In this document: positions 1 through 64,000 of the stretch, piece by piece | How the letters are laid out: each line of letters opens with the position of its first letter | Numbering within the stretch: the stretch's first letter is position 1 | NCBI GenBank assembly: GCA_043807585.1 | Contig: JAZDFV010000002.1 | Location: 25,581-89,580, forward strand | Reading direction: 5' to 3' | Length of the DNA stretch: 64,000 nt | Source: Candidatus Jorgensenbacteria bacterium | GTDB lineage: Bacteria; Patescibacteriota; Minisyncoccia; UBA6257; GWB1-50-10 | The notes under the pieces: model-generated | What the model was told of the DNA's origin: nothing | Databases searched by the model: none | Seen by the model: the letters and a program-made list of their open reading frames with translations, nothing else | Made by a program: the position numbers and the translations under genes

Positions 1-2583
1 GCGGACCTCTTGAAGGGGAAACAGGGCCGGTTCCGGCAGAATCTCCTCGGGAAGCGGGTGGACTATTCCGGCCGCTCCGTGATCGTGGTGGGTCCCGAGC
101 TTGCCCTGAACGAATGCGGGCTCCCCAAGACGCTCGCGCTCGAGCTCTTCCGCCACTTCGTTATCAATAAGATCATCGAGCGGGGCTTCGCCTACAACAT
201 CAAACAGGCGAACCGCTTCATCGAGCAGGGATCGCCCGAGGTGCTCGCCATCTTGGAGGAGGTGATCCAAGACAAGATGGTGCTCCTGAACCGCGCCCCG
301 ACACTCCACCGGCTCGGCATCCAGGCGTTCAGGCCCGTGCTGATCGAGGACCTCGCTATCCGGATTCCGCCACTGGTTTGCGCCGCTTTCAACGCAGATT
401 TTGACGGCGACCAGATGGCGGTACACCTGCCCCTCACCCTAGAGGCGCAATACGAGGCGAGCACTCTCATGGATGCGAGCAAGAACCTACTGAAGCCCGC
501 GAACGGTGACCCTATCGTCTCACCCTCGAATGATGTGGTGCTCGGTTGCTACTTCTTGACGCGGGAGATGCCTGGCGCGAAGGGAGAGGGGAAGATATTC
601 GGGTGCCACGCGGAGGTGGAGTTTGCCTACGAGTTGGGCGCTATCGACATCAACGCAAAGATAACGCTCTGCGAAGGAAGGGAGCGTCTCGAGACCACCT
701 GCGGGCGCCTCATCTTCAACCGCGTGCTTCCCGAAGGGTTCGGGTTCGTGAATGAGCAGTTGGGGAAGAAGCTTCTCTCAAGGCTCGTGGCACGGCTCAT
801 TGACCAGTGCGGCATTGAATCCACCTACCGATACCTCGACCGCATCAAGAACCTTGGATTTGAATACGCGACTGTTTCCTCCGTCACGTGGGGGATGGCC
901 GACACCTTGACCCCAACTGATAAACCAAAGGTCATTGCCGAGGGTGAAGCGCGGGTGGCGCTTATCGAGTCGCAGTACGGCGAGGGGCTTTTGACCGACG
1001 AAGAACGCCGAGAGAAGGTGATCGGGGCGTGGACCGAGGTGCGTGATGAGATTGCGAAACTCGTGCCTAAGGTGCTCGACCCCAAGAACCCCATCTACTC
1101 GATCATTGATTCCGGCGCCCGCGGGAGCTGGGCACAATCACTCCAAATGATGGGTATGAAGGGGATGGTGATGGATACGAAGGGGGAGATCATCGAGCTC
1201 CCAGTTAAGTCCTCCTACAAGGATGGGCTCTCGGTCCTCGAGTACTTCATTTCCACCCACGGTGCCCGCAAGGGTTCCACTGACACGGCGCTCAAAACCG
1301 CGCAGGCGGGTTACCTCACGCGGCGGCTCGTGGATGTGGCGCAGGACCTCGTGATCCAAGAGGCGGACTGTAAATCGAACGAGGGCATTGAAGTGGTACG
1401 GAAGGAGGGCGAGGAGTTCAGCTATGCGTTCGGTGATCGGCTCTACTCACGCGCGAGCGTGGAGGATATCCGCATTGACCGAAAGCTCATCGTGCGGGCA
1501 GGAGAGGTCATCACCCGCGCCGCCGCAAAGGCGATCCAGGACTCCAAACTTGAGTCGGTGAATGTGCGCTCGCCCATCACCTGTAAGACGGTGGGTGGTA
1601 TCTGTGCCGCCTGCTACGGGTTTGATTTGAGCAAGAATCGTGTGGTGGAGGTAGGGGAGGCGGTGGGGATCGTGGCAGCGCAGTCCATCGGCGAGCCGGG
1701 TACCCAGCTCACGCTCCGCACATTCCACACGGGAGGTGTCGCCGGAGTGGACATCACGCATGGTTTGCCACGCGTTGAGGAAATTTTCGAGGCCCGTCCG
1801 CCGCGCGGGAAAGCCCCCCTCATCAAAGCCGATGGAGTGGTTGGGAGCATTGAGGAACGCGGACTTGTGCGGATAGTTAAGGTGAAACTCGCGGCCCCCC
1901 AGGGCAAGAAGACGAAGAAAACACTGGATGAGTATATGCTCCCAGCCGGCGCCACGCTCTACATGAAGGAAGGAGACAAGGTGAAGAAAGGAGACATGCT
2001 CTCGGAGGGCTCCCTCGATCTCCGTGAGCTTCTCGTGTACCGCGGTCTCCAGGCACTCCAGCACTACATTATCAACGAGATCCAGCGCATCTATATCTCG
2101 CAGGGTGCCGGCATCAACGATAAGCACATTGAGGTCATCGTGCGCCAAATGCTCTCGCGCGTGGTGGTGCGGGAGGCGGGCGACACGGAGTTTATGCCCG
2201 GTGACGTGGTGAACCGGTGGGAGTTCGTGCGGGTGAATCGGGAAATGCGCCGTCTGAAAAAACAGGGCGCGAAGGCGGTCCTGAAGGTCATGGGTATTAC
2301 CCGCGTGGCGCTTGATTCCTCAAGCTTTCTCTCCGCGGCGTCCTTCCAGGAGACGAGCCGGGTGCTCGTGGGGGCTGCGGTGGAAGGCCGCGTGGATCCG
2401 CTCCGTGGTTTGAAGGAGAACGTCATCATTGGGAAGCTCATCCCCGCCGGTACCGGCTTCCGCGGGATACCGCCTGAGGCAATCGAGGCGATGCGGCCGA
2501 AGCGCGAGGAAATTCCTCCCGCGGAAGAAGCTTTGCCGACTGGGGAAGCCCCGAAGATTATTGACGCATCCCCGAGTGCGTGA
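1..2583 (+). CDS. rpoC: DNA-directed RNA polymerase subunit beta' (C-terminal part; 5' end lies outside the window)
   Basis: The ORF translation carries the conserved beta' motifs NADFDGDQM and trigger-loop-like regions. The ORF continues upstream of base 1. Confidence 0.95.
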
Positions 2584-2758
2584 TACGGTTACGATTGCTA
2601 CGAATTACGAATTTGGTACGAATATACGAAACGCTCCGCTTCTCTACGAATTACTAATTTCTTACGAATATACGAAAACGACTTCACATCTTATTAACAA
2701 TTTCGTATATTCGTATACTTTTCGTATTTCGTAGCCCTTTGGTACTTTCGTATGTTTT
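2584..2758. repeat. TACGAA/TTCGTA word-palindrome element (tandem TACGAA words followed by tandem TTCGTA words)
   Basis: Repeated tacgaa units occur on the left and ttcgta units on the right. The element is near-identical to 4126-4236. Confidence 0.8.
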
Positions 2759-3190
2759 ATGAATATTGAGACAGAAACAGAGAATGGTACGCACTTCGAG
2801 GTATCCTACCTCGAGCGGAGTGAAGGTGCCGCCGGTCTCAAGGCCGCGATTGAGCGGCACCGCGGCCGCGTGATTGCGGAAAAACCGCTGGAGAAGGTGC
2901 GCCTTTCTTATCCGATAAAGAAGCAATCTTATGCGTTCTTGGGATGCGTGGAATTCACTATGGAACCAGCGGAGCTCACTGAATTCCAAGCGGAGCTTCG
3001 TCTGAACGGCGAGATGCTCCGGATGCTCCTGCACCGTGCGGAACATCCGGATGTAGGTTCCGCTAGGGAAACCCCAACGCCCGCTGCGGCGCCGAGAGTT
3101 CAGCCCACGCGCCCCGCGCGGCAAAAGGAAGAACCTCCCATTCTCACTAACGAGGCGCTTGAAAAGAAGATAGAAGAGATACTGCAGTAG
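2759..3190 (+). CDS. rpsF: 30S ribosomal protein S6
   Basis: The 143-aa ORF has an S6-like sequence. It sits in the conserved rpsF-ssb-rpsR arrangement. Confidence 0.8.
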   Translation: MNIETETENGTHFEVSYLERSEGAAGLKAAIERHRGRVIAEKPLEKVRLSYPIKKQSYAFLGCVEFTMEPAELTEFQAELRLNGEMLRMLLHRAEHPDVGSARETPTPAAAPRVQPTRPARQKEEPPILTNEALEKKIEEILQ

Positions 3191-3262
3191 GTTTACGATG
3201 ACTATGACTATAACTATGACTGGAATTCGTGGTCATCGTCATTGTCATTAGTCATTGTTTTT
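3191..3262. repeat. ATGAC/GTCAT word-palindrome upstream of ssb
   Basis: Words gactatgac x3 are followed by gtcatcgtcattgtcattagtcatt. Confidence 0.7.
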
Positions 3263-3300
3263 TGTTACTATTTACCTACAGGAAACAATAGACAAAATAT

Positions 3301-3828
3301 ATGAATCTAAATAAAGTTTTTTTAATTGGGCGTCTCACTGCCGATCCCCAGCTCCGAACCACTACGGCTGGCCAGTCGGTGGCAAGTTTTTCCGTGGCGA
3401 CGAACCGCACATGGACCAACAAGCAGGGAGAACGGCAGGAGGACGTGCAGTTCCACAATGTGGTGCTGTGGGGGCGGCAGGCGGAGATCGCGAACCAGTT
3501 CCTCCGGAAGGGGAGCATGGTGATGGTGGAGGGGCGCCTCCAGAACCGCAGCTGGCAGGATAAGCAGGGGCAGAACCGCACTACGACCGAGGTTGTTGGC
3601 GAGCGCATCCAGCTCGGACCCCGCGGCGCGGGTGTGGGTGGCCCTTCGACGGGTTCGACAGGCACTTCGGCCGTGAGCTCAGTGCCGAACGGCTCACCGC
3701 AGGCAAGTTCAGGATTTGGAAACAAACAGGGTTCTCCTGTAGAGGGCACTGATGAGGCAAAGGAGGAGCCGCTCCCCGAGATCAACGTGGATGATGGTGA
3801 AGTAAAACCAGAGAACATCCCGTTTTAA
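3301..3828 (+). CDS. ssb: single-stranded DNA-binding protein
   Basis: An OB-fold SSB sequence is followed by a Gly/Ser-rich linker and an acidic C-terminal tip (DDGEVKPENIPF). Confidence 0.9.
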   Translation: MNLNKVFLIGRLTADPQLRTTTAGQSVASFSVATNRTWTNKQGERQEDVQFHNVVLWGRQAEIANQFLRKGSMVMVEGRLQNRSWQDKQGQNRTTTEVVGERIQLGPRGAGVGGPSTGSTGTSAVSSVPNGSPQASSGFGNKQGSPVEGTDEAKEEPLPEINVDDGEVKPENIPF

Positions 3829-3924
3829 ACCACCATGACCATGACAATAACAATGACAGGGGAAGGGAAGGAAAGAAATTATTTTCCTGCTCGTCATAGT
3901 CATCGGTCATCGTTATCGTAATTT
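3829..3924. repeat. ATGAC/GTCAT word-palindrome downstream of ssb
   Basis: catgaccatgacaataacaatgaca ... tcgtcatagtcatcggtcatcg form an inverted word array. Confidence 0.7.
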
Positions 3925-4125
3925 ATGCGACAGTGCGTTTTTTGTTCCCAGAACGCGAAGACCATTGATTACCGGAGCGTGGACGTGCTCCGCCGTTTTG
4001 TTTCCGGCCAGGCAAAGATCATAGATCCGCGCCACACGGGGGTCTGCGCCAAGCACCAGCGGCGTCTCGCACGCGCGGTGAAGCGCGCGCGCATCATGGG
4101 GCTACTACCCTTCGTGCGCAGATAG
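3925..4125 (+). CDS. rpsR: 30S ribosomal protein S18
   Basis: The 66-aa S18 sequence includes [13 protein letters not shown]...[11 protein letters not shown]. Confidence 0.9.
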
Positions 4126-4236
4126 CTACGAAATACGAATTTTTTACGAATTTACGAAAACGATTTATAACAGTTTCGTATATTCGTATTATTTCGTATT
4201 TCGTAGCCCTTAGGTATTTTCATATTTCGTAGCGCT
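4126..4236. repeat. TACGAA/TTCGTA word-palindrome element (second copy)
   Basis: About 100 nt are near-identical to 2620-2750 (acgaat.tacgaaaacga...tttcgtatattcgtat..tttcgtatttcgtagccctt.ggta). Confidence 0.8.
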
Positions 4237-4758
4237 ATGGACCTCATACTTTTCAACTTTATTCATTCGTTTGCGGAGAAGTGGTCACTCGTTGACTGGG
4301 GTAGCGTGCTCGTCGCCCAGTACCTCCCCTACGCGATGGGAATCGCCGCTGTCGTGTTTCTCTTTCGTATGGAGCCGTGGAAGGTGCGGGTAGAGGCCTT
4401 TTTAGCAACCGCGCTTTCTCTTCTCCTCGCGCGCGGGTTGCTCACGGAGCTCATCCGTTTCCTTTATGACCGCCCGCGGCCGTTTGTGGAACTCGGGTTC
4501 ACGCCGCTCATCTCGGAGAACAGTGCTTCGTTCCCCTCGGGGCACGCGGCGTTTTTCTTTGCCCTCTCCGCTGTGATTTTCTCCGTGAACCGCACGTGGG
4601 GGTGGTGGTTCCTCGGTCTCTCGCTCTTGAACGGCATTGCGCGCGTCTACGCTGGCGTGCATTGGCCGAGCGACATCCTCGCGGGCGCGGCGGTAGGTGT
4701 CTTCTCGTTCCTCGCGGTGCAGAAGCTTCTCAAACGGGCGCCGGAGCGCGCTTCTTAA
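4237..4758 (+). CDS. PAP2-family membrane phosphatase
   Basis: PAP2 motifs PSGH and SR...H...D are present (RVYAGVHWPSDIL), along with several TM segments. Confidence 0.75.
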   Translation: MDLILFNFIHSFAEKWSLVDWGSVLVAQYLPYAMGIAAVVFLFRMEPWKVRVEAFLATALSLLLARGLLTELIRFLYDRPRPFVELGFTPLISENSASFPSGHAAFFFALSAVIFSVNRTWGWWFLGLSLLNGIARVYAGVHWPSDILAGAAVGVFSFLAVQKLLKRAPERAS

Positions 4759-4768
4759 CCCCAGCTGT

Positions 4769-4803
4769 CCGGAGGCCTCACCTCCTCAGGAGGTGAGGCC
4801 TCC
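4769..4803 (+). terminator. GC-rich hairpin (ggaggcctcacctcc / ggaggtgaggcctcc) after the PAP2 gene
   Basis: It is a perfect 15-bp inverted repeat that belongs to the recurring CCTCC-loop-GGAGG hairpin family. Confidence 0.6.
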
Positions 4804-4822
4804 CCAAATTGAACCAAATAGA

Positions 4823-5101
4823 TTACACAAAAAACGACAGTAGCTTGAGTTTTATTTTTTCTACCTCGCTCGCGTCCAAATTGTCCGAAGCGTTGAGTTT
4901 CAGATCGCGGATGGCCCGCGCGGCCTCTTCTTTTGAAATACCCTCGGAGAGATAGCGGCCGAAAACCGCCTTCACATACTCCTGCTCCTCTGGGGAGAGC
5001 GCCGAAATCTGCCGGAGGAGCATATCAAGCTTCTCTCTTGAGAGGTGTTTCCCGCCGGAAGGCGAGAGAAAGTCAAAGATACCCATATCAATAAATATCA
5101 A
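4823..5101 (-). CDS. hypothetical small protein (92 aa), AT-rich
   Basis: It is an ORF in the AT-rich islet with no recognised domain. Confidence 0.4.
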   Translation of the reverse strand: MIFIDMGIFDFLSPSGGKHLSREKLDMLLRQISALSPEEQEYVKAVFGRYLSEGISKEEAARAIRDLKLNASDNLDASEVEKIKLKLLSFFV

Positions 5102-5141
5102 GTATTAAGAATCAAATGTCAAATATGTTGTAGGCATACTT

Positions 5142-5165
5142 TCTTATTCGCGCGAATAAGAAAGT
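5142..5165. promoter_or_regulatory. 24-bp perfect palindrome tttcttattcgcgcgaataagaaa (core ATTCGCGCGAAT)
   Basis: The palindrome is perfect, and the same core recurs at 19558 and 32978 upstream of genes. Confidence 0.5.
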
Positions 5166-5234
5166 ACGAGATTTTGAGAGATTGAGAAGCATAAAATAGG
5201 TAAATGCCGAACCACAAGTTTTTTCTTTGGATCG

Positions 5235-6281
5235 CTAAGCGTTCCTTTTATCCCGCTTAGCGGGAATGGCGGCAAATTCTTTCAAATATTTTTTGACCTT
5301 TCCAATAAATAAATCAATTAATAGTATAAAAATTATTAAAAGCAAAATTACCAATAGTTTATGCGTTACCCAAAAGGCATTGATATATATCCAAATATCA
5401 TAGAAAAATCTGTCAAACCAATTGTAATCAGGCGAGGGGAATCTTATTACTTCTTTATTAGCTTTATCGCCATTAACATCTACTTTGATATAGTGATAAA
5501 AATAATGGTCGGGGTCCGTTCCCATTAGTTCAGAACCAGCGCCGCCGGTAATAATATAATTTATTCCATTTTTTGTTTCATCGAAATAAGCATGAATATG
5601 GGAAGCAAAAACAGTATCAACTTTATACTTTTCCATTAAATTAATAAATTCTTGAGCATTCTGTTTGTCGGATAGGGAATGATTGGTGTTGGGACGGGGG
5701 TCAAAAGCTGGCACATGTAAAAAGACAAATTTATGTTGATAGTTTCTCTGCAATTGTTCCTCCAGCCATTTCATCTGCACCGCATCAATTCTTGTTTCAT
5801 TAGCATCGTCTAAGACAACGAATAAAGAATTGCCATAATCAAATGAATAATAAAATTTGCCAAAAATATCAAAATAGTTTTCTGCCCCGCCCTCTCGGAT
5901 ATCGTGATTGCCAACCGCGACCAAAAACGGTGTCTGCTCGTTTTTTATCATATTGTAAAAGATCCGGTATTTTGCTTTTTCACCGTCATACACCAAATCC
6001 CCAACATCAATGGCAAAAGTATAGTGGTTGTTGTCAATATCTTTCAGAATTTTACTAAATATTTTGAAGCTATTTTTATTATCGCCCATCACGGCAAAGC
6101 TGAAGTTGTCTGAAGGCGCGGAAGAATGAATTTTATCAATTTGTTTTTGATTATAATTGCCCGGGCCAACCGGCAAATAATCGTTTAGGCCAATGGTTAT
6201 TAGCAAAATAGCAATGACAACAACGGCAGCAATATGACGCTTTTTAGAGAAATATTTTTTAAAATTATCTTTTAATGACAT
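5235..6281 (-). CDS. membrane-anchored calcineurin-like metallophosphoesterase
   Basis: Phosphoesterase motifs GD, GDLVYDG, GNHD and ASHIH are present, with N- and C-terminal hydrophobic segments. The start was chosen at the internal Met (MSLKDN) because the longer ORF runs into the tRNA-like fragment. Confidence 0.7.
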   Translation of the reverse strand: MSLKDNFKKYFSKKRHIAAVVVIAILLITIGLNDYLPVGPGNYNQKQIDKIHSSAPSDNFSFAVMGDNKNSFKIFSKILKDIDNNHYTFAIDVGDLVYDGEKAKYRIFYNMIKNEQTPFLVAVGNHDIREGGAENYFDIFGKFYYSFDYGNSLFVVLDDANETRIDAVQMKWLEEQLQRNYQHKFVFLHVPAFDPRPNTNHSLSDKQNAQEFINLMEKYKVDTVFASHIHAYFDETKNGINYIITGGAGSELMGTDPDHYFYHYIKVDVNGDKANKEVIRFPSPDYNWFDRFFYDIWIYINAFWVTHKLLVILLLIIFILLIDLFIGKVKKYLKEFAAIPAKRDKRNA

Positions 6282-6317
6282 ATGTTTGTGGGACGCTGAG
6301 CGTCCCGATAACAACGC

Positions 6318-6354
6318 TAAGCGTTGTGCCCGGGGTGGGGGTCGAACCCACACG
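6318..6354 (-). other. degenerate tRNA 3'-half-like fragment (T-arm plus acceptor 3' strand)
   Basis: The minus-strand sequence GTGGG-TTCGACC-CCCAC-CCCGGGC-A looks like a tRNA 3' half. It shares gaacccacacgg with the fragment at 9046-9115. Confidence 0.5.
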
Positions 6355-6363
6355 GCCTTGCGA

Positions 6364-6630
6364 TCACAGGAGTTCTTCAAGCCGTTCGCGTTCCTCGTTG
6401 ATCAGTTCTTGCCATGTGAACGTGCTTTTCCCGCACAGAAATTCCCGCTTCATTTTTTGGTTGTTGTAGAAGAAATTTATCCACGCCCTGCCTTCGGTCG
6501 CGAGATTCACAAAATTTGCTAGCTCTTGGTCGTTCGCCCTGCTGAACAATCTCATCAATTCGCCTCGCTCGATCCCTCCAAGGGTCGAATTTCTTACAAT
6601 GGTTTCAAGTTTGTATAAGTTCGATTCCAT
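6364..6630 (-). CDS. hypothetical protein (88 aa), translationally coupled to the upstream large gene
   Basis: The ORF lies 5 nt after the stop of the 6636..9044 gene, and the region is AT-rich. Confidence 0.4.
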   Translation of the reverse strand: MESNLYKLETIVRNSTLGGIERGELMRLFSRANDQELANFVNLATEGRAWINFFYNNQKMKREFLCGKSTFTWQELINEERERLEELL

Positions 6631-6635
6631 GTTGG

Positions 6636-9044
6636 TTATTTTTCCGGCGATAGGATTTTGTTGTAGGCCTTGAGGAAAAGCACGCCAAGGTTTTTGTCCG
6701 GAGCGACGTAATTTTTGAAATCCTTGTTATTTTTGAAGAGGTTGCCCGCTTTAGCCCAAAGTTCCTGCCATTTTATATTCTTGCCGCTTCGTATCTCATT
6801 GTTGAGCATCTTGAGAAGCTGGTCATTCACCAATTTTACCCCAGTTCCTTTTGTCGAGATGATGTGAGCGTTCGGCGCGCGTTCGAGAACCGCTGCCATG
6901 TTGTTATACCCGCCGCACGAGCCGAGCGATACTATTTTTGCGATTGGAGGTATTCTCTCGATTGTTTTATGGGCGTGATAGCTGTGCCCGCGATGAACTA
7001 CCACGATTGTTTCTATATGTTTCTGCGCGAGAATCTCGTCTATCTTTTTTGGACCCTCGTCCTCATAACTTGGACGGTTCGCATATATTTCGACTTTCTT
7101 TCCGATTCCTTGGGAAACGATCCGCACGTATTCTTTTTTTGCTTCTATGCGCCATTCCGGACTGCCGGCATATTGTGAAAGAAAATTTTTGAACGACCCA
7201 TCGCCGTCTTTGTCGTTATAGAAAAAATATTGCTGGATGTTCGTTCCGTCTTTGTTGAAGAGGTCTTTTGAGGGGATTTCAGTTAGGTTCTGAAGTTTAT
7301 ATTTCTCCGACATTTCGTGTATCCATTCCTTGTTTGCTATAGCTTTCTCGCCAAACATGCCGCTCAAAAGTCCGTAGAGCGTTTTTCCCTCTTCGCTGTT
7401 TTCATTTTTTGCGCGTTCGTATTCGTCTTTGATTTTATCCTGAAACACTTCCAATATTTTTTTGTCTTTCACTATACCAAAGATTTCAGCGACGGTTGTG
7501 GCTTGCATGAGCTTATCTCCCTCTTTCTCTATATTAGAAATAGATCTTTCGAGGACGGTTTTACGCGCGGTTTCGTCCATAGTGTTCAAAAAATCATCCA
7601 ATCTGTTAAAACTAGCGCAGAGTTTTATCAATGTTCTGAATTTATTGTAGCCGTTTTGCTCAAGCAATTGATCGCCGGAGACGTGTTCACTTTTCATTTT
7701 CTCCACAAATCTATTGAACAAACCATTGAACGATGAGGTAAACAACTCCTCATCCCCATAGGTCATGAGAAGGTAGAGTTTCTGTGAAGAATGGTTTTCA
7801 ACCGATTTGAAACGCACGGGGTCCGTTGCTTCATGCAGGTCATTTATTTGCCTTACTTCTTTCAGCACCATCGTCTTTAGATATTTATCAGCTATTTCAC
7901 TTCCAAGGTGGTCCGGACGACTTTTAATCTCCATTAGTTTTTCTAGGAATTTTCCATCGTTTTTTGCGATATTGGCCGTTTCCTCAAGGCTCGTATTTTT
8001 TCTTACGATTTCATCGGTTAGTGCACACATTTTTTCTTGAATGTCGGGCGCGTATGTTGATTTTTTAATTTTTGACAATGTCTGTATGAACGGATCTTTG
8101 CTTTCGTTAAGTATTTTATTCACTTCTCTCTCAATGCCTTTTTCATTATCGATTGTATTGTACGGATCTATAATACCTTCTGGAAATTGCTTGATTGCAT
8201 GCTCAATCATTTCCCTTGCATCGGTAGCAGACGCAAGATTATCTGCGTGTCTTAAAACTGCCCACGGTTCAGTGAAAGCCACTCTCTCAACTATTTTCTT
8301 TCCCCACGGTGTGTTTACAAAATTCTCTGCATGGAAAATTATTGTTGGTGCAGTATTTATTTGCGTTGCCGCTTTTTCTAGAATTTTTTGCGCGTATGGT
8401 TGTGTAATAAAACGGTCTGCAAATTCAAAGGCACCCCAAGGGTCGAAATCTGCCGCTTTTTCTATTATTTTTTCTGCGTAGGGCTCATCTATAAAACGGT
8501 CGGCGAACTCAAGTACTAAGGAATGATTTGTTTTGATAGCTTGCTCTACAACTCGTTTGAGAATATCTTTTCCATTTGGGATGTTTTTATAGTTTTCCGC
8601 ATAACGGAGTGCGCCATAACATCTAGAATAGGGAGGGGGTTGGAATCGCTGCGGATCTAGCATCCCTGCACTCTCATTAACAGCTCCCTCAATGATTTTG
8701 TATGCCCATGGTTTGTACTCGTAGCTATCCGCGACCTCAAGCGCATCAATTGGTTGAAGTCTTGCTAATTCTGCGTACGCTTGTTCATCCAATGAACGTT
8801 TTCCTTCAATCTCCTGTTCGTGGAATCTTGTATATTTGCTGTGCGCAGATTCTGGCCGATCCCTCATCTCCACGATCGAGAGGGTGGTAATGAGGGTAAG
8901 CGCTTTAATGACCAAGCCGCTTTTTTCACGGATTCGCCCGAGTATCGTTTTCTCTTCGGTCTCCAACTTCTCAACGCCCTTTTCCGCGGCGTTTTCTTGA
9001 ATTTCGTTCCCTTCCGGTGAATCGTTTTGTTTTTCGAAATCCAT
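6636..9044 (-). CDS. large helical-repeat (HEAT/TPR-like) protein with a C-terminal putative CHAT (caspase-like) peptidase domain
   Basis: About 38-aa repeats (ADRFI..PYA.KI.EKAA.FDPWGAFE) are followed by a His/Cys dyad-like VVVHRGHSYH ... IVSLGSCGGYN. The start was chosen at MDFEKQN because the longer ORF overlaps tRNA-Leu. Confidence 0.6.
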   Translation of the reverse strand: MDFEKQNDSPEGNEIQENAAEKGVEKLETEEKTILGRIREKSGLVIKALTLITTLSIVEMRDRPESAHSKYTRFHEQEIEGKRSLDEQAYAELARLQPIDALEVADSYEYKPWAYKIIEGAVNESAGMLDPQRFQPPPYSRCYGALRYAENYKNIPNGKDILKRVVEQAIKTNHSLVLEFADRFIDEPYAEKIIEKAADFDPWGAFEFADRFITQPYAQKILEKAATQINTAPTIIFHAENFVNTPWGKKIVERVAFTEPWAVLRHADNLASATDAREMIEHAIKQFPEGIIDPYNTIDNEKGIEREVNKILNESKDPFIQTLSKIKKSTYAPDIQEKMCALTDEIVRKNTSLEETANIAKNDGKFLEKLMEIKSRPDHLGSEIADKYLKTMVLKEVRQINDLHEATDPVRFKSVENHSSQKLYLLMTYGDEELFTSSFNGLFNRFVEKMKSEHVSGDQLLEQNGYNKFRTLIKLCASFNRLDDFLNTMDETARKTVLERSISNIEKEGDKLMQATTVAEIFGIVKDKKILEVFQDKIKDEYERAKNENSEEGKTLYGLLSGMFGEKAIANKEWIHEMSEKYKLQNLTEIPSKDLFNKDGTNIQQYFFYNDKDGDGSFKNFLSQYAGSPEWRIEAKKEYVRIVSQGIGKKVEIYANRPSYEDEGPKKIDEILAQKHIETIVVVHRGHSYHAHKTIERIPPIAKIVSLGSCGGYNNMAAVLERAPNAHIISTKGTGVKLVNDQLLKMLNNEIRSGKNIKWQELWAKAGNLFKNNKDFKNYVAPDKNLGVLFLKAYNKILSPEK

Positions 9045-9045
9045 A

Positions 9046-9115
9046 TTTTGTGTGGTGCCCGAGGTGGGAATCCCAGCCTTCGCCTGACTACGGACGGGCA
9101 GGGAACCCACACGGT
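9046..9115 (-). other. tRNA-like 3'-end fragment abutting tRNA-Leu
   Basis: The minus-strand sequence ends ...GATTCCCACCTCGGGCACCA, which resembles the tRNA-Leu 3' end GATTCCCTCCTCGCCCA. It shares ccgtgtgggttc with the 6318-6354 fragment. Confidence 0.45.
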
Positions 9116-9197
9116 GTGGGCGAGGAGGGAATCGAACCCTCATGGGTTGCCCCACACGATTTTGAGTCGTGCGCGTATACCGTTCCGCCACTCGCCC
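9116..9197 (-). tRNA. tRNA-Leu (anticodon CAA)
   Basis: Manual fold: acceptor GGGCGAG/CTCGCCC, anticodon stem CACGA/TCGTG with loop CTCAAAA, a long variable arm and T-arm GAGGG-TTCGATT-CCCTC. Confidence 0.85.
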
Positions 9198-9343
9198 TCT
9201 CCTTTCGCGTTGATATTACCACAAAAATTCGGTACAGTAAATTAAACTATGGCTCGCGTAACCCTTCGACAGGCTCAGGGTTTCCAATCACAGAATCAAG
9301 TTTGTTCGGTATTTATGTGGAGAATCCAAATTTTATACAAAAC

Positions 9344-10201
9344 ATGGCAAGAGTAATCGCCATCTTCAACCAGAAGGGGGGCGTGGGGAAAACTACGACC
9401 TCCATGAACCTCTCCGCGTACCTCGCGATGCGCGGCAAGAAAACGCTCCTCATTGATTTTGATCCGCAGTTCAACGCGACCATCGGCCTCGGGGTCACGC
9501 ATGCGCCGGACGAGACCGTCTACCACGCGCTCCTCGCGGGGCAGGACGTGGAGCGGGTGGTGAAACCCACCTATCTCACCCACTTCCACTTGGCGCCCTC
9601 CTCTGCGGACCTCGCGGGAGCACTTATAGAACTCGTTTATCTCCCGGACCGCGAGCAGTATCTCCAACACTTTGTGGAGAAGGTACGCGACCGCTACGAT
9701 TTCATTTTTATCGATCTTGGGCCCAACCTAAACCTCCTCACGGTGAACGGTCTTGTGGCGGCCGACGAGGTCATCGCTCCCATCCAGTGCGAGTATTTCA
9801 GCTTGGAGGGATTGAGCCAGCTCCTCCAAACCATCACCCTCGTGAGGGAGAATCTGGAGCATCCGCTTAAAGTCACGGGAGCGCTCCTCACTATGTACGA
9901 CAAACGGGAACGCCACTCCCGTGAGATCGCGCGCGAGGTGCGGCGGCGTTTCCCGCACAAAGTATTTGATGTGGAAATCCCGCGCTCGGTGGCGCTCGCG
10001 GAGGCACCCCACTACAAGAAACCAATCATGCTCTATGCGCCGCTCTCGCCCGGCGCCTTGGCCTATGAGGCGCTTGCCGATGAGGTGTTGCGGGAGGCGT
10101 ACGGTGTTCCCACGGCGGGGAGCGTACCGCCCGCGCCACCCATGCCAGCGGATTATCCACAATATCCCCGACTTGACCCCGTTAGAGACAGCCCGCCCTA
10201 A
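9344..10201 (+). CDS. parA: ParA/Soj chromosome-partitioning ATPase
   Basis: The ORF carries a deviant Walker A (NQKGGVGKTTT) and ParA-family sequence. The start was taken at MARVIAIF. Confidence 0.85.
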   Translation: MARVIAIFNQKGGVGKTTTSMNLSAYLAMRGKKTLLIDFDPQFNATIGLGVTHAPDETVYHALLAGQDVERVVKPTYLTHFHLAPSSADLAGALIELVYLPDREQYLQHFVEKVRDRYDFIFIDLGPNLNLLTVNGLVAADEVIAPIQCEYFSLEGLSQLLQTITLVRENLEHPLKVTGALLTMYDKRERHSREIAREVRRRFPHKVFDVEIPRSVALAEAPHYKKPIMLYAPLSPGALAYEALADEVLREAYGVPTAGSVPPAPPMPADYPQYPRLDPVRDSPP

Positions 10202-10247
10202 GGGTCCTTTGGACCGCGCTTGCGCGCGGGCGCGGTCTCTAACGGGG
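10177..10247. repeat. CCGTTAG-TIR element copy A
   Basis: ccccgttagagac ... gtctctaacgggg is a perfect 13-bp TIR enclosing a GC-rich palindromic core. Confidence 0.8.
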
Positions 10248-10780
10248 TTGACCCCACATACAACTTGATTAGGTGAGGGGTTGACCACTTTTTCTAATCA
10301 TTTATTATTGTATTCGGCTCGCGTTGATGTGGGTGCTTTTGCAGGGGGCGGCGCATCCGGCCGGTGCGTAGTTCACTGCGGGGCGTTCAATAAAACGCGG
10401 ACCCGCGTGTATACACGTGCGCTAAGACAGAGGAAAGTTGGCGGCACGCGCGCGGGGCACTACTTCACATTCCGAGTTGCTCTTTATATTTCTTTTATTT
10501 TAGAACCTCGGAATGATAAACGAAGGAACGCACCGTGCACGGGCGGCTATACGCCTCTGTTTTAGTTTCCGTTGCTGGACCAAAAATCCCCATGGTGTGG
10601 GGATTTTTGCTGTCAGCAACAGGACCCAGCACCAATTTCGCCGTAGCCCCCGGTAAATTGTGTTTTATGAATTGATTGCGGGTCGCGCTCGCGGCGCGCG
10701 CGTGCCGTATAGGCACACCCCGTTGTGGGCGAAGCGCGTCGCTGCTACGCACTCCGCGAAATTGGTGCTGTGGTGCAGAC

Positions 10781-10796
10781 GGGATATAATAAACTC
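10781..10796 (+). promoter_or_regulatory. putative -10 element (tataat) 7 nt upstream of the parB start
   Basis: The sequence reads gggatataataaactcATG. Confidence 0.4.
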
Positions 10797-11816
10797 ATGT
10801 CCGGCCTCGGTATTTTTTCACTCATTCCAAAAAAAGGAACCGATAAGAAAGAGCAGCTGCCTCCGGGCGGCGTGACCGCTCCCCCGGAGCGGGCATGGGA
10901 AACACGCGTTCCGGCCCACTCCGAGCGGGATCGGCAGGGCGGCGCGCTCCGCAACGGTTCGGCGGTTCTATCCTCAGCGCCGAAGGAGGGCGAACGGAGG
11001 CCCGGTTCCGAACGAAAGATATCAGATGGAAACGAAGCTATTTTCCACATTGAAGTCCACCTAATCAAGCCGAATCCGTTCCAGCCGCGGAGGGAGTTCA
11101 GCGAGATAAACATTGAGGAACTCGCCAGGTCCATCCGCGATTTCGGAATTCTCCAGCCCCTCGTGGTTTCCAAAGTGGTACGCGAGACGGAGGGAGGAAC
11201 CGCGGTGGAATACGAACTCATCGCCGGGGAGCGGCGCCTCCTCGCGGCAAGGAAACTCGGCTTGGAGCGTGTGCCAGTGGTGGTGAAGAGGGTGGATGAG
11301 AACCGGGCGAAGCTCGAGATGTCCTTGATCGAAAACCTCCAGCGGAGCGACCTCTCCGCGCTCGAAATGGCCCGCGCCTACGCGCGTCTCCAAGATGAGT
11401 TCGGGCTCTCCCAGCGTGAGGTGGCGGCGCGGGTGGGGAAGAGCCGCGAGGTGGTGGCGAATGCTCTCCGGCTTCTCGGTCTCCCCCAGGAGATACAGAT
11501 GGCGCTCGGGGCCGGCAGAATCAACGAATCGCAGGCGCGGGCACTCCTTGCCATCGGGAACGCGCCGGAGCAGGAGCGCGTTTTCCAGGAATTTCTCTCG
11601 CGGGGAGGTGCCGTACGCGCGCGACGCGAGAAAACGCCCACGCCGCCGGCGGATCCGGAGGGTGCGTTTTGGGAACGGCGTCTTGAAGAAAAGTTCGGGG
11701 CGCCGGTGAAGGTGGTAAAGAAAGGGAACCGCGGGAAAATCGAGATGCGCTTCCACTCCGAAGAAGAGTGGCACGGGCTGGTAGAAAAACTGGTGGGAGA
11801 AGGTTTGGCAGAATGA
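10797..11816 (+). CDS. parB: ParB/Spo0J partition protein
   Basis: ParB N-terminal box (LQPLVV...ELIAGERR) and an HTH are present. Confidence 0.85.
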   Translation: MSGLGIFSLIPKKGTDKKEQLPPGGVTAPPERAWETRVPAHSERDRQGGALRNGSAVLSSAPKEGERRPGSERKISDGNEAIFHIEVHLIKPNPFQPRREFSEINIEELARSIRDFGILQPLVVSKVVRETEGGTAVEYELIAGERRLLAARKLGLERVPVVVKRVDENRAKLEMSLIENLQRSDLSALEMARAYARLQDEFGLSQREVAARVGKSREVVANALRLLGLPQEIQMALGAGRINESQARALLAIGNAPEQERVFQEFLSRGGAVRARREKTPTPPADPEGAFWERRLEEKFGAPVKVVKKGNRGKIEMRFHSEEEWHGLVEKLVGEGLAE

Positions 11817-13156
11817 CCTCTCGCGCATCATTCACCCTCACCTGCCCGCTTCGCCTTGCGAAGCAAGGCGGGCGGGTTGAGCCCCGCAAAGGTTTTACCT
11901 TGATAGAGCTCCTCGTGGTCATCGCCATTCTTGGCACCATCGCCGTGGCCGTGGTTTTAGTCATCAACCCCGCCGAGCTTATCAAGCAGGCGCGGGACTC
12001 GACCCGCCTCGAGGACCTTGGAACCATCAATCGTATCCTCGGTCTCTTCCAGGCCGACCAAGTGGATGCCTTCATGGGCACCTCCTCAATCGTATACGTC
12101 TCGGTCCCCGATACCTCCGCCACCTGCGTGAACCTCGGCCTCCCGACGCTTCCCAGTGGTTGGAGCTACGCCTGTGCCCCCACGAGCACCCTTCAGAAGG
12201 CGGACGGCACGGGCTGGATTCCTGTGAATCTCACCGCCTTCTCCGCTGGTTCCCCCCTCTCCAAGTTCCCCGTGGACCCCGTGAACGCTACCTCCACGGG
12301 CGAATACTATGCCTACGTCACTGGCTCATCTTGGGAACTGACGGCTTTTCTCAAGTCCGACAAATACAAAATGGGCGGTGGGAGTGATAAAGCCAGCAAA
12401 GACAGTGGCCAACACCCCGAGCTCTATGAACTTGGCTCCACTCTCAAACTCACCCCGGTCACAAGAGACCCTTCTTTGGTCGGGTACTGGAAGCTTGATG
12501 AAACGAGCGGTACCCTCTATGACACATCTGGCCACGGGAACAACGGCACGCAATCGGGGGGTGTAACCTACGGCGCGACCGGCAAGGTGGGGAACGCTTT
12601 GAGTTTTGATGGGGTGGATGATTATGTTTCTACGATCCTCTCGCCGCCATCAACAGTTCCTGTGTCGGTTCTTCTCTGGATTTACCCCACTGACAATACT
12701 GTGTCTCATTGTGTTGTTTCTCGTCCCCCCGCTGGTTGGTTTCCCCTCTATGGGGTTTGTCCATATTTATCAACAAATGAAGTATATAACTATACTAACG
12801 GATTATACGGTCTATATCTACAGACGACGGAATCCTACGGCGCTGCTATGCGTGTTACTTCAAACGTTTCACCGCCCAACAACACTTGGAGTCAGGTGGG
12901 ATTTACCTATGACGGGAGTAGTTTCACCTTGTTTTACAACGGTCAAGCTACTGGGAAAACGCTTTGGTGCAAGACAGGGGGATGCAATGAGAATCAAAAC
13001 TATTTGAGTATCTCAGGTTCTCAGACACATTCTTTGGGTAAAGCAAATGATGCCTGGAAGTCAAACCTTTTCCAAGGCAGTATCGACGACATCCGTATCT
13101 ATAATCGTGCCCTCTCCGCGGCTGAAATTAGTGCTATTTACAGTGCCACGCAATAG
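11813..13156 (+). CDS. type IV pilin-like protein with C-terminal LamG/ConA-like lectin domain (copy 1)
   Basis: It has a prepilin leader (RKGFTLIELLVVIAIL) and a C-terminal LamG-like region (FDGVDDYV...IDDIRIYNRALSAAEISAIY). ATGA overlaps the parB stop. Confidence 0.75.
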   Translation: MTSRASFTLTCPLRLAKQGGRVEPRKGFTLIELLVVIAILGTIAVAVVLVINPAELIKQARDSTRLEDLGTINRILGLFQADQVDAFMGTSSIVYVSVPDTSATCVNLGLPTLPSGWSYACAPTSTLQKADGTGWIPVNLTAFSAGSPLSKFPVDPVNATSTGEYYAYVTGSSWELTAFLKSDKYKMGGGSDKASKDSGQHPELYELGSTLKLTPVTRDPSLVGYWKLDETSGTLYDTSGHGNNGTQSGGVTYGATGKVGNALSFDGVDDYVSTILSPPSTVPVSVLLWIYPTDNTVSHCVVSRPPAGWFPLYGVCPYLSTNEVYNYTNGLYGLYLQTTESYGAAMRVTSNVSPPNNTWSQVGFTYDGSSFTLFYNGQATGKTLWCKTGGCNENQNYLSISGSQTHSLGKANDAWKSNLFQGSIDDIRIYNRALSAAEISAIYSATQ

Positions 13157-13178
13157 CAAATTAATGACATCGTAAAGA

Positions 13179-14384
13179 ATGACCTCTTGCGCATCATTCA
13201 CCCTCATAGAGCTCCTCGTCGTGATAGCGATCCTGGGGGTCTTGGCCACAGTCGTCATCCTCGTCATCAACCCCGCCGAGCTCATCAAGCAGGCGCGGGA
13301 CTCGACCCGCCTCGAGGACCTTGGAACCATCAATCGTATCCTCGGTCTCTTCCAGGCCGACCAAGTGGATGCCTTCATGGGCACCTCCTCAATCGTATAC
13401 GCCTCGGTCCCCGATACCTCCGCCACCTGCGTGAACCTCGGCCTCCCGACGCTTCCCAGTGGTTGGAGCTACGCCTGTGCCCCCACGAGCACCCTTCAGA
13501 AGGCGGACGGCACGGGCTGGATTCCTGTGAATCTTACCGCCTTCTCCGCTGGTTCCCCCCTCTCCAAGTTCCCCGTGGACCCCGTGAACACCACCTCCAC
13601 GAGCCAGTACTACACCTATGTAACGGGGGGGAGTTGGGAGCTGACCGCAGTCACCGAATCCTCAAAGTATGCTTCCAAATCCTCATCTGATGGCGGGGTA
13701 GACCCCGCCATGCTTGAGGTAGGGTCCGATCCTGGACTCGATCTCTCGCCCTTCGCCCATGGGATGGTGGGGTATTGGATGTTTGATGAGACGGGCACGA
13801 CCGCCAATGACAGCTCGGGTTATGCAAACACTGGCACCATGTATTCATCTTCAACTATCTCCGACTTACATACTTCTTCTAATTGTAAAGCTGGAAGTTG
13901 TGTGAGTCTTGATGGGACAGATGATTATGTGAGAATTCCAACGCTAGGGCCTTATGGTAGCTTCACATACCTTGCATGGATAAAATCAACAAATATTAAC
14001 AGTCCTTCTACACAACCTATTATTCATGGTCCCTCTGAAGGATGGAATAGTTTTAATATTAACTCCTCGAAATTAAGATATGGTAGTTATGGTGGTGTTG
14101 GGTGCGGCGGTGCAAACTCATTCAGCAATACCTCTCTTGCATCTAATACATCTTATTTTGTCGCAATGACCTATAACAGGAACGGACAATGGCAATCCTT
14201 TATTAATGGAGCTCTTGACAGTAGTACCAACCATAATTGTTCTCCAGGGTCAGGAGTATACGATATCGGCTCTGCAAGTAGCTACTCAGCACAAAAGTTT
14301 TATGGGATCATCGACGACGTCCGCATCTACAACAGGGCACTATCGGCATCAGAAATTAGCGCTATTTACAATGCAACGCAATAA
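13179..14384 (+). CDS. type IV pilin-like protein with divergent C-terminal LamG-like domain (copy 2)
   Basis: The N-terminal roughly 140 codons are near-identical to copy 1 at nucleotide level, and the C-terminal half is different. Confidence 0.75.
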   Translation: MTSCASFTLIELLVVIAILGVLATVVILVINPAELIKQARDSTRLEDLGTINRILGLFQADQVDAFMGTSSIVYASVPDTSATCVNLGLPTLPSGWSYACAPTSTLQKADGTGWIPVNLTAFSAGSPLSKFPVDPVNTTSTSQYYTYVTGGSWELTAVTESSKYASKSSSDGGVDPAMLEVGSDPGLDLSPFAHGMVGYWMFDETGTTANDSSGYANTGTMYSSSTISDLHTSSNCKAGSCVSLDGTDDYVRIPTLGPYGSFTYLAWIKSTNINSPSTQPIIHGPSEGWNSFNINSSKLRYGSYGGVGCGGANSFSNTSLASNTSYFVAMTYNRNGQWQSFINGALDSSTNHNCSPGSGVYDIGSASSYSAQKFYGIIDDVRIYNRALSASEISAIYNATQ

Positions 14385-14427
14385 AGCATATCCGCATCTA
14401 CCAAAGCCCTATCTGGCACCACGAAAT

Positions 14428-14466
14428 AAACCCCCACACCCATGCATAGGTGTGGGGGTAAAATTT
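14428..14466 (+). terminator. rho-independent terminator-like hairpin
   Basis: The stem-loop is cccccacaccc-atgcata-gggtgtggggg followed by aaaatttt. Confidence 0.7.
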
Positions 14467-14510
14467 TCAATATTGATTTGATGAAACCGCCCTCAGTCAC
14501 CGGTGAGAGT

Positions 14511-14528
14511 GCTATGCTGTAGCATAGC
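14511..14528. promoter_or_regulatory. palindromic operator-like site GCTATGCTgTAGCATAGC (copy 1 of 3)
   Basis: It is an 18-bp palindrome with one mismatch, and the same palindrome occurs at 14611 and 15111. Confidence 0.55.
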
Positions 14529-14610
14529 GCCTGACTTGACCTTCATCTTCTTTCCATCCCGTTTCTTCTTTCCATCCCGCCTCCTCTTTTTCCATCCTGC
14601 CTTCCTGCCC

Positions 14611-14628
14611 GCTATGCTATAGCATAGC
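14611..14628. promoter_or_regulatory. palindromic operator-like site GCTATGCTATAGCATAGC (copy 2)
   Basis: It is a perfect 18-bp palindrome about 30 nt upstream of the TrpR-like gene. Confidence 0.55.
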
Positions 14629-14655
14629 AGCATGCTATACTAGTTTTGTGAATTT

Positions 14656-15108
14656 ATGAACAAAAAAGTCGCCGACAAGACGAACGAGATGAAGAAGGAA
14701 AAAAACGGGGTGATGCCGCTCGTCAGCGATTATTCTTCCCGGACAGAGTGGGAAACCGCTTGCTGGCGGAAGCTCCTCCAATCCAAAGAATTACTCCGAT
14801 TACTCGTTACTTCTCACGAACGTCATAACTTGGTAATGCGGGCCGCGGCTTTAGACCGACTTATTGCCGGTAAAAGCTACAAGCAAATTGGTAGAGAACT
14901 ATGGCTTTCGCCCCAAACCATCAGCGGTATCAAAAAAGCTCTAAAGGAAAAGAGCTATCAGAGCTATCAGAGCTATCAGAGCTATCTGGAGCGGAGTAAA
15001 AAAGAACGAAAAAAGAGAAAATACAGCTTCAATTCCCTCCCTGCCAAAGCAAGGTCTCGCGGCCGGCCTCACCGCACAAAGTACGGGACGATTTATCTGC
15101 CCTTCTAA
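14656..15108 (+). CDS. TrpR/YerC-YecD-like small DNA-binding protein
   Basis: An HTH region (SYKQIGRELWLSPQTISGIKKA) resembles the Trp-repressor/YerC family. It contains an SYQSYQSYQSY run encoded by a 9-nt tandem repeat. Confidence 0.6.
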   Translation: MNKKVADKTNEMKKEKNGVMPLVSDYSSRTEWETACWRKLLQSKELLRLLVTSHERHNLVMRAAALDRLIAGKSYKQIGRELWLSPQTISGIKKALKEKSYQSYQSYQSYLERSKKERKKRKYSFNSLPAKARSRGRPHRTKYGTIYLPF

Positions 15109-15110
15109 GT

Positions 15111-15128
15111 ACTATGCTATAGCATAGC
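15111..15128. promoter_or_regulatory. palindromic operator-like site (copy 3), immediately after the TrpR-like gene
   Basis: The sequence is actatgctatagcatagcgg. Confidence 0.5.
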
Positions 15129-15589
15129 GGGACAGATGAGTTTATTTATCAAGGAGGGATTTGCGGGCGAAACCGACTAAAACCGCATCCATCCTCCTTC
15201 GCTCCAACTTTTCGTCGGAGTTTCGGAAGGACAAGCAGCCGCGCCCTCCTTGCCTTCGCTCAATCCTCGGCAGGTGGGCCTGCCCGTCCGAAGCTGCAGC
15301 GGAGGAGGGTCCGCCGCAGAAATTCAGGCAATTTATAACCCCGCTCAATAGAGCCATCCCTGCCTGCCGCCCGCCCGTCGCCTGCCTGCCGGTAGGCAGG
15401 GTCGGCAGGACAGGCAGGTACAACGCAGGCCAATAATTAATCAAGGCGTACTTGTGCACCGCTCATCTTTTGGAGGATTGCCCCAAGGGTGAGGAGGATC
15501 GGTTCCGACCTCGCCTCTTGACAAGTCAAGGTTCCTCCCTATACTTATCAATTGTGATTAGCAACAAAAGGTCGTTGGTGCTAACAACC

Positions 15590-15696
15590 GATCCGAAACC
15601 ACGAATCCATCCGAATGCTCCGAATGAATCCGAATGTTTCGTAGCAATTTGTAGATTCGGATGTGTTCGTAGATTAGGATCGCGAAAGCGAAGCGC
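15590..15696. repeat. CCGAATG/CATTCGG word-palindrome upstream of groES
   Basis: ccgaatgctccgaatgaatccgaatg is followed by ttcggatg..ttcgtagattagg. Confidence 0.6.
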
Positions 15697-15990
15697 ATGT
15701 TCAAACCACTCTCAAATAAAGTATTCATAGAGGCGGCGGAGGATGAGCAGCAGAAGACCAAGTCTGGTATCGTGCTCCCCGAGACCGCCGAGAAGGAGAA
15801 ATTTGTGAAAGGTTCCGTGGTCGCGGTGGGGCCGGGTAAGATGAACGACAAAGGTGAGCGCCTACCCATGGCGGTGAAGGTTGGCGACCGCGTCCTTTTC
15901 AAGAAACCCTGGTCGGGGGATGAGCTTGAGGCGGACGGGAAGAAGCTCTTGGTGGTGGATGAGGAGGATATACTCGCGATCGTAGAATGA
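15697..15990 (+). CDS. groES: co-chaperonin GroES
   Basis: The 97-aa ORF has a GroES sequence. Confidence 0.95.
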   Translation: MFKPLSNKVFIEAAEDEQQKTKSGIVLPETAEKEKFVKGSVVAVGPGKMNDKGERLPMAVKVGDRVLFKKPWSGDELEADGKKLLVVDEEDILAIVE

Positions 15991-16000
15991 TCGCGACAAG

Positions 16001-16127
16001 CACCAAATCCCAAGCACCAAATCCCAAATAAACTCCAATCGCTGAAATCTTGGTACAATAATTGAGACGGTTTTGAATTTGGAATTTGAGATTTATTTGT
16101 AATTTGGAATTTGTGGTTTGGAATTTC
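16001..16127. repeat. CCAAAT/ATTTGG word-palindrome element (copy upstream of groEL)
   Basis: caccaaatcccaagcaccaaatcccaaat ... ttggaatttgagatttatttgtaatttggaatttgtggtttggaatttc; the same family occurs at 50641 and 56311. Confidence 0.75.
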
Positions 16128-16135
16128 AACTAATT

Positions 16136-17761
16136 ATGGCCAAAGAAATTAAATTCAACGAAGAGGCCCGCGTGGCCTTGAAGAAAGGCATTGATAAGCT
16201 TGCCGAGGCGGTCCGGATGACCCTGGGTCCGCGCGGCCGCGCGGTGGTCATAGAGAAGGGCTATGGCGCCCCGCAGGTGACCTTTGACGGTGTTACGGTG
16301 GCGAAGGAGATAGAGCTTGAAGGGAAGTACGAGAACCTCGGCGCAGAGTTCATCAAGCAGGCTGCCGAGAAAACGAACGACACGGTGGGAGATGGCACCT
16401 CGACGGCGGTGGTGTTGGCCCACGCGATGATAGAGGAGGGAGAAAAAGCCATCCGCGAGAAGGGGTTCAACGTCATCCACCTTGCGGAGGAGATCCGGAG
16501 GGCGAGCGAGAAGATCGTGAAATACCTCAACGAGCATAAAGAACCGATCAACGACAATAAGAAGGTGGAGGAGGTAGCGACCCTCTCCGCGAAGGATGCG
16601 GAGATAGGGAAGCTCATCGCCGAGGTGATGGCGAAGGTCGGCAAGGAGGGCGTGGTCTCGGTGGAGGATTCCAACACCATCGGGAATTCTTACGATATGG
16701 TGGAGGGACTCCAATTCGACCGCGGCTACATTTCACCCTACATGATCACCAACCAGGAGCGCATGGAGGCGGTCTTGGAAGACCCCTACATTCTCCTCAC
16801 GGATAAGAAAATTTCTTCCATCAACGATCTTCTGCCACTCCTGGAGAAGATCGTGACGAGCGGCAAGAAAGAGCTCCTCATCATCGCCGACGAGGTGGAG
16901 GGTGAAGCGCTCGCCACGCTCGTGGTGAACAAACTCCGCGGCGTCTTCAGCGTTTTGGCGGTGAAGGCACCCGGTTTCGGCGACCGGAAGAAAGAAATGC
17001 TTCAGGATATCGCCATTGTGACCGGTGCGACGTTCGTTTCGGAAGATCTCGGGAAGAAACTTGAGAATGTGAGCGTGGCGGAACTCGGCCACGCGCACCG
17101 CGTGGCGGCGACCAAGGACAATACCACCATCGTGGGCGGCAAAGGCGACAAAAAGCAAATCGAGGACCGCATCGCTCAGATCAAGACGCAGGTGAAGAAG
17201 ACCGACTCCGAGTTTGACAAGGAGAAATTGCAGGAGCGGCTGGGGAAGCTCGCGGGAGGTGTCGCGGTCATCAAGGTGGGTGCGCCTACGGAATCCGCCC
17301 AGAAAGAATTGAAGCAGAGGGTTGAGGACGCGGTAGCGGCGACCCGCGCGGCGATGGAGGAAGGTATTGTGCCGGGCGGCGGAATCGCGCTTTTCAACGC
17401 CACGAGTGCCCTGGCGGCCGGTTCTGGGGAGGCTCCGTCGGTTGAGGCGGAACTCATCCTCCGGAGGACATTGGAGGCGCCGCTCAAGGCGATTATCGCT
17501 AACAGCGGAGAATCACCGGATGGTATGATCCTGGAAATCAGGAAGCAGAATCCGAAGAACCCCTGGGTTGGCTTCAACGCGATGACGAACGCGATCGGAG
17601 ACCTCAAGGAGGCCGGTATCATTGATCCCCTGAAGGTGGTGAAGACAGCATTCGTAAACGCCGTTTCAGTTGCCGCGAACTACCTTACTATCGGCGCCGC
17701 TATCACCGAGATTCCGAAGAGGGAACCGCCCCCGCCGCCCGGCGGAATGGGGGAGTACTGA
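16136..17761 (+). CDS. groEL: chaperonin GroEL
   Basis: It is a full-length GroEL whose C-terminus is PPPPPGGMGEY. Confidence 0.95.
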   Translation: MAKEIKFNEEARVALKKGIDKLAEAVRMTLGPRGRAVVIEKGYGAPQVTFDGVTVAKEIELEGKYENLGAEFIKQAAEKTNDTVGDGTSTAVVLAHAMIEEGEKAIREKGFNVIHLAEEIRRASEKIVKYLNEHKEPINDNKKVEEVATLSAKDAEIGKLIAEVMAKVGKEGVVSVEDSNTIGNSYDMVEGLQFDRGYISPYMITNQERMEAVLEDPYILLTDKKISSINDLLPLLEKIVTSGKKELLIIADEVEGEALATLVVNKLRGVFSVLAVKAPGFGDRKKEMLQDIAIVTGATFVSEDLGKKLENVSVAELGHAHRVAATKDNTTIVGGKGDKKQIEDRIAQIKTQVKKTDSEFDKEKLQERLGKLAGGVAVIKVGAPTESAQKELKQRVEDAVAATRAAMEEGIVPGGGIALFNATSALAAGSGEAPSVEAELILRRTLEAPLKAIIANSGESPDGMILEIRKQNPKNPWVGFNAMTNAIGDLKEAGIIDPLKVVKTAFVNAVSVAANYLTIGAAITEIPKREPPPPPGGMGEY

Positions 17762-17904
17762 TGAGCAGTTGATAGAAAGTAGATAGTATTTAAGGAAGAA
17801 CGATTGACTACGAAAACGAAGCCGCTCTTGCTCTAAGGGCGGCTTTTGGTTTAGGGTGGGGGCAGTTCACTTCAGTCAAACAATTTCATATAGGAGGATT
17901 TGCC

Positions 17905-18813
17905 ATGACTACGACAAAGGAACGGCTGGAGCTCGAAACGCACGGGACAAAACGGCTGATAAGCGAGGGCGCCGAAAAATGGCTTGGGGTGCCGATTAAA
18001 TGTCTGGATCAGGGTTTTGTCTATCTCGTCGATTATATGGGAAATGATTATGCGATCGTGCGAGCGGCACGTGTGTCATATGGGCAGGGCACGAAAAACG
18101 TGCAGGATGACCGGGGATTGATCCGGTATCTGATGCGCCACAATCACACCACGCCGTTTGAAATGGCCGAGCTGGGGTTCCACGTGCGCGTGCCGATGGA
18201 CTGCTGGCGGCAGTGGATCAGACATCGTACTGCGAACGTGAACGAATATTCAACCCGTTATTCGATTGCGGTCGATGCAACGCAAAAGACGCCGCCAGAC
18301 GGATGGCGCAGGCAGTCAAAGGGCAACAAGCAGGGGAGTGAAGGCCTTCTGGAAATAGAACTGGGAAAGGACATTTCGGAAGAAGAGGAGGCGTTTCATG
18401 AGCACGCCCGCAGTGTTTACAAAGGACGTATCGTTGCTGGAGTCGCCCGCGAGCAGGCACGGAAAGACCTCCCGCTTTCCACATACACGGAAGCATATTG
18501 GAAAATGGATCTCCATAACCTGCTCCATTTCTTGGGGCTTCGTCTCGACGTACACGCACAGGAGGAAATCAGGATATACGCGACGGCAATGGCGTGTATC
18601 GTAAAAGATGCTTTCCCTCTCACCTTCGAGGCCTTCGAGGATTACCGGCTTCATGCGCTCACGCTTTCACGGCTTGAAACGGAATTCGTGAAAGGTCACG
18701 CGTGGCCTCAGGGGGAAATTACCGTCCGTCCGCTCCTCGAGAGTGCATTCAAGAACAAGCGGGAAATCGAGGAATGTCTCGAGAAGCTCAAGTTGTTCGG
18801 GTTCGTGGTGTAG
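17905..18813 (+). CDS. thyX: FAD-dependent thymidylate synthase ThyX
   Basis: The ThyX motif RHRTANVNEYSTRYS is present. Confidence 0.9.
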   Translation: MTTTKERLELETHGTKRLISEGAEKWLGVPIKCLDQGFVYLVDYMGNDYAIVRAARVSYGQGTKNVQDDRGLIRYLMRHNHTTPFEMAELGFHVRVPMDCWRQWIRHRTANVNEYSTRYSIAVDATQKTPPDGWRRQSKGNKQGSEGLLEIELGKDISEEEEAFHEHARSVYKGRIVAGVAREQARKDLPLSTYTEAYWKMDLHNLLHFLGLRLDVHAQEEIRIYATAMACIVKDAFPLTFEAFEDYRLHALTLSRLETEFVKGHAWPQGEITVRPLLESAFKNKREIEECLEKLKLFGFVV

Positions 18814-18916
18814 TGTTAATGGAGGTTTGCCCAAAAGCCGTTCCGGATTCATCGGGGCGGCTTTTTAGTTTGTTTTCTGCTACGATATAGGAAAGGTCAA
18901 AGCACGCAAAAATACT

Positions 18917-19471
18917 ATGAAAAAAGTTTGGTGGATCATTCTGGCGGTAGTGGTCGTGGTGCTCCTCTACGGGTGGAGCGCATACAACGGGTTTGTCGGG
19001 AAGAACGAGGCGGTCGACAATCAGTGGGCGCAGGTGGAGAGCCAGTACCAGCGCCGGCTGGACCTCATCCCGAACCTCGTGGAATCGGTGAAGGGGATGA
19101 TGAAGCAGGAGCAGGCCATTTTTGATACCTTAGCCGAGGCGCGGACGAAGTATGCGGGGGCGGCGACAGTGGACGCAAAAGCCGCCGCGGCGGGGGCTGT
19201 GGAAACCGCACTCGGGCGTTTGCTCGCGGTCGTGGAGAACTACCCGACGCTCAAATCGTCCGAGAACGTGCAGACGCTCATGGCGCAGCTTGAGGGCACC
19301 GAGAACCGGGTTTCGGTGGAACGCCAGCGCTTCAACGATACTGTGCGTGTGCTGAACGTAGCGGTGAAAACGTTTCCCTCGAACGTGATTGCCGGCATTT
19401 TCGGGTTCGGCGAGCGCACCTACTTTGAGGCGGCGGCAGGCGCCGAGAATGCTCCCGCGGTTCAGTTTTAA
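18917..19471 (+). CDS. lemA: LemA family protein
   Basis: It has an N-terminal TM segment and a LemA-like sequence. Confidence 0.85.
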   Translation: MKKVWWIILAVVVVVLLYGWSAYNGFVGKNEAVDNQWAQVESQYQRRLDLIPNLVESVKGMMKQEQAIFDTLAEARTKYAGAATVDAKAAAAGAVETALGRLLAVVENYPTLKSSENVQTLMAQLEGTENRVSVERQRFNDTVRVLNVAVKTFPSNVIAGIFGFGERTYFEAAAGAENAPAVQF

Positions 19472-19476
19472 TGTTT

Positions 19477-19508
19477 TGAGGTTCGACCTCCCCAAGGAGG
19501 TCGAACCT
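19477..19508 (+). terminator. hairpin gaggttcgacctcc/ggaggtcgaacctc after lemA
   Basis: It is a 14-bp perfect inverted repeat of the CCTCC/GGAGG hairpin family. Confidence 0.6.
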
Positions 19509-19557
19509 CCCAAAATTGGGATAGAAGAGAATCCCTTATGCTGTGTTTATCTTCTCT

Positions 19558-19581
19558 AATTCGCGCGAATAAGCGAATAGT
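19558..19581. promoter_or_regulatory. TAATTCGCGCGAATAAGCGAATAG motif upstream of the TPM-domain gene
   Basis: The ATTCGCGCGAAT palindrome is shared with 5142 and 32978. The copy at 32978 shares a longer motif: taattcgcgcgaata..gaatagtt. Confidence 0.5.
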
Positions 19582-19591
19582 TGTCGGCGCG

Positions 19592-20470
19592 ATGGCGGTT
19601 GCAATATTGGTGCCGCTCACCGCTTTTACGTACACAAGTCCAGGAAAGCCCGCGGGGTTTGTGAACGATTTTGCTGGAATGCTCGCCCCGAACGAAGTCG
19701 AAGTGCTTGAGGCGAAACTCACGGCGTTCGAGAAAAGCACCGGCAATGAAATTTCCATTGTCACTACACCGTCGCTTGGAGGCGATACGATAGAGAATTT
19801 TGCGGTGCAACTGTTTCAAGAGTGGGGCATTGGCAAGAAAGACAAAGACAACGGCGCGCTCGTTTTAGTTTCGCGCGATGACCATAAAATACGCATTGAG
19901 GTGGGGTATGGTTTGGAACCGGTGTTGACCGACGCGCAGAGTTACTGGCTCATCCAGGACATCATCACGCCGGCGTTCCGCGACGGAAATTACTATGCGG
20001 GATTGGATGGCGCGGCTGACAAGATCATCGCGGCGGTGGGAGGCCTGCCTGCGCAGGCAGGAGAAGTCATTCCCTCGGCGGAAGTGTCCGCGGGAGACCA
20101 AGGTGGTCGGATAAACATTGATTGGTTCTGGCTCGTCTTTTTCCTGCCCCTCTGGCTCGGGAGCGTTTTGGCGCGCTCCAAATCATGGTGGGCGGGCGGG
20201 GTTATCGGGGGCATTGCCGGTGTCGTGATCGGGCTCTTTCAGGGGTTTCTCTACACGGGCGTGATTGCGGTGGGGCTGCTCATTCCGATTGGTTTGTTTT
20301 TTGACTACGTCGTTTCCAAAAATTACGGAAAGTTCAAATCGAAGGGCAAAATGCCTCCGTGGTGGATCGGCGGTGCTGGCTTCGGCGGCGGCGGCTCTTC
20401 GTCTAGCTCGGGATTCGGCGGCTTCGGCGGCGGCAGTTCGGGTGGGGGCGGTTCCAGCGGGAGTTGGTGA
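19592..20470 (+). CDS. TPM-domain (YgcG/TLP18.3-like) protein with C-terminal TM and Gly/Ser-rich tail
   Basis: It has a TPM domain sequence and is paired with lemA. The start is placed at the signal-peptide-like Met, and an alternative start lies at 19538. Confidence 0.8.
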   Translation: MAVAILVPLTAFTYTSPGKPAGFVNDFAGMLAPNEVEVLEAKLTAFEKSTGNEISIVTTPSLGGDTIENFAVQLFQEWGIGKKDKDNGALVLVSRDDHKIRIEVGYGLEPVLTDAQSYWLIQDIITPAFRDGNYYAGLDGAADKIIAAVGGLPAQAGEVIPSAEVSAGDQGGRINIDWFWLVFFLPLWLGSVLARSKSWWAGGVIGGIAGVVIGLFQGFLYTGVIAVGLLIPIGLFFDYVVSKNYGKFKSKGKMPPWWIGGAGFGGGGSSSSSGFGGFGGGSSGGGGSSGSW

Positions 20471-20508
20471 TTTCTAGTTTTAGGATTCAGCGTTGTAGTG
20501 GTATATCG

Positions 20509-20546
20509 TTATCACATTAAATCGCGACCGCGATTTAATGTGATAA
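20509..20546. repeat. 38-bp near-perfect palindrome ttatcacattaaatcgcgaccgcgatttaatgtgataa
   Basis: It is palindromic and has a near-identical copy at 21153-21190, on the other side of the PaaX-like gene. Confidence 0.8.
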
Positions 20547-20570
20547 ATGCCGAGCGACTAGATCTTATTT

Positions 20571-21152
20571 TTAGAGGTGGAAATGGTGTTTTAACTTCTC
20601 CGCACCTTCGAAATTGCCGACCTCTAAAATGAGAACATTATTCCGATCAATCTCAAAAACACTGCAGATAAAATCTATTTCATTCTCACACTCATAAGGG
20701 GTAATAAACACGCTCTTTTGGAGCGGATAAAATCCCAAATCTTTTACTTTAGCTCGTAATGCATTTCTCGCATTCTTTTGGTAGTCGGGTATATCGAATG
20801 TGACAAGTCGCCATTTCCCGTCCCATGACCGCTCTTCCAATTTCATTTGGTCGAGATCGTAGGTGAGTATCTTATTCTTTCCCAGTTTGGTGAGCGTGAT
20901 TTTTATCTTTCCGTCCGGCAATTGAACATAGTCAATGAGTTCCCTGTCCTGGAGCCTTTTGAGGTCCTGAAGAAACCTTTCTTTCCGTATTTTCTTGTTC
21001 TTGAGATATTGTTTTATCAGTTTCCTTACTATAAGTGCGCCGCTTGTCGGTGAAATGGTGCCGATGAGGAGAACGCCGCCGGCCGCGAGAACGGTTTTTA
21101 GAACGTGATAGGGTTTGGAATTTTTCCTCATCTTTGCGACCATAGCTTTCAT
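20571..21152 (-). CDS. membrane-anchored PaaX-like protein (C-terminal Cas2-fold PaaX_C-like region), AT-rich
   Basis: The C-terminal region WDGKWRLVTFDIPDYQK..R..LR..VKDLGFYPLQKSVFITP resembles a PaaX C-domain. One N-terminal TM segment is predicted. Confidence 0.5.
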   Translation of the reverse strand: MKAMVAKMRKNSKPYHVLKTVLAAGGVLLIGTISPTSGALIVRKLIKQYLKNKKIRKERFLQDLKRLQDRELIDYVQLPDGKIKITLTKLGKNKILTYDLDQMKLEERSWDGKWRLVTFDIPDYQKNARNALRAKVKDLGFYPLQKSVFITPYECENEIDFICSVFEIDRNNVLILEVGNFEGAEKLKHHFHL

Positions 21153-21190
21153 TATATCACATTAACTCTCGGTCGCGATTTAATGTGATA
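21153..21190. repeat. second copy of the 38-bp palindrome (tatatcacattaactctcggtcgcgatttaatgtgata)
   Basis: See 20509-20546. Confidence 0.8.
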
Positions 21191-21257
21191 CAACAGGATT
21201 TGAAGAGGGGTTGAGGAACCGGTGAGGTTTGCGCTACAATGACGTTTGTGCGAACAA

Positions 21258-21342
21258 GGAGGGGTGCGCGAGTGGTTTAAACGGCAGTCCTGGAAAGACT
21301 GTGTACCGCAAGGTACCGCGAGTTCGAATCTCGCCCCCTCCG
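21258..21342 (+). tRNA. tRNA-Ser (anticodon GGA)
   Basis: Manual fold: acceptor GGAGGGG/CCCCTCC, anticodon stem CAGTC/GACTG with loop CTGGAAA, a long variable arm and a T-arm around GTTCGAATC. Confidence 0.8.
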
Positions 21343-21465
21343 CTTTGTGCGGGAGAAAGCGAAAAAAGTTGTAGGAGAATCCCTCCCCCTCCGCTACAAC
21401 AATGCAGTGCCTCTTTGCGTGGCGCCGCGCTGGCGCTATGATAGAGAGGATTTTCTGAATCACGC

Positions 21466-21813
21466 ATGCCCCATAAATTTCTCCATTGGGCGCCGCGCAT
21501 CCTCTCCATCCTTTTTGTCGCGTTCCTTTCTCTCTTTGCGCTGGATACCTTTGACACATATTCGGGGTGGGCTGCCGTTCTGCCTCTCCTTATGCACCTT
21601 ATTCCATCCTTCGTTTTGCTTGTGGTAATCATCATTGCCTGGAAATACGATTTGGTTGGCGCCATTCTTTTTCTCGTTTTCGCCGCGCTTTATGTGGGTA
21701 TGGCAGGATTGGACCGTCCCTGGAGTTGGTACTTGTTAATATCGGGTCCGGCTGCCCTCGTCGGCATTTTCTTCCTTTTGAACTGGTTTTATAAAAGAAA
21801 GAACCAACCGTGA
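21466..21813 (+). CDS. small hydrophobic membrane protein (115 aa)
   Basis: It contains multiple predicted TM helices. Confidence 0.5.
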   Translation: MPHKFLHWAPRILSILFVAFLSLFALDTFDTYSGWAAVLPLLMHLIPSFVLLVVIIIAWKYDLVGAILFLVFAALYVGMAGLDRPWSWYLLISGPAALVGIFFLLNWFYKRKNQP

Positions 21814-22307
21814 ATTTGCCGCCAAAGAAAAATAGTATAATCCTTAAAGGTCGATGTACTTCATTAACCTCATTATAAAAATATGGTAAAAGGAAACTTT
21901 CTTGGTGCCGCGATTGTTGCAATAATCTACACGATCTATATTTTAATGAACCCCCTTCCAACAAAATGGCAGATGGTGCTAGCGTTGGTGGTTCTTAATG
22001 CTTTGACTATCGTGTTGATGGCTTTTGCATTCAAAGAGTAAAAAAGAGTAATAAGAATTTACCGCCAAAGAAAAACTTGACCCATTCGATAAACTCAGGG
22101 TCAATGCTGAGCAAAGTTGAAGCATTGAAATCAATAAGTAATTTATAGCAATATGCGAAATATGCGGAAAAATTGGCCCTTGGGATTTTTAGGGTTCCTA
22201 TTTTTGCTCGGTATCCCGGGAATATTAACTCAAGATTGGCTTGATGTGGTCTGGCTCGTATGGGTTGTTTGGTTTATTTATTTTATTCCGGAGAAAAAAT
22301 AATTAGC

Positions 22308-22766
22308 ATGGACAACAAAACAATCATTCTCGCGGTTGTTGCGGTTGTGGTTATCGTCGGTGTATATTTTCTCTTTGGGAACAATAATAAAAATATGACA
22401 CAAGATAACTCACTTCAGGCAAGCGAATTCACATTACTGGACGGATTGAAGATAAACGACCTCGTGGTAGGTGCCGGCGCCGAGGCGAAAGTTGGGCAAA
22501 CGGTTACCGTGAACTACGTGGGTACCCTCGTGGACGGCACAAAGTTTGACAGCTCCTACGACCGCGGCCAGCCGTTCTCGTTCTCCTTGGGCGCGGGGCA
22601 GGTCATTAAGGGATGGGATGAGGGTGTGGCTGGGATGAAGGTGGGCGGCAAGCGGCAACTCACCATTCCGCCGGAACTTGGATACGGGAGCGCGGGTGCC
22701 GGAGGTGGCCTAATCCCCCAGAACGCCACTTTAATTTTTGAGGTGGAGCTTTTGGGGGTTCAGTAA
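22308..22766 (+). CDS. FKBP-type peptidyl-prolyl cis-trans isomerase with N-terminal membrane anchor
   Basis: An FKBP domain is present ([51 protein letters not shown]). Confidence 0.85.
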
Positions 22767-22768
22767 GT

Positions 22769-23032
22769 TTGGTAAAACACGGCAATCCTATGGAACATAA
22801 AGATTTTGATTACACAAATAGCCGGGGAGAAAAAGAGCACATTTCTTTTCCGCCTGAGGATATTGATGAGCAAGTGCAAGAACAGCGAAAGAAGGAATTT
22901 GAACTTGCAGAAAAATTATTACAGGGCCCAGAACCTGACACGACAGAAGAAGGCAAGGAAAAGAAAGGTGAGGAGTTGGTAGAAAAACCCCCAGAAAAGG
23001 AAGTGCCCTTTCCGTGGCAAAAAGCGGCGTAA
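22769..23032 (+). CDS. hypothetical acidic small protein
   Basis: It is an 87-aa ORF rich in E/K residues. Confidence 0.35.
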   Translation: MVKHGNPMEHKDFDYTNSRGEKEHISFPPEDIDEQVQEQRKKEFELAEKLLQGPEPDTTEEGKEKKGEELVEKPPEKEVPFPWQKAA

Positions 23033-23059
23033 TGGGTGTGGAAATAAAATATCCAACCT

Positions 23060-23707
23060 ATGAAATTGCACAGAAGTGAGATAGTGGCGTTTGTGATGAT
23101 ACTCCTCTCGTTCGTGGTCGGGTGGTATTTCTATCCGATGTTGCCGGAGCGGGTGGCTTCGCACTGGAACGCGCAAGGAGATGTGAATGGCACTATGCCG
23201 CGGTTCTGGGGCGCGTTCCTCATGCCGCTCATTGTGCTCATAATTCTCGCGATTTTTATGGTCGTTCCGCGGATAGACCCTAAGCGCGAGAACATAGAGA
23301 AATTCAGGAAGTATCTTGACGCGTTCATTATCGTCATTTCTCTCTTCTTCATCTATGTATACGGACTCACGCTTGCATTGAATCTTGGGTACCACTTTTC
23401 CCTCATCCCGCATCTCCTGCCGGCGCTCGCCGTTCTCCTCTATTCCGCGGGTCTCCTCATTTCTAAATCTGAACAGAACTGGACCATCGGCATCCGGACG
23501 CCGTGGGCGCTCTCGAGCGAGACGGTGTGGCGGAAGACGCACAAATTGGGAGGGATGTTGTTCAAGATCGCGGCGGTCGTCGTACTCGTAGGCACGGCGT
23601 TTCCCGGTGCGGAGCTGTGGTTCATACTTTTCCCAATTCTCATGGCCGCGCTCGTGCCTACGGTGTATTCATACTTCTGGTATCGCGACGAAAAGCGGCA
23701 GAACTGA
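23060..23707 (+). CDS. SdpI/YhfL-family membrane protein
   Basis: The sequence resembles the SdpI/YhfL family (HWNAQGDVNG..). Confidence 0.65.
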   Translation: MKLHRSEIVAFVMILLSFVVGWYFYPMLPERVASHWNAQGDVNGTMPRFWGAFLMPLIVLIILAIFMVVPRIDPKRENIEKFRKYLDAFIIVISLFFIYVYGLTLALNLGYHFSLIPHLLPALAVLLYSAGLLISKSEQNWTIGIRTPWALSSETVWRKTHKLGGMLFKIAAVVVLVGTAFPGAELWFILFPILMAALVPTVYSYFWYRDEKRQN

Positions 23708-23713
23708 TTTTCT

Positions 23714-24349
23714 ATGACTCTTACCAAGTTTGGCCATTGTTGCATGCTTATAGAAGAGCAGGGACTTCGGATTTTAACTGACCCTGGGAATTATACGACC
23801 GCGCAGAATGAGGTGAAGAATATTGATGTGGTGCTTATCACCCACGAGCATGCGGATCACCTTCACATCGAGTCGCTGAAAGAGGTGCTTGCGAATAATC
23901 CACAGGCGAAGGTAATTACAAACCGTGGCGTGGGTGCCATTCTCGATAAGGAGGGAATACCCTACACCGTGGTTGATGATGGAAAACGAACCACCGAGAA
24001 GGGCGTGCTTATTGAAGGTTTAGGGAAAGACCACGCGGAAATCTACAAGACGTGGAAGACGGTGGAGAATACTTCCTACTTCATTGGGCCACGATTATTT
24101 TACCCCGGCGATGCGTTCTATAATCCCCACCGCGCCGTGGAAATTCTCGCCCTGCCGGTCGCGGGTCCGTGGTGTAAGATCTCGGAATGCGTGGACTACG
24201 GGCTACTCGTAAAACCGAAGAAATGTTTTCCGGTCCACGACGGCAACCTTAATGTGTACGGCACCTACCATCGGATCCCGGCGACGGTACTCGCCGAGAA
24301 CGGCATCGAGTTTTTCGTGCCCGAGCTTGGGAAAGCACTCGAGTTATGA
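23714..24349 (+). CDS. MBL-fold metallo-hydrolase
   Basis: The HxHxDH motif is present (THEHADHL). Confidence 0.85.
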   Translation: MTLTKFGHCCMLIEEQGLRILTDPGNYTTAQNEVKNIDVVLITHEHADHLHIESLKEVLANNPQAKVITNRGVGAILDKEGIPYTVVDDGKRTTEKGVLIEGLGKDHAEIYKTWKTVENTSYFIGPRLFYPGDAFYNPHRAVEILALPVAGPWCKISECVDYGLLVKPKKCFPVHDGNLNVYGTYHRIPATVLAENGIEFFVPELGKALEL

Positions 24350-24930
24350 AGAAACGCGTTTTCGTCGTCCACGGGTGGGACGGACACCCTGGGGAAGGGT
24401 GGTTCCCATGGCTGAAGCGCGAGCTCGAGGCGCGCGGATTCGAGGTCCATGTGCCGCAATTGCCCGACGCTTCGCTTCCGCGCATTGAAAAATGGGTTCC
24501 CGTGCTCGCACAAGCGGTGGGTGTAGCCGATGAGCAGACATATTTTGTGGGGCACAGTATGGGAGTTCAAACCATCGCGCGATACCTCGAATCTCTCCCC
24601 GTGGAGGTGAGGGTAGGCGGTGCTGTGTTCGTGGCAGGATTTTTTAAACATCTTTCAGGGTTGGAAGACGACCCCGATGTTCGAGAAACCGATCGTTTGT
24701 GGCTTGGTGCTCCTATTGACCTTGCGAAAGTGAGTTCTCATTTTCCCGCAAGCGTCGCGATTTTTTCTGATGACGACCCCTACGTGCCGCTCGATAATCA
24801 GGATGATTTCCGCGACAAGCTCGGCTCAAAGATCGTGGTGCTTCACGCCCGCAGCCACTTCAGCGGCTCTACAGGGGCCACCGAGCTTCCCGAGGCCCGC
24901 GACGCGGTTCTTGAGATGGCGGGGGAGTGA
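24346..24930 (+). CDS. alpha/beta hydrolase (RBBP9/YdeN-like serine hydrolase)
   Basis: It has the GHSMG nucleophile elbow and a family-like N-terminus (VFVVHGW). Confidence 0.75.
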   Translation: MKKRVFVVHGWDGHPGEGWFPWLKRELEARGFEVHVPQLPDASLPRIEKWVPVLAQAVGVADEQTYFVGHSMGVQTIARYLESLPVEVRVGGAVFVAGFFKHLSGLEDDPDVRETDRLWLGAPIDLAKVSSHFPASVAIFSDDDPYVPLDNQDDFRDKLGSKIVVLHARSHFSGSTGATELPEARDAVLEMAGE

Positions 24931-25009
24931 TTTTGACTTCCCGGGCCTTTCGGGGGTATGGTGAGGGCAGATTCACTTTTACTTTTTCTAGGAAAGGAGG
25001 ATAGGAACT

Positions 25010-25378
25010 ATGGAGCGGAATGATAGTGATTGCCGGTGGTTTATCCAACCGCGCACGTCGGACGTGAATGCGAACGTTGCCGAATTTTTGAGCCGCCACG
25101 GCGTTACCCTCGAGGAGGGCTTCGGCACTGCGGAGGGGGCGTGCGACAAGCGAGCCATCCCGCGGAGTGCGTATGAATTCCCGGGAGTGCTTTTGAGCAT
25201 CATCCTCGATCACGTGTGGGGTGACTCCAACTTCAAGGTGCGCATCTTCCGCCAGCGGCCGAACGAGCCGCTCGAGGAGTGTGCGTTCCTTCTGAAGCGC
25301 ACGAGGCAAAAGGTTAACCTGGTGAGCTTGGGAGGCAAAGCGTTTGCGGAGCGAGCGGCGGCGATGCAGCGGGAGTGA
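25010..25378 (+). CDS. hypothetical protein (122 aa)
   Basis: A strong SD (aaggaggat) precedes the start. Confidence 0.5.
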   Translation: MERNDSDCRWFIQPRTSDVNANVAEFLSRHGVTLEEGFGTAEGACDKRAIPRSAYEFPGVLLSIILDHVWGDSNFKVRIFRQRPNEPLEECAFLLKRTRQKVNLVSLGGKAFAERAAAMQRE

Positions 25379-25440
25379 ACGATAAGACAAGAACGAGGGG
25401 CACCAAAACGGTGCCCCTTGTGCTTTTTTGTTCGGGAGGG

Positions 25441-25518
25441 GTACACCCCGTTAGAGACAAGCCGCCCCTTGGCGGCTGTAGCCCCGCCTTTGGCATGGCG
25501 GTCTCTAACGGGGTACAC
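25441..25518. repeat. CCGTTAG-TIR element copy B
   Basis: gtacaccccgttagagac ... gtctctaacggggtacac is a perfect 18-bp TIR. Confidence 0.8.
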
Positions 25519-25529
25519 TGGGAAGTGCC

Positions 25530-27281
25530 ATGGCCACTTCCACCGACGTTGACCGCATCAAGGAAAAACTGAATATCGTTGATTTCATCCGCGGTTACCT
25601 CACCCTCCTGCCGGCGGGGAAGAATTTCAAGGCGCTCTGTCCGTTCCACCCCGAGAAGACCCCCTCGTTCATCGTCTCGCCGGACCGGCAGCGGTTCCAC
25701 TGCTTCGGGTGCGCCGCGGACGGGGACCTCGTCACGTTCCTCATGCGTTACGAGAATCTGGAGTTCCCGGAGGCGCTCCGCGTCCTCGCCGAGAAGGCCG
25801 GCGTTCCGCTCCAGACGCTCTCGCCGCGGGAGCAGCGCGAGTTCGGGGTGCTCTACGACATCCACGAGAAGGCGAAGGAATTTTTTCAACAGACGCTCCG
25901 CGAGCACGGGGCGGCGCAGGCGTATCTCAAAAACCGTGGCTTGAAGGGAGAAACCGCGGCGGCGTTCGAGCTGGGATTCGCGCCTGGCGGTGAATCGCTC
26001 ACCGTGCACCTCATCAACCAGGGGTTTGACGTGGGCGATATCGTGCGCGCGGGGCTCTCGCACAAGAACACCGCGGGGCTCTACCGCGACCGGTTCATTA
26101 ATCGCATCATCTTTCCCATCATGAATAGTGTGGGGAAGACAGTGGCGTTCACGGGGCGGTTATTGCCGTTGTCCTCCGAAGCTTTAGCGAAGGATGGAGA
26201 GGGTGCTGCGGGGGAGGGTACGGACGCGCCAAAGTATTTAAATAGTCCCGAGACGCCAATTTTCAACAAATCAAAGATCCTCTATGGGTTCCACCTGACC
26301 AAGAACGACATCGCGAAGGCGCGGAATGCCCTCTTCGTAGAGGGGCAGATGGATCTCTTGATGGCGTGGCAGGCCGGTGTGAAGAACGTGGTCGCGGTCT
26401 CGGGCACGGCGCTTACCCCGTTCCATTTGGAGAAGCTCCGGCGGCTCGCCGAAACGATGATCTTGAGCTTTGACAGCGACGAGGCGGGCATACATGCGCT
26501 TGAGCGGAGTTTGGACCTTTTGAACAACTTTGATTTTCACGTGAAGGTGGTGGATTTGGGCGGGTTCAAGGACCCGGCCGAGGCGGCGGAGAAGGATCCG
26601 GGGTTCCTCGCGGGCGCGGTGGCCTCCGCCACGTCGGCATTCTCGCACCTCTTTGCACATTACTTTCCGCGCGACAATGCGGGAGCCCGCGAGCTCACGG
26701 AGACGAAGCGCATCGTCCGGAATATTTTGCAGAGGATAAGGCGCTTGAAGAGCGCCACCGAGCAAACCGCATGGATCAAGGACCTCGCAAAATACTCCGG
26801 AATCTCGGAGGTGATGCTTCTCCAGGAACTCTCGTCGCTCCCCGCGCCATCTGCCGGGAGCACGGGCGCACCCGAGGAAGCTGTCGGCGAAAAACCGAAA
26901 CTCACGGACCGCGCTGACGTTCTCGCGGAGCGCCTCCTCGGGCTCGCCTTTACAAACGGCGATTTTTTGGCTACACTGCGGGAAAAGGGGTCGTGGTTAC
27001 CGGCACGCTACCAGACGGTGCTCGGCGAACCCGATGGAGAAGCGGGAGCCGCGTTGCAGATGCAGGCGAGTTATCTCTCGGCCCAGCTTTCCCCCGACCG
27101 TATTGCAAAGGAGTTCAGCGATCTGATCCGCCAGCTCGAGATCTCGGTGCTCGAGCGGGAACAGCGGGAACTCAAAGGAACCATTCAGAAGGCGGAGGGA
27201 GCCGGTGACGAAAAAACGCTTACCCGCGCCGCAGAACGTTTTCATTCACTTGCGAAGAGGATCGACGAATTGAAGCTGTAG
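25530..27281 (+). CDS. dnaG: DNA primase
   Basis: A zinc ribbon ([11 protein letters not shown]...HCFGC) and TOPRIM (EGQMDLL) are present. Confidence 0.9.
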
Positions 27282-27327
27282 TGCCCGCATCCTTCCCGGG
27301 TTGCGCCGTGTCCCAACTCCAACCTAC

Positions 27328-28596
27328 ATGAAAAAGAAATCACAAAAGAAGGGCCGCTTGCCTCCTGCCAGCGCAGGCGGGGAGCAGGCAGGCCTCCGCG
27401 GAAAAGCGAAGCGGCGGTTTCGCATTTCCAAGCGGCGCCCCGCGAAGGGGAAGGCGAAGGGAAAAACGAAGGCCGCGCGGAAAGCCGCGCCGAAACAGAA
27501 AGCCATTCCGCCGGAGCTCCTTGAGGAGTACCGGAAGTCCCTCGCGGAACTCGTACACCGGGGGCGCGGGCGCGGTTTTGTGACGGATGCGGAGGTTCTG
27601 AACTACTTCCCCAATATTGAGCGCAATCTCGGGTTCCTGGAGGAGGTCTATGCGCGTTTGGAGAAGGATGGGATCAAAGTGCAGGAGCCGAGCCCGCTCG
27701 GCGGCAAATCAACCCGGGACGAGGTGACGGCGGAGGAGCTCCGAAACGCCACGCGCGTTGAGGGCGACCTCCCCGACGCCGTGCAGATGTACCTGAAGGA
27801 GATCGGGAGGACCGCGCTCCTCACCTCCAAGGAGGAAAAAGAGCTCGCGCGGCGCATTGAGGAGGGAGACGAATCGGCGCGCCAGAAACTTATCCAGGCG
27901 AATCTCCGGCTTGTGGTCTCCATAGCCAAGCGCTACGTGAACCGCTCGCCGCACCTCTCAATTTTAGACCTCATCCAGGAGGGGAACATCGGCCTTTCGC
28001 GCGCCGTCGACAAATTTGACTACCACAAGGGATTCAAGTTCTCCACCTACGCCACGTGGTGGATCCGCCAGGCGGTGACGCGGGCGTTGGCCGACTACTC
28101 CCGCACCATCCGCATCCCGGTCCACATGGTGGAGACCATCACGAAATACATGCAGACGAAGCGGCGCCTCATGCAGGAGCTTGGCCGCGAGCCGCTCCCC
28201 GATGAGATTGCCGTGGAGCTTGGCGTGGACGTGGAGAAGGTCCACTACATCCAGAAGATATCGCAGGAGGTGATCTCACTCGAAACTCCCATCGGCGGCG
28301 ACGACGAGGACTCGGTGCTCTCCGATTTCATCAAGGATGAGCAGAGCTTGAGCCCGGACCAGCTCGCGAGCGCGGCGCTCCTCCGCGACCAGATCAAGGA
28401 GATTCTCATAGACCTGAACGAGCGCGAGCGGAAGATCCTCTCCATGCGGTTCGGCCTGGAGGACAACATCCCACACACCCTGGAAGAGGTGGGGAAGATC
28501 TTCGGGGTCACCCGAGAGCGCATCCGGCAGATAGAGGCGAAGGCGTTGGATAAAATCCGCGGCCACGCGAAAGTGAAAAAGTTGGAGGGGTACTAA
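27328..28596 (+). CDS. rpoD: RNA polymerase sigma factor RpoD (K/R-rich N-terminus)
   Basis: Regions 2-4 carry motifs YATWWIRQA and LTLEEVG. The start could alternatively be at 27301. Confidence 0.9.
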
Positions 28597-28733
28597 CTTT
28601 TCTGTTTCATTTTGATGAACCGCGGTTCGCTTGCTCCGGCGGCAAGCGACCGCTACGCTCTCGCCGCGACGTCCGCCTTGGGCGGAACCAAGCCGTCGCG
28701 GCTCCGAGAGTTTCCTTAAAATGAAACAGAAAA
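28597..28733. repeat. 137-nt element with perfect 17-bp terminal inverted repeats (cttttctgtttcatttt / aaaatgaaacagaaaag) and a GC-rich structured core
   Basis: The perfect TIRs are read directly. The interior contains several short hairpins. Confidence 0.75.
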
Positions 28734-28874
28734 GCTTTTACGGGGTGAGATTGTGTGGGAAACCCTGTTTTGTGAGGCACCACGTCTGTCCTGTCTCCGA
28801 GACATTTTTCTTAAAGGCAAAGTTCCGCCTTTGGAGCTGAATCAAAAGGCGTGCTACAATCAGAAATGTTCACC

Positions 28875-30629
28875 ATGACTTCGCAGGAAATTCGCAAGGC
28901 ATTCCTGAATTTTTTTACAGAGCGTGGGCACACCGTGGTGCCCTCCGCCTCGCTCGTACCCGACGACCCCTCGGTGCTCTTCACGACCGCGGGGATGCAG
29001 CAGTTCAAGCGGTACTACGCCGAACTTGACCCCACAAAGACGGCGCACCCCTCCTTGGGGAAGCCCGTCGGGAAGAACGCCGTCTCGATTCAGAAATGTT
29101 TCCGTACCTCCGACATTGACGAGGTTGGGGACTCCTCGCACCTTACGTTTTTCGAGATGCTCGGAAACTTCTCCTTCGGCGGCTACTTCAAGGAGAAAGC
29201 CATTCACTATGGCCATGAGTTCATCACGGAGGTGATGAAACTTCCCATCGACAAGGTGAGCGTGTTTGAAGGTGACCGTGAGGTTCCGGCCGACGGCGAA
29301 TCCGAGAAAATTTGGCGTTCGCTCGGCGTCACGAACATTGAGAAAGCGGGACGCGAAGATAATTTTTGGGGTCCCACGGGCACCGAAGGCCCCTGCGGCC
29401 CCACGTCCGAGGTCTATGTGAACACTGCCCTTCGACAAGCTCAGGGCAAACCTCCTTTGGAGGTTTGGAATCTCGTTTTCAACGAGTTTTACTCCGACAA
29501 GAGCAAAAAGCTCACAAAGCTCAAAGCTCCGGGTGTTGATACGGGGATGGGGCTCGAGCGCCTCACGATGGTGTCGCAGGGCGTTCACACAATTTTCGAA
29601 ACAGATCTCTTTACGCCACTTATGCGGCTCCTCCCTGCGGGGATGGAGACAAGGACAAAGCGCATTCTCGCCGACCACGTGCGCGGCATCGCCTTCCTCA
29701 TCTCGGACGGTTTCCGCCCGTCGAACAAGGACGCTGGCTACGTGCTCCGCCGTCTCATTCGCCGCGTCGTGACCCACATCCACCTCGCGGGCGATCCAGT
29801 CGACCCCGCGCATCTTTTCGCGGAGGTGAACGAGCATTACGAAAAATTCTATCCGGAACTGAATGCCGAGGCGGTGCTCGAGGTGTTCGGCGAGGAGCGG
29901 GAGCGGTTCACGAAAACGCTCGAGAACGGTCTCCGTGAGCTCAAGAAGATCCCAAAGCTCGACGCGAAGTCGGCATTCACCCTCTACGAGAGCTACGGTC
30001 TCCCCTATGAGGTGGTGAAGGAATTGGGCGGTGCGCAGGCGCGGGACCTGCGGCGTGAGGATTTTGACCGCGAGTTCTCGCGCCATCAGGAAATTTCGCG
30101 CGCGGGCGCGGAGAAGAAGTTCGGGGGTCACGGACTCGTCTTGAACACAGGCGAGCTCAAAGCGGGGAGCGAGGAAGAACTCCAGCGGGTCACGCGTCTC
30201 CACACGGCGACCCACCTCCTCCAGCGCGCGCTCCGCGAGGTGCTGGGCGCGGAAGTGGAGCAGCGCGGGTCCGACATCACGCCCGAGCGCACTCGGTTCG
30301 ACCTTTCGTTTCCCCGAAAGATTGAGAAGGAAGAGATTTGGCGTGTGGAGGAGATAGTGAATGAAAAGATCAAAGAGGACCTCCCTGTGGGGTTCGTTGA
30401 ACTCCCCAAGGAGGAAGCGGTGAAGACCGGCGCGCTCTTTTTCTTCCGCGAGAAGTACCCTGATCGCGTGAAGGTATATTACGTGGGATGCTCGCTCGAT
30501 GGTGCGTGGAGTAAGGAGTTCTGCGGCGGGCCCCACGTTGCGCGCACGGGGGAGATCGGTCACTTCAGGATCATCAAAGAGGAAGCGGTCGGCGCCGGCG
30601 TCCGCCGCATCCGCGCGACAGTGATTTAA
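28875..30629 (+). CDS. alaS: alanine--tRNA ligase, short form (catalytic plus editing domains, no C-Ala domain)
   Basis: Class II AlaRS motifs and an editing site (TATHLL ... CGGPHV) are present. Confidence 0.9.
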   Translation: MTSQEIRKAFLNFFTERGHTVVPSASLVPDDPSVLFTTAGMQQFKRYYAELDPTKTAHPSLGKPVGKNAVSIQKCFRTSDIDEVGDSSHLTFFEMLGNFSFGGYFKEKAIHYGHEFITEVMKLPIDKVSVFEGDREVPADGESEKIWRSLGVTNIEKAGREDNFWGPTGTEGPCGPTSEVYVNTALRQAQGKPPLEVWNLVFNEFYSDKSKKLTKLKAPGVDTGMGLERLTMVSQGVHTIFETDLFTPLMRLLPAGMETRTKRILADHVRGIAFLISDGFRPSNKDAGYVLRRLIRRVVTHIHLAGDPVDPAHLFAEVNEHYEKFYPELNAEAVLEVFGEERERFTKTLENGLRELKKIPKLDAKSAFTLYESYGLPYEVVKELGGAQARDLRREDFDREFSRHQEISRAGAEKKFGGHGLVLNTGELKAGSEEELQRVTRLHTATHLLQRALREVLGAEVEQRGSDITPERTRFDLSFPRKIEKEEIWRVEEIVNEKIKEDLPVGFVELPKEEAVKTGALFFFREKYPDRVKVYYVGCSLDGAWSKEFCGGPHVARTGEIGHFRIIKEEAVGAGVRRIRATVI

Positions 30630-30739
30630 CGGCGAATAGCAAGGAGCAGACAATGAACATTGGAACTAAAGTAAAAGATTGGAAGGGTGGGTACTACACG
30701 ATAGCGTAGTACCCTGCCATCAGAACAAAAACCGTGACC

Positions 30740-30866
30740 GAACCACAAACCAAGGTTTGCCAAAATTGTCCCGATTTTGTATGAGCAAAGCGAATGGACA
30801 AAATCGAGTCCCGATTTGTCCTGCGCGAAGTGCAGATGACAAATCGAGGATTCTCGATACAATCGG
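30740..30866. promoter_or_regulatory. array of three related palindromic sites (ACAAAATCGAG..CTCGATTTTGT-like) upstream of the Cys-rich gene
   Basis: The three sites are ccaaaattgtcccgattttg, ggacaaaatcgagtcccgatttgtcc and acaaatcgaggattctcgatacaat. Confidence 0.45.
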
Positions 30867-31090
30867 AAGATCCCGCGCAGCGGGATAAAGAATTATGAAC
30901 AAAGAGATCATCTACTGTGAGCAGTGCTATCAAAGCGAGGTGACTTAAATAAAACGCTATGACATGTCATAGCGCCATACCATGGTTATAGCACCGAGAG
31001 AATCTAAGAAAAGTTAGGATATGACACAAGAGACCAGAACCTACCAGAACTGTCCCGCTACGCGGGATCTCGCGAAGCGAGACAAACACT

Positions 31091-32890
31091 ATGTCTGAAT
31101 CAGAAACAATAGTTTGTCAGAATTGTCATAGTTCCTTCGTCATTGAATCGGAGGATTTTACGTTCTACGAGAAAATAAAAGTCCCGCCGCCGACGTGGTG
31201 CCCGGAGTGCGACAGTGCAAAGAGAATGACTTGGAGAAACGAGAGATCTTTGTATTGGCGCGATTGCGGTTTGTGCGGTAAGAAAACACTCTCGATGTAT
31301 TCAAAAGAAAATCCTTTTACTGTTTATTGTCATAAATGTTGGATATCGGATAAGTGGGACTCATTAGTATTCGGGAGAGATTATGATTTTCAGAAAGATT
31401 TTTTCACGCAATTTTCAGAACTCCAAAAAAGCGTACCCCGCGCCTCGGTTCTCCAATATGGGACCAGTGTAAATTGCGAATTTACAAACTACACCAGAAA
31501 CACAAAAAATGTCCTCCTAGCCTATTCGGTTTCTACCGGTGAAAATATATATTATTCATTCACTGTAGATTGGTCTAAAGACGCGTTGGATTCTTTAATG
31601 TTGAAGAATTCCGAATTGATATTTGAAGGATTTAATTCGGATCATTGTTATAATTCTCAATTTCTCGTAGATTGCCGCGATTGCACCGAATCATCGTATT
31701 TGTATGATTGTGTGAACTGCCAGAATTGTTTTATGTCGGTGAACCTTAGAAACAAACAGTTCGTTTTTTATGGAAGACAGCTTTCGAAAGAAGAATATAG
31801 CAAAGCAATTTTAGAAATTGATATCGGAAGTTTTGAGACGAGGGGAAGATTAAAAGAAGAATTTCATAATGTTATTTTGCAAACAATTCATAAGTATGGA
31901 GATGTAGTTAAGGTTGTTAACTGCACCGGCAACTATCTTTCGAATTGCAAAAACGTGAAAAATTCATATAGCGTGTATGATTCCGAGAACGTAAGAAACA
32001 CCATTCGCGCCTTGAAAGCGAGAGACATCAGGAGTGTTTTTAGCTGCGGAGAAGGGAGCGAACTTATTTATAGCGGGATTGTCGGTGGCAAAACCAGTTC
32101 TAATATAAAATTTTTTGCAAGTGCGGATGTGCTACGCGAATCGCAATACACCGATTGGTGTTTAAGTTCATCAAATCTCTTCGGCTGCATCGGCCTTCGC
32201 AACAAGCAGTACTGCATCCTTAACAAGCAATACACGAAGGAGGAATATGAAGCCCTTGTACCCCGCATCATCGACCACATGAACACCATGCCCTATGTAG
32301 ATACCAAGGGCAGGATATACAAATATGGCGAGTTCTTCCCCCCGGAATTGTCTCCCTTCGCCTACAACGAAACCATCGCACAGGAGTATTTCCCCCTGAC
32401 CAAGGATAAAGCTATTCAACAGGGCTACCGCTGGAGGGACGCGGATACGAGAGATTACAAAATAACCAAGAGACCGGAGGATCTCCCCGACCACATCAAA
32501 GATGTAGAGGATGCAATATTGAAAGAAACCATCCAATGCATGCACCACCCTTCGGCAGGCTCAGGGCAGGCCGCCTGCAATCACCAATGCACCACCGCCT
32601 TCAAGGTTATCCCAGAAGAACTTGCCTTCTACCGCAGAATGAACCTCCCGCTCCCACGTCTTTGCCCCAACTGCCGGCACTACGAACGCCTAAAGCAGCG
32701 GAATCCCCTGAAGCTCTGGCACCGCACCTGCCAGTGTGCGGGAGGAAAAAGCGAGAACGGTGTCTACGAGAACACCATAACCCACCCACACGGCACCGGC
32801 CACTGCCTAAACGAATTCGAGACCAGTTACGCTCCAGAGAGAAAGGAAATCGTGTACTGCGAGAGTTGTTATAATACTGAAGTGGTATGA
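31091..32890 (+). CDS. Cys-rich protein (599 aa) with homologous N- and C-terminal double zinc-ribbon modules flanking internal Cys/Asn-rich repeats
   Basis: Multiple CxxC pairs are present. The termini are related (F.I..E..FY......P..CP.C ... LW.R.C), and there is an internal repeat (CFMSVNLRNKQFVFYGRQLSKEEYSKA / CIGLRNKQYCILNKQYTKEEYEAL). Confidence 0.7.
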   Translation: MSESETIVCQNCHSSFVIESEDFTFYEKIKVPPPTWCPECDSAKRMTWRNERSLYWRDCGLCGKKTLSMYSKENPFTVYCHKCWISDKWDSLVFGRDYDFQKDFFTQFSELQKSVPRASVLQYGTSVNCEFTNYTRNTKNVLLAYSVSTGENIYYSFTVDWSKDALDSLMLKNSELIFEGFNSDHCYNSQFLVDCRDCTESSYLYDCVNCQNCFMSVNLRNKQFVFYGRQLSKEEYSKAILEIDIGSFETRGRLKEEFHNVILQTIHKYGDVVKVVNCTGNYLSNCKNVKNSYSVYDSENVRNTIRALKARDIRSVFSCGEGSELIYSGIVGGKTSSNIKFFASADVLRESQYTDWCLSSSNLFGCIGLRNKQYCILNKQYTKEEYEALVPRIIDHMNTMPYVDTKGRIYKYGEFFPPELSPFAYNETIAQEYFPLTKDKAIQQGYRWRDADTRDYKITKRPEDLPDHIKDVEDAILKETIQCMHHPSAGSGQAACNHQCTTAFKVIPEELAFYRRMNLPLPRLCPNCRHYERLKQRNPLKLWHRTCQCAGGKSENGVYENTITHPHGTGHCLNEFETSYAPERKEIVYCESCYNTEVV

Positions 32891-32893
32891 AGT

Positions 32894-32942
32894 GCTCCGA
32901 CGCCGCGGAGCGGGTCGGAGCCCCGACTGTAAACGTCGGGGC
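32894..32942. repeat. double-hairpin element gctccgacgc..gggtcggag-ccccgactgtaaacgtcgggg
   Basis: A second copy lies at 54358-54398, immediately after tuf. Confidence 0.7.
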
Positions 32943-32977
32943 TACAACGCGGAAGTCGTGTAATCCCACCCGGCCCT

Positions 32978-33000
32978 AATTCGCGCGAATAGTAGAATAG
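32978..33000. promoter_or_regulatory. TAATTCGCGCGAATAGTAGAATAG motif immediately upstream of tsaC
   Basis: It shares a motif of about 24 nt with 19558-19581. Confidence 0.5.
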
Positions 33001-33003
33001 TTC

Positions 33004-33522
33004 ATGATCGATAAAAAACTCATCGCGGTAATAAAGAAAGGCGGCGTGGGGGTGATGCCGACAGATACCATCTATGGCCTCGTGGGTTCCGCGCTTCTCC
33101 CAAAGACCGTGGAGCGCATCTACCGCCTCCGCAAGCGCAATCCAAAGAAGCCGGTTATTGTGCTCATTGCGGACCTTCGCGACCTCGTGCGTTTTGGCAT
33201 AAAGCTCGAGCCGCGCGTGAAGACCTTTCTTTGGAAGATCTGGCCGGGGCCTTACAGCGTCGTGTTGCCGTGCCCGAGCAAAAAATTTGCCTACCTCCAT
33301 CGCGGCACGGAAACGCTCGCGGTGCGGTTGCCCAAACCCCAATGGCTTCGAACGCTCCTCAAGGCCACGGGATCCCTCGTGGCGCCGAGTGCGAACCCCC
33401 AAGGGAAACTGCCCGCGCGCACCGTTGCGGAGGCCAAGAAATATTTTGGTGAAAGGGTGGATTTCTATGTTCACGGCGCCGCGCACGACACACCTTCCAC
33501 TCTCCTAGAAGTGAAACGTTAG
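33004..33522 (+). CDS. tsaC: L-threonylcarbamoyladenylate synthase (YrdC/TsaC family)
   Basis: The YrdC-domain sequence is present. Confidence 0.85.
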   Translation: MIDKKLIAVIKKGGVGVMPTDTIYGLVGSALLPKTVERIYRLRKRNPKKPVIVLIADLRDLVRFGIKLEPRVKTFLWKIWPGPYSVVLPCPSKKFAYLHRGTETLAVRLPKPQWLRTLLKATGSLVAPSANPQGKLPARTVAEAKKYFGERVDFYVHGAAHDTPSTLLEVKR

Positions 33523-33546
33523 TGAAAAAAGATTATACTGAAAGCA

Positions 33547-35454
33547 ATGGCCGAAGAGAACGAGCATAACGTAGCGTATTTCGGGCGGGTGGATTTCAGG
33601 AGCTCCGAGCGCCTTTTTGGCATCCGGCGGCAGGACCGCCGGCAGCACATGTACGTCATCGGGAAGAGCGGTACCGGGAAGAGCGCGATGCTCCACAACC
33701 TCATCGTGCAGGACATCGCGAATGGTGAAGGTCTCTGCGTTGTGGACCCCCACGGCGATCTCGTGGAGAGCATCCTGCCGAAGATCCCGAAAGAGCGCAT
33801 AAACGATGTCATCTATTTCAACCCCGCGGACTCCGACTTCAACATCGGGTTCAACGTGCTGGAGCTTCCGGACCCAAAGTACAAGCACCTTGTGGCCTCC
33901 GGGCTCATGGGGATTTTCACCAAAATTTGGTCCAACGTCTGGTCCGCGCGGATGGAGTACATTCTGAACAACGCCATCCTCGCGCTCTTGGATACGCCCG
34001 GCACGACGCTCCTCGGGGTGAGCCGCATCCTCGTGGACAAGGAGTTCCGCCAGAAGATCCTTGCGAACGTGAAGGACCCCGTGGTGCGCTCGTTCTGGTT
34101 GAACGAGTTCGAGGAGTGGCGTGACCAGTTCAGGAACGAGGCCATCGCGCCGATCCAGAACAAGGTGGGGCAGTTCCTCTCCACCGCAATGGTGCGGAAC
34201 ATCGTGGGGCAGGCGAAGAGCACCATTGACATCTTCAGCATCATGAACGAGGGGAAGATCTTCCTCGTGAACGTTTCCAAGGGGCGCATCGGCGAGGACA
34301 ACTCGGCGCTCTTGGGTGCGATGCTCATCACCAAGATCCAGCTCGCGGCCATGGAACGGGTGCGGGTGTCGGAGGAGGAACGGGTGGATTTCTACCTCTA
34401 CGTGGATGAGTTTCAGAACTTTGCAACCGATTCGTTCGCGGGCATCCTCTCCGAGGCGCGGAAGTACCGCCTGAACCTTATCCTCGCCCACCAGTATGTG
34501 GGCCAGCTCGTCACGATGGGGGCGGGCGCGATCTCGACCAAGGTGCGGGACGCGGTCTTCGGGAACGTCGGCACCATGGTGGTGTTCCGCGTGGGGGCCG
34601 CCGATGCCGAATATTTGGAGACCGAATTTACACCCGAGTTCCTCCCAGAGGACATTGTGAACCTCCCGAACTACTCGGTGTATCTGAAGCTCATGGTGGA
34701 TGGGGTCACGAGCCGCCCCTTTTCCGCGCACACCCTCCCACCATTCAAGGTGCAGGCCTCGGAAACCATCAGCGAAGAAATCATCAACAATTCACGCAAG
34801 CGGTACGCGCGCCCCCGCTACGCGGTGGAGGAGGAAATAGCCATCTGGAGCGGCATGGCGCCGGGAGCAGGCCCGGGGGAGTTCGTGCCGCGCCCTGGCG
34901 TGGGGGGGAAGTATCAGGCAGTCTGCTCTTCCTGCGGTAAGGAGACCACTGTTCCCTTCGAGCCCCAGCAGGGCCGCCCGGTGTACTGCAAAGAATGTTT
35001 GGAGAAAATAAAGGCGGGAGAATTGGAGCCGGTGCGGGTGATGCCGGCTTTTGAGAGGCGGGGAACGGAGCAGACGGCGGACATGTCGGCGCTCGCGGGT
35101 TTGGGGATCGAGTTCAGCGGGAAGGGTTCGGCAGGGGCACCGCGGGAGGGGGGTGGTCCGTCGCGGCGCGAGGAGCGTGGGGGGTTCCACCCGAGGCCGC
35201 AGGACGAGCGCGCACCCTCCCACCGGCCAGCCGGTCCCTCTAGGCCCTCCTTCGAGCCTCGCCCCTCCATTTTGCGTGGTACGAGAACCGAGAGTGCCTT
35301 GACTTCGTCGGAAGAGGAAGAGCATGAACTTCGGTTGAGCGAGCTCACGCCGACAGAGAAAAAGGATGCCCACCCGCCGCAGGGCGGCAGGGAACCGGAT
35401 ATCACCGGTCTCCGCGAGGCGCTCCGGGATGCGCTGGGGAAATTGAAGGAGTAA
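33547..35454 (+). CDS. TraD/VirD4-like type IV coupling-protein-family ATPase with C-terminal C4 zinc ribbon and R/G/P-rich disordered tail
   Basis: It has Walker A (GKSGTGKS), Walker B (YVDEFQNF), a T4CP-like RKYRLNLILAHQ, a zinc ribbon (CSSCGKE...CKEC) and a low-complexity tail. Confidence 0.75.
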   Translation: MAEENEHNVAYFGRVDFRSSERLFGIRRQDRRQHMYVIGKSGTGKSAMLHNLIVQDIANGEGLCVVDPHGDLVESILPKIPKERINDVIYFNPADSDFNIGFNVLELPDPKYKHLVASGLMGIFTKIWSNVWSARMEYILNNAILALLDTPGTTLLGVSRILVDKEFRQKILANVKDPVVRSFWLNEFEEWRDQFRNEAIAPIQNKVGQFLSTAMVRNIVGQAKSTIDIFSIMNEGKIFLVNVSKGRIGEDNSALLGAMLITKIQLAAMERVRVSEEERVDFYLYVDEFQNFATDSFAGILSEARKYRLNLILAHQYVGQLVTMGAGAISTKVRDAVFGNVGTMVVFRVGAADAEYLETEFTPEFLPEDIVNLPNYSVYLKLMVDGVTSRPFSAHTLPPFKVQASETISEEIINNSRKRYARPRYAVEEEIAIWSGMAPGAGPGEFVPRPGVGGKYQAVCSSCGKETTVPFEPQQGRPVYCKECLEKIKAGELEPVRVMPAFERRGTEQTADMSALAGLGIEFSGKGSAGAPREGGGPSRREERGGFHPRPQDERAPSHRPAGPSRPSFEPRPSILRGTRTESALTSSEEEEHELRLSELTPTEKKDAHPPQGGREPDITGLREALRDALGKLKE

Positions 35455-35456
35455 TT

Positions 35457-35495
35457 AAAAAACCGTCCTGAGTTTACCGAAGGGCGGTTTTTTTG
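35457..35495. terminator. bidirectional terminator hairpin between the convergent T4CP-like gene and efp
   Basis: aaaaaccgtcctgagtttaccgaagggcggttttttt forms the hairpin. Confidence 0.7.
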
Positions 35496-36110
35496 TTATG
35501 CTTTCTCTACCCGCTCAACATACTCTCCAGTCACGGTATTCACGCGCACCACGTCGCCTTCGTTGATGAAGAGGGGGACGTTCGCTTTCGCGCCGGTCTC
35601 GAGCGTGACCGATTTTGTGCCGCCCTGCGCGGTGTCACCGCGGATGGCCGGTGGCGCCTCCGTAACTTTCAGATCCACCTTCACGGGGAGCTCAATGTTG
35701 ATGATCTTTTCGCCGAATTTGAACGCGGTAACCTCCGCATTTGCTTTGAGATATTGACCGGCGTCGCCCATCGCCTCGTCGGCGAGGGAAAACCGGTTGC
35801 CGGGCTTGCCAACCTCATGGAACCAGTATTCACCTCCCGCCTCGCCTTCGCGAGCTTGGCGAGTCGAGGCTGGGTTATTGCGGTAAATGAAATTCACTTT
35901 TTGCCTTTCTATCTCAACCTCATAGAAGCTCTCGTTCTGATGAGCTGCGTAGTCCTGCACCTTGCCGGTGAGGAGGTTCTTGATCTTGAGCTGGGTGACC
36001 GGCTTCCGCTGCTGCATGCGGATGAAGGCGTACTCCAGGACCTCATAGGGATCCGGGTCCTCGTTCTTAGTGAAGATGGTGCCGGCTTTGAGTTCGTTGT
36101 AGGAAAGCAT
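35496..36110 (-). CDS. efp: elongation factor P (with an internal insertion of about 15 aa)
   Basis: It is an EF-P sequence with an extra NPASTRQAREGEAGG segment. Confidence 0.9.
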   Translation of the reverse strand: MLSYNELKAGTIFTKNEDPDPYEVLEYAFIRMQQRKPVTQLKIKNLLTGKVQDYAAHQNESFYEVEIERQKVNFIYRNNPASTRQAREGEAGGEYWFHEVGKPGNRFSLADEAMGDAGQYLKANAEVTAFKFGEKIINIELPVKVDLKVTEAPPAIRGDTAQGGTKSVTLETGAKANVPLFINEGDVVRVNTVTGEYVERVEKA

Positions 36111-36307
36111 CGCCCGGTAGTAGAAACTCGATAATTATTATCTTTGGTACGACGTTTTTTGATAACTTTGCGTTAGATTGCCTAGTGTGAAAACTGGTTG
36201 AATTTCTTTTGCCGCTCCGCGGCCAATCGAGTTTTCACTACCGGGCATCGCGGGGCTATTTTACACGATAGTTTCCATATACGCAAGATTTTTGATACGC
36301 TGGGACA

Positions 36308-37594
36308 ATGAGTATTGATCTGAACAAGGTTCGAATGGTGCACTGCGTCGGAATCGGCGGCATCGGAGTCTCCGCCATCGCGCGGATGCTCCACCTGCAG
36401 GGTAAACGGGTTACAGGTTCTGATACCGCGCGCTCGCCCGTAACAGCGATGCTCCGAAAGCTCGGTATCAAAATTATCATCGGGCACCGCGCCAGCAATG
36501 TGGACGGTGCCGGGCTCGTTGTGTACACGAAAGCGGTGGGAAGCGGCAATCCCGAGCTCCGTGCCGCCCGCCGCCGAGGCATTCCGTGTTTCTCCTACGC
36601 CGAGATGCTGGGGCTTATCTCCCGCCACCGCTACACCATCGCGGTCGCCGGCGCGCACGGAAAAACGACCACGACGGCCATGGTCGGGCACATACTTCAC
36701 AAAGCGAAGTTCAACCCCACCATCATCGTTGGGGGCGTCATGGCGGATACGGGGACTAACTTTGTTGCAGGGCGCGGACGGTACTTCGTCGTGGAAGCAT
36801 GCGAGTATAAGAAGTCATTTTTGGATATCAACCCGCGCATCATAGTTATCACGAACATCGATAACGACCACCTGGACTACTACAAGAATCTCACAAACAT
36901 CAAACGTGCCTTCGGCGAGTTTGCGGCGAAATTAGGGAATGGCGGTTTTCTTGTGTGCGACCCCAATGACCCAAATGTGCGCGGGGTGGCGCGCAAGACA
37001 TCGGCTCGCGTGGTGAACTATCGCCGGATGCCGCTCCGCGTGAAACTCCACGTGTTAGGTGCGCACCACAGGAGGAACGCGCAGGCGGCGCTCGCTGTGG
37101 CGCGCGTGCTCGGGGTGCCGATGGAAACCGCGGAGCGTGCCTTGAAAACGTTCCACGGCGTGGGGCGTCGGTTTGAGTACAAGGGTACGTGGCGCGGAGT
37201 GAAGTTCTACGATGATTACGCGCACCACCCGACGGAGATTCGTGCGACACTCAAGGCGGCGCGGGAGCACTTCGGGAAAAAGAGGCGGATTTGGTGCGTA
37301 TTCCAACCGCACCTCTACAGCCGCACGCGCCTCCTCATGAAAGATTTTGCCAGGAGCTTTGGCGATGCGGATCAGGTGCTCCTCGCCGATATCTATGCGG
37401 CGCGGGAAAAGGATGACGGAAAAACGAACTCGCGGGTTTTAGCCGAAAAGATAAACATAAACACGCCAGCACTTTATTTGGGCACGTTCCCACGCATCGC
37501 GGCGTTCTTAAGAATGCACTCAAAAGGGGGAGATGTTGTGATAACGATGGGAGCAGGGGAGGCGTATAAAGTATGGGAGTTAGTTAGAAAATAA
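36308..37594 (+). CDS. murC: UDP-N-acetylmuramate--L-alanine ligase
   Basis: The Mur ligase sequence is present (GTNGKTTTT-like GAHGKTTTT). Confidence 0.9.
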   Translation: MSIDLNKVRMVHCVGIGGIGVSAIARMLHLQGKRVTGSDTARSPVTAMLRKLGIKIIIGHRASNVDGAGLVVYTKAVGSGNPELRAARRRGIPCFSYAEMLGLISRHRYTIAVAGAHGKTTTTAMVGHILHKAKFNPTIIVGGVMADTGTNFVAGRGRYFVVEACEYKKSFLDINPRIIVITNIDNDHLDYYKNLTNIKRAFGEFAAKLGNGGFLVCDPNDPNVRGVARKTSARVVNYRRMPLRVKLHVLGAHHRRNAQAALAVARVLGVPMETAERALKTFHGVGRRFEYKGTWRGVKFYDDYAHHPTEIRATLKAAREHFGKKRRIWCVFQPHLYSRTRLLMKDFARSFGDADQVLLADIYAAREKDDGKTNSRVLAEKININTPALYLGTFPRIAAFLRMHSKGGDVVITMGAGEAYKVWELVRK

Positions 37595-37641
37595 AAGGCG
37601 TACCGAAGCACGCCTTATGATGTTACGCACGCAAGCGAAAC

Positions 37642-37839
37642 TTACGGTTTCGGGATTCTGAAGCCAGTATCGTTCCGATACCGTCGGATAACCTCTCTTG
37701 AAACCCCGAACGATGATATTAGAACGCCGCCAAAGAAAACTGCGTTATTCACGGTTCCGCCGAGCGGGAATTGTTGGGTGGCAACGACAATCGCTGCCAT
37801 AATGAAGCCGATAACGATAAGAGCAAGGTTGAGTTTCAT
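37642..37839 (-). CDS. small hydrophobic peptide (65 aa)
   Basis: A TM-like ORF with a weak call. Confidence 0.3.
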   Translation of the reverse strand: MKLNLALIVIGFIMAAIVVATQQFPLGGTVNNAVFFGGVLISSFGVSREVIRRYRNDTGFRIPKP

Positions 37840-37918
37840 GAAATATCTCCATAATATAGTGCAAGGAATGTGTGTTATTTACAGTTACTGTTTCAATTTT
37901 AGCATATATTAGAAGTAT

Positions 37919-39403
37919 ATGTCAAGTACTAAGAAAAGGGTATTCATTGCGATGTCCCCGAAGCAATCCCTTCGGGATGCTACGGGGCAGGCCGGCGGCG
38001 TGAAGCGGCCGAGGGTTTTTGTTGCGATGAGTGGGGGCGTGGATTCCTCCGTCGCGGCATTGCTGTTGAAAAAAGCCGGCTACGATTGCGTGGGCGTTTT
38101 TATGAAATGCTGGAGTGGAAACGGCCCCTCGGCATCGCTCGGGGCAAGTTGCGCGGAGCGGGATGCGGAGGATGCGCGGCGGGTCGCGGAACATATCGGC
38201 ATACCGTTCTACGTCTTTGATTTTGAGGAGGAATACAAAAAGCGGGTGGTGGAATATATGGTGGAGGGCTACCGCGCTGGTATTACGCCCAACCCTGACG
38301 TGATGTGCAACCGGGAGATAAAGTTCGGGCTGTTCTTGAAACGGGCGCTCGCGCTCGGGGCGGATTATGTGGCGACGGGGCACTACGTCCGTCTGCGGCG
38401 GAATGATGAATTTAGAATTTCTAATTTTGAATCAATTTCTAATTCCAGAATTAACAATTCAAACATTCAATCAAAATTCAAAATTGAGAATTCAAAATTT
38501 GGTCTTTTTCAGGCGAAGGACTTGAATAAAGACCAAAGTTATTTTTTATGGACATTGACCCAGAAGCAACTAAAATACTGCCTTTTCCCCATCGGTGATT
38601 ATCTGAAGTCCGAGGTGCGCGAAATTGCACGGAAGGCGGGGCTCCCCACCGCGGAGAAAAAGGACTCGCAGGGCATCTGTTTCCTGGGCGATGTCCCACT
38701 CAAGGACTTTTTGAAGCAGTATTTGCCGGAGCGGGAGGGGCCAGTGGTGCTTGCCCTGAGCGGAGCCGAAGGGACGGTGTATAAGAAAATAGGGGAGCAT
38801 GAGGGGGCGCATTTCTACACTATCGGTCAGCGCCACGGATTTTTGGTGCAAATGGCAAAGGGCTCCGATGGCAGAGCCATCGCGAGTCCACGACAAAGTC
38901 GGGACAAAGGGCAAAGCAAGGGAGAAACTAAGCCGCACTACATAGCGGCGAAGGATGTCGCAACAAATACGCTTATAGTTGCCGAAGGGAGTGATCACCC
39001 GTCGCTCTTTCAAAGAGAGGTCTCATTAACCGACATCAATTTCATCAATCCACATTCATTAGAAATTGGAAATTGTCTCGCTACGCGAGATCCCGCGAAG
39101 CGGGAGAAATTGGAAATTCCCGTGCTCGCACGGGTGCGGTACCGCCAGCCGCTCTTTGAAGCGACGCTGATTTACTCTGATGGGGAGCGGATAAATGCTG
39201 ATGGAAATCCGTATAAATCAGTTTCAAAATCCGCATCAATCCGCATAGTTTTCAAAAACCCTCAAAAATTCGTCGCTCCCGGCCAGTCCGCGGTGTTTTA
39301 TTTACCCGCCCGTAGCGGTGCGAAGGCGGGCTTGCCCGTCCGAAGCTCGGCGAAGGAGGGTCGCGAGGAGCTTGAAATGTTGGGTGGCGGAATGATTTTG
39401 TAA
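37919..39403 (+). CDS. mnmA: tRNA 2-thiouridine synthase MnmA carrying three in-frame repeat-derived insertions
   Basis: A PP-loop (SGGVDSS) is present, and the ORF is about 130 aa longer than typical MnmA. Insertions sit at 38401-38505 (AT word-palindrome), about 38870-38945, and 39073-39106 (palindromic repeat), and a repeat-derived C-terminal tail follows from about 39325. Confidence 0.85.
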   Translation: MSSTKKRVFIAMSPKQSLRDATGQAGGVKRPRVFVAMSGGVDSSVAALLLKKAGYDCVGVFMKCWSGNGPSASLGASCAERDAEDARRVAEHIGIPFYVFDFEEEYKKRVVEYMVEGYRAGITPNPDVMCNREIKFGLFLKRALALGADYVATGHYVRLRRNDEFRISNFESISNSRINNSNIQSKFKIENSKFGLFQAKDLNKDQSYFLWTLTQKQLKYCLFPIGDYLKSEVREIARKAGLPTAEKKDSQGICFLGDVPLKDFLKQYLPEREGPVVLALSGAEGTVYKKIGEHEGAHFYTIGQRHGFLVQMAKGSDGRAIASPRQSRDKGQSKGETKPHYIAAKDVATNTLIVAEGSDHPSLFQREVSLTDINFINPHSLEIGNCLATRDPAKREKLEIPVLARVRYRQPLFEATLIYSDGERINADGNPYKSVSKSASIRIVFKNPQKFVAPGQSAVFYLPARSGAKAGLPVRSSAKEGREELEMLGGGMIL

Positions 39404-39489
39404 TGGCTTCAATTTGTACGTATATGCGTACAAATTGAAGCATCGCGGTTTTGTGAGGTGCGGTGGTATAATTGCTGAAAGTCGTTAGT

Positions 39490-39600
39490 TATTGGTCGTA
39501 AGTTATTTGTTAGACGCTGATAAACGCTGATTTGCAGAACGCTGATTTACGCCGATGTTATCAGTCATAAGTTATCAGTCATAAGTTATAAGTTACTCCC
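39490..39600. repeat. CGCTGAT/ATCAG word-palindrome upstream of comEC
   Basis: acgctgat x3 is followed by atcagtcataagtt x2. Confidence 0.6.
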
Positions 39601-41076
39601 ATGCGCTCCTACGATGTTTTCTTCTTTGGGGCGCTCTTCTTTCTCCTTGGAGTGCTCCTCGCGAGCATGGGTGTGAAGGCCGGGACACTGTGGATATTCC
39701 TCGCCCTGGAGGTGGGTTGCCTCGCGGCGTGGGCGTTTTTTGAGCGCATCCCAAGCCGCTTCCGGTGGCGCATTGCGCGGAAAGGATGGCTCGCGCTAAT
39801 CGCCCTTTTATTTTTGCTCCCCGTGGGGGCGCTCTACTACACATGGGATGATAGGGACTTCCGCGCGGCGCGGTTTCCGAGCGGGGAGGTAGGGTTTTCC
39901 GGCGTCGTGGTCGGCGACCCCAAGGGGAGCGGCACGACGCAGGAGGCAGTGGTGGAACTCTCCACTCCCCACGCCGGAAAGGTTCTCGTGAAGCTCCGCT
40001 CCTTCCCGCGCGTGGCCTACGGCGACACGCTCGCGCTCACGGGCACCGTTGAACCCCCATCGCCCGCTTCTTACGCGCGCTACCTCGCCAAGGAGCGCGT
40101 GGGCTGCATCGTGGCGTTCCCTGTATTTTCCGTCGTGGCGAGCGGAAACGGCTCTCCTGTGCGGGCGTTTCTCTACGAGGTGAAGCATCGCGTCATCGGC
40201 GCGTTCCAGAGGGCGCTCCCCGTGGAAGAGGCCGCGTTCCTCGGAGGCCTCACTGTGGGTGAGCGGAGCGAGTTCAGCAGGGAGTTCAGGGATGCGATGC
40301 AGAGGAGCGGTACCACGCACCTCGTCGCGCTCTCGGGGTACAACATTTCCATCGTGGCGTGGGTGGCGATGGGGTTCTTCATCACGTTCCTCCGGAGGCG
40401 GTGGGCGTTCGCGGCGACCGTTCTCGTCATCCTCGGGTTCGTGCTCATGACGGGCGGCGAGGCCTCGGTGGTGCGGGCGGCGATCATGGGGGTGCTCCTG
40501 CTCATCGCCCGCGAGGTGGGGCGTGTCTACAGCATCCGTAACGCGGTTCTCTTCGCGGCGCTCGCGATGGTGCTCGTGAACCCCAAGGTGCTCGCGTTCG
40601 ACGTGGGGTTCCAGCTCTCATTCCTCGCTTTCCTCGGCATCGCGTACCTGCGGCCCGCCATCGTTTCACTGCTGAGGTTCCCCGAGGAGCCGGGGTTCCT
40701 CTCGTGGCGCGACAACCTCACGGCTACCGCCTCGGCCCAGCTCGCCGTGGTGCCGCTTCTCATCTCCTCCTTTGGCGGGTTCTCGGTGTTTTCCCTCGTC
40801 GCGAACGTCATTGTCCTGGAGCTCGTCCCGGTCACCATGGGGCTTGGGTTCCTCATGGCGTTCCTCACGGCGGCGGGGGAGTACGCCGCACTCGCCTTCG
40901 GGTGGCTCACCTGGGTGCTTTTGCGGTTCGAGGTTGCGGTGATAAAGTTCTTCGGGGTGCTCTACATTCCGCTCGCGCCGGAACTGAACTGGTTCCTCAT
41001 CACTTTCTACTACGCGGCCCTTGTGGGTTTCATCATCTATGTTCGAAGGCATACGCTCGCTCGTCGCACGGCATAA
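39601..41076 (+). CDS. comEC: ComEC/Rec2 competence channel, membrane domain portion
   Basis: It is a polytopic ComEC-like sequence. Confidence 0.8.
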   Translation: MRSYDVFFFGALFFLLGVLLASMGVKAGTLWIFLALEVGCLAAWAFFERIPSRFRWRIARKGWLALIALLFLLPVGALYYTWDDRDFRAARFPSGEVGFSGVVVGDPKGSGTTQEAVVELSTPHAGKVLVKLRSFPRVAYGDTLALTGTVEPPSPASYARYLAKERVGCIVAFPVFSVVASGNGSPVRAFLYEVKHRVIGAFQRALPVEEAAFLGGLTVGERSEFSREFRDAMQRSGTTHLVALSGYNISIVAWVAMGFFITFLRRRWAFAATVLVILGFVLMTGGEASVVRAAIMGVLLLIAREVGRVYSIRNAVLFAALAMVLVNPKVLAFDVGFQLSFLAFLGIAYLRPAIVSLLRFPEEPGFLSWRDNLTATASAQLAVVPLLISSFGGFSVFSLVANVIVLELVPVTMGLGFLMAFLTAAGEYAALAFGWLTWVLLRFEVAVIKFFGVLYIPLAPELNWFLITFYYAALVGFIIYVRRHTLARRTA

Positions 41077-41914
41077 AAACAAAGCGCTCATCCTCCTCGC
41101 GGCGCTCGCGGTTCTGGACGCGCTCATTTTCGCGCAGATCGGCGCATCACGCTCTGGCTATAAGCCATTTGCTATTAGCTTTCTCAACGTGGGGCAGGGG
41201 GACGCATCGCTCCTCATCTTTCCCACCGGAGTGAAGATGCTCATTGACGGCGGTCCGCCGAACGGCAGGGTGCTCGCCGAGCTCGAGGAGATCCTCCCGC
41301 ACACCGACCGCTACCTTGACCTTGTGATGATGAGCCACCCGCAGGTGGACCACTTCGGGGGTTTGATCGAGGTGGTGCGGCGTTACTCGGTGGGTGCATT
41401 CCTCATGTCGGTCCGGAATGGGGAAGGTGAGGCCCTCACTGAACTGCAGAAGGTGATCGCGGAGCGCGGCATTCGCACCGTCACTCTCGGGAGGGGCGAT
41501 GCGGTGAGAAACGGCGCCACCGTCGCCTCCGTGCTCTCTCCCACCCCGGCGCTCCTCATGAGCAAAGAGGCGAACGATGCGAGTATGGTGGTGGAAGTTT
41601 TGAGTGCGGGGGTGACGTCGCTTTTCACCGGGGATATGGGGAGCAAAGCGGAAGCGGCACTCCTGCCGCTTCTCCCAGGGCGCATTGATATCCTCAAGGT
41701 GCCGCACCACGGTTCCAAGTTCGCTTCTGGTGCGGCGTTCCTGAAGGCGGTCCACCCCGTGCTCGCGGTGATTGAAGTGGGGAAGAACAGCTACGGCCAC
41801 CCTACGCCAGAGGTGCTCGCGCGTCTCGCCGAGGTGGGTGCAAAGATATTCCGCACCGATGAGGGTGGGGTGACGGTCACGGCCGACGGTGAATCGCTGC
41901 GGATTTTCCGGTAG
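41039..41914 (+). CDS. ComEC C-terminal MBL-fold domain encoded as a separate overlapping ORF
   Basis: The MBL sequence is present (ISFLNVGQGDASLL). It lies in a different frame that overlaps the end of the previous ORF. Confidence 0.7.
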   Translation: MFEGIRSLVARHKNKALILLAALAVLDALIFAQIGASRSGYKPFAISFLNVGQGDASLLIFPTGVKMLIDGGPPNGRVLAELEEILPHTDRYLDLVMMSHPQVDHFGGLIEVVRRYSVGAFLMSVRNGEGEALTELQKVIAERGIRTVTLGRGDAVRNGATVASVLSPTPALLMSKEANDASMVVEVLSAGVTSLFTGDMGSKAEAALLPLLPGRIDILKVPHHGSKFASGAAFLKAVHPVLAVIEVGKNSYGHPTPEVLARLAEVGAKIFRTDEGGVTVTADGESLRIFR

Positions 41915-41957
41915 TGTTCCATGTTCCATTAACGACTTACGATGTCGTTAATTTGAT

Positions 41958-41988
41958 TTGACAATAATGTAGTTGGAGTGCTATAATC
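41958..41988 (+). promoter_or_regulatory. sigma70-like promoter TTGACA-N19-TATAAT upstream of the 42072 gene
   Basis: Both hexamers are read directly, and a good SD (ggagga) precedes the ATG at 42072. Confidence 0.55.
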
Positions 41989-42071
41989 CAAACCAGCTTG
42001 TTTAACAGTGGCGCGTCTAGGGCCTGCCAGGGTGGCGGGTGAAGGGTGGCCACAAAAATGCGGAGGATACA

Positions 42072-42770
42072 ATGAGCAAGAAGCAAACGACCCCACTTGA
42101 ACAGTACGCCGGGCACCTGCAATCGGTGATGAGTTACCTTTCCAAAGGATTCACCGAGCGTGGCATCAATACCGTTGAGTTGCTCGCGAAAGCCGCGCAA
42201 CCGGAGAGCGAGCCAGCACTGGATGAAATTATTGAGGTGTGCGCGGGATTAATGGTCGGGGCGAGAGAACTCGCTTTGAAACACCCCGCCCTCATAGAAC
42301 CCCGCATCATCATCGCCACCCCCGCCTTCTCCAAGGCCCAATTCTTCGGCTCCCAGATGGGCGTGGGTATCTCCATGGGAACCAATTTTGAAAATTGGGT
42401 TTTGAGTGAGGTATCCGATGAGGTGCCCGCGTCGCAAGGCCTCGTGCTCGCATCCCTGGATCTCTCGCAACAAATGAGAGACACGGAGATCAGGGGTGAG
42501 ATTGGCGCGGATAATCCCCTCACCCCCGACCAGTGGGCACAAGCGCTCTACTTCAACCTCACCCGCCAACCCAATGGAGAGAAGGGATATTTCAAAACCA
42601 ACGATTTCTTCAGCAACCTCTCTTACCTGAAGTTGAGGGGCGGAGAAATTGTTGCGGCGGGCGCGTACTGGGACCCCGACGATCGCGTGTGGGGCCTGGG
42701 CGCCGATCGCCTTGATGCTGATCCGTGGGGTGTCGGCGATCGCGTTTTCCCCGCAGCTCCGACGGTTTAG
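42072..42770 (+). CDS. hypothetical protein (232 aa)
   Basis: It has a promoter and SD. Its last 100 nt or so are duplicated downstream at 43108-43200. Confidence 0.55.
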   Translation: MSKKQTTPLEQYAGHLQSVMSYLSKGFTERGINTVELLAKAAQPESEPALDEIIEVCAGLMVGARELALKHPALIEPRIIIATPAFSKAQFFGSQMGVGISMGTNFENWVLSEVSDEVPASQGLVLASLDLSQQMRDTEIRGEIGADNPLTPDQWAQALYFNLTRQPNGEKGYFKTNDFFSNLSYLKLRGGEIVAAGAYWDPDDRVWGLGADRLDADPWGVGDRVFPAAPTV

Positions 42771-43107
42771 TCGGAGCGGGCTGGCCCTTCGTTCTTGAAT
42801 CCTTAGTCCCTTGGATTCTTGAACTTAATCTTCAGCCCTTTTCGCACTACGCGAAAAGGGCTGTATATTTTTGTATAATGAAAGCGGAGTTCCCGAATCT
42901 GCCGCGGCCAATACTGTTTGCTGGCGAAGCAGGGTTTCGGCGGGGGATTCCAAGTTTATAACGAAGGGCCAGCTGGTGCCGGGCGCTAGCGAGCTCACGG
43001 CTCGGAATAAAATTCAGCATTGAGAATTCGCCAAAGACGCCAGTCGCGATTCAAAATGCGGTGACACGGGAGGCGCGCGGCAATGGTTAACGGCGGTTGC
43101 GGCGAAC

Positions 43108-43200
43108 GCGTACTGGAACCCCGACGATCGCGTGTGGAACCTGAACGCCAATCGCCTTGATGATGATCCGTGGAATGTCGGCAATCGCGTTTTCCCCGCA
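43108..43200 (+). pseudogene. decayed duplicate of the 3' end of the 42072..42770 gene
   Basis: About 95 nt are alignable with 42661-42756, and nearly all differences are G to A. Confidence 0.6.
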
Positions 43201-43294
43201 GGTTGCCCTTCTCTTGCTCTCCGGTTCAATACCGGAGAGTTTTATTCTTGACGCATCTGGTATTTCGCGGGATTTTCGGCTATACTTTTTCCAC

Positions 43295-44713
43295 ATGAGA
43301 ATTCTTTCCTCGGAGATTACAGCGCATGAGGGCAAGGAGGTGGAGCTCGCCGGGTGGGTGGATACCCGCCGTGATCACGGCAAGCTCATTTTTATTGACC
43401 TGCGCGACCGGGGCGGAATTGCCCAAGTGGTGTTCCCGGCGGCCGACAAAACGCTCCTTGAAAAGGCGGAGCGGCTGCGCCCCGAGTGGGTTGTGCGGGT
43501 GAGGGGGATGGTGCAGAAACGTCCCAAGGGGATGGAGAATGAGAAACTCCAGAACGGCTCCCACGAGGTGGCGGCGAGCGTGCTCGAAATATTCACCGAA
43601 GCGAAGACCCCGCCGTTCGACATCGCGGGTAGCGGACTCGAGGTGAACGAGGAAGTGCGAATGAAGTACCGCTACCTCGACCTCCGCCGGCCCCGGCTCC
43701 AGAAAAACATCCGCATTCGGTCGAAGATACTCGGTTTCATCAGGGAGTTCCTCGGCGCGCGTGACTTTGTGGAGGTGGAAACGCCCATCCTCGGCAAATC
43801 CACTCCCGAGGGCGCGCGGGATTACCTTGTGCCTTCGCGGCTCCAGCCGGGAGCTTTCTACGCATTGCCGCAGTCGCCCCAGCAGTACAAGCAGCTCCTC
43901 ATGGTGGCGGGGATGGAACGGTATTTCCAGGTGGCCCGCTGCTTTCGCGACGAGGATACCCGCGGCGACCGCCAGCCGGAGTTCACCCAACTTGACCTTG
44001 AGATGAGCTTCACGAGCGAGGAAGAGGTGCTCGCCATCACGGAGGAATTCTATGTGGCGCTCGTGAAACGGTTTTACCCCGGGAAGAAGATCGCGCAGGT
44101 GCCCTTTCCCCGCCTCACCCATAAGGAAGTGATGGAGAGGTACGGTTCCGACAAGCCGGACCTCCGGACGGACAAGGACAACGGTAATGAGCTTGCCTTC
44201 GCGTTCGTGACCGATTTCCCCATGTTCGAGTGGAAGGGTGGGGAGAAACGCTGGGATGCGGTGCACCATCCCTTCACCATGCCGCGTGTGATGGATGTGA
44301 ACGATTTCAACATCAAGTTCAAGGAAGGTCCCAGCAAGATGCTCGCGCGGCAGTACGACGCGGTGCTGAACGGTTTTGAGATCGGGGGCGGCTCCATCCG
44401 CATCCACGAGCCCAAGCTCCTCGCGGCGGTCTTTGAGGCTATGGGCAACGAACCGGAAGAGGTGCGGGAGAAATTTGGGCACATGCTCGAGGCCTTTGAT
44501 TACGGCGTGCCGCCGCACGGCGGCATCGCGCTGGGGTTGGATCGCCTCTTTGCGATTTTGGAGGGTGAGCCGAACATCCGCGAGGTCATCGCGTTCCCGA
44601 AGACCGGCGACGGGCGCGATCTCCTGATGGGAGCGCCCTCGCCTGTGGACGCGAAACAGTTGAAGGAACTGCACATCGCGGTCGAGGAGGAAAAGAAGAA
44701 CGGGAAGAAATAA
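43295..44713 (+). CDS. aspS: aspartate--tRNA ligase
   Basis: Class IIb motifs (FRDEDTR, GGGSIRIH) and an N-terminal OB fold are present. Confidence 0.9.
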   Translation: MRILSSEITAHEGKEVELAGWVDTRRDHGKLIFIDLRDRGGIAQVVFPAADKTLLEKAERLRPEWVVRVRGMVQKRPKGMENEKLQNGSHEVAASVLEIFTEAKTPPFDIAGSGLEVNEEVRMKYRYLDLRRPRLQKNIRIRSKILGFIREFLGARDFVEVETPILGKSTPEGARDYLVPSRLQPGAFYALPQSPQQYKQLLMVAGMERYFQVARCFRDEDTRGDRQPEFTQLDLEMSFTSEEEVLAITEEFYVALVKRFYPGKKIAQVPFPRLTHKEVMERYGSDKPDLRTDKDNGNELAFAFVTDFPMFEWKGGEKRWDAVHHPFTMPRVMDVNDFNIKFKEGPSKMLARQYDAVLNGFEIGGGSIRIHEPKLLAAVFEAMGNEPEEVREKFGHMLEAFDYGVPPHGGIALGLDRLFAILEGEPNIREVIAFPKTGDGRDLLMGAPSPVDAKQLKELHIAVEEEKKNGKK

Positions 44714-44715
44714 TT

Positions 44716-45306
44716 GTGTACAGATTCAAAGAAGAAAAAACACTGGTGCTCATCAAACCCGATGGCGTGAAGCGGGGACTCGTGGGAGAGATCATCCGCC
44801 GCGTGGAACAGCGCGGTCTGAAGATTGTCGCTTTGAAGATGTTCCAGGCCGCACCCGATGAGCTTGAAAAGCACTATCCGAAAACCAAAGAATATTTTGC
44901 GAGTTTGGGAGGCAAAACGCTTGCCACCTACGCGAAGTACGGGATGGATCCCGTGAAGGAGATGGGAACGTCGGACCCGGAAAAGATCGGGGAACAGGTG
45001 CACCAGTGGGTTGTGGACTTTATGACCTCGGGGCCGCTTGTCAAGATGGTGGTGCAGGGTCTCCATGCGGTGGAAATGGTGCGGAAACTGGTAGGGCCTA
45101 CCATGCCGGCCCAGGCGGAGATGGGGACCGTGAGGGGCGACTTTTCGGTTGATTCCGCGGCGCTTGCGAATACGCAAAAACGGGCCGTCCACAACCTCGT
45201 GCACGCCTCCGGGTCCGTTGAAGAGGCGGAAAAAGAGATAGCGCTGTGGCTCACCCCGTTAGAAATCCACGAATACAAGCGGGCGGAGGAGGACATCATG
45301 TTTTAG
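44716..45306 (+). CDS. ndk: nucleoside diphosphate kinase (long form with insertions)
   Basis: The NDK sequence is present (LVLIKPDGV...NLVHAS). Confidence 0.8.
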   Translation: MYRFKEEKTLVLIKPDGVKRGLVGEIIRRVEQRGLKIVALKMFQAAPDELEKHYPKTKEYFASLGGKTLATYAKYGMDPVKEMGTSDPEKIGEQVHQWVVDFMTSGPLVKMVVQGLHAVEMVRKLVGPTMPAQAEMGTVRGDFSVDSAALANTQKRAVHNLVHASGSVEEAEKEIALWLTPLEIHEYKRAEEDIMF

Positions 45307-45330
45307 CACCTTCGCAGGAGTATCAATATT

Positions 45331-46266
45331 ATGACGCGTGAGAACGCACCGCGCTTCGGAGTCGCAGGGAATCCGCCGAACTTTTGGAAGTCAAAATATA
45401 AATCTGACCGGCTAAATGCGGTAGAGTGGCTTCAAGGGATTGGTCTCAATGCCCTGGAATTACAGGCAACCTATGGCATCAAGATGCCGAGAGAGCGGGC
45501 GCTTCAATTCAGAGAGAAAGCGGAGAAGTGTGGGATATCTCTATCGTTGCATGCACCATATTTTGTTAATTTAGCGAGCAAAGATGCAGGTGTGGTTAAT
45601 CGTTCCATCCATCGGGTTCTTGATGCATTTCAGCTTGCAAGATGGTTGGGGACAGACCGAATCGTTTTTCACCCCGGTGGATTCGCCGGTGACCGAAATA
45701 GAGCTGTAGAGCAATTAATTTCGGGTGTCAAAATAATACAGAATCAGTTACCCGACGATGGCATCTTTTTAAGGGCTGAAGTGGGGGGTAAGATTAATCA
45801 GTTGGGCTCGCTGGACGAGATTATCACCATCTGCAAGGAAACGAGCATCGTAAAACCATGCATTGATTTCGCCCATCTTCATGCGCGTGAACATGGCTCT
45901 TTGATAAGTACGGAGGATTTTCGAAGAGTCTTCAGAAGGATTGAGGGTGATCTGGGTTCTGAGGTCTTAGAATTTTTACACTGCCACGTCTATCCTGTTG
46001 ACTTCAATAATTCGGGTGAGAAGTCCCACAAAAAATTCACCGATCGGAGACACACCGAACCACAACTTACTTTCTTCAGTAAATCTAACCCCCCAATTCA
46101 GGACAGGTACTATCCGCGCTTCGAACCATTTCTTGATGCCGTCATTGAATTTAACATGCAACCCACGATTATCTGCGAGGCAAAGGATTCTCAAGATGAG
46201 GGTGCCTTATTGATGAAAGCTTACTATACTAAAAAGACCAGTCAGATGGCACAATCTCTTTCATAG
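45331..46266 (+). CDS. xylose-isomerase-like TIM-barrel protein (AP endonuclease family 2/Nfo-like)
   Basis: The pattern GVAGNPP...LSLHAPYFVNLAS...VFHPG resembles the endonuclease IV fold. Confidence 0.55.
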   Translation: MTRENAPRFGVAGNPPNFWKSKYKSDRLNAVEWLQGIGLNALELQATYGIKMPRERALQFREKAEKCGISLSLHAPYFVNLASKDAGVVNRSIHRVLDAFQLARWLGTDRIVFHPGGFAGDRNRAVEQLISGVKIIQNQLPDDGIFLRAEVGGKINQLGSLDEIITICKETSIVKPCIDFAHLHAREHGSLISTEDFRRVFRRIEGDLGSEVLEFLHCHVYPVDFNNSGEKSHKKFTDRRHTEPQLTFFSKSNPPIQDRYYPRFEPFLDAVIEFNMQPTIICEAKDSQDEGALLMKAYYTKKTSQMAQSLS

Positions 46267-46277
46267 GTGTAATAACC

Positions 46278-55878: not shown

Positions 55879-56310
55879 AAAATCACGTGCAAAAAAGTGA
55901 AGATGACCCAGGTCTGGAAAACAGACCGCGTGGTGCCGGTCACGGTACTCAAGGTGGAACCATCCGCAAGCGAAGGGATATTCGACGCGCTCAAAGAAGG
56001 GGCGCGTGTTCGTGTTTCCGGCGTGAGCAAAGGAAAGGGATTCCAAGGCGTGGTGAAGCGGCACGGGTTCCACGGCGGCCCCAAGTCCCACGGCCAGAAG
56101 GATCGTCTCCGCGCACCGGGCTCGATCGGTCCCACCGCCCCGCAGCGGGTGCTCCCCGGGCGGAAGATGGCAGGCCACATGGGGGCGCGGAAAGTCACGG
56201 TGCGGAATCTTGTGGTGGCGGAGGTGCACCCCGAGGAACGGTTGGTGTTCGTGCGTGGAGCGGTGCCGGGGGCGCGCGGTACTAAAGTAGAAATGAGAAC
56301 CGCAGAGTAG
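55876..56310 (+). CDS. rplC: 50S ribosomal protein L3 (short form)
   Basis: It is an L3 sequence shortened to 144 aa (KKVKMTQVW...[14 protein letters not shown]). Confidence 0.9.
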
Positions 56311-56462
56311 AAAATTGAAATTTGAGTCCAACCCATAAAAATTCCAAATGACAAATTCCAAATCTCAAATAATATCCAATAGCCTAAATTCCAAACTTTT
56401 CGGAGGTTGGTATTTGAGATTTGGTATTTATTTGTTATTTGGTGCTTGGAATTTGAGATTTC
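56311..56462. repeat. CCAAAT/ATTTGG word-palindrome element (copy upstream of rplD)
   Basis: aaattccaaatgacaaattccaaatctcaaat ... ggtatttgagatttggtatttatttgttatttggtgcttggaatttgagatttc. Confidence 0.75.
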
Positions 56463-56469
56463 TAAACTT

Positions 56470-57093
56470 ATGATCGTTGATGTTTTCAATCAAGAGAATA
56501 AAAAGGTGGGCACCGTGGAGCTCCCAAACACTGTGTTTGGCGTGAAGTGGAATCCGACGCTGGTTCAGCAAGTGACGGTCTCCCAGCTTGCGAACCGACG
56601 GAAGCCTATGGCGCACACGAAAACGCGCGGCGAGGTCCGCGGCGGCGGCAAGAAACCCTGGCGCCAGAAGCATACGGGGCGGGCCCGCCACGGTTCCACG
56701 CGTTCGCCGCTCTGGGCAGGCGGCGGCGTGACATTTGGTCCACGCAAGGACCGCATATTTGAAAAGCGTATCCCCATCGCTATGCGGCGCGCGGCGCTCC
56801 ACGCGGTGCTCTCCAAAAAACTTGCCGAAGATGAGGTGAGGGTCGTGGATACCTTCACGCTCACCGCGCCCAAGACCAAGCACGTGGCGGCGCTCGTGAG
56901 GTCCTTTTTCGGAAAACCTGCGAGCGTTCTTTTTGTGCCCGGGAAAGGCGAAGGAGATTTTTTCCGTGCGGGGCGTAACCTCCCCAAAACCAAAATTCTG
57001 CATGCTCGCTCCTTGAACGTGTATGATTGCCTTTCCCATCACTACCTGTTACTGGAACGGAACGCCATTGGCGAGCTCCGGGGCGCGAAGTAA
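56470..57093 (+). CDS. rplD: 50S ribosomal protein L4
   Basis: The L4 sequence is present. Confidence 0.9.
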   Translation: MIVDVFNQENKKVGTVELPNTVFGVKWNPTLVQQVTVSQLANRRKPMAHTKTRGEVRGGGKKPWRQKHTGRARHGSTRSPLWAGGGVTFGPRKDRIFEKRIPIAMRRAALHAVLSKKLAEDEVRVVDTFTLTAPKTKHVAALVRSFFGKPASVLFVPGKGEGDFFRAGRNLPKTKILHARSLNVYDCLSHHYLLLERNAIGELRGAK

Positions 57094-57124
57094 TTTTTCA
57101 TGATCATGAATCCCGTTAGAGACA

Positions 57125-57235
57125 ACTAAGATACCTACCTATGCAACTCCATATTTATAAACACAAAACATTAATTAGCAGCGAAAGGGCCGTGGCTATT
57201 ACGGTCGCCTATGGCGACCTGTCTCTAACGGGATG
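57125..57235. repeat. CCGTTAG-TIR element copy E whose right TIR contains the rplW start codon
   Basis: catgaatcccgttagagaca ... tgtctctaacgggATGaaa. Confidence 0.8.
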
Positions 57236-57604
57236 AAACTCTTCTCCCGAACCAAAAAAGAGGAAAAGAAGCCGGCGGTGACTGCGGCGCCCGCGGCACC
57301 GGCATTGCGCGGCGAGCACGCCCAGCCGCTCGAAGGGTTTTCCCCGGTCCAGCGCCCCTATGTGAGTGAGAAGACGCACGGGCTCGAGCGACACCGCGCG
57401 TACGCGTTCCTGATAAACCCTTCAGCGAACAAGGAGATGATTAAGCGGTATGTGGAGGAGCGTTATAAAGTGAACGTGGAACACGTGAACATCACCAGCA
57501 TTGCCTCAAAGGCAAAGCAGTTCCGGGGGCGCGTCCATCACGTCGGCAAGCGGAAAAAGGCCATCGTGCGGGTCCGCGAGGGACAGCGTATAGAAATTTC
57601 GTAA
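57233..57604 (+). CDS. rplW: 50S ribosomal protein L23 (N-terminally extended)
   Basis: An L23 core follows an Ala/Pro-rich N-terminal stretch of about 30 aa. Confidence 0.9.
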   Translation: MKLFSRTKKEEKKPAVTAAPAAPALRGEHAQPLEGFSPVQRPYVSEKTHGLERHRAYAFLINPSANKEMIKRYVEERYKVNVEHVNITSIASKAKQFRGRVHHVGKRKKAIVRVREGQRIEIS

Positions 57605-57650
57605 TGGCTTTGTCTAAAATTACAAGACAAAATCGCAGGAATTTTAGGTC
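57605..57650 (+). terminator. conserved post-stop hairpin gggctttgtctaaaatt-loop-aattttag (copy after rplW; others lie after rpsS, rplV, rplP and rpsN)
   Basis: The same 45-nt motif follows five r-protein stop codons (57605, 59031, 59821, 61299, 63949). Confidence 0.6.
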
Positions 57651-57687
57651 CTCGACTGAGCTCGGCCGAACGTCCCACAAAACCTTA

Positions 57688-57790
57688 CCCAGCACATAAA
57701 AGTATGAAAACATCAACCAATCTTAAAGTAATTACTTCTCGATTGAACGATTTGTACCAAGAAAGTCGCTTGGTTACTTTTATGTGCTGG
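57688..57790. repeat. CAGCACATAAA-TIR element R1 (about 103 nt, TIR cccagcacataaaagta / tacttttatgtgctggg)
   Basis: There are six copies in the r-protein operon spacers (57688, 59087, 60742, 61355, 62013 and 63592). R1, R2 and R4 are near-identical. Confidence 0.85.
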
Positions 57791-57852
57791 GTGCTCAAAT
57801 TTTCAGCAAAATTTAGCATCGCCTTCGGCTCGCAAATTTTGGTAAATTTGGC

Positions 57853-58674
57853 ATGAAACAGCACCGTCCATACACGCCTTCCCGTCGCCACATGACCGTG
57901 GTGGACTATTCGTCCATTACCGCGAAGGAACCCTTGAAGTCGCTCACGCGCCGCTTCCCCAAGCGGGGCGGGAGGAATTCCCAGGGGCGCATCACCATGC
58001 GCCACCAGGGCGGCGGCAATAAAGCGCTCTACCGCATGGTGGATTTCCGTATGAACAAAGCGGGTGTTCCAGCCAGGGTGGAAGCGATCGAATACGATCC
58101 ATACCGCACCGCTTTCATTGCGCGGCTCCTCTATCGGGACGGCGAGCGGCGCTACGCGCTTGCCTCCCATGGACTCGCGGTAGGCGATGTGGTGACAACG
58201 GGTGAAGAGGCGCCGGCAAAGCCGGGCAACCGAACGTCCCTTCAGCGCATTCCGGTAGGCACTTTTGTGTATAATATAGAGCTCTCGCCTGGCCGCGGCG
58301 GCCAGATCGCCCGTTCCGCCGGCTCAACGGTGCAGGTGCTCGCGAACGAGGACGGCTACACGCATCTTAAAATGCCGTCGGGGGAGGTTCGAAAGGTGCC
58401 ATGGAACGGCTGCGCCTCCATCGGTCAGGTATCGAATCCGGAACATAAATTCGTGACCATAGGGAAAGCGGGCCGCTCGCGGTGGCTCGGGGTGCGCCCG
58501 ACGGTGCGCGCAAAGGCGATGAACCCGCGTGACCACAAGTACGGCGGCGGCGAGGGGAGTACCCAGCGCGGCACCAAGCGTCCCAAGGACAAGTGGGGGA
58601 ATATCACCGGAGGCCGGAGGACCCGCAATAAGAAAAAGTGGTCGAGCGTGCTCATCATGAAGCGAAGATCTTAA
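57853..58674 (+). CDS. rplB: 50S ribosomal protein L2
   Basis: The L2 sequence is present. Confidence 0.95.
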   Translation: MKQHRPYTPSRRHMTVVDYSSITAKEPLKSLTRRFPKRGGRNSQGRITMRHQGGGNKALYRMVDFRMNKAGVPARVEAIEYDPYRTAFIARLLYRDGERRYALASHGLAVGDVVTTGEEAPAKPGNRTSLQRIPVGTFVYNIELSPGRGGQIARSAGSTVQVLANEDGYTHLKMPSGEVRKVPWNGCASIGQVSNPEHKFVTIGKAGRSRWLGVRPTVRAKAMNPRDHKYGGGEGSTQRGTKRPKDKWGNITGGRRTRNKKKWSSVLIMKRRS

Positions 58675-58700
58675 CCCCAACAAGCGATCCCTATAACTCT

Positions 58701-59030
58701 ATGTCCAGAAGCATTCGCAAAGGTCCGTGGGTTGACCCCAAGCTCTTGAAGAAGGTGAGCCGGCTCAAGCTTGGCGATCGCACGGTCATCAAAACGTGGT
58801 CGCGCGATTCTGAGATTGCGCCCGAGATGGTAGGGTTTGTCTTCGACATCCATAACGGCAGGCAGTTCATCGAGGTGACGATTTCGGAAGATATGGTGGG
58901 ACATCGTTTGGGTGAGTTCTCGCTGACCCGGAAGTTCGTGAAGCATGGAGGGAAAATGCAGCGTGACATCGAGAAAAGTGCCGAAGCGACCGCCGCCACC
59001 CCCAAGCCGCCCGCGCCTGCCGGTAAGTAA
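58701..59030 (+). CDS. rpsS: 30S ribosomal protein S19 (C-terminally extended)
   Basis: The S19 sequence is followed by an extended C-terminal tail. Confidence 0.9.
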   Translation: MSRSIRKGPWVDPKLLKKVSRLKLGDRTVIKTWSRDSEIAPEMVGFVFDIHNGRQFIEVTISEDMVGHRLGEFSLTRKFVKHGGKMQRDIEKSAEATAATPKPPAPAGK

Positions 59031-59086
59031 GGGCTTTGTCTAAAATTACAAGACGAAATCGCAGGAATTTTAGCAACAAAACCTTA

Positions 59087-59190
59087 CCCAGCACATAAAA
59101 GTATGAAAACATCAACCAATCTTAAAGTAATTACTTCTCGATTGAACGATTTGTACCAAGAAAGTCGCTTGGTTACTTTTATGTGCCGGG
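59087..59190. repeat. CAGCACATAAA-TIR element R2
   Basis: It is near-identical to R1. Its right flank, gtggacattcggctgagctcagtcgaagccctcg, is shared with R6 and, in inverse orientation, with the R1 left flank. Confidence 0.85.
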
Positions 59191-59262
59191 TGGACATTCG
59201 GCTGAGCTCAGTCGAAGCCCTCGGTTTTATAATCGCTCGTAAAACTCGCGAATAAAAACGGC

Positions 59263-59820
59263 ATGCCCGAAACCACCACCGCAAAACTCAAATATCTTCA
59301 CATCACGCCGCGCAAAACGCGTGCGGTGGCGGACCTCATCCGCGGGCTCTCCGTGAATGAGGCGGAGGCGCAACTTTCCCTCACCGCACGGCGCGCGGGA
59401 GTACCCCTCCTGAAGCTCCTACGTTCGGCGGTAGCGAACGCAAAGCAAGTGTTGAAGAAAGAGCCAGCCGAACTCTTCGTAAAGGAGATACGGGTGGATT
59501 TGGGTCCCCGGTTCAAACGGTGGAACCCCCGAGCCCGCGGAGCGGTGAACCTTGTGGAGAAAAAGATGAGCCATGTGACAGTGGTCCTCGGCGTCATGGA
59601 GCATCCGCGCCCGGCGCGCTTCGTGTTCCCCGAAAAACCGAAAAAGGAGAAAAAGGAGAAAAAGGAGAAACGCGGGCACAAGCACGAACATGAAGCCAAA
59701 GAGAAACCCGCTGGTGAGGCGCCCCGCGGGGAGGAGAAAAAGAAAGCGAAGGAGGAACCGTGGCGCGGCGGCGGGCGCAAAGGGTTTCTCGGGCGCTTGT
59801 TCCGGCGCAAGGCCGTCTAG
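59263..59820 (+). CDS. rplV: 50S ribosomal protein L22 with K/E-rich C-terminal extension
   Basis: An L22 core is followed by an extension containing KKEKKEKKEK. Confidence 0.9.
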   Translation: MPETTTAKLKYLHITPRKTRAVADLIRGLSVNEAEAQLSLTARRAGVPLLKLLRSAVANAKQVLKKEPAELFVKEIRVDLGPRFKRWNPRARGAVNLVEKKMSHVTVVLGVMEHPRPARFVFPEKPKKEKKEKKEKRGHKHEHEAKEKPAGEAPRGEEKKKAKEEPWRGGGRKGFLGRLFRRKAV

Positions 59821-59871
59821 GTTTGTCTGAAATTTGAAGATGAAATCGCACAAATTTCAGCAACAAACCGT

Positions 59872-59980
59872 GACCCCGTTAGATAGCGGTAATAATATGA
59901 AATTTCAATACAAAAATGGAGTATTAGGGATAACAATCGTCGAACCACTCCGAGCGGGTCCGTCCGCATCTAACGGGGTG
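59872..59980. repeat. CCGTTAG-TIR element copy G (between rplV and rpsC)
   Basis: gaccccgttagatagcggtaa ... ccgcatctaacggggtg. Confidence 0.8.
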
Positions 59981-60039
59981 CTCAAATTTATGGCGGAATA
60001 TGACTTCGCCTTCGGCTCGTAAATTTCGATAAATTTGGC

Positions 60040-60720
60040 ATGGCACAAAAAATAAATCCAACAACTTTCCGATTAGGCATTACCATCCCGTGGCGGAGCC
60101 GCTGGTTCTTCAAGCGGAGCCTCCGGTTTTTCCTTGAGGAGGATTACCTTATCCGCGAACTGATCCGCGAGAAGATTCTCGAGGCCGGTATCGCGGGGAT
60201 CGAGATTGAGCGGACCGCCGACGCCATCCGCGTGAGCATCCGCGCGAGCCGCCCCGGCCTCATCATCGGGCGCGGCGGCAAGGGCATTGACGAAATTCGC
60301 AAACTCCTGGAAAAAGAGATCCGCGCGCTCCGACAAAAAAACCGTATGACGCGCCCCTTCGCGCTCCACTTGAACGTGGAGGAGCTGAAGCGCACCGAGA
60401 TATCCGCCCCGGTGGTAGCCCAGCAGATCGCTTTCGATCTTGAGAAACGGCTCCCATACCGCCGCGTGATGAAGCGGCATCTCGAGCTCATGATGCAGAA
60501 CCGCGAGGTGAAGGGGGCAAAGATTAAGTTGAGCGGACGGCTGAATGGAGCCGAGATTTCGAGGACTGACTGGCTTGCCAAAGGCAAAATGCCTCTCCAA
60601 ACCCTCCGCGCGAACGTGGATTACGGCGAGGCGACCGCGTTCAACTCCTACGGGACCGTGGGTGTAAAGACGTGGATCTATAAGGGAGACATATTCTCAG
60701 AAAAACCCCACGAGCGGTAG
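60040..60720 (+). CDS. rpsC: 30S ribosomal protein S3
   Basis: The S3 sequence is present. Confidence 0.95.
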   Translation: MAQKINPTTFRLGITIPWRSRWFFKRSLRFFLEEDYLIRELIREKILEAGIAGIEIERTADAIRVSIRASRPGLIIGRGGKGIDEIRKLLEKEIRALRQKNRMTRPFALHLNVEELKRTEISAPVVAQQIAFDLEKRLPYRRVMKRHLELMMQNREVKGAKIKLSGRLNGAEISRTDWLAKGKMPLQTLRANVDYGEATAFNSYGTVGVKTWIYKGDIFSEKPHER

Positions 60721-60741
60721 TGAGCGTCGGTTTTTCGAGAA

Positions 60742-60845
60742 CCCAGCACATAAAAGTATGAAAATATCAACTGATTTTAAATTAATTATTTCTGTGTCAA
60801 ATGGCTTGTACCAAGAAGGTCGCTTGGTTACTTTTACGTGCTGGG
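60742..60845. repeat. CAGCACATAAA-TIR element R3
   Basis: It is a family copy with a diverged interior. Confidence 0.8.
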
Positions 60846-60887
60846 TGCGCAATTTTATGATTTCGCTGCCGCTCAAATAAAATTGGC

Positions 60888-61298
60888 ATGCTCCAACCCA
60901 AGAAACAAAGATTTCGCAAGCAGCAGAAGGGGCGCTCCCGGAGCCGCCTCGTGGAGACCCGCGGCACGACGCTCGCATTCGGCCACTTTGGTTTGCAGGC
61001 CCTTGAGGCCGCGTGGGTGACGGCCCAACAGATCGAGGCGGCGCGGAAGGCCATCAGCCACGGCATGGAACGCGAAGGGAAAATGTGGATTCGCGTGTTC
61101 CCCGATAAACCGGTAACCAAGCTGCCGCCCGAGGTGACGCTGGGGGGAGGCAAGGGCGAGGTGGACCATTACGTATTTCCCGTGAAGCCGGGTCGCATCC
61201 TCTTTGAGGTTGATGGGGTGCCGGAGAGTGTCGCATTTCCCGCGCTCCGCAACGCCGGTCATAAGCTGCCGGTGAAGACGAAGATTGTAACAAAGTAA
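60888..61298 (+). CDS. rplP: 50S ribosomal protein L16
   Basis: The L16 sequence is present. Confidence 0.95.
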   Translation: MLQPKKQRFRKQQKGRSRSRLVETRGTTLAFGHFGLQALEAAWVTAQQIEAARKAISHGMEREGKMWIRVFPDKPVTKLPPEVTLGGGKGEVDHYVFPVKPGRILFEVDGVPESVAFPALRNAGHKLPVKTKIVTK

Positions 61299-61354
61299 GG
61301 GCTTGGTATGGATTTTCAAGCCGCAGGCGCAGAAAATACATGAACCAAACCTTA

Positions 61355-61458
61355 CCCAGCACATAAAAGTATGAAAACATCAACCAATCTTAAAGCAATT
61401 ACTTCTCGATTGAACGATTTGTACCAAGGAGGTCGCTTGGTTACTTCTATGTGCTGGG
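61355..61458. repeat. CAGCACATAAA-TIR element R4
   Basis: It is near-identical to R1 and R2. Confidence 0.85.
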
Positions 61459-61519
61459 TGCTCGGTTTTATAGCTAAATTTCCGTCGCGTGCTCGCTTGG
61501 AAATTTAGATAAAAACAGC

Positions 61520-61735
61520 ATGAAAAAGAAAGAACTTCACACCTATCGTGAGAAGCCCATGCCGGAAATCGAGAAGGAGATCCGGGAAGCTCGGGCGCGC
61601 CTTGAAGCGCTCAAGTTTGACTTGGTGAGGGGCAAAGTGAAGAATATACGCGAAGTGCGGGCGGTGAAGAAGACCATCGCGCAGCTCCTCACGCTTCGGG
61701 AGGCCAGGGTGCGCGAGGGAACGCACGTTTCATAA
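61520..61735 (+). CDS. rpmC: 50S ribosomal protein L29
   Basis: The L29 sequence is present. Confidence 0.9.
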   Translation: MKKKELHTYREKPMPEIEKEIREARARLEALKFDLVRGKVKNIREVRAVKKTIAQLLTLREARVREGTHVS

Positions 61736-61739
61736 AACC

Positions 61740-61991
61740 ATGCGAAAGCTTAAAGGCACCATCGTGTCCGATAAAATGACCCGCACCCGGGTGGTGGAGA
61801 TTGCGCGAACGAAGAAGCACCCCCGCTATGAGCGCTACGTTACAGTGACGAAGCGCGTGAAGGCGGACGATCCAAAGAACGAATACAAAACGGGAGAGAT
61901 GGTGGTGATCGAGGAAACCCGGCCGCTCTCCAAGGAAAAGCGGTGGAGAATCGTTGGCTTGGTCCAAAAATCGGAGCCGAAGGCGAAATGA
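61740..61991 (+). CDS. rpsQ: 30S ribosomal protein S17
   Basis: The S17 sequence is present. Confidence 0.9.
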   Translation: MRKLKGTIVSDKMTRTRVVEIARTKKHPRYERYVTVTKRVKADDPKNEYKTGEMVVIEETRPLSKEKRWRIVGLVQKSEPKAK

Positions 61992-62012
61992 TTTTTGGCT
62001 ACCAAACAACAA

Positions 62013-62116
62013 CCCTGCACATAAATTTATGAACACGGTTTTCAACCAAAAAATGAATAAGATATCGGTCAATCGCTCTGGTTATCGAAAGCGTACGGTT
62101 AAATTTATGTGCGGGG
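62013..62116. repeat. CAGCACATAAA-TIR element R5 (diverged: ccctgcacataaatttatg ... aaatttatgtgcgggg)
   Basis: The TIRs are related and the interior differs. Confidence 0.7.
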
Positions 62117-62186
62117 TGCTCATTGTGGTAGCTGAATATTCTTCGCTACGCAGTGAGCTTCGCTTGAATATTCAGACCACAATGGC

Positions 62187-62552
62187 ATGATCCAAGAACG
62201 TTCCATCATTAAAGTGGCCGACAACAGCGGAGCGAAAACCGTCCGTTGTTTTCGCATCCCTGGGGGAACCCGGAGGCGGTACGCGCGGATTGGCGACATT
62301 CTCGTGGCCTCGGTGCAGGTCGCCGAACCCCGGAAACAGGTAAAGAAGAAGGACATCATCCGCGCCCTCGTGGTGCGTACGCGAAACCCCCTCAGGCGTC
62401 CCGACGGCTCCGTGGTGCGGTTCGATGAAAATGCCGTGGTGCTTGTGGATAAGAAAGAACCTCGCGGGACCCGCGTATTCGGTCCAATCCCGCGGGAAAT
62501 AAAAGAAAAGGGATATGACGCCATCGCGTCGTTGGCGGAGGAACTCGTGTAA
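62187..62552 (+). CDS. rplN: 50S ribosomal protein L14
   Basis: The L14 sequence is present. Confidence 0.95.
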   Translation: MIQERSIIKVADNSGAKTVRCFRIPGGTRRRYARIGDILVASVQVAEPRKQVKKKDIIRALVVRTRNPLRRPDGSVVRFDENAVVLVDKKEPRGTRVFGPIPREIKEKGYDAIASLAEELV

Positions 62553-62559
62553 CGCGATG

Positions 62560-62700
62560 CAAAACTATAAATTCATGCGAATCTACAAATATGATACGAA
62601 TATATCCGCATAAATCCGTTTCAATCCGCATAAATCCGTGTTTAGTAAATCAGCGTAAATCAGCGTCCAATAAATCAGCATCAATCCGCGTGTTTAGTAA
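62560..62700. repeat. direct-repeat word array upstream of rplX (ccgcataaatccg x2, aaatcagcgt x2, gtgtttagtaaa x2)
   Basis: Direct repeats of several words are present rather than an inverted arrangement. Confidence 0.6.
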
Positions 62701-62706
62701 AACAAT

Positions 62707-63012
62707 ATGAAAATAAAAAAAGGAGATACCGTAAAAGTGCAAAAAGGAAAAGACCGCGGGAAGAGCGGGAAGGTGGTGCATGTTAACCCGGTCACCGGTC
62801 GTGTCATGGTGGAGGGGTTGAATCTCGTGAAGAAGCACGTGCGCCCGCGCCGGCAGGGCGAGAAAGGCGAGGTAGTGCAGGTGCCGCGTTCCGTCCCCGT
62901 AGCGAACGTGGCGCTCGTCTGCCCGCACTGCAGCGCCGCGACCCGCGTCGGTTTTCGCGCCGAGGAGACCCGAAAGGTGCGGTACTGCAAAAAGTGCCGC
63001 GCGGCGATCTGA
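62707..63012 (+). CDS. rplX: 50S ribosomal protein L24 with C-terminal C4 zinc-ribbon-like extension
   Basis: An L24 KOW region is followed by CPHCS...CKKC. Confidence 0.9.
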   Translation: MKIKKGDTVKVQKGKDRGKSGKVVHVNPVTGRVMVEGLNLVKKHVRPRRQGEKGEVVQVPRSVPVANVALVCPHCSAATRVGFRAEETRKVRYCKKCRAAI

Positions 63013-63014
63013 AT

Positions 63015-63548
63015 ATGGCACACCGAACGGCAGGCAAACCAATAGAGAAAGTGGTGGTGAATGTGGGGGTTGGGAAGCTCCGTAGCCAACCGCAGTTTGA
63101 CGAGAAAGTGCTCCCCGAGGTGGCGCAGGAACTCGCGCTCCTCACGGGCCAAAAGCCGGCGCCACGGCAGGCCGCAAAAGCGGTGGCGAGTTTCAAGACC
63201 CGTGAGGGTGATATCGTAGGGTTGCAGGTGACGCTCCGCGGGAAGCGCGCACAGGCGTTCCTCGAAAAACTGGTGCGCCTCATACTCCCGCGCGTGAAGG
63301 ATTTCCGCGGCGTGGATATGAAGAATGTGGACGAAGGGGGCAATCTGAACCTTGGGTTCCGCGAGCAATACGTGTTCCCGGAGATCAACATGGAGAAATC
63401 ACGCACTCACTTTGGCTTGCAGGTGACGGTGGTCCCCGTGGTGCGGGATCGCGTCCGCGCGCTCGAACTCTATCGGTCGCTAGGGGTTCCGCTGAAGGGC
63501 TTGGTTGAAAAATACAAGCCGCAGGCGCCGCGCCCGACTTCGCATTGA
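63015..63548 (+). CDS. rplE: 50S ribosomal protein L5
   Basis: The L5 sequence is present, and its start overlaps the rplX stop. Confidence 0.9.
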   Translation: MAHRTAGKPIEKVVVNVGVGKLRSQPQFDEKVLPEVAQELALLTGQKPAPRQAAKAVASFKTREGDIVGLQVTLRGKRAQAFLEKLVRLILPRVKDFRGVDMKNVDEGGNLNLGFREQYVFPEINMEKSRTHFGLQVTVVPVVRDRVRALELYRSLGVPLKGLVEKYKPQAPRPTSH

Positions 63549-63591
63549 CGAAGTCAAGGCGGGCGGGTAGGATTTTTCAACACCAAACCTT

Positions 63592-63676
63592 CACCGAGCA
63601 CATAAAGCATTATGTTATGAATATGAAGAACAAACACCACGAGGTTGCGCAACCAAGTTCCTTTATGTGCTCGGTG
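63592..63676. repeat. CAGCACATAAA-TIR element R6 (diverged)
   Basis: caccgagcacataaagcat ... ctttatgtgctcggtg is followed by the shared flank gacattcggctgagctcagtcgaagccctcg. Confidence 0.7.
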
Positions 63677-63762
63677 GACATTCGGCTGAGCTCAGTCGAA
63701 GCCCTCGATTCCGTAGATAAATTTTCATCGTCCGCTAACTCGAAAATTTATACATAATCGGC

Positions 63763-63948
63763 ATGGCCAAAACATCCGTCATTGCACGATCCAAAAAGCA
63801 GCCGAAGTTTTCCACCCGCGTGGTTCGGCGGTGCTTCCGCTGCGGGCGGAAGCGCGGCTATATGCGCGATTTCAATCTCTGTCGCATTTGCTTCCGCGAG
63901 TTCGCGAGCCGCGGTGAAATTCCCGGGGTGAAAAAAGCGTCATGGTAA
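63763..63948 (+). CDS. rpsN: 30S ribosomal protein S14 (type Z, zinc-binding)
   Basis: It is a 61-aa ORF with the type-Z cysteine pattern CFRCGRKRG...CRICFRE. Confidence 0.9.
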
Positions 63949-64000
63949 GGGCTTTGTTCGAAATTGCGAGCCACAGGCGAAGAAATTTCGATGACAAAAC

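Follow-up and report, generated by a model that had tools for sequence, protein, structure and literature searches.

Spacers of the stretch of DNA analysed here (the window, 64,000 nucleotides) recurrently repeat a 5-7-nt word 3-4 times and then repeat its reverse complement, an architecture that is present in at least 10 window spacers and is far above chance expectation. We conclude that these word palindromes are probably families of small invasive palindromic cassettes, resembling miniature inverted-repeat elements (MITEs) and intervening sequences (IVS), together with gene-less derivatives. Such elements would populate the transcribed spacers, and occasionally the coding sequence, of this Patescibacteria (CPR) lineage, and a few other lineages, including some Acidobacteriota, would also be carriers. 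The evidence comes from the family structure of the elements, from an in-frame copy inside a gene, from the genes found between their arms in relatives, and from their turnover at orthologous sites.

Word palindromes in the window

When a 6-mer was required to occur at least twice and to be followed by at least two reverse-complement copies within 120 nt, the window yielded 8 loci, against a mean of 0.33 and a maximum of 2 in locally shuffled sequence. The 7-mer version of this test gave 3 loci against 0 in shuffled sequence, and a strict 5-mer test (at least 3 + 3 copies) gave 7 loci in the window and, over 2.44 Mb comprising the window and the fetched loci, 45 against 0 in shuffles. The predicted hairpins of the window are about 60-135 nt long with arms that are 74-96% complementary; elements of this kind are scattered across all 64 kb and are present in many other genomes, including L161 (GCA_028710785.1, contig JAQTTM010000001.1, 788 kb) and that of the 58-kb contig Ga0210018_1000021. 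The window features are listed below with folding energies (dG, in kcal/mol) and z-scores relative to shuffled sequences.

2597-2735, plus strand: TACGAA-family element, nested or partly duplicated, with two 5' arms (2597-2631 and 2644-2677), a single 3' arm (2701-2735) and word spacing 7, 11, 8 / 8, 11, 7; between the rpoC stop (2583) and the rpsF ATG (2759); dG -39.5, z -6.5
3195-3258, plus strand: ATGAC-family hairpin, rpsF-ssb spacer; arms ATGACT ATGACT ATAACT ATGACT ... GTCATC GTCATT GTCATT-A-GTCATT; dG -23.8, z -4.0
3832-3912, plus strand: ATGAC-family hairpin, ssb-rpsR spacer, paralogue of 3195-3258; arm ATGACC ATGACA ATAACA ATGACA; dG -24.5, z -2.3
4127-4205, plus strand: TACGAA-family hairpin between rpsR and a PAP2 gene, beginning 1 nt past the rpsR stop (PAP2 gene ATG 4237); spacing 7, 11, 8 / 8, 10, 7; dG -33.0, z -5.2
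15519-15548, plus strand: promoter-like TTGACA-17-TATACT, context outside the element; read from sequence
15559-15585, plus strand: CIRCE-like inverted repeat TTAGCAACA-N9-TGGTGCTAA, context outside the element; read from sequence
15589-15682, plus strand: CCGAAT(G)-word hairpin, groES 5' leader, followed by the tail GCGAAAGCGAAGCGC and the groES ATG (15697); dG -36.1, z -3.7
16003-16121, plus strand: CCAAAT-family hairpin, groES-groEL spacer (stop 15990, ATG 16136); dG -30.9, z -1.7
38402-38499, plus strand: GAATTT/AAATTC word palindrome, 98 nt, inside the mnmA frame; sequence, structure and Pfam comparison
39516-39595, plus strand: CGCTGAT direct repeats, then (GTTATCAGTCATAA)n, ahead of comEC; membership weak and doubtful; z -0.65
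50642-50769, plus strand: CCAAAT-family hairpin filling the rpsG-fusA spacer, 0 nt past the stop and 9 nt before the ATG (50779); dG -35.4, z -4.1
53033-53126, plus strand: ATACGAAT hairpin (9-nt period) before tuf, followed by the tail GTGTAAGCGAAGCGATATT and the tuf ATG (53155); dG -32.3, z -3.4
54434-54503, plus strand: ACGAMC / GGTCGT word hairpin before rpsJ, weak; z -0.3
56326-56459, plus strand: CCAAAT-family hairpin, rplC-rplD spacer, upstream of the actual rplD ATG (56470); dG -39.8, z -4.6
62600-62701, plus strand: direct-only word arrays (ATAAATCCGT, AAATCAGC), rplN-rplX spacer; related words, no palindrome; z -0.4

The majority of copies are operon-internal, lying between one stop codon and the next start codon, and hairpins sit before rpsF, ssb, rpsR, groES, groEL, fusA, tuf and rplD. 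In 7 window cases the stem starts 0-15 nt past the stop and ends 9-42 nt ahead of the ATG.

The first-pass annotation had described the spacers as a single architecture written in different words at different loci, and the scans of the window confirm this. The span 15590-16127 that it treated as one region contains real hairpins, but these are two separate ones, in the groES leader and in the groES-groEL spacer, with groES itself (15697-15990) between them. Its proposal that the CCAAAT elements before groEL, fusA and rplD are homologous holds, with 73% column identity among the three and a near-identical 3' arm. The TACGAA element that it placed before rpsF is present, and we add another after rpsR; the ATGAC hairpin that it noted at ssb is likewise present, with a further one before rpsR. 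Its comEC case could not be upheld, being mostly direct repeats and not significantly structured, and the same is true of the tuf-rpsJ case.

The same annotation had noted no match to the classical REP, BOX and ERIC families. An Rfam 15 gathering scan of the whole window returned a tRNA-Leu as its sole match, with no relevant family and no rRNA gene; an E-value scan of 15300-16200 gave just a chance miRNA match (E 0.35). We rejected the reading of the word hairpins as intrinsic terminators: their stems are A+T-rich and there is no T run 3' of the 3' arm. Typical terminators occur at other window sites, e.g., 35455-35495 and 19470-19517. Membership in the class of unstructured heptamer direct arrays was also rejected for most loci, where an inverted second array is present and folding is stable; direct arrays are limited to 62600-62701 and, in part, 39516-39595. 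Nor is the groES leader hairpin a CIRCE element, the CIRCE-like repeat being a separate feature upstream of it. At the matching position L178 has TTAGCACTC-N9-GAGTGCTAA, the consensus of CIRCE, the HrcA operator, which is an inverted repeat next to the promoter.

One copy lies within a gene. The palindrome at 38402-38499 leaves the frame of mnmA (37919-39403) open, and the insert that holds it adds about 26-33 residues relative to the solved MnmA structure 9hlv and the Pfam HUP domain. It is an in-frame palindromic repeat in a conserved protein, of the Rickettsia type. Words of the 62600-62701 array recur in frame in the same gene at 39186-39250.

Families, cargo genes and turnover at orthologous sites

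The elements form families of dispersed homologous copies, with three CCAAAT and three TACGAA-type copies in the 64 kb of the window. Further CCAAAT copies occur in L081 and in the Portnoybacteria genome L161, with a conserved stem of 25 pairs. The two paralogous ATGAC copies keep the same arm pattern, ATGACN ATGACN ATAACN ATGACN. The tuf hairpin at 53033-53126 has a homologue in another spacer (S8-L6) of L081, and the element at 54434-54503 and the groES-groEL element of L174-176 are members of one family. The direct-only array at 62600-62701 is conserved in L081 at 15638-15791; L081 has a further direct-only array in its L22-S3 spacer, and TAACTGA-containing arrays as well. For CCAAAT and TACGAA, the comparisons suggest that copies at different sites of one genome are each other's closest relatives.

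The TACGAA arms have a fixed four-word layout, with a spacing of 7, 10-11, 8 mirrored as 8, 10-12, 7, in more than 12 genomes. Copies with this common spacing were found in the window, in L081 (at least 5 TACGAA-type copies in 20 kb) and in L002, L015, L089, L090 and L173. The element at 4127-4205 has its word spacing and its (G)CTAC...GTAGC ends in common with arms that, elsewhere, surround GxxExxY genes (PF13366 / TIGR04256), and the TACGAA arms are indeed associated with this gene, which encodes a PD-(D/E)XK nuclease. We examined nine GxxExxY genes in their contexts, five at S7-fusA and four between unrelated genes; the sampled genes are one subfamily, with at least 58% identity to the query, except those of L007 and L098. 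All nine are co-oriented with the operon and lie inside inverted word arms, which directly adjoin the stop upstream and the ATG downstream. Around eight of them the arms are of the TACNNA type and keep the conserved spacing, the word varying in concert within one element (TACGAA, TACTAA, TACGGA or TACAGA), and the ninth, in L098, has ACTAATT/AATTAGT arms with a different layout. The rpsG-fusA spacer of L081, L165, L173, L007 and L098 consists of a GxxExxY gene between word arms. In L022, TACGAA arms surround a different ORF.

A fold search with the GxxExxY protein returned weak PD-(D/E)XK matches only (TM 0.45-0.55), to Cas4, alkaline exonuclease, tRNA-splicing endonuclease and Hjc resolvase, by which the substrate is not fixed, and a sequence search against solved structures gave no match. 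A profile search found no GxxExxY gene in the window or in the Acidobacteriota loci, and a search for remnants of the gene in the loops of gene-less copies produced nothing convincing. A search of about 2.4 Mb of fetched loci revealed no cargo-bearing versions of the CCAAAT, CCGAAT or ATGAC elements. Between the arms of full-length versions, where the cargo is the GxxExxY nuclease, an unknown ORF or a four-helix-bundle gene, no transposase was recognised. A scan of viral contigs with GCTACGAAATACGAAAT gave 7 matches, each in coding sequence and due to chance, and none came with a hairpin or a GxxExxY gene.

The contents of orthologous spacers turn over between relatives. Among genomes with 96% identical GroEL (the window, L174-176 and L177 compared), the hairpin in the groES-groEL spacer is of the CCAAAT, the CGACAAA or the CACGAAT type, and in L174-176 the groES leader is an unrelated structure at the orthologous position. 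In L178, with 81% GroEL identity, the groES-groEL spacer contains a gene for a PF05635/TIGR02436 four-helix-bundle protein ("23S rRNA IVS protein"), flanked by partly complementary TGACNAA-type sequences. The first-pass annotation's idea that words would differ between orthologous spacers of relatives while the architecture is kept was thus substantiated once the comparison was run. Across about 16 orthologous ribosomal-protein spacers, the window and L081 keep the same element in just 2, one of them the rplC-rplD CCAAAT element (9878-10000 in L081). The rpsF-ssb element is also kept between the window and L174, with 4 GTCATY units in the 3' arm of the window copy versus 7 in the L174 homologue. 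The ssb-rpsR spacer, 96 nt in the window, is 18 nt in L174 and without the element; this empty spacer opens with ATGTCAC, which resembles the ATGAC word. In L001, the closest tuf relative (86% identity), the median spacer is 4 nt, versus 156 nt in the window. The contigs L081 and L082 are 99.9% identical and differ by a nested TACGAA copy, a difference that is a loop replacement and no clean insertion, and that could be an artefact of metagenome assembly. A neighbouring class of spacer elements (CCCGTTAG...CTAACGGG), which brackets small GIY-YIG genes in L172 and L173, is present at one and missing from the other of two orthologous sites, with ATGAA duplicated (5 bp). This duplication was seen only for the CCCGTTAG-type elements, and none was recognised for word-type elements at the sites compared.

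Proposed mechanism and alternative explanations

If the word palindromes are invasive cassettes, one arm would be a short run of a 6-7-nt word, usually in four copies, and the other arm its mirror image. Full-length versions would have a small gene in their loop that runs in the direction of the host operon: the GxxExxY PD-(D/E)XK nuclease in the TACGAA family and, in a relative's groES-groEL spacer, the four-helix-bundle '23S rRNA IVS protein'. The window would contain gene-less miniature versions only. Gain, loss, nesting and replacement of copies would far outpace change in the flanking genes, with replication slippage adjusting nothing but the word copy number. The arms may pair in the polycistronic mRNA, so that the insert is tolerated, the stem being either cut out by RNase III, as in rRNA intervening sequences, whose excision is not followed by religation, or serving to bring the upstream stop beside the downstream start; the repeated words may be what the element's own nuclease recognises. 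One of the hairpin-bearing genomes, L161, has a gene for RNase III (999-1703).

The window elements have the size (<300 bp) and the terminal inverted repeats of MITEs as well as their dispersed homologous copies. The first-pass annotation had regarded an explanation by a known MITE family as overturning its own reading; the data essentially point to MITEs, although no named family was identified. Several points weigh against the cassette reading: neither a transposase nor a target-site duplication was found for the word-type elements, cargo versions were seen for the TACGAA family only, and the rplC-rplD and rpsF-ssb elements are conserved at orthologous sites. Locus sampling was anchored on tuf, rplD and groEL and is biased towards highly expressed operons. 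The precise stop-start placement, often before highly expressed genes, could reflect host function instead.

The latter explanation would make the hairpins host-beneficial intercistronic mRNA structures, possibly RNase III processing sites, exonuclease stabilisers or stop-start coupling devices, in whose loops small genes later settled as in a safe harbour. The distances to stop and ATG in the 7 window cases, the placement before rpsF through rplD, the invariable co-orientation of the cargo genes with their operons and the elements retained in L081 and L174 would all fit, and the accessible part of one source gives a precedent in other bacteria, where intercistronic stem-loops set subunit stoichiometry (PMC10311766). 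Nevertheless, we consider it unlikely. The structures are entirely missing in close relatives such as L001 and, at ssb-rpsR, L174; one and the same spacer is taken by three unrelated word families among genomes whose GroEL is 96% identical; one copy sits within a coding gene; and the same arms accompany GxxExxY genes at sites between unrelated pairs of genes. An RNA-strand signature is also absent, in that the single mismatches of 188 spacer hairpins include 57 of the G.U type and 47 of the A.C type (p = 0.38), with no excess of the former on the sense strand, and the plus and minus strands fold about equally. Because the strands fold alike and the mismatches are this evenly divided, we no longer maintain that selection acts on the sense RNA. 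An argument for translational coupling from the loss of Shine-Dalgarno (SD) sequences was abandoned too: SD-like motifs are rare genome-wide (2/10, 0/10 and 5/25 in three gene classes), so their absence after hairpins is uninformative.

Growth of microsatellites in situ, by slippage on a seed word and by quasipalindrome correction, in which template switching makes one arm a copy of the other, would require no mobility at all. It is compatible with the 4 versus 7 units of the rpsF-ssb arm, with the direct-only arrays of the window and of the L081 L22-S3 spacer, and with the ATGAC-like ATGTCAC in the empty L174 spacer; among long simple repeats, moreover, heptamers are the most frequent kind in many bacteria (Mrazek 2007, after the summary in PMC4679880). 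We judge this explanation improbable, since it is at odds with the constancy of the four-word layout and spacing in more than 12 genomes, the homologous copies at unrelated sites of one genome, the conserved arms around cargo genes, and the identical variant (ATAAC) as third word of both ATGAC paralogues. Slippage, which the first-pass annotation had proposed as a possible generating mechanism, does occur, as the rpsF-ssb arm attests, but the fixed layout argues against its being the generator. Arrays bound by proteins at the level of double-stranded DNA (promoter UP-like elements or nucleoid-protein sites, as the first-pass annotation had suggested, or operators or iteron-like sites) are very improbable, for while iteration at regular spacing, with four words per arm, is also seen in many regions that bind proteins at several sites, strand-symmetric hairpins would agree with a role at the DNA level and one copy lies just downstream of the groES promoter and CIRCE-like site, the majority of copies are operon-internal, where no promoter is needed, one is in the mnmA coding sequence, arms bracket cargo genes, near-identical relatives have empty sites or unrelated words, and locus-specific words in one genome would be unreadable by one regulator.

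Returning to invasive cassettes, we tentatively propose a more specific form of the idea, which we hold to be possible though rather doubtful. The GxxExxY (TIGR04256) nucleases would be the mobility or homing enzymes of a new class of mini-cassettes, with the four-word arrays as recognition sites that co-evolve with the nuclease, which would explain the TACGAA, TACTAA, TACGGA and TACAGA variants. Pairing of the arrays in the transcript would make an insertion silent, whether between cistrons, in an rRNA helix or in a protein loop, through RNase III excision or stop-start juxtaposition, and the gene-less hairpins would be non-autonomous derivatives mobilised in trans. The same principle would then bring together the intervening sequences of rRNA, the 'IVS proteins' with their four-helix bundle and the mini GIY-YIG genes found in CPR genomes. 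Our literature searches on intercistronic hairpins, CPR palindromic elements, GxxExxY and PF13366 yielded no description of this architecture, nor of a function for the GxxExxY nucleases.

Relation to known systems and significance

One study of CPR rRNA genes describes non-intron insertions that encode GIY-YIG and 23S_rRNA_IVP proteins, as well as many short ORF-less insertions thought to be intervening sequences cut by RNase III (PMC11270868). Like these, the elements described here are hairpin-forming inserts in highly transcribed DNA, with a small loop ORF that is optional and a sporadic distribution, and in relatives the 23S_rRNA_IVP and GIY-YIG genes recur as cargo in mRNA spacers. The combination of a long stem with an optional loop ORF of the 23S_rRNA_IVP family is found in L178, the window copies being ORF-less. 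GxxExxY cargo, in contrast, is not named among the rRNA-insertion protein families in the accessible part of that source. The present elements also differ in lying between protein cistrons or in mnmA, not in 16S/23S rRNA helices, and in having arms of iterated 6-7-nt words, and RNase III excision is here something that we only infer.

Bacterial MITEs transcribed in operons include Correia/nemis of Neisseria and ERIC/IRU of enterobacteria, dispersed families of 100-150-nt imperfect palindromes that lie in transcribed intergenic regions, fold in mRNA and vary between strains. The word palindromes are likewise dispersed and imperfect, lie in transcribed intergenic DNA and vary in presence between relatives. 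Unlike them, they come without a related transposase-bearing IS found here, have arms of repeated-word arrays with no unique terminal inverted repeat, and carry a small nuclease or four-helix-bundle gene as cargo. The Rickettsia palindromic elements (RPE), said to have been described by Ogata et al. in 2000, reportedly insert in frame into protein genes without destroying them. The mnmA copy is a similar in-frame palindromic insertion, a likeness of description between elements of unrelated lineage and sequence, and most copies here are intergenic.

REP sequences carry a conserved tetranucleotide, which the CTAC...GTAG ends of the TACGAA elements recall. With REP/BIME/REPIN sequences and their RAYT (Y1) genes (PMC3116915, PMC3337134), the present elements share extragenic palindromes, long hairpins as inverted doublets and a tie to one small nuclease-type gene with repeats on both of its sides. 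In contrast, the gene between the arms is here PF13366, with a PD-(D/E)XK fold and not a HUH/Y1 transposase, and the unit is a 6-7-nt word iterated about four times in an arm that is itself no palindrome, whereas REP units are imperfect palindromes of 20-40 nt that occur in tens to hundreds of copies. The STRR of cyanobacteria are heptamer simple repeats. These and the TAACTGA heptamer repeats, which occur before start codons in Beggiatoaceae, Cyanobacteria and Bacteroidetes (PMC4679880), resemble the word arrays in their period of about 7 nt, their position directly upstream of SD-less starts, including those of fusA and ribosomal-protein genes, and their patchy, multi-phylum distribution. 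However, the TAACTGA repeats are direct, with inversion in only 1 of 170 sets, and are predicted to lack structure (PMC4679880), whereas here a second, inverted array is present and a hairpin results.

The reading of the word palindromes as invasive cassettes would account for the 100-250-nt spacers in the ribosomal-protein and chaperonin operons of some streamlined CPR genomes, in comparison with about 10-30 nt in most bacteria. It would mean that in reduced genomes selfish DNA colonises those essential operons that are expressed most highly and even enters coding sequence, and that a hairpin architecture may render such insertions harmless. The large GxxExxY family would gain its first genomic context, and with it a testable function, and a link to the rRNA 'IVS protein' and mini GIY-YIG genes. 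In practice, the elements would be fast-evolving strain markers and, in CPR metagenome bins, would cause assembly breaks as well as errors in gene calling, examples of the latter being the false long rplD start at 56407 and the inflated mnmA.

Word palindromes in the window and in other genomes

The layout reported in the first-pass annotation, in which an array of a short word is followed by an array of its reverse complement, is real: a search for any 6-mer in at least two copies that has two or more reverse-complement copies in the next 120 nt recovered eight loci in the window against a mean of 0.33 in locally shuffled sequence. A strict scan (at least three copies of a 5-mer, then at least three of its reverse complement) gave seven loci in the window and, over 2.44 Mb comprising the window and the loci fetched for comparison, 45 against 0 in shuffles. 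Of 12 candidate regions, nine clearly surpass their dinucleotide shuffles in folding (z -1.7 to -6.5); no such advantage is seen at comEC (z -0.65), at tuf-rpsJ (z -0.3) or at rplN-rplX (z -0.4), the last of which consists of direct repeats only. What had been marked as one region at 15590-16127 holds two separate hairpins. These and the signals ahead of groES are as follows:

within 15519-15585, sigma-70-like promoter TTGACA-17-TATACT, ahead of groES
15559-15585, CIRCE-like inverted repeat TTAGCAACA-N9-TGGTGCTAA, ahead of groES
15589-15682, word hairpin in the groES 5' leader, downstream of both
16003-16121, word hairpin filling the groES-groEL spacer

The inverted repeat resembles the CIRCE consensus; at the equivalent place, L178 (a related locus with 81% GroEL identity) has a canonical TTAGCACTC-N9-GAGTGCTAA. 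Tandem repeats in the window usually have a period of 7 nt, and sometimes one of 6 or 9 nt. The CCAAAT elements that precede groEL, fusA and rplD share homology, as had been suggested (73% column identity, n=3), and their 3' arms end 9-14 nt upstream of the ATG. The longest rplD ORF starts at a TTG (56407), and its extra 5' stretch (56407-56469) crosses the hairpin 3' arm; the true start is the ATG at 56470, matching the related locus L081, and word elements such as this can mislead gene callers.

Just before the ATG of groES and tuf (window 15683-15696 and 53135-53154) and of rplF and rpsN in L081 (17520-17533 and 16735-16751), following word hairpins of the CGAAT type, we observed a conserved tail that reads (G/T)AAGCGAAGCG or differs from it only slightly, the fourth case being GTAAGTGAAGCG. 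It contains GCGAAGC, a motif that forms a very stable mini-hairpin. Because SD-like motifs are rare here before every gene class (seven of 45 genes checked), their absence after hairpins is uninformative.

The window is a gene-dense part of a Patescibacteria (CPR, Paceibacteria-like) genome, running from the end of rpoC through rpsF-ssb-rpsR, groES-groEL, dnaG-rpoD, alaS, mnmA, comEC and rpsL-rpsG-fusA-tuf-rpsJ to the S10/spc ribosomal-protein genes, with a G+C content of 54% overall against 30-40% in many spacers. The source genome is represented by this one 64-kb window; the related loci are metagenome assemblies, and the anchors used for sampling were tuf, rplD, groEL and a single GxxExxY subfamily. 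Among 80 tuf-anchored loci fetched from reference genomes, most have no word palindromes. The architecture does extend beyond the window, to the Patescibacteria L002, L010, L015, L031 and L032 and to the Acidobacteriota L060 (GATTGAC words) and L066 (AATTACG, ATTAACA and ATTTTGA words), again directly upstream of ribosomal-protein ATGs. The median spacer of the tuf operon region is longest in the window, at 156 nt, compared with 4 nt in the closest tuf relative (L001, 86% identity), so the elements were added, in a lineage-specific way, to an operon that was compact at first.

Turnover at orthologous spacers and cargo between the arms

Orthologous sites gain, lose and exchange elements quickly. 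Two groups of relatives were compared: L081 and L082, from an rplD-anchored metagenome scan, with coding DNA 80-88% identical to the window, and, from GroEL look-ups, L178 together with L174-176 and L177 (96% GroEL identity for both of the latter). The words differ while the architecture is kept in the groES-groEL spacer, whose hairpin is built of CCAAAT in the window, CGACAAA/GGTCGT in L174-176 and CACGAAT/ATTCGTG in L177. In L178 that spacer carries a gene for a four-helix-bundle protein (TIGR02436). An unrelated structure replaces the groES leader hairpin in L174-176, and the ssb-rpsR spacer holds a 96-nt ATGAC hairpin in the window but spans only 18 nt in L174; the rpsF-ssb element is common to both. 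When about 16 orthologous ribosomal-protein spacers of the window and L081 are compared, only rplC-rplD and rplN-rplX have the same element in both, and window-type elements occupy other spacers in L081, the homologue of the pre-tuf element, for instance, lying at S8-L6. L081 and L082 are 99.9% identical, and in L082 the loop of one TACGAA element encloses a second, complete one that L081 does not have, a single case that may be a metagenome assembly artefact.

Some of these elements are associated with cargo genes. In L081, the S7-fusA spacer reads stop, GCTACGAAATACGAAATGGGTACGAATGTACGAAAGG, a 134-aa ORF, GTTTCGTATATTCGTAATATTTCGTATTTCGTAGC and the fusA ATG, the ORF encoding a GxxExxY protein (Pfam PF13366 PDDEXK_3, E 7e-25; NCBIfam TIGR04256). 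Nine distinct GxxExxY contexts were examined:

S7-fusA junction (five): L081/82, L007, L098, L165-170, L173
between unrelated genes (four): L161, L163, L171 (SecD-SecF), L172

In all nine, the gene is operon-oriented, and inverted word arms on its two sides touch the upstream stop and the downstream ATG. In eight, the 5' arm has four TACNNA words at spacings of 7, 10-11 and 8, mirrored in the 3' arm (8, 10-12, 7); L098 has a different layout with ACTAATT/AATTAGT arms. Nearly all eight words are identical within one element, and between elements they vary (TACGAA, TACTAA, TACGGA, TACAGA). No GxxExxY gene was found in the window. Gene-less hairpins with the exact TACNNA layout and GCTAC...GTAGC ends lie at window 2599-2752 and 4127-4210 and in L081, L002, L015, L089, L090 and L173, and these TACGAA-type hairpins are miniature members of the family of GxxExxY-bearing elements. 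The TACGAA arms of L022 enclose a different 136-aa ORF. The GxxExxY protein, modelled with confidence (pLDDT 92), folds as a small PD-(D/E)XK domain and is a predicted nuclease, but it resembles Cas4, alkaline exonuclease, tRNA-splicing endonucleases and Hjc resolvases too weakly to point to a substrate; full-text literature searches found no functional context for such proteins.

Inserts of 400-1100 nt were also seen at the S7-fusA junction of many CPR genomes (L003, L004, L005, L012, L014, L025, L031, L033), and the fusA-tuf interval of L081 (5266-7127) has an inserted DUF5667 gene and a Phd/ParE-like toxin-antitoxin pair.

Insertion into mnmA and competing explanations

An element has also inserted into coding sequence. 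The word arrays of the mnmA ORF (37919-39403) are:

38402-38499, in-frame GAATTT/AAATTC word palindrome, 98 nt
39040-39120, further A+T-rich in-frame array, AGAAATTGGAAATTG...GAGAAATTGGAAATTCC flanking a G+C-rich stem
39186-39250, further A+T-rich in-frame array, AAATCCGTATAAATCAG...AAATCCGCATCAATCCGCATA, its words identical to those of the rplN-rplX spacer

At the palindrome, the protein is about 26-33 residues (NDEFRISNFESISNSRINNSNIQSKFKIENSKF) longer than MnmA of solved structure and than the Pfam HUP domain, and the other two arrays likewise correspond to residues that the solved structures lack. Rickettsia palindromic elements insert into genes in a comparable way.

On balance, we think it likely that the word palindromes belong to families of small, palindromic invasive elements, MITE- or intervening-sequence-like, some of which have full-length versions with a small gene inside. 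All three competing explanations are weakened by the turnover, by the constant layout of four words, by the cargo genes and by the copy inside mnmA. The first, an RNA element selected by the host, is unlikely; some conserved copies (rplC-rplD, rpsF-ssb) may be of host benefit, and the arms are complementary from end to end, as they would be in a hairpin and in a terminal inverted repeat alike. Nothing indicated that selection acts on the sense RNA in particular: the two strands fold about equally well, and single mismatches in 188 strongly folding spacers of low-GC loci are of G.U type in 57 cases and A.C type in 47 (p = 0.38). In the five CCAAAT copies, a stem of 25 pairs is conserved and covaries little, in keeping with a young repeat family. 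Pure in-situ slippage is more doubtful still. The rpsF-ssb 3' arm has four GTCATY units in the window and seven in L174, so slippage does act on word arrays and change their copy number, which is the part of the originally proposed slippage mechanism that stands. DNA-level binding arrays, whether promoter UP-like or nucleoid-protein sites as first proposed, are very improbable, the in-frame mnmA element fitting poorly with a role as promoter, operator or regulator between cistrons.

If the word palindromes are invasive elements, they would move, by a mechanism that we can only infer because neither a transposase nor a target duplication was found for the word type in the loci examined. The iterated words may be recognition sites of the GxxExxY nuclease, and pairing of the arms in mRNA could make an insert harmless, either through excision by RNase III, as proposed for non-intron rRNA insertions of CPR (PMC11270868), or by bringing stop and start together. 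Those rRNA insertions carry GIY-YIG and 23S_rRNA_IVP cargo families, which are also the cargo families of elements here. The closest known kinds, none a full fit, are rRNA intervening sequences, operon-embedded MITEs (Correia/nemis, ERIC), REP/REPIN-RAYT, Rickettsia palindromic elements and heptamer direct repeats such as TAACTGA, which precede start codons (PMC4679880). The present elements have arms that are short-word arrays at fixed spacing, a PD-(D/E)XK, four-helix-bundle or mini GIY-YIG gene as cargo with no transposase, and a preference for the stop-start junction in highly expressed operons. Full-text searches, which do not prove it unpublished, found no description of the word-palindrome architecture.

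A second class of spacer element and other features

Between rplD and rpsN, most spacers of the window are occupied by another kind of repeated element, about 120-250 nt long, whose inner inverted repeats read ACCCAGCACATAAAAGTA...TACTTTTATGTGCTGGGTG or CCCCGTTAG...CTAACGGGG. Elements of this second class lie at:

25470-25529
49957-50173
55756-55877
57094-57232
57605-57852
59031-59262
59821-60039
60721-60887
61299-61519
61992-62186
63549-63762

In L172 and L173, CCCCGTTAG/CTAACGGGG repeats enclose small GIY-YIG genes. The L4-L23 site is empty in L081 (10625-10630, tttttcATGATTATGAAACTC) and filled in the window (57094-57232, tttttcATGATCATGAA[123 nt]ATGAAACTC), where five duplicated base pairs, ATGAA, restore the start codon of rplW; an 87% identical copy of the window element lies one spacer downstream in L081 (11015-11137). 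This second class points toward the invasive-element reading too. Its 3' arm TAC TTT TAT GTG CTG GGT would read YFYVLG, resembling the first strand of the GIY-YIG domain. Spacers of this type end in ...AAAWWWNGGC right before the ATG, without an SD-like motif (in the last ~12 nt before 50174, 57853, 59263, 60040, 60888, 62187 and 63763), and GGC-ATG occurs in seven of ten.

Several other features of the window were noted. Large ORFs at 5235-9191 and 31091-32890, among them a metallophosphatase and an 851-aa protein without a clear domain, have atypical codon composition (third-position G+C 0.37-0.51 versus ~0.75 in core genes) and are probably acquired DNA. A 161-aa ORF between rpsJ and rplC (55061-55546; third-codon-position G+C 0.32, no Pfam match) looks like an inserted foreign gene, with two perfect or near-perfect palindromes upstream (54951-55000, 54998-55037). 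A gene for a protein with a PaaX_M / Cas2-like domain, on the minus strand at 20571-21152, has TATCACATTAAATCGCG-containing palindromes on either side (20509-20546, 21153-21190). At 14510-14629 and 15110-15138, TGCTATGCTGTAGCATAGCG-type palindromes surround three copies of an 18-20-nt TCTTTCCATCCCGCCTCC repeat, one more copy of these repeats following the TrpR-like ORF 14656-15108, and 15359-15418 is a word palindrome of the G+C-rich words CCTGCC/GGCAGG. The Rfam gathering scan gave tRNA-Leu (9117-9197) as its sole hit, and ARAGORN called tRNA-Ser(GGA) at 21258-21343 and tRNA-Pro(GGG) at 47009-47080.

Follow-up and report, generated by a model that had tools for sequence, protein, structure and literature searches.

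The 23-mer GCCCTTCGACAAGCTCAGGGCAA, present twice in the 64-kb stretch of Jorgensenbacteria DNA analysed here (the window), forms the central part of a tiny repeat of 27-30 nt that folds into a hairpin and has family members throughout Bacteria as well as in phage contigs. What these members share is a covarying stem of 3-5 bp, or occasionally as many as 7, with a conserved 13-nt loop, TTCGAC-NN-GCTCA, at its end. Membership of this family, the hairpin, the inserted versus empty states of the sites and the conservation at the level of bases were directly established in this work. As explanation of these data, we consider it probable that the repeat is an ultra-small REP/RPE-like mobile hairpin module, which is retained where it lies in frame in a tolerant loop.

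Copies of the motif in the window

Both exact copies of the 23-mer are on the forward strand, at 29427-29449 within alaS (ORF 28851-30629) and at 51017-51039 within fusA (ORF 50779-52914). Their identity, pointed out previously by a sequence-only reading of the window, was confirmed, but the alaS start given there (29426) was one base off. The 23-mer is read in two different frames, as ALRQAQGK in AlaRS and as PSTSSGQ in EF-G, in agreement with the translations already proposed. Such sharing had been claimed to be beyond chance, and 100 dinucleotide shuffles gave indeed no match, even with up to three mismatches allowed.

A covariance model (CM) was built from unrelated copies in other organisms and then run on the window. 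Four significant copies were obtained, all of them in sense orientation to the local gene and three of them inside genes. They correspond to alaS (match 29422-29452, E = 6e-7), fusA (51012-51042, E = 1.8e-7), a gene encoding a Cys-rich protein (32542-32572, E = 2.7e-5) and the region upstream of parA (9256-9286, E = 1.4e-5), the last two being copies whose relationship to the 23-mer had been suspected from the letters. The degenerate copy in the Cys-rich gene (ORF 31091-32890) is at 32548-32566 on the forward strand, has two mismatches to the 19-mer core and is read as PSAGSGQ; about 30 nt are found there in place of the 9 nt of the C-x-H-EGK-C base state of close homologues. The intergenic copy at 9262-9280, also on the forward strand and sense to parA, has one mismatch to the 19-mer core and a 6-bp stem (AACCCT/AGGGTT), and sits between a tRNA gene (9117-9197, reverse strand) and parA (start 9345).

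In alaS, fusA and the Cys-rich gene, the segment is an addition of 21-30 nt at a variable loop, which is absent from the nearest orthologues in all three genes and present at the same site in distant ones. The orthologue alignments proposed as a check revealed lineage-specific additions in EF-G, AlaRS and the Cys-rich protein. The prediction that the alaS and fusA copies fall in variable loops was also borne out, as both are in segments whose length varies among orthologues and, in alignments with solved structures of EF-G and AlaRS, both lie opposite gaps or variable stretches.

Three further segments were considered as family members; with CM values at noise level (E = 2-5) their membership is not supported, and they are only possible relatives. 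The first is intergenic, at 22082-22100 on the forward strand, with three mismatches and a 7-bp stem (TTGACCC/GGGTCAA; E = 2). The second, at 35466-35484 on the reverse strand, forms the apical part of the efp terminator, a hairpin of sequence AAAAAAACCG-CCCTTCGGTAAACTCAGGA-CGGTTTTTT (fold z = -3.0; E = 2.7). The third is the efp segment NPASTRQAREGEAGG, at 35844-35870 on the reverse strand (E = 2-5), for which the loose similarity originally put forward found no statistical support. The word GAAGG was discarded as a common target, because it is at the three coding sites in the window but is not general at other loci.

In addition, a 27-nt palindromic relative, GTCCTCGACTGAGCTCGGCCGAACGTC, with TTCGAC/GCTCA halves and a 3-nt spacer, was identified at 57648-57674 on the forward strand, in one copy of an intergenic repeat of about 250 nt of which four paralogous copies are without the module. 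The same module is found in opposite orientation (GACATTCGGCTGAGCTCAGTCGAAGCC) at 59193-59219 on the reverse strand, between GGGTG and CTCG of the intergenic repeat, and this insertion site is empty in the repeat copies at about 57793 and 61460. An identical module occupies the homologous site of a far more diverged copy (63677-63703, reverse strand), where 35 nt are identical within flanks of about 60% identity. No target duplication was seen at these clean empty and filled sites. The 27-nt module is putatively linked to the canonical motif through the shared half-sites (TTCGAC, GCTCAG) only, its CM value being at noise level.

Distribution of the family and structure of its hairpin

Counting of the motif, which had been recommended, revealed a repeat family with at least 120 matches in every public collection scanned. 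The 19-mer was found in at least 120 stretches of GTDB genomes from at least 18 phyla, when chance would give about 9 matches in this 596-Gb genome collection, and at least 120 times in IMG/VR viral contigs; the 23-mer gave at least 120 matches in metagenomes. Isolate genomes also carry the motif, and no match was obtained in the E. coli genomes searched. The motif is pan-bacterial, and goes in this respect beyond the view taken by the sequence-only reading.

In Proteobacteria the motif forms REP-like inverted pairs in intergenic gaps, with units in both orientations; in Sphingobium these pairs occupy intra-operon gaps at up to 22 places per replicon. Jorgensenbacteria and other low-GC genomes, mostly of the CPR, have single units, which are also found in the coding DNA of housekeeping genes. 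Coding copies of other genomes, always in frame, were located in pepA, gatB, ligA, radA, an ileS-like gene, an ABC ATPase gene and dnaG, and also at a second site of alaS. Conserved parts of the more than 260 copies compared are TTCGAC-NN-GCTCA and tails such as CGAACGG, TGACA or CAA.

The stem was studied on 148 copies that had not been selected for stems by the search. Paired cells reached 73%, against 48% in shuffled and 30-35% in slid controls, the covariation score was 0.61 against 0.21, and the three inner stem pairs use CG, GC, UA and AU. Thermodynamic stability was rejected as evidence, because z values (-0.3 to -1.3) are unremarkable, the efp terminator and the efp insert being the only exceptions. 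A stem of 3-5 bp on a 13-nt loop is weak by itself.

No known family was recognised. Rfam at the gathering score gave only the tRNA on the window, and at E <= 1 on eight composite-element loci it gave only sub-threshold long-hairpin matches and miRNA models (AaHKsRNA41 of Rfam 15 reached 31 bits on the composite elements, with a gathering score of 97). Neither Pfam nor NCBIfam families were matched by five of the six frame translations of one composite element. Full-text searches of the literature with the peptides, the loop and tail 12-mers and the concepts retrieved nothing relevant, and no name for the repeat was found. A hammerhead-like core, a T-loop or tRNA fragment, boxA/boxB, attC, a CRISPR repeat and an rRNA fragment were considered only as ideas and set aside.

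Conservation of the alaS and fusA copies

The alaS copy forms a hairpin with arms GCCCT and AGGGC and an 11-nt loop, and is contained in a 12-codon AlaRS loop (29421-29456, forward strand) that equals the 2-residue loop state plus the 30-nt module GCCCTTCGACAAGCTCAGGGCAAACCTCCT. Among 120 orthologues, lengths of this loop were quantised at 2, 7 and 12 aa, and the 12-aa state carrying the motif is scattered over at least eight places of the tree. The 7-aa state (KNAQGKS) ends in AQGK or AEGK and its AQGK is encoded by different codons, so that part of the peptide may predate the motif.

Bases of the alaS motif are conserved far beyond the requirement of the peptide. When the window gene was compared with the orthologue L127, 43% of the codons for identical amino acids were identical over the whole gene and 9 of 9 in the motif, which is also the longest identical run (31 nt) between the two genes. 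The same peptide in different nucleotides, the outcome that would have spoken for convergent codon usage, was not the case in four of the six alaS orthologues and was encountered only in the decayed L129, which retains the peptide ALRRAQGKPPLE with nine base differences from the window copy, seven of them at synonymous codons. In L131 a stem pair shows a compensatory change from C-G to G-C. The four well-kept orthologues have two single stem changes and L129 three more, and all of these give G.U pairs on the sense strand. A gene conversion tract around the motif was discarded because the flanks are as diverged as the remainder of the gene.

A second hairpin, CAAACCTCC-TTT-GGAGGTTTG, was detected at 29447-29467 on the forward strand. 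The tail of the insert supplies its 5' arm and the conserved AlaRS E-V-W codons its 3' arm. It is retained in four other motif-bearing orthologues (L127, L128, L130 and L131) with G.U changes only.

In fusA the addition is of 30 nt (10 codons; 51016-51045, forward strand) with respect to most relatives, whose EF-G has 701 aa, the protein encoded here having 711 aa. It is bordered by AAGGG(C) on both sides, and the upstream host sequence CGAAGGGC together with G and GCCCTTCG constitutes an 8-bp palindrome. A relative with 91% identity carries an unrelated 30-nt insert in the same place, and another with 84% identity carries none.

Orientation, origin and spread of the copies

Among the GGGCAA-tailed copies that lie within long ORFs at low-GC loci, 15 were in sense and 1 in antisense orientation, a bias that is inseparable from the direction of transcription. 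Only this tail class is sense-biased: TGACA-tail copies are mostly antisense (1 sense versus 5) and the CPR copies located between rpsJ and rplC run antisense to that operon. For all tail classes together a sense-strand bias was rejected, since stop codons predict a ratio of 3:2, from which the 23 versus 10 copies observed do not deviate significantly. Stems of at least 7 bp directly after GGG were present in 8 of 408 copies and at 0.17% of control positions. An adjacent hairpin made of host sequence was nevertheless discarded as a general rule since, in spite of its approximately 11-fold enrichment, it concerns 2% of all copies and about one third of those in genes. With regard to target-site duplication, also rejected, all that was found was the AAGGG microhomology in fusA and, at a single metagenome locus (L157), a direct duplication of 18 nt. 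In annotated relatives, the genes listed beside the copies include no Y1/HUH, reverse transcriptase or transposase family, and PF01797 (RAYT) is not listed in the annotated neighbourhoods of 13 CPR loci.

It could be argued that the motif is a functional RNA hairpin selected in transcripts, as a protein-binding site or a signal for processing, stability or pausing, which would be in genes for its function and not by selfish spread. This alternative, which we hold tentatively and regard as rather unlikely, would account for the sense orientation of the four significant copies in the window and of the GGGCAA class, and for the stem changes in alaS, which are one compensatory pair and G.U pairs, the latter being paired only in the sense strand. 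It is also in line with the frozen synonymous sites of alaS, with the location of some copies immediately after tRNA genes or at the top of a terminator, and with a loop conserved across phyla on covarying stems, as in protein-bound RNA hairpins. However, the Proteobacteria units are in both orientations as inverted pairs, and the TGACA-tail and rpsJ-rplC copies also speak against it. Moreover, the element is missing from the nearest relatives in all three genes and is, therefore, dispensable; in L129 the peptide has been kept and the bases lost, no Rfam family was matched and the fold energies are ordinary.

Much less probable is a recognition sequence acting at DNA level, that is, a signal for uptake or recombination tolerated in genes like the DUS of Neisseria and the USS of Haemophilus. 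Copies are indeed found within and between genes, inverted pairs can act as terminators, and CPR genomes encode ComEC-type competence proteins near motif loci. Uptake sequences, however, occur about once per kb and are confined to one bacterial family, whereas the motif has four significant copies in 64 kb, and a sequence that stays the same over at least 18 phyla and phage contigs does not fit with self-recognition. In addition, stem covariation points to folding and not to a duplex site.

We consider it very improbable that each gene underwent one ancient insertion kept for the encoded peptide, with the identity of bases due to codon preference or short distance. In favour of it, distant lineages have the motif at one and the same position of AlaRS, with identical frame and boundaries, L129 has retained the peptide despite nine base differences, and the 7-aa loop state has a similar AQGK/AEGK end. 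Nevertheless, the use of the same bases in two frames (alaS and fusA) and their presence in non-coding DNA largely refute this possibility, and the occurrence in at least 18 phyla, the 9 of 9 identical codons over a background of 43% and a motif state that is polyphyletic and missing from the closest relatives also speak against it. Finally, chance, misassembly or contamination, for which nothing was found other than the window coming from a metagenome-assembled genome, is already refuted in practice by the shuffles, by the motif in isolate genomes and by the same insert at the same codon in independent NCBI, JGI, ENA and Logan assemblies, so misassembly is not the cause.

The mobile hairpin module that we favour may be compared with several known systems. 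REP, BIME and REPIN sequences, which RAYT Y1 transposases mobilise, are the repetitive extragenic palindromes of Proteobacteria. Like them, the motif is a short imperfect palindrome, with covarying stems and no target duplication seen, and in Proteobacteria it is present in many copies and makes inverted doublets in short intra-operon gaps; in the window, only four copies are significant and three of these are inside genes. Unlike them, it has no GT[AG]G head in the flanks of more than 260 copies, its conserved part is the 13-nt loop and not the stem, its sequence is common to many phyla whereas REPs are species-specific, and its CPR copies are single units inside coding DNA. No RAYT gene was seen in the annotated neighbourhoods of the copies.

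The RPEs of Rickettsia, genus-restricted families of about 100-150 bp that add 30-50 residues, are also palindromic repeats lying in frame in protein-coding genes, essential ones included, where the extra residues are at length-variable, tolerant sites. The module differs from them in its size (27-30 nt, about 10 residues), its presence in at least 18 phyla and at the same site of distant orthologues, and its host, Jorgensenbacteria. The proposal that a small sequence inserts or copies into coding DNA in the manner of RPEs is thus supported, the resemblance being of function and not of kinship, while the mobilising mechanism is one that we infer.

Yeast mitochondrial GC clusters and Allomyces double-hairpin elements are hairpins of 30-50 nt that spread into intergenic, rRNA and coding DNA. 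They may be likened to the motif in being very small hairpins, and the in-gene CPR copies often have two adjacent hairpins; they differ in being organellar and of unrelated sequence, and the second hairpin of CPR copies is made of adjacent host sequence. With the nick-site hairpins of HUH enzymes (rolling-circle origins, IS200/IS605 ends) the motif would share, as an analogy of architecture only, a variable covarying stem presenting a conserved loop of 11-13 nt, the lack of target duplication and a strand-biased insertion. No HUH gene, cleavage site or element body was found for the motif, nor TnpA or TnpB as in IS200/IS605. In contrast to MITEs, the clean filled and empty sites have no target duplication and no parent IS was seen.

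According to the mobile module explanation, DNA would receive single units, and housekeeping genes would receive them in their coding sequence too. Several properties would let a copy persist inside a gene: stop codons are missing from five of its six reading frames, it lengthens the gene by a multiple of three, and the loop that receives it tolerates changes of length. Such copies would then be translated as ALRQAQGK or PSTSSGQ. The form that spreads may be the single-stranded DNA hairpin of the module, in a strand-specific process without duplication of the target. An HUH/Y1-type enzyme could nick the conserved loop or, as a second option, the 3' end of the module (...GGGCAA) could prime on host TTG and switch template, and the latter would explain the inverted copy of neighbouring host sequence found beside about one third of the in-gene copies. 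That copies remain near the consensus may be due to insertion that is recent or that recurs at the same permissive sites, or to selection on the hairpin.

Four significant copies in 64 kb is a low density for an active repeat, and the same AlaRS position, frame and boundaries in distant lineages are difficult to reach by independent random insertions. The AlaRS recurrence could alternatively derive from one old insertion under selection followed by many losses.

It is conceivable, although in our opinion unlikely, that a widespread enzyme or RNA-binding factor uses the TTCGAC-NN-GCTCA hairpin as its recognition or nick site. The hairpin would then define a new class of ultra-small (27-30 nt) mobile elements that has passed between phyla, perhaps by means of phages, homes to the same orthologous and paralogous sites, remodels loops of essential CPR proteins and leaves an inverted copy of the target by 3'-end priming. 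The presence of one 13-base loop in at least 18 phyla as well as in phage contigs implies a recogniser or a vector in common.

If the mobile module explanation is right, a repeat of about 30 bases, the smallest known bacterial kind, can enter essential genes and be read as protein, providing a simple source of loop variation in the reduced CPR genomes. The recurrence at the same codon of distant orthologues with frozen synonymous sites is unusual, and gain, loss and selection can be tested on it in existing metagenomes. In annotation, the copies make unrelated genes look similar and give rise to many false small ORFs, with PFDKLRANG, VRPELVEG, LSLSKG and similar peptides.

Motif copies in the window and in other Bacteria

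The 23-mer GCCCTTCGACAAGCTCAGGGCAA occurs twice in the window without any mismatch, at 29427-29449 and at 51017-51039, both on the + strand. The first copy is read ALRQAQGK within ORF 28851-30629 (alaS) and the second PSTSSGQ within ORF 50779-52914 (fusA), whose products are 100% identical to an NCBI alanine--tRNA ligase and an NCBI elongation factor G of one Candidatus Jorgensenbacteria MAG (Patescibacteria/CPR). The sequence-only reading had reported an identical 23-mer translated in two frames in these genes and located the fusA copy correctly, its alaS start (29426) being one base low. Chance identity is unlikely to account for the pair, and 100 dinucleotide-preserving shuffles yielded no match, even with up to three mismatches. 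The AlaRS of ORF 28851-30629 is only about 587 aa long (549-628 aa across the 120 relatives listed), and tRNA-synt_2c and tRNA_SAD are its only domain matches; some AlaRS records bear the name 'alanine--tRNA ligase-related'.

A covariance model trained on 148 copies, all of them from other organisms, recognized exactly four sites in the window at E <= 3e-5. Besides the alaS and fusA copies, these were the degenerate copies at 9262-9280 (+), between a tRNA gene and parA, and at 32548-32566 (+), within the Cys-rich ORF 31091-32890, both of which had been proposed from the sequence and proved to be real. All four copies read on the + strand, in the sense direction of the local gene. The efp insert (35844-35870, - strand), previously described as loosely similar, scored at noise level, as did look-alikes at the efp terminator (35466-35484, - strand) and at 22082-22100, and these three are only possible relatives.

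The two identical 23-mers represent a pan-bacterial hairpin repeat, from whose consensus they differ little. Scanning one genome per GTDB species (596 Gb) with CCCTTCGACARGCTCAGGG gave at least 120 matches versus about 9 expected by chance, and at least 120 matches were also obtained for the exact 23-mer in metagenomes and for the 19-mer in IMG/VR viral contigs. The GTDB matches listed, isolates among them, belonged to Bacteroidota, Cyanobacteria, Actinomycetota, Alpha-, Beta- and Gammaproteobacteria, Nitrospirota, Myxococcota, NC10, Planctomycetota, Acidobacteriota, Chloroflexota, Armatimonadota, Eremiobacterota, Desulfobacterota, Latescibacterota, Zixibacteria, Lentisphaerota and several CPR lineages. 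No copy was found in the E. coli genomes searched. The motif matched no Rfam family and its translations no Pfam/NCBIfam family, a full-text literature search found no paper printing the sequence or its peptides, and the element is not known to have been described. Among spurious hypothetical proteins, peptides like PFDKLRANG, VRPELVEG and LSLSKG are familiar.

With its flanks, each copy forms a small hairpin in which the loop is conserved and the stem is not. In 148 copies found in addition in the loci of the matches, and not chosen for their stems, the 5-bp stem around the 13-nt loop (consensus TTCGAC-NN-GCTCA) was paired in 73% of its cells, versus 48% when shuffled and 30-35% when the partner was slid, with a covariation score of 0.61 versus 0.21; the three inner pairs (82-88% paired) used CG, GC, UA and AU. 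Several tail classes were distinguished: CGAACGG (Proteobacteria), TGACA, ACCG and CAA/CAAGC/CAGGC (CPR and others). In Proteobacteria, two oppositely oriented units combine into a REP-like element (about 80 nt); such elements fill short gaps between genes of one operon, at up to 22 places in a Sphingobium replicon, and none of them is annotated. In two relatives (L121, 12224-12254, and L123, 15993-16023), the rpsJ-rplC spacer holds a minus-strand doublet, consisting of a good motif copy whose stem is A/T-rich (CAATAC-TTCGRCRRGCTCA-GTATTRA) and, after it, a degenerate reverse unit (ATGG-TGAGTTTATAGAA-CCAT), so REPIN-like pairs exist in CPR too. In two genome loci (L088 and L036), half-sites form arrays, with several CCTTCGA units first and several GCTCAGG units after them, and the two conserved loop halves can apparently multiply separately.

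Filled and empty sites and their conservation

Most of the best 120 EF-G relatives have 701 aa and read PTYAKGD-K..EHRINLID, versus 711 aa in the window, where 10 residues are added. The window DNA is 30 nt longer here than the empty site of an 84%-identical relative, and two relatives (79-80% identity) carry decayed motif copies, GACCCTTCGACGGACTCAGGGCAAGC and GATCCCTCGACGAGCTCGGTACAAGT, at the same codon. A 91%-identical relative (L123) has an unrelated 30-nt insert at this site, built of words like the periodic intergenic repeats of the window (ACGCGGATCTGGACACGGATCAACGCAG); AlaRS P0138 has TRINADETRIDAEG at another loop, and other repeat words besides the motif may also enter coding loops. 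Between rpsG and fusA, a PDDEXK_3 nuclease-family gene is found in the str operon of the closest relative (L123, 9561-9965; also in L124, 2512-2916) and in no other relative's str operon.

In AlaRS, the loop between GPCGP.SE.Y. and.E.WN has only three main lengths among the 120 relatives listed, 2, 7 and 12 residues, the last (N plus 11 residues) equalling the 2-residue state plus 30 nt. A neighbour-joining tree has this 12-residue state at eight or more separate positions, and it is absent from the window's nearest relatives. In a related Patescibacteria contig (L373) whose alaS has the 7-residue state, bAvd and RVT_1 genes directly upstream (8596-9995) look like a diversity-generating retroelement. 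The Cys-rich protein has HPSAGSGQA in the window versus C-x-H-EGK-C in close homologues; in distant homologues this site holds related inserts (SSPSAGSGQIGKPI, GSPSETSGQTAGAV), and in one of them PSTGSGQA lies elsewhere. Against solved structures, the EF-G insert coincides exactly with an alignment gap and the AlaRS insert falls within a segment of variable sequence, in agreement with the variable surface-loop location that had been proposed for both sites.

In the six motif-bearing alaS genes, with 64-68% protein identity to the window, the motif bases are alike while flanking codons vary freely. Considering columns with identical amino acids, the window and L127 share 43% of codons gene-wide versus 9/9 in the motif, which is itself their longest identical run (31 nt); in a four-genome comparison the values were 15% and 6/7. 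L129 has kept the peptide despite nine base differences, of which seven are synonymous, and hence a peptide can outlast the loss of base-level constraint. The same peptide with different nucleotides, named beforehand as evidence against an inserting sequence, was seen in L129 and not in most alaS lineages. What is conserved is the base sequence and not the peptide, and a shared sequence produced by convergence at the peptide level is unlikely. Misassembly is also unlikely because independent assemblies from four sources contain the insert.

The two hairpins of the six alaS sequences were 95% paired, versus 23-58% when slid. One compensatory change (C-G to G-C, in L131) was found; the five one-sided changes, two in the well-kept L128 and L131 and three in the decayed L129, all give G.U on the sense strand, and the four broken pairs are all in L129. 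With six sequences this pattern is suggestive only. The predicted folding energies were ordinary.

A ~250-nt intergenic repeat with five paralogous copies in the window also showed filled and empty states, in that a 27-nt palindromic module, whose halves TTCGAC and GCTCAG are separated by a 3-nt spacer, is present or absent. The module occurs forward at 57648-57674 and in reverse at the homologous sites 59193-59219 and 63677-63703, which share 35 identical nt between flanks only about 60% alike. Empty sites are clean and no target duplication was detected at filled or empty ones. The covariance model failed to recognize this variant, and its probable relationship to the motif is suggested by the shared half-sites, of which about 0.015 would be expected by chance in the window.

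In-gene copies and possible insertion route

Across low-GC loci, mostly from CPR, in-frame copies of the motif sit within many housekeeping genes, including pepA (L029), gatB (L215), ligA (L139), radA (L186), an ileS-like gene (L167), an ABC ATPase gene (L199), dnaG (L373), the PolX-like genes of two genomes (L185, L237) and a second alaS site (L128). Five of the six motif frames are stop-free, and sense copies in long ORFs were read as ALRQAQG (11), PSTSSG (10) and PFDKLR (2), which fits a protein-level filter on the retained copies. In one metagenome locus (L157), the motif (7853-7875) is flanked by two diverged copies of a GTPase gene's first 18 nt (ATGAATATAAGGAATATT ... ATGGACATAAGAAATATT), the only case seen with a long direct target duplication.

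In about one third of the in-gene copies, CAA comes immediately after the motif; next in order are a stretch complementary in reverse to the 6-11 nt of host coding sequence that come next, and a 3-5 nt loop. This host-derived second hairpin is CAAACCTCC-TTT-GGAGGTTTG in alaS, and others occur in pepA, gatB, ligA, the ileS-like gene and L190. Stems of at least 7 bp starting right after GGG were found in 8 of 408 copies versus 0.17% of control positions, and the host arm has a TTG end in every case. The 3' end ...GGGCAA might thus prime on a host TTG and copy the host strand, giving rise to the second hairpin. In fusA, the host codons GCG AAG GGC and the motif start form an 8-bp palindrome, and the insert is flanked on both sides by AAGGG.

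The sense bias of GGGCAA-class copies in long ORFs (15 sense, 1 antisense; P ~0.003 versus the 3:2 expected from stop codons) may stem from either transcription or replication, since most CPR genes point the way replication runs. TGACA-class copies were 1 sense and 5 antisense, and all classes together (23 sense, 10 antisense) showed no significant bias.

The main rival explanation is a functional RNA hairpin maintained by selection, favoured by the sense orientation of copies, the G.U pattern of the alaS stems and the frozen synonymous sites; however, the element is dispensable in the nearest relatives, antisense tail classes exist and the Proteobacterial pairs occur in both orientations. A role of the copies as an uptake signal is unlikely. 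The small sequence inserting or copying into coding DNA, as originally proposed, agrees with the family membership, the hairpin covariation, the filled and empty states of orthologues and paralogues, the base-level conservation and the two-frame translation. A 27-30 nt module has probably been added to coding and non-coding DNA in the Jorgensenbacteria lineage and kept where harmless. We infer that it moves as single-stranded hairpin DNA, possibly through an HUH-type loop nick or by priming from its 3' end with template switching. That copies recur at one and the same site could be due to homing, to permissive-site filtering or to one old insertion and many losses.

The element acts like REP elements in Proteobacteria, although it is missing the REP-defining GTAG head and no RAYT was seen near the copies. 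In CPR genes it acts like the RPEs of Rickettsia, but these have 100-150 bp and belong to one genus, whereas the element has 27-30 nt and is not genus-bound. Unlike MITEs, it has neither their terminal repeats nor their target duplication. Unusual about it are its size, the 13-nt loop identical across phyla, the fact that distant orthologues carry it at the same codon, and the second hairpin derived from the host.

Other repeats in the window

The ~250-nt intergenic repeat (57590-63780; copies starting near 57590, 59015, 59800, 61285 and 63480) lies upstream of ribosomal-protein genes. Every copy ends ...GGCATG and three are 87-100% alike; within the repeat are a 17-bp inverted repeat (CCCAGCACATAAAAGTA...TACTTTTATGTGCTGGG) and what may be a small ORF (MKTSTNLKVITSRLNDLYQE...). 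Intergenic word repeats, periodic and of low complexity (TTTGGAATTTG..., CTACGAATTACGAA..., ACGCTGATTTACGC...), were located at 16079-16126, 50723-50770 and 56382-56468; at 2598-2753 and 4126-4251; and at 39514-39556 and 62649-62691. Two 36-nt self-palindromic repeats, 94% complementary (TATCACATTAAATCGCGACCGCGATTTAATGTGATA; 20510-20545 and 21155-21190), bracket ORF 20571-21152 (- strand), with which they may form a cassette-like unit. A 33-nt double-hairpin, TCCCGCTACGCGGGATCTCGCGAAGCGAGACAA, is present in inverted orientation at 31053-31085 and 39073-39105, one copy being just upstream of the Cys-rich gene. Finally, a short intergenic repeat of the ACCCCGTTAGAGAC type was observed in both orientations at 10176-10203, 25437-25514, 45252-45283, 50075-50106 and 57213-57242.

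Follow-up and report, generated by a model that had tools for sequence, protein, structure and literature searches.

Small zinc fingers of the families zf_Tbcl (PF13451) and zf_Tbcl_2 (PF23477; the CxxC-x17-CxxC domain of NCBIfam) occur as stand-alone domains or as C-terminal appendages, and the CxxC-x17-CxxC type binds Zn in small proteins of M. mazei, as measured by ICP-MS (PMC12704099). The 599-residue protein studied here shares their Cys spacing in its terminal modules. Unlike those fingers, its two pairs bracket a solenoid-plus-linker body of about 400 residues that no family covers, and the only structural neighbors of the central region are left-handed beta-helix (hexapeptide-repeat) proteins, namely LpxD, GlmU and gamma-carbonic anhydrase, all of them weak matches. 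The partners of type IV coupling proteins (T4CPs; VirD4, TrwB and TraD), which are relaxosome or effector adaptors, are another point of comparison, because adjacency to VirD4/TrwB-like ATPases is likewise seen here. A recent survey, available as a preprint, counted 5,713 VirD4-type T4CPs in 2,918 CPR genomes, found just 148 of these T4CPs close to virB4, and left the orphan VirD4-like ATPases unexplained (10.1101/2025.01.22.634366). Finally, the REP/BIME elements of proteobacteria and the palindromic elements that stand in frame in Rickettsia genes (RPEs) are short dispersed repeats, as are the hairpins upstream of our gene and the 21- and 30-nt inserts described below.

The gene occupies positions 31091..32890 (+) of the window, by which we mean the whole stretch of 64,000 nucleotides that was analyzed. 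It is an intact member of a large paralogous family and encodes a multi-zinc beta-solenoid protein. The open reading frame is as an earlier, sequence-only reading had drawn it, and ATG 31091 is the sole possible start in its frame; the same reading's estimate of about 40 cysteines was too high, the count being 31 (5.2%). With more than 100 full-length relatives and a dN/dS of 0.07 against the closest relative (0.07 in every segment as well), signs of a pseudogene are absent and that possibility, which the reading had entertained, is ruled out. The ORF is a functional gene under strong purifying selection, and its product is soluble and cytoplasmic, with no transmembrane segments predicted. In composition the gene is a mosaic, with a stepwise rise in GC3 near codon 360 that is also found in the closest homologue. 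Elsewhere in the window, tblastn detected no other copy of the family gene, only a mini-ORF remnant, and an exact-sequence look-up of the protein and of one homologue (P0005) retrieved no record.

Four or five zinc sites are predicted in the two terminal modules, which are homologous to each other and each consist of a treble clef and then a CxxC-x17-CxxC ribbon. In the first N-terminal module (aa 1 to 55; 31091..31255, +), the treble clef is formed by C9-x2-C12 and C37-x2-C40, all four invariant in the family alignment, with an Arg-rich helix (residues 38 to 46 in the AlphaFold2 model) that begins at the second knuckle. The second (aa 56 to 100; 31256..31390, +) has exactly the zf_Tbcl_2 spacing, C59-x2-C62-x17-C80-x2-C83. 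The C-terminal double module (aa 481 to 599; 32531..32887, +) is homologous to the N-terminal one, as the sequence-only reading had claimed: hhalign of the family profiles aligns aa 12 to 87 with aa 500 to 597 at a probability of 98.9% and an E-value of 1e-17. The pairs of CxxC ribbons claimed for each module, however, hold as plain CxxC...CxxC only for the first half per module, and the C-terminal copy is Cys/His based. Its putative ligands are C483/H485/C496/C500 with C525/C528, and C547/C549/H565/H567/C572 with C590/C593; in the latter copy of the CxxC-x17-CxxC ribbon (C572-x17-C590-x2-C593), C547/C549/H565/H567 replace the first knuckle. C483, C500, C525, C528, C547, C572 and C590 are invariant, and the first half of the module is strongly basic (+6.5). 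The Pfam zf_Tbcl model matches the protein at aa 5 to 45 with 19.3 bits (E-value of 1.1e-3), below the gathering cut-off of 24; a relationship to zf_Tbcl is nevertheless likely, since 16 of 59 family members match the model at an E-value of ≤0.01 (best, 4.9e-6). zf_Tbcl_2 is matched by 9 of the 59 (best, 1.1e-6) and gives no match to the window protein at an E-value of ≤1.

Between the modules, the body consists of two homologous beta-solenoid repeats and, after them, a nearly invariant acidic linker. Repeat 1 (about aa 120 to 245; 31448..31825, +) is rich in Cys, Asn and Ser, has low GC3 and ends in NLRNKQF...KEEY; repeat 2 (about aa 270 to 392; 31899..32266, +) ends in GLRNKQYCILNKQYTKEEY. 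The short duplicated unit noted before is thus part of a far larger internal duplication, in which residues 132 to 240 align with residues 280 to 390 (hhalign probability, 99.9%; E-value, 1.6e-33) over a span that includes NLRNKQFVFYGRQLSKEEY and GLRNKQYCILNKQYTKEEY. DSSP assigns short, periodic, solenoid-like strands to the central region of the AlphaFold2 model, which is confident, with a pLDDT of 87.3 and a pTM of 0.84. The linker (aa 376 to 480; 32216..32530, +) is the most conserved segment, an alpha/beta stretch with a mean charge of -5.7 and a consensus frequency of 0.78; its invariant columns include G413-E-F-F-P417 and N426 (within SPFAYNET). Foldseek with the full model found no match in PDB or BFVD at an E-value of ≤1e-3, and a second model of aa 376 to 599 (pLDDT, 79.5) found none in PDB at that threshold. 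The beta-helix matches of the central region are insignificant (E-values of ≥2e-3, the best being 2.3e-3 with a probability of 0.12 and a TM score of 0.07 to 0.1; probability of ≤0.28 and TM score of ≤0.11 overall). Unlike hexapeptide beta-helices, the coils look shorter (about 12 to 13 residues) and are rich in Cys, Asn and Ser; the acyltransferase and carbonic-anhydrase residues of LpxD, GlmU and gamma-carbonic anhydrase are absent, and neither the protein nor the 59 family members match the Pfam Hexapep model.

That the family could not be recognized from the sequence has been borne out. Scans of Pfam, NCBIfam, PHROGs and PADLOC gave only weak zinc-finger matches, a family profile run against PDB sequences had no match with an E-value under 1.8, and the literature on this family and on PF13451 contained no description of it. 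We found no match to a characterized family such as a radical-SAM maturase partner or a known repeat protein: in particular, Pfam and NCBIfam gave no radical-SAM/SPASM or RiPP (CxxxCxxC, SPASM) matches, and no radical-SAM cluster is among the 25 most recurrent neighbors in 84 loci. The protein is not novel in the sense of being rare, for it is one of thousands. There are at least 7,975 homologues (the best 120 are full length and 50 to 80% identical). Clustered at 50% identity, the matches with an E-value of ≤1e-3 make up 5,236 clusters or more, and those with an E-value of ≤1e-30 make up 2,225; GTDB species representatives contain 576 loci or more. Of the 80 loci kept, 79 are titled Patescibacteria or unnamed bacterium, and the one exception is titled Burkholderiales. 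The family is thus very large and uncharacterized, and it is essentially confined to Paceibacteria-type Patescibacteria.

Family genes often stand in arrays, which range from 1 to at least 10 paralogues; same-strand arrays of 2 to 10 copies are present in 47 of 86 loci. At the median, a family protein is 44% identical to a paralogue of its own array and 58% identical to its best match from another genome, and 97% of the proteins have a closer relative in another genome than in their own array. Array paralogues are, by these comparisons, anciently diverged and individually conserved, and we rejected a recent, diversifying expansion. A 40-aa ORF after one array (L001), considered as a mini-copy of the family gene, proved to be unrelated.

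Examination of conserved neighborhoods revealed that VirD4-like genes are the top neighbor cluster, with 35 genes in 28 of 84 family loci, 15 of which (counted as genes) lie within about 110 bp of the family gene on the same strand. Background contigs contain one VirD4-like gene in 288 kb, and the contig that carries it also has a family gene. In the window, a soluble VirD4/TrwB-like P-loop ATPase (33547..35454, +; Pfam TrwB_AAD_bind, 7.5e-12) starts 657 bp downstream of our gene, with a tsaC/Sua5 gene in between, and carries at its C-terminus the zinc-finger type of the family protein (zf_Tbcl_2, 3.4e-16). Most of the family-adjacent ATPases are missing the membrane anchor that true coupling proteins have at the N-terminus. 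Hence, about a third of the loci show a genomic linkage of the family to orphan and mostly soluble VirD4/TrwB-like ATPases. This differs from known T4CP partner systems, in that no relaxase, T4SS channel gene (virB4 included) or known adaptor domain was noted and in that most CPR T4CPs are far from virB4 (10.1101/2025.01.22.634366). Other recurrent neighbors are dnaK/dnaJ, rpoD and ribosomal protein genes, which may simply reflect conserved synteny. A functional link specific to alaS was rejected, as only the window and L001/L002 have alaS on the upstream side.

The 460 bp upstream of the gene are hairpin rich, as had been described (RNA folding z-score of -5.8; 0 of 100 shuffles as stable), and contain at 30682-30721 the gggtactac/gtagtaccc hairpin pointed out before; Rfam has no match in this region or in related hairpin loci. 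Behind that hairpin is a 5' family-gene fragment (30734..30784, +; GTG..., VTEPQTKVCQNCPDFV*), truncated by the first hairpin repeat. It is a 46-nt direct repeat of the start of our gene (74% identical) and aligns in blastn with the 5' ends of genes of the family at three other loci (L004, L060 and L069); its CxxC-PDFV* arrangement is also found at L118, L121 and L126. Two adjacent hairpin repeats follow (30770..30849, +; 30770-30808 and 30810-30849). In place of the array of three palindromes reported earlier, there are these two hairpins, whose arms the ACAAAATCGAG/CTCGATTTTGT units form, and a degenerate third. Across the window, the 12-mer GACAAAATCGAG is not overrepresented (9 matches versus 7.3 expected). 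Next comes a collapsed copy of a family gene, a 17-codon mini-ORF (30895..30948, +; MNKEIIYCEQCYQSEVT*) in which a gene start is fused to the family C-terminus: family profile positions 574 to 588 match with 15.2 bits, more than 30 family genes align with it at their 3' ends in blastn, and a comparable in-frame N/C fusion is found at L033:377. Eight nucleotides before the start codon lies a double hairpin of 30 nt (TCCCGC-TAC-GCGGGA, TCTCGC-GAA-GCGAGA; 31053..31082, +), which forms a 23-nt inverted repeat with 30863-30885. It had been noted as a 34-nt palindromic repeat at 31051-31084; it is indeed a repeat, of smaller size, with one further window copy at 39076-39105 (-) that has 2 mismatches (0 expected by chance) and sits in frame inside an mnmA-like ORF (37919..39403).

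At 30770-30808, hairpin 1 belongs to a dispersed type whose core, TTGTATGAGCnnAGCGAATnnACAA, is present in 44 metagenome contigs and whose extended form is common to about 35 unrelated contigs. In this hairpin 94% of cells are paired and 5 pairs show compensatory changes, which 0 of 500 shuffles reach. About 30 contigs with the hairpin have no family gene nearby, three have it after a tRNA fragment, and one contig has two separate parts of the element (L122 and L128); copies occur inside coding genes too. Being multi-copy, dispersed and marked by compensatory changes, the upstream hairpins are REP/BIME-like. They have conserved 5' flanks, (G/C)AAAAyTGTC, and are clustered in intergenic regions; unlike known REPs, to which they have no sequence similarity, they are associated with duplicated 5' gene fragments, which is unusual. 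We found no description of REP elements in the CPR literature. Some inserts resemble RPEs in that they stand in frame within genes (mnmA, fusA and the 599-aa gene). Our gene carries a 21-nt in-frame insertion (32546..32566, +) that encodes HPSAGSG and holds the dispersed motif CCCTTCGRCARGCTCAGGG; the seven residues fall in a low-pLDDT loop of the AlphaFold2 model and are absent from the closest homologues (P0002, P0004, P0005 and P0006). The motif, 19 to 21 nt long, had been recognized before as the alaS/fusA motif, in frame in our gene, and so it is: besides 32548-32566 it occurs at 9262, 29428 (alaS) and 51018 (fusA), four window copies versus 0 expected. The alaS region at the motif is highly variable relative to the single homologue compared.

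Is the upstream region then a control region, as the sequence-only reading proposed when it suggested tight, possibly repressor-controlled expression? The palindromes could be repressor operators, or a 16-codon uORF together with alternative hairpins could form a translation-coupled attenuator, in which the uORF, with two Cys codons and its end inside hairpin 1, would tune the synthesis of a Cys-rich protein. The strong structure of the region and the covariation of the hairpin would fit, as would the alternative pairings that can be read among 30770-80, 30798-808, 30810-20 and 30838-49, and the uORF ending in CxxC-PDFV-stop recurs with a hairpin in L118, L121 and L126. However, a leader of gene fragment and hairpin precedes only about 3 to 5 of more than 170 family genes examined, and so does not represent regulation conserved across the family; a search for the supposed operator elsewhere showed that most hairpin copies are unrelated to the family, with the core upstream of 1 of 86 family loci; and copies follow tRNA fragments or have no family gene nearby. 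No hairpin is followed by a U-tract, no regulator gene is adjacent, and the uORF is accounted for as a duplicated gene start. We consider operator or attenuator control most improbable. Rather than a dedicated region of operators, the 460 bp are what is left of a neighboring family copy (the 5' fragment and the N/C-collapsed mini-ORF), interrupted by REP-like hairpin repeats. The homology of the N- and C-terminal modules to each other, like that among repeat copies, would have been the substrate of the collapse.

What does the protein do? We tentatively propose a zinc-stabilized adaptor or scaffold, a role in which our confidence is low. Its conserved C-terminal half, the acidic linker plus the strongly basic treble clef, would dock onto a conserved partner, which could be the VirD4-like motor and/or the nucleic acid moved by it, and the more variable N-terminal solenoid would confer paralogue-specific specificity; binding of nucleic acid by the treble clefs is predicted only from conserved Arg and Lys residues. 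Alternatively, the family members could themselves be effectors, recruited by the adjoining T4CP-like ATPases and delivered to hosts through a T4SS, with the paralogues as a repertoire. Paralogous arrays are common among effector genes. Patescibacteria do encode T4SS and are often epibionts (10.1101/2025.01.22.634366), but the distance of most CPR T4CPs from virB4 (10.1101/2025.01.22.634366) and the missing membrane anchor of most adjacent ATPases do not suit delivery. The paralogues are also ancient and conserved (58% to orthologues, dN/dS of 0.07), unlike typical fast-evolving effectors, and the C-terminus is a folded zinc ribbon with an acidic end in place of a disordered basic tail, so that we regard this as unlikely. 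An enzyme or redox protein, in which segment 376 to 480 is catalytic or C198/C207/C210/C213 holds Fe-S and the zinc modules are structural only, seems quite unlikely to us. The cluster (C-x8-CxxCxxC) has its CxxCxxC conserved at ≥90%, and the GEFFP/SPFAYNET block is nearly invariant; however, invariant polar residues besides the zinc ligands are few, searches of Pfam, NCBIfam and PDB matched no enzyme or Fe-S family, and no maturase, radical-SAM or other, is among the recurrent neighbors. An Fe-S site was rejected because repeat 2 has Ser and Leu where repeat 1 has C210 and C213, which fits core-packing residues of the solenoid better than ligands. ATPases of the FtsK/HerA/VirD4 type with multi-copy, variable partners are common in defense islands, and the mosaic composition of the gene would also suit a system of anti-phage or inter-bacterial conflict made of arrays and ATPases. 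Yet PADLOC gives no match, nuclease and toxin domains are absent, and a near-universal family with conserved orthologous subfamilies, strong purifying selection and housekeeping genes beside it makes this very unlikely. The adaptor or scaffold thus stays our preferred proposal for the function; the best explanation overall, which joins it to the gene, its architecture, the family, the ATPase link and the upstream debris, has in our judgment an even chance of being right in full.

In summary, with genomes that measure about 1 Mb, some Patescibacteria nevertheless give at least 18 kb (ten consecutive genes) to a zinc-solenoid family that no database names beyond "hypothetical protein." The upstream region and the in-frame 21- and 30-nt inserts show that short hairpin repeat families are active in these genomes and reshape genes, which is relevant to the annotation of CPR genomes. 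By tying the family to the ATPases, the linkage makes two parts of the CPR "dark matter" accessible to specific tests at the same time. It is possible, if doubtful, that the two constitute an undescribed cellular machine found across the Paceibacteria, in which up to ten or more ancient, specialized adaptors would feed DNA, RNA or protein substrates to a hexameric motor. If true, this would explain why CPR bacteria retain thousands of "exapted" coupling proteins away from T4SS.

The Cys-rich gene at 31091..32890 (+) is real and conserved, and it is a member of an uncharacterised family. It encodes 599 residues, as the sequence-only reading stated, with 31 cysteines rather than the roughly 40 counted there; no alternative start is read from the sequence upstream in frame. 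The protein had also been called novel, but it is far from unique: a word-indexed search returned at least 7,975 homologues, and an exhaustive profile search gave 5,236 clusters (50% identity) at E≤1e−3 and 2,225 at E≤1e−30. The best 120 of the at least 7,975 homologues are all 540 to 650 aa long, share 50 to 80% identity, and are annotated as "hypothetical" or, at most, as "CxxC-x17-CxxC domain-containing." In the GTDB contigs (one genome per species) at least 576 loci encode a relative, under titles naming Jorgensen-, Giovannoni-, Nomura-, Lipton-, Sungii-, Staskawicz-, and Niyogibacteria, Paceibacterota, Minisyncoccia, or generic labels; one "Burkholderiales" MAG is the sole taxonomic outlier. 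Compared with L003, the nearest relative sequenced (76% identity at the nucleotide level), the gene has a dN/dS of 0.07, with every segment at 0.04 to 0.07. Because it is under such strong purifying selection, the gene is not the pseudogene that the earlier reading had allowed for.

The building blocks of the protein, treble-clef zinc fingers and a beta-solenoid, are already known. When slices of an alignment of the query with 114 full-length homologues were compared by hhalign, the proposed homology of the terminal modules held (aa 12 to 87 versus aa 500 to 597; probability 98.9%, E = 1e−17). The internal LRNKQ...KEEY duplication was likewise recovered, but as the mere end of a much larger one spanning aa 132 to 240 and aa 280 to 390 (probability 99.9%, E = 1.6e−33). 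The N-terminal module consists of a treble-clef zinc finger (C9/C12/C37/C40), whose second knuckle opens an Arg-rich helix, and a CxxC-x17-CxxC ribbon (C59/C62/C80/C83); the C-terminal module follows the same plan with additional Cys/His ligands. Domains of the CxxC-x17-CxxC type in small Methanosarcina proteins bind zinc, as determined by ICP-MS (PMC12704099). Pfam zf_Tbcl recognizes the query weakly (19.3 bits versus a cut-off of 24), and among 59 relatives Pfam finds zf_Tbcl in 16, zf_Tbcl_2 in 9, and no other family. An AlphaFold2 model from the family alignment is compact and confident (pLDDT 87.3, pTM 0.84), and in both internal repeats the strands are short and periodic, as in a narrow beta-solenoid. 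The most conserved part, aa 376 to 480, contains N426 and an invariant GEFFP motif, with an acidic mean charge of −5.7; the treble clef directly after it (aa 481 to 545) is strongly basic (+6.5). The protein has no hydrophobic segment. Scans against NCBIfam, PHROGs, and PADLOC and a family-profile search across all PDB sequences gave no significant match. Neither did Foldseek with the full model against PDB (best E = 2e−3, left-handed beta-helix enzymes, TM ~0.1) or BFVD (only local matches to phage "zinc-ribbon domain" proteins), or with a second model (aa 376 to 599) against PDB.

Family members often occur in tandem. A family-profile scan of the ORFs in 86 fetched loci found one copy in 39, two in 17, three in 14, four in 8, and five in 5, with single loci holding six, eight, and ten; the ten copies occupy an entire 17.8-kb locus (L015). 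Array copies lie almost always on the same strand with short spacers. The median identity is 44% to the best paralogue of the same array versus 58% to the best protein of another genome, and for 97% of 126 proteins the nearest relative lies outside their own array. On these values the arrays represent ancient subfamilies, each conserved in its own right, rather than a recent diversifying expansion. The window holds one intact copy plus remnants.

Clustering of 850 flanking ORFs from 84 loci identified a VirD4/TrwB-like P-loop ATPase as by far the most recurrent neighbor. BLAST with the ATPase of the window (33547-35454) found 35 such genes in 28 of the 84 loci; 15 of the 35 are no more than about 110 bp from a same-strand family gene, and several of the genes are inside arrays. 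As a rough background, 44 contigs (288 kb) picked for an unrelated DNA motif contain a single such ATPase gene, on the one contig with an adjoining family gene. Pfam assigns TrwB_AAD_bind, TraG-D_C, and a C-terminal zf_Tbcl_2 (E = 3e−16) to the ATPase of the window, which belongs to the longer (~650 to 750 aa) of two subtypes, the other being ~490 aa. Most of these ATPases lack the N-terminal membrane anchor. The copy in the window has no N-terminal membrane segment, and its zf_Tbcl_2 is followed by a tail of ~150 residues, low in complexity and enriched in Pro, Gly, Arg, and Glu. According to a 2025 preprint, 2,918 CPR genomes encode 5,713 VirD4-type coupling proteins, of which just 148 are near virB4; its authors suggested exaptation (10.1101/2025.01.22.634366). 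Other recurrent neighbors (dnaK/dnaJ/grpE, rpoD, and a ribosomal protein/rpoA cluster) look like conserved synteny, and alaS lies upstream of the family gene only in the window, L001, and L002.

What is the origin of the palindrome-rich 460 bp upstream of the gene? The palindromes, the 30-nt double hairpin, and the in-frame 21-nt motif reported earlier are all present and all above chance. The region carries a duplicate of the gene's opening codons with GTG as its start (30734-30784; VTEPQTKVCQNC versus MSESETIVCQNC), which belongs to a 46-nt direct repeat (74% identity) that includes the 5' leader, and which also matches the 5' ends of other family genes (blastn). Hairpin 1 (30770-30808) truncates this fragment directly after the CxxC codons and is followed by a second hairpin and a GATCCCGC...GCGGGAT hairpin. 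A collapsed copy at 30895-30948 reads MNKEIIYCEQCYQSEVT to a stop, the gene start fused to the exact C-terminus of the family; the family profile matches positions 574 to 588 there (15 bits), and blastn aligns the DNA with the 3' ends of over 30 family genes. The last elements are a perfect palindrome (30953-30976) and the double hairpin (31053-31082). Similarly collapsed copies exist at other loci, one being the in-frame fusion METRNCQNCKKDFVIAPERMEIVYCEACYNVEII, ending in a stop, at L033:377. This 34-codon ORF (L033:377-480) joins the first and last residues of the family, retains both of its CxxC knuckles, and may represent a miniature zinc ribbon. The uORF and hairpins could conceivably act like an attenuator, and the sequence-only reading saw in the palindromes a sign of tight, possibly repressor-controlled expression. 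However, a leader of this kind precedes only about 3 to 5 of more than 170 family genes, and no hairpin in the region is followed by a U-tract, which makes regulation by upstream operators or an attenuator highly improbable. We conclude that the region is recombination and repeat debris rather than a dedicated control region.

Hairpin 1 is a dispersed repeat. Its core was found in 44 metagenome contigs by an exact-pattern scan, and about 35 of these share the extended hairpin. Across 24 distinct copies, 94% of the stem is paired and five pairs covary, a result equaled by 0 of 500 shuffles; a search of Rfam found no family. Only four of the contig hairpins adjoin a family gene, each after a ...CxxC-PDFV gene fragment ending in a stop, and in three a tRNA fragment stands before the hairpin and an intact tRNA-Gly after it. 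The latter (L104:1227-1360, L119:3560-3719, and L129:1960-2090) comprise a tRNA-gene 5' fragment, the repeat, and intact tRNA-Gly(CCC), and thus share with the Cys-rich gene the layout of gene fragment, hairpin, and intact gene. Every hairpin unit in the window has (G/C)A(A/G)AAyTGTC on its 5' side, which the TGYCARAAYTGT (CQNC) codons of the family resemble; this chance likeness plausibly explains the recurrent association of gene fragment and hairpin. In many contigs (L087, L089/L106, L117, L123/L130, L122, and L128), the hairpin is the first module of a ~300- to 400-nt element that opens with TTTGCCGCCAAAGAAAAACTTGTCCCGATTTTG, runs through several variable hairpins with GGGAAAAyTGTC between them, and closes with GGTTCGGACTAATTCAAGAATACTGC; parts of separate copies are present on two contigs. 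The element has no Rfam match and could be an unknown structured RNA or MITE-like.

Repeats also enter reading frames. A second copy of the double hairpin (39076-39105, − strand) lies in frame inside an mnmA-like ORF (37919..39403; context …CLATRDPAKREK…). This ORF is ~130 aa longer than its three Pfam MnmA domains explain, and the insert sits between the PRC-barrel and C-terminal domains beside further short repeats (AAATCCGCATCAATCCGCATA family). In the Cys-rich gene, the 21-nt motif adds seven residues, HPSAGSG, to a loop of the C-terminal zinc knuckle that is modelled with low confidence; the closest homologues lack this insertion, and inserts resembling it (...GSPS..SGQ...) occupy the same site in other family members. 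The 19- to 21-nt motif CCCTTCGRCARGCTCAGGG occurs four times in the window (9262-9280, 29428-29446, 32548-32566, and 51018-51036; 0 expected), each time within an ORF. The fusA copy gives an extra loop, GPSTSSGQA, ahead of a conserved 10-residue stretch, and in alaS the motif reads LRQAQGK in a different frame. Similar sequences adjoin hairpin repeats in L121 and L126, and "IRQAQG" is present in a gene remnant at L021:4147. The gene is also mosaic in composition: GC3 rises from 0.28 to 0.52 (codons 1 to 360; 31091-32170) to 0.55 to 0.75 (codons 361 to 599; 32171-32890), and neighboring genes have 0.6 to 0.95. The closest homologue, in another genome (L003), shares this step, which suggests an ancestral recombinant with its breakpoint where the highly conserved block begins. 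Further repeat families occur in the window, at 57600-64000, 11894-12193/13197-13496, and 42651-42756/43096-43201; they include four copies of a 168-nt unit between 57.6 and 61.5 kb, hairpin-like 34- to 47-nt units (AAGGGCTTTGT...ACAAG...), and a 300-nt duplication with 92% identity whose copies are 1.3 kb apart.

What does the family do? Translocated effector cargo is an unlikely answer, as the conservation is too high and the C-terminus is folded. That the protein is an enzyme or Fe-S protein seems about as unlikely, with the CxxCxxC cysteines replaced by Ser/Leu in the homologous repeat, and we give little credence to a defence system, for which PADLOC has no match and the distribution is too housekeeping-like.

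As far as our searches show, the architecture, its scale in Patescibacteria, and the link to orphan VirD4-like ATPases are undescribed. The protein is soluble, multi-zinc, and solenoid-based; its conserved C-terminal half presents an acidic and then a basic surface, its N-terminal two-thirds are more variable, and its family is linked to VirD4-like ATPases with the same type of zinc finger. From these properties and the ancient paralogues, we tentatively infer a possible role as a zinc-stabilised adaptor. The conserved C-terminal half would dock onto the VirD4-like motor and/or nucleic acid, and the solenoid would supply each paralogue with its own specificity.

What the first reader, a model, noticed from the sequence alone, without database searches (positions are those of the whole stretch)
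31051..31084. Near-palindromic 34-nt repeat present intergenically and in-frame inside mnmA in opposite orientation
tgtcccgctacgcgggatctcgcgaagcgagaca (31051-31084) is the reverse complement, with two mismatches, of ttgtctcgctacgcgagatcccgcgaagcgggaga in mnmA (39073-39106), where it encodes IGNCLATRDPAKREKLEI. A shorter hairpin version (gatcccgcgcagcgggat) lies at 30869-30886. This is another small palindromic element able to reside in coding sequence without disrupting the frame.
Basis: seen in the sequence. Interest (0 to 1): 0.55.

Follow-up and report, generated by a model that had tools for sequence, protein, structure and literature searches.

The report
Mobile 30-base double-hairpin inside mnmA
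The repeat is real: it is a 30-base DNA palindrome (two tiny hairpins) from a widespread family of selfish repeats, which sits between genes and also, in frame and without breaking them, inside essential genes of ultra-small (CPR/Patescibacteria) bacteria.

Summary

- **Anatomy.** The unit is a 30-nt core of two abutting hairpins, TCYCGC-NNN-GCGRGA twice.
- **Position in MnmA.** The core encodes residues 386-396 (CLATRDPAKRE). They lie in a hypervariable, low-confidence loop that none of 31 homologues conserves.
- **Spread.** The degenerate core occurs in at least 117 stretches of species-representative genomes, mostly Patescibacteria. The exact mnmA 30-mer has 22 different flanking contexts, including in-frame copies in RpoC, TopA, LepA (two sites), Rpe, LspA and DnaG.
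- **Evidence of turnover.** One copy is nested precisely inside another. In LspA, near-identical filled and empty alleles differ by exactly 30 nt; in RpoC they differ by a net 27 nt.
- **Site and strand.** Copies sit after YTG without an obligatory target duplication, and 12 of 13 verified genic copies lie on the coding strand.

I read it as a mobile or selfish palindromic repeat, tolerated because it is 10 codons long and open in 5 of 6 frames. The insertion mechanism, possibly strand-specific and hairpin-dependent, is inferred only; no enzyme was identified. I found no description of it in the held literature. The closest analogues are Rickettsia palindromic elements, REP/REPIN repeats and mitochondrial double-hairpin or GC-cluster elements.

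The parts
39076..39105 (+). 30-nt double-hairpin core inside mnmA: TCTCGC-TAC-GCGAGA + TCCCGC-GAA-GCGGGA, read as (C)LATRDPAKR(E), residues 386-396
   Evidence: The identical 30-mer occurs in 21 other flanking contexts.
39062..39075 (+). Two GAAATTG heptamers immediately 5' of the core; the last TTG is the usual left-junction motif
   Evidence: (D6). The same heptamer array flanks a core in L055. Removing only the core leaves (GAAATTG)x4 and an intact frame, HSLEIGNWKLEIP.
39106..39118 (+). GAAATTG GAAATT heptamers immediately 3' of the core, continuing the same array
31053..31082 (.). Second full core, between alaS and the 599-aa zinc-ribbon gene and 8 nt upstream of that gene's ATG: TCCCGC-TAC-GCGGGA + TCTCGC-GAA-GCGAGA, flanked by ..CTG and CAA... 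Its orientation is ambiguous because of the palindromy.
   Evidence: The identical 30-mer occurs in a Doudnabacteria genome, L110.
30871..30885 (.). Single 15-nt hairpin unit TCCCGC-GCA-GCGGGA in the repeat-rich spacer
5251..5265 (-). Single 15-nt hairpin unit TCCCGC-TTA-GCGGGA. On the minus strand it encodes the C-terminal tail ..AIPAKRDKRNA* of the 381-aa ORF 5235-6380.
37919..39403 (+). Host gene mnmA (494 aa, tRNA 2-thiouridine synthase). It is intact, with the PP-loop and catalytic cysteines conserved.
   Evidence: Pfam, homologues, alignment, model
31091..32890 (+). 599-aa CxxC zinc-ribbon protein gene just downstream of the intergenic copy (context only)
   Evidence: no Pfam family

Best explanation
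The two copies belong to a family of very small palindromic repeats whose unit is exactly 30 nt: two abutting hairpins, each with a 6-bp stem and a 3-nt loop.

Shown:
- The unit is dispersed in many Patescibacteria genomes and in some other phyla, both between genes and inside them.
- The identical 30-mer lies at many non-homologous sites.
- It can be nested in another copy.
- It is present or absent in otherwise near-identical alleles.
It is therefore gained or lost as a discrete unit. In other words, it is mobile or selfish DNA, not a conserved part of MnmA.

It persists in coding sequence for three reasons. It is 10 codons long. It is open in 5 of 6 frames. It encodes short, hydrophilic peptides rich in Gly, Pro, Arg, Asp and Ala. 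In MnmA this peptide lies in a variable surface loop at the start of the C-terminal barrel.

Inferred, not shown: new copies are inserted by a strand-specific, hairpin-recognising process. They go in after a YTG (preferably TTG|CAA) site without an obligatory target duplication, as single-stranded-DNA elements of the IS200/IS605 or REP-RAYT type do. Sites that already hold hairpins or AT-rich heptamer arrays are preferred. Filled alleles then spread further by homologous recombination.
For: - **Not chance.** 0 matches expected in the window. About 0.03 matches to the degenerate 30-mer are expected by my own estimate in 596 Gb, against at least 117 stretches found.
- **Loop position.** The segment is not conserved in 31 MnmA homologues. 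pLDDT is 56-65 for residues 381-400, between strands 364-375 and 398-405.
- **Many sites.** The exact mnmA 30-mer has 22 distinct flank contexts. In-frame hosts are MnmA, RpoC, Rpe, TopA, LepA at two sites, a class-I aaRS, a radical SAM enzyme, an MBL hydrolase, an IF-2B family protein, an RNaseH-like protein, LspA and DnaG. All three sense frames are used.
- **Broader family.** Other variants sit in UvrC, MetK, ArgRS at two different sites, an aminotransferase and others.
- **Discrete unit.** One 30-mer is inserted precisely in another at CCCG|CGAA with no duplication (L139).
- **Filled versus empty alleles.** LspA differs by exactly +30 nt after ..ATTC, with 6 other differences in about 1 kb. 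RpoC has its left junction exactly after TTG.
- **Flank consensus.** T-T-G | core | C-A-A.
- **Pairing maintained.** At the one stem position the search left free, pairs are C:G 189, T:A 42, mismatched 5. Loops vary freely.
- **Orientation.** 12 Pfam-verified genic copies are sense and 1 is antisense, although 2 of 3 antisense frames are open.
Against: - No transposase or other enzyme was identified. A weak test, tblastn with recalled IS608 TnpA and E. coli RAYT sequences against 1.04 Mb of held DNA, found nothing.
- The filled/empty differences are not clean. A short diverged patch lies just 3' of the core (about 65 nt in RpoC, with a net gain of only 27 nt; 8 nt in LspA). No cut-and-paste model predicts this.
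- One ArgRS copy adds no length relative to its homologue.
- About a third of copies have copy-specific 6-8-nt direct repeats or heptamer arrays on both sides. This could mean a variable target duplication.
- The orientation bias rests on 13 sites and is not seen when the wider family is oriented by its stems.
- Stem 'conservation' is largely imposed by the search pattern.
- Only two full and two half copies are visible in this 64-kb window, and the rest of this genome could not be examined.
Confidence: 0.6

Rival explanations
1. Copies arise by ectopic templated synthesis, not by an element-specific enzyme. A nascent strand stalled at or near a hairpin or heptamer array switches to another copy of the palindrome by microhomology (..TG / CA..). 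It copies that palindrome and sometimes a few flanking bases, then switches back.
For: - Short non-homologous or diverged patches lie next to the core in filled alleles.
- Flank relations vary: none, 6-8-nt direct repeats, no net length gain.
- Microhomology-like TTG/CAA flanks are common.
- Cores associate with slippage-prone heptamer arrays.
- No transposase was found.
Against: The nested copy and the LspA case have exact 30-nt boundaries. The same 30-mer recurs in many genomes and phyla, with a strong site motif and an orientation bias. Both point to specific recognition.
Confidence: 0.2
2. The element does not move to new sites now. Old insertions persist, and filled or empty alleles are merely shuffled between related strains by DNA uptake and homologous recombination (a homing-like co-conversion).
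For: - The RpoC filled allele carries a ~140-nt tract of raised divergence around the core in a gene that is otherwise about 99% identical. The patch still encodes homologous RpoC sequence.
- LspA filled and empty states occur on two backgrounds.
- comEC is present in the window.
Against: This cannot explain 22 non-homologous contexts for one identical 30-mer whose loops otherwise vary freely, nor the nested copy.
Confidence: 0.12
3. The hairpins are host cis-elements kept by selection at each locus, for example RNA stability or processing signals, protein-binding sites or terminators.
For: Base pairing is maintained through C:G<->T:A changes. The motif occurs in several phyla. The intergenic copy lies just upstream of a start codon.
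Against: - Copies lie at non-homologous positions inside essential coding regions and can be present or absent.
- No T-run follows the hairpins and no terminator call covers them.
- No Rfam family matches.
- Loops are unconstrained.
Confidence: 0.06
4. The similarity reflects a shared peptide motif (C-[LP]-A-T-R-D-[PL]-A-K-R-[DE]), or an assembly or linker artefact (the core contains GGATCC).
For: In direct alignment both window copies, and the two single hairpins, can be read as PA(K/Q/T)R(D/E). The centre resembles a BamHI linker (my own recollection).
Against: - The same DNA is read in three different frames in other genes.
- The peptide is absent from MnmA homologues.
- Copies come from more than 100 assemblies of unrelated projects, with variable loops, and in-frame copies keep their host ORFs intact.
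Confidence: 0.02

Closest known systems
Rickettsia palindromic elements (RPE; Ogata et al. 2000, recalled; cited in PMC10969869 and PMC1779305)
   Same: Both are dispersed palindromic repeats found between genes and, in frame, inside conserved protein-coding genes. The extra peptide sits in surface-exposed, non-conserved segments, and the hosts are small-genome bacteria.
   Different: RPEs are about 100-150 bp and confined to Rickettsia. This unit is 30 bp, unrelated in sequence, readable in all three sense frames, and found across many Patescibacteria lineages and other phyla.
REP / BIME / REPIN repeats mobilised by RAYT (TnpA-REP) transposases
   Same: Both are 20-40-nt GC-rich palindromes arranged as doublets, with stems kept and loops free. 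Neither has an obligatory target duplication. Both are high-copy in some genomes (here Lentisphaeria and Kiritimatiellae).
   Different: REPs are extragenic, carry a conserved GT[AG]G head, and coexist with a RAYT gene flanked by REPs. Here many copies are intragenic, the flank motif is TTG|..|CAA, and no RAYT was seen (a weak test).
Mitochondrial double-hairpin elements and GC clusters (Allomyces DHEs, Paquin et al. 2000; yeast GC42, PMC4478555; sponge RHEs, PMC2800124)
   Same: - Size of 26-80 nt, with two consecutive GC-rich hairpins.
- Stems conserved and loops variable.
- A short preferred target (AG in yeast).
- Occasional residence in coding regions, and tandem arrays.
- An unknown mechanism that is not simple cut-and-paste (PMC4478555).
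   Different: These elements are organellar and their sequences are unrelated. No bacterial counterpart with in-frame copies in many essential genes is described in the literature I could search.
IS200/IS605-family elements and their hairpin MITEs (PATEs)
   Same: Possible working analogy: both have hairpin ends, insert next to a short specific sequence, make no target duplication and show a strand bias.
   Different: Those elements are over 100 bp and have guide sequences and cleavage sites offset from the hairpins. They need a TnpA, which was not found here. The 3' patches next to the core are not expected from that chemistry.

Membership tests
REP/REPIN-RAYT | Extragenic location | tested here: not met
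   Many copies lie in frame inside Pfam-verified genes, including mnmA.
REP/REPIN-RAYT | Conserved GT[AG]G tetranucleotide at the foot of the hairpin | tested here: not met
   The flank consensus is T-T-G | core | C-A-A.
REP/REPIN-RAYT | Cognate RAYT gene in the genome, usually flanked by REPs | tested here: inconclusive
   tblastn with recalled RAYT and IS608 TnpA sequences against 1.04 Mb of window plus loci gave no hit better than E = 1. Whole genomes were not searchable.
REP/REPIN-RAYT | Imperfect palindrome occurring as inverted doublets, many copies per genome | tested here: inconclusive
   The doublet architecture is met. One Lentisphaeria MAG has at least 14 loci (16 copies), but only 2 full copies lie in this window.
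Rickettsia palindromic elements | Dispersed palindromic repeat inserted in frame in protein genes at non-conserved sites | tested here: met
Rickettsia palindromic elements | Length of about 100-150 bp and sequence homology to the RPE-1..8 families | tested here: not met
   The unit is 30 nt. No Rfam or other family match was found. Homology to RPE sequences was not tested directly.
MITE (classical) | Terminal inverted repeats plus a fixed-length target-site duplication | tested here: not met
   The nested copy and the LspA filled/empty pair show no duplication. Direct flank repeats exist in only a subset and vary in length.
IS200/IS605-derived hairpin elements | Hairpins at both ends, insertion next to a specific short sequence, no target duplication | tested here: met
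   Two hairpins make up the whole element. A YTG left flank occurs in 16 of 22 contexts. No duplication is seen.
IS200/IS605-derived hairpin elements | Orientation bias relative to replication (insertion into the lagging-strand template) | tested here: inconclusive
   12 sense versus 1 antisense genic copies, and the window's + strand has positive GC skew. Replication direction is unknown for the other contigs, and the sample is small.
IS200/IS605-derived hairpin elements | Y1 HUH transposase acting in trans; guide and cleavage sequences offset from the hairpins | not testable with these tools
   This needs whole-genome gene content and biochemistry.
Mitochondrial double-hairpin / GC-cluster elements | Two consecutive GC-rich stem-loops, stems conserved and loops variable, short size | tested here: met
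   compare PMC4478555.
Mitochondrial double-hairpin / GC-cluster elements | Resident in mitochondrial genomes | tested here: not met
   The hosts are bacterial genomes.

The most novel reading that the evidence does not exclude
A 30-nt double hairpin is a complete mobile unit, which as far as I know would make it among the smallest described. Under this reading it inserts strand-specifically, without target duplication, at YTG sites and into other hairpin elements. An unidentified hairpin-recognising enzyme mobilises it in trans. It is exchanged horizontally among Patescibacteria and other phyla. It and its sister palindromes are a major source of the lineage-specific insertions that pepper CPR housekeeping proteins.
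Probability: 0.3. Interest if true: 0.85.

Novelty: new variant of a known kind. Interest (0 to 1): 0.65.

Why it matters
CPR/Patescibacteria proteins are known for unexplained extra segments. This finding gives at least some of them a concrete DNA-level origin. In this MnmA the core-encoded segment and three of the other low-confidence segments are encoded by palindromic or tandem-repeat DNA.

It offers a bacterial counterpart to the classic Rickettsia case, but with a far smaller unit and a much wider host range. This makes it possible to ask how such elements move, and how they create new peptide loops in essential enzymes such as RNA polymerase, topoisomerase I, LepA and tRNA-modifying enzymes.

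The filled and empty alleles, and the hot-spot sites, give direct handles for population-genomic and biochemical tests.

In practice, these repeats can mislead gene callers, alignments and phylogenies of CPR marker genes.

Tried and rejected
- **Source contig.** Looking up the window's MnmA found no record, and its protein cluster has one member. No close strain was therefore available for an empty-site test at mnmA itself.
- **Rfam.** The only match in the window is a tRNA.
- **Terminator or promoter role.** No terminator or promoter call covers either window copy.
- **Viral contigs.** 0 matches to the degenerate core.
- **The 14-bp flanking repeat as a target duplication.** Rejected. Its 44-nt period is out of frame, the same heptamers flank a core in L055, and arrays run continuously across cores in other loci.
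- **'TTG on one side only' as an orientation marker.** Dropped. The two half-sites behave independently.
- **Orienting the wider family by which stem comes first.** This gave no strand bias: 6 versus 7, my tally.
- **MetK as a clean 10-codon insertion.** Ambiguous, because the best solved homologue has a long loop there.
- **ArgRS L071.** No net length gain.
- **Transposase hunt** with recalled sequences: nothing.
- **Literature searches** for CPR palindromic or REP elements returned no relevant paper.

Full report
**Source and observation**

The window comes from a Candidatus Jorgensenbacteria (Patescibacteria/CPR) MAG. Its MnmA is 100% identical to an NCBI protein of that name from a 91.5-kb contig.

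The sequence at 31051-31084 is tgtcccgctacgcgggatctcgcgaagcgagaca. The sequence at 39073-39107 is ttgtctcgctacgcgagatcccgcgaagcgggaga. A mismatch-tolerant search pairs 31051-31084(+) with 39074-39107(-) at 3 mismatches, and none of 100 shuffles gave any match.

Two of the mismatches are the middle bases of the two loops, and one is in the flank. Because the element is almost its own reverse complement, the copies also align directly, with 5 mismatches. Four of these are two compensatory C:G<->T:A swaps in the stems, and the loops (TAC, GAA) stay in the same order. Orientation therefore cannot be settled from these two copies alone.

**Anatomy**

Each copy is a 30-nt core made of two abutting 15-nt hairpins, TCYCGC-NNN-GCGRGA.
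- At 31053-31082 the core is TCCCGC TAC GCGGGA | TCTCGC GAA GCGAGA.
- At 39076-39105 it is TCTCGC TAC GCGAGA | TCCCGC GAA GCGGGA.

Folded as single-stranded DNA, both give the double hairpin at -11.9 kcal/mol (z about -4). The latter encodes, on the minus strand, the C-terminal tail ..AIPAKRDKRNA* of a 381-aa ORF. I estimate about 0.015 such units by chance in 64 kb; six are present.

**Context in MnmA**

The host ORF 37919-39403 carries the three MnmA Pfam domains. The PP-loop and the catalytic cysteines are invariant in the alignment. The core encodes residues 386-396, CLATRDPAKRE.

In an alignment with 31 homologues the segment between NFINP and VLARVRYRQPL is hypervariable in both length and sequence. 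The closest homologue (65% BLASTP identity, 69% in the alignment) has NDYFLIRANKKAVTMK there.

An AlphaFold model (mean pLDDT 74) places residues 381-400 at pLDDT 56-65, between confident strands 364-375 and 398-405.

Deleting only the 30-nt core keeps the frame and gives ..NPHSLEIGNWKLEIPVLARV... This loop length is typical of the relatives, and its DNA is a (GAAATTG)x4 heptamer array. The 14-bp 'direct repeat' around the core is therefore that array, not a simple target duplication. Its 44-nt period would in any case break the frame.

**A widespread family**

By record title, my tally is:

| Label | Loci |
|---|---|
| Patescibacteria lineages | 55 |
| Lentisphaeria | 26 (many per MAG, some in 80-nt arrays) |
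| Kiritimatiellae | 7 |
| 'uncultured Gammaproteobacteria' MAGs | 19 |
| Ignavibacteria | 4 |
| Aquincola | 3 |
| Others (Chitinophagales, Bdellovibrionales, Actinomycetota) | 3 |

The proteins of the 'Gammaproteobacteria' MAGs resemble the CPR loci most closely among the sequences I hold, so the label is doubtful.

A caveat applies: the pattern fixes the stems, so stem 'conservation' is largely by construction. Two findings are not imposed by the search. First, the loops vary freely. Second, at the one free stem position the two arms co-vary: C:G 189, T:A 42, mismatched 5.

Neighbouring hairpins with other stems, such as TCTGGC/GCCAGA, show that the family is broader still.

The flanks show the consensus T-T-G | core | C-A-A, each half matched in roughly 50-70% of copies. 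Direct repeats between the left and right flanks are enriched: the mean longest shared word is 6.8, against 4.4 in local controls. These often take the form of AT-rich 7-8-nt tandem arrays that run continuously across the core.

**The exact mnmA 30-mer elsewhere**

TCTCGCTACGCGAGATCCCGCGAAGCGGGA occurs on 26 metagenome contigs. Together with the window and two genome loci, this makes 22 distinct flank contexts.

Pfam confirms in-frame hosts:
- RpoC, Rpe and topoisomerase I (inside a zinc ribbon, CPKC|..).
- LepA at two different sites.
- A class-I aaRS, a radical SAM enzyme and an MBL hydrolase.
- An IF-2B-family protein, an RNaseH-like protein and LspA.
- DnaG, plus MnmA here.

All three sense frames are used about equally: SRYARSREAG, xSLREIPRSG and CLATRDPAKRD. 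This excludes a shared peptide motif. Other variants sit in UvrC, MetK, ArgRS (two different sites in two lineages), an aminotransferase, an FAD oxidase and others.

Twelve verified genic copies are on the coding strand and one (DnaG) is antisense, although two of the three antisense frames are open. Against a 3:2 expectation my own binomial estimate gives a probability of about 0.01. The window's + strand has positive GC skew throughout. I treat the bias as suggestive evidence of a strand-specific process.

**Evidence that the 30-mer is gained or lost as a unit**

1. **Nested copy.** In L139 one 30-mer lies inside another: TCTCGCTACGCGAGATCCCG[30-mer]CGAAACGGGA. Removing the inner copy restores an element with one substitution, and nothing is duplicated.
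2. **LspA.** Members of one 90%-identity cluster read ..YWQI-LSLREIPRSG-TIA-VFNLAD.. or ..YWQI-PFT-VFNLAD.., a difference of exactly 10 residues, and both states occur on two backgrounds. At the DNA level the filled allele is ..GGCAGATTC[30-mer]CAATCGCAGTTTTT.. and the empty one is ..GGCAAATTCCTTTTACTGTTTTT... Only six other differences occur in about 1 kb.
3. **RpoC of Azambacteria.** The filled form is ..TEKDC-LATRDPAKRD-DDIGFVMRRSDGDEF.. and the empty form is ..TEKDC-GEIEGFLLKKKDSDEF... The genes are about 99% identical outside a ~70-nt patch, and the left junction lies exactly after TTG.
4. **Rpe.** It has 10 extra residues relative to a solved homologue.

Not everything is clean. In RpoC the net gain is 27 nt. 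In all three polymorphic sites a short diverged patch lies just 3' of the core. One ArgRS copy adds no length. I cannot explain the patch.

**Hot spots**

Near-identical radical-SAM genes carry either the 30-mer or an unrelated 69-nt hairpin-rich insert at the same site.

The MnmA loop behaves the same way. In the closest relative the loop peptide FLIRANKK is encoded by a different perfect palindrome, CTTTCTTATTC-GCGC-GAATAAGAAAG. The identical 26-mer lies in this window between genes at 5139-5164. Another relative has GC-rich hairpins of the same 6+3+6 design (TCCGCC-AGA-GGCGGA) at that site.

Within the window's mnmA, three of the other low-confidence, lineage-specific segments are also encoded by repetitive DNA. 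Those at 38401-38508 and 39167-39244 are inverted repeats, and 39302-39360 is a GC-rich 30-nt tandem repeat.

**Mechanism**

Shown:
- A discrete 30-nt unit.
- Many non-homologous sites.
- Presence/absence alleles.
- A YTG|CAR-like junction motif.
- No obligatory duplication.
- Maintained hairpin pairing.
- Compatibility with translation: 10 codons, open in 5 of 6 frames.

Inferred: insertion is strand-specific and hairpin-dependent, in the manner of IS200/IS605 or REP-RAYT systems. Hairpin-bearing or heptamer-array sites are preferred, and filled alleles spread secondarily by recombination.

No enzyme was found, though the test was weak. Templated insertion by strand switching is a serious rival. 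It would account better for the 3' patches and for the variable flank relations.

**Comparison with known elements, and novelty**

Functionally the closest case is the Rickettsia palindromic elements: in-frame, in non-conserved loops, in conserved genes. Those are 100-150 bp and confined to one genus.

Architecturally the closest are REP/REPIN doublets and the mitochondrial double-hairpin and GC-cluster elements. The latter share conserved stems, variable loops, short targets and an unclear mechanism (PMC4478555).

The defining features of REP-RAYT (extragenic location, GTAG head), of classical MITEs (fixed duplication) and of RPEs (size) were tested and not met. I therefore do not file it in those families.

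Three literature searches found no description of such elements in Patescibacteria. Absence from the held library is not proof of novelty. I rate it a new variant of a known kind.

Noticed in passing
window 5139-5164 (hairpin 5137-5166): A second palindromic element, TACTTTCTTATTC-GCGC-GAATAAGAAAGTA (13-bp stem), lies between genes here. The identical 26-mer sits in frame in the same MnmA loop of the closest relative (L149 1314), where it encodes ..YFLIRANKK... This is the reciprocal of the finding.
   Followed up: partly
window 30725-31090: The spacer between alaS and the 599-aa zinc-ribbon gene contains decayed copies of that gene's first ~12 codons, at about 30735, 30895 and 31021. It also holds two tandem 40-nt hairpin units (30767-30846), a perfect 20-nt palindrome (30955-30974), and a 25-codon ORF (31021-31098) that runs through the core and overlaps the gene's ATG.
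   Followed up: partly
window 38401-38508, 39167-39244, 39302-39360: Three other lineage-specific, low-pLDDT segments of MnmA are encoded by repetitive DNA. One is an AT-rich inverted repeat (..FRISNFESISNSRINNSNIQSKFKIENSKF..). One is a GCGGAT...ATCCGC palindrome (..ERINADGNPYKSVSKSASIRI..). One is a 30-nt GC-rich tandem pair (LPARSGAKAG / LPVRSSAKEG).
   Followed up: partly
window 4771-4803, 19478-19509, 49441-49472: A family of long perfect palindromes with 14-15-bp stems, built on GAGGT(T/G)NNNCCTCC (e.g. GAGGTTCGACCTCC-ccaa-GGAGGTCGAACCTC). Overall the window has 60 hairpin calls with stems of 7 bp or more, counted over loop sizes 3-5 (several sites appear twice), against about 12.5 in shuffles.
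   Followed up: no
window 20509-20546, 54998-55037, 55606-55636, 42833-42863: Further isolated perfect hairpins with 13-18-bp stems of mixed composition. Their role is unknown.
   Followed up: no
L079 vs L118; L147 vs L145; L125 vs L148: In all three filled/empty or filled/alternative allele pairs, a short patch immediately 3' of the core differs strongly while the rest of the locus is about 99% identical. The patch is about 65 nt in RpoC, 8 nt in LspA and about 8 nt in the radical SAM gene. This is unexplained.
   Followed up: partly
L086 348/428, L114 4351/4431, L029 76/249, L019 572/650: In Lentisphaeria and Aquincola the double hairpin is a module of a larger unit of about 80 nt. That unit is flanked by (GGATATT)n and occurs in short tandem arrays and at many loci per genome.
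   Followed up: no
L012, L015, L016, L042, L043, L055, L078, L087, L100, L106, L113 and others: Nineteen loci come from MAGs titled 'uncultured Gammaproteobacteria'. Their proteins are most similar to the Patescibacteria loci among the sequences I hold, and they carry CPR-like insert peptides. The taxonomic label may be wrong.
   Followed up: partly
L021 3381, L063 5508, L056 2609, L087 1633; L150 (MnmA loop): Some doublets pair a TCCCGC hairpin with a hairpin of another stem (TCTGGC..GCCAGA, TCCAGC..GCTGGA). TCCGCC-AGA-GGCGGA units also occur. The 6+3+6 hairpin design therefore has several stem variants.
   Followed up: no
window 1-2469: The window starts inside rpoC. Its product reads ..[14 protein letters not shown].. 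at the site where Azambacteria RpoC carries the 30-mer, so this genome's rpoC is 'empty' at that site.
   Followed up: yes
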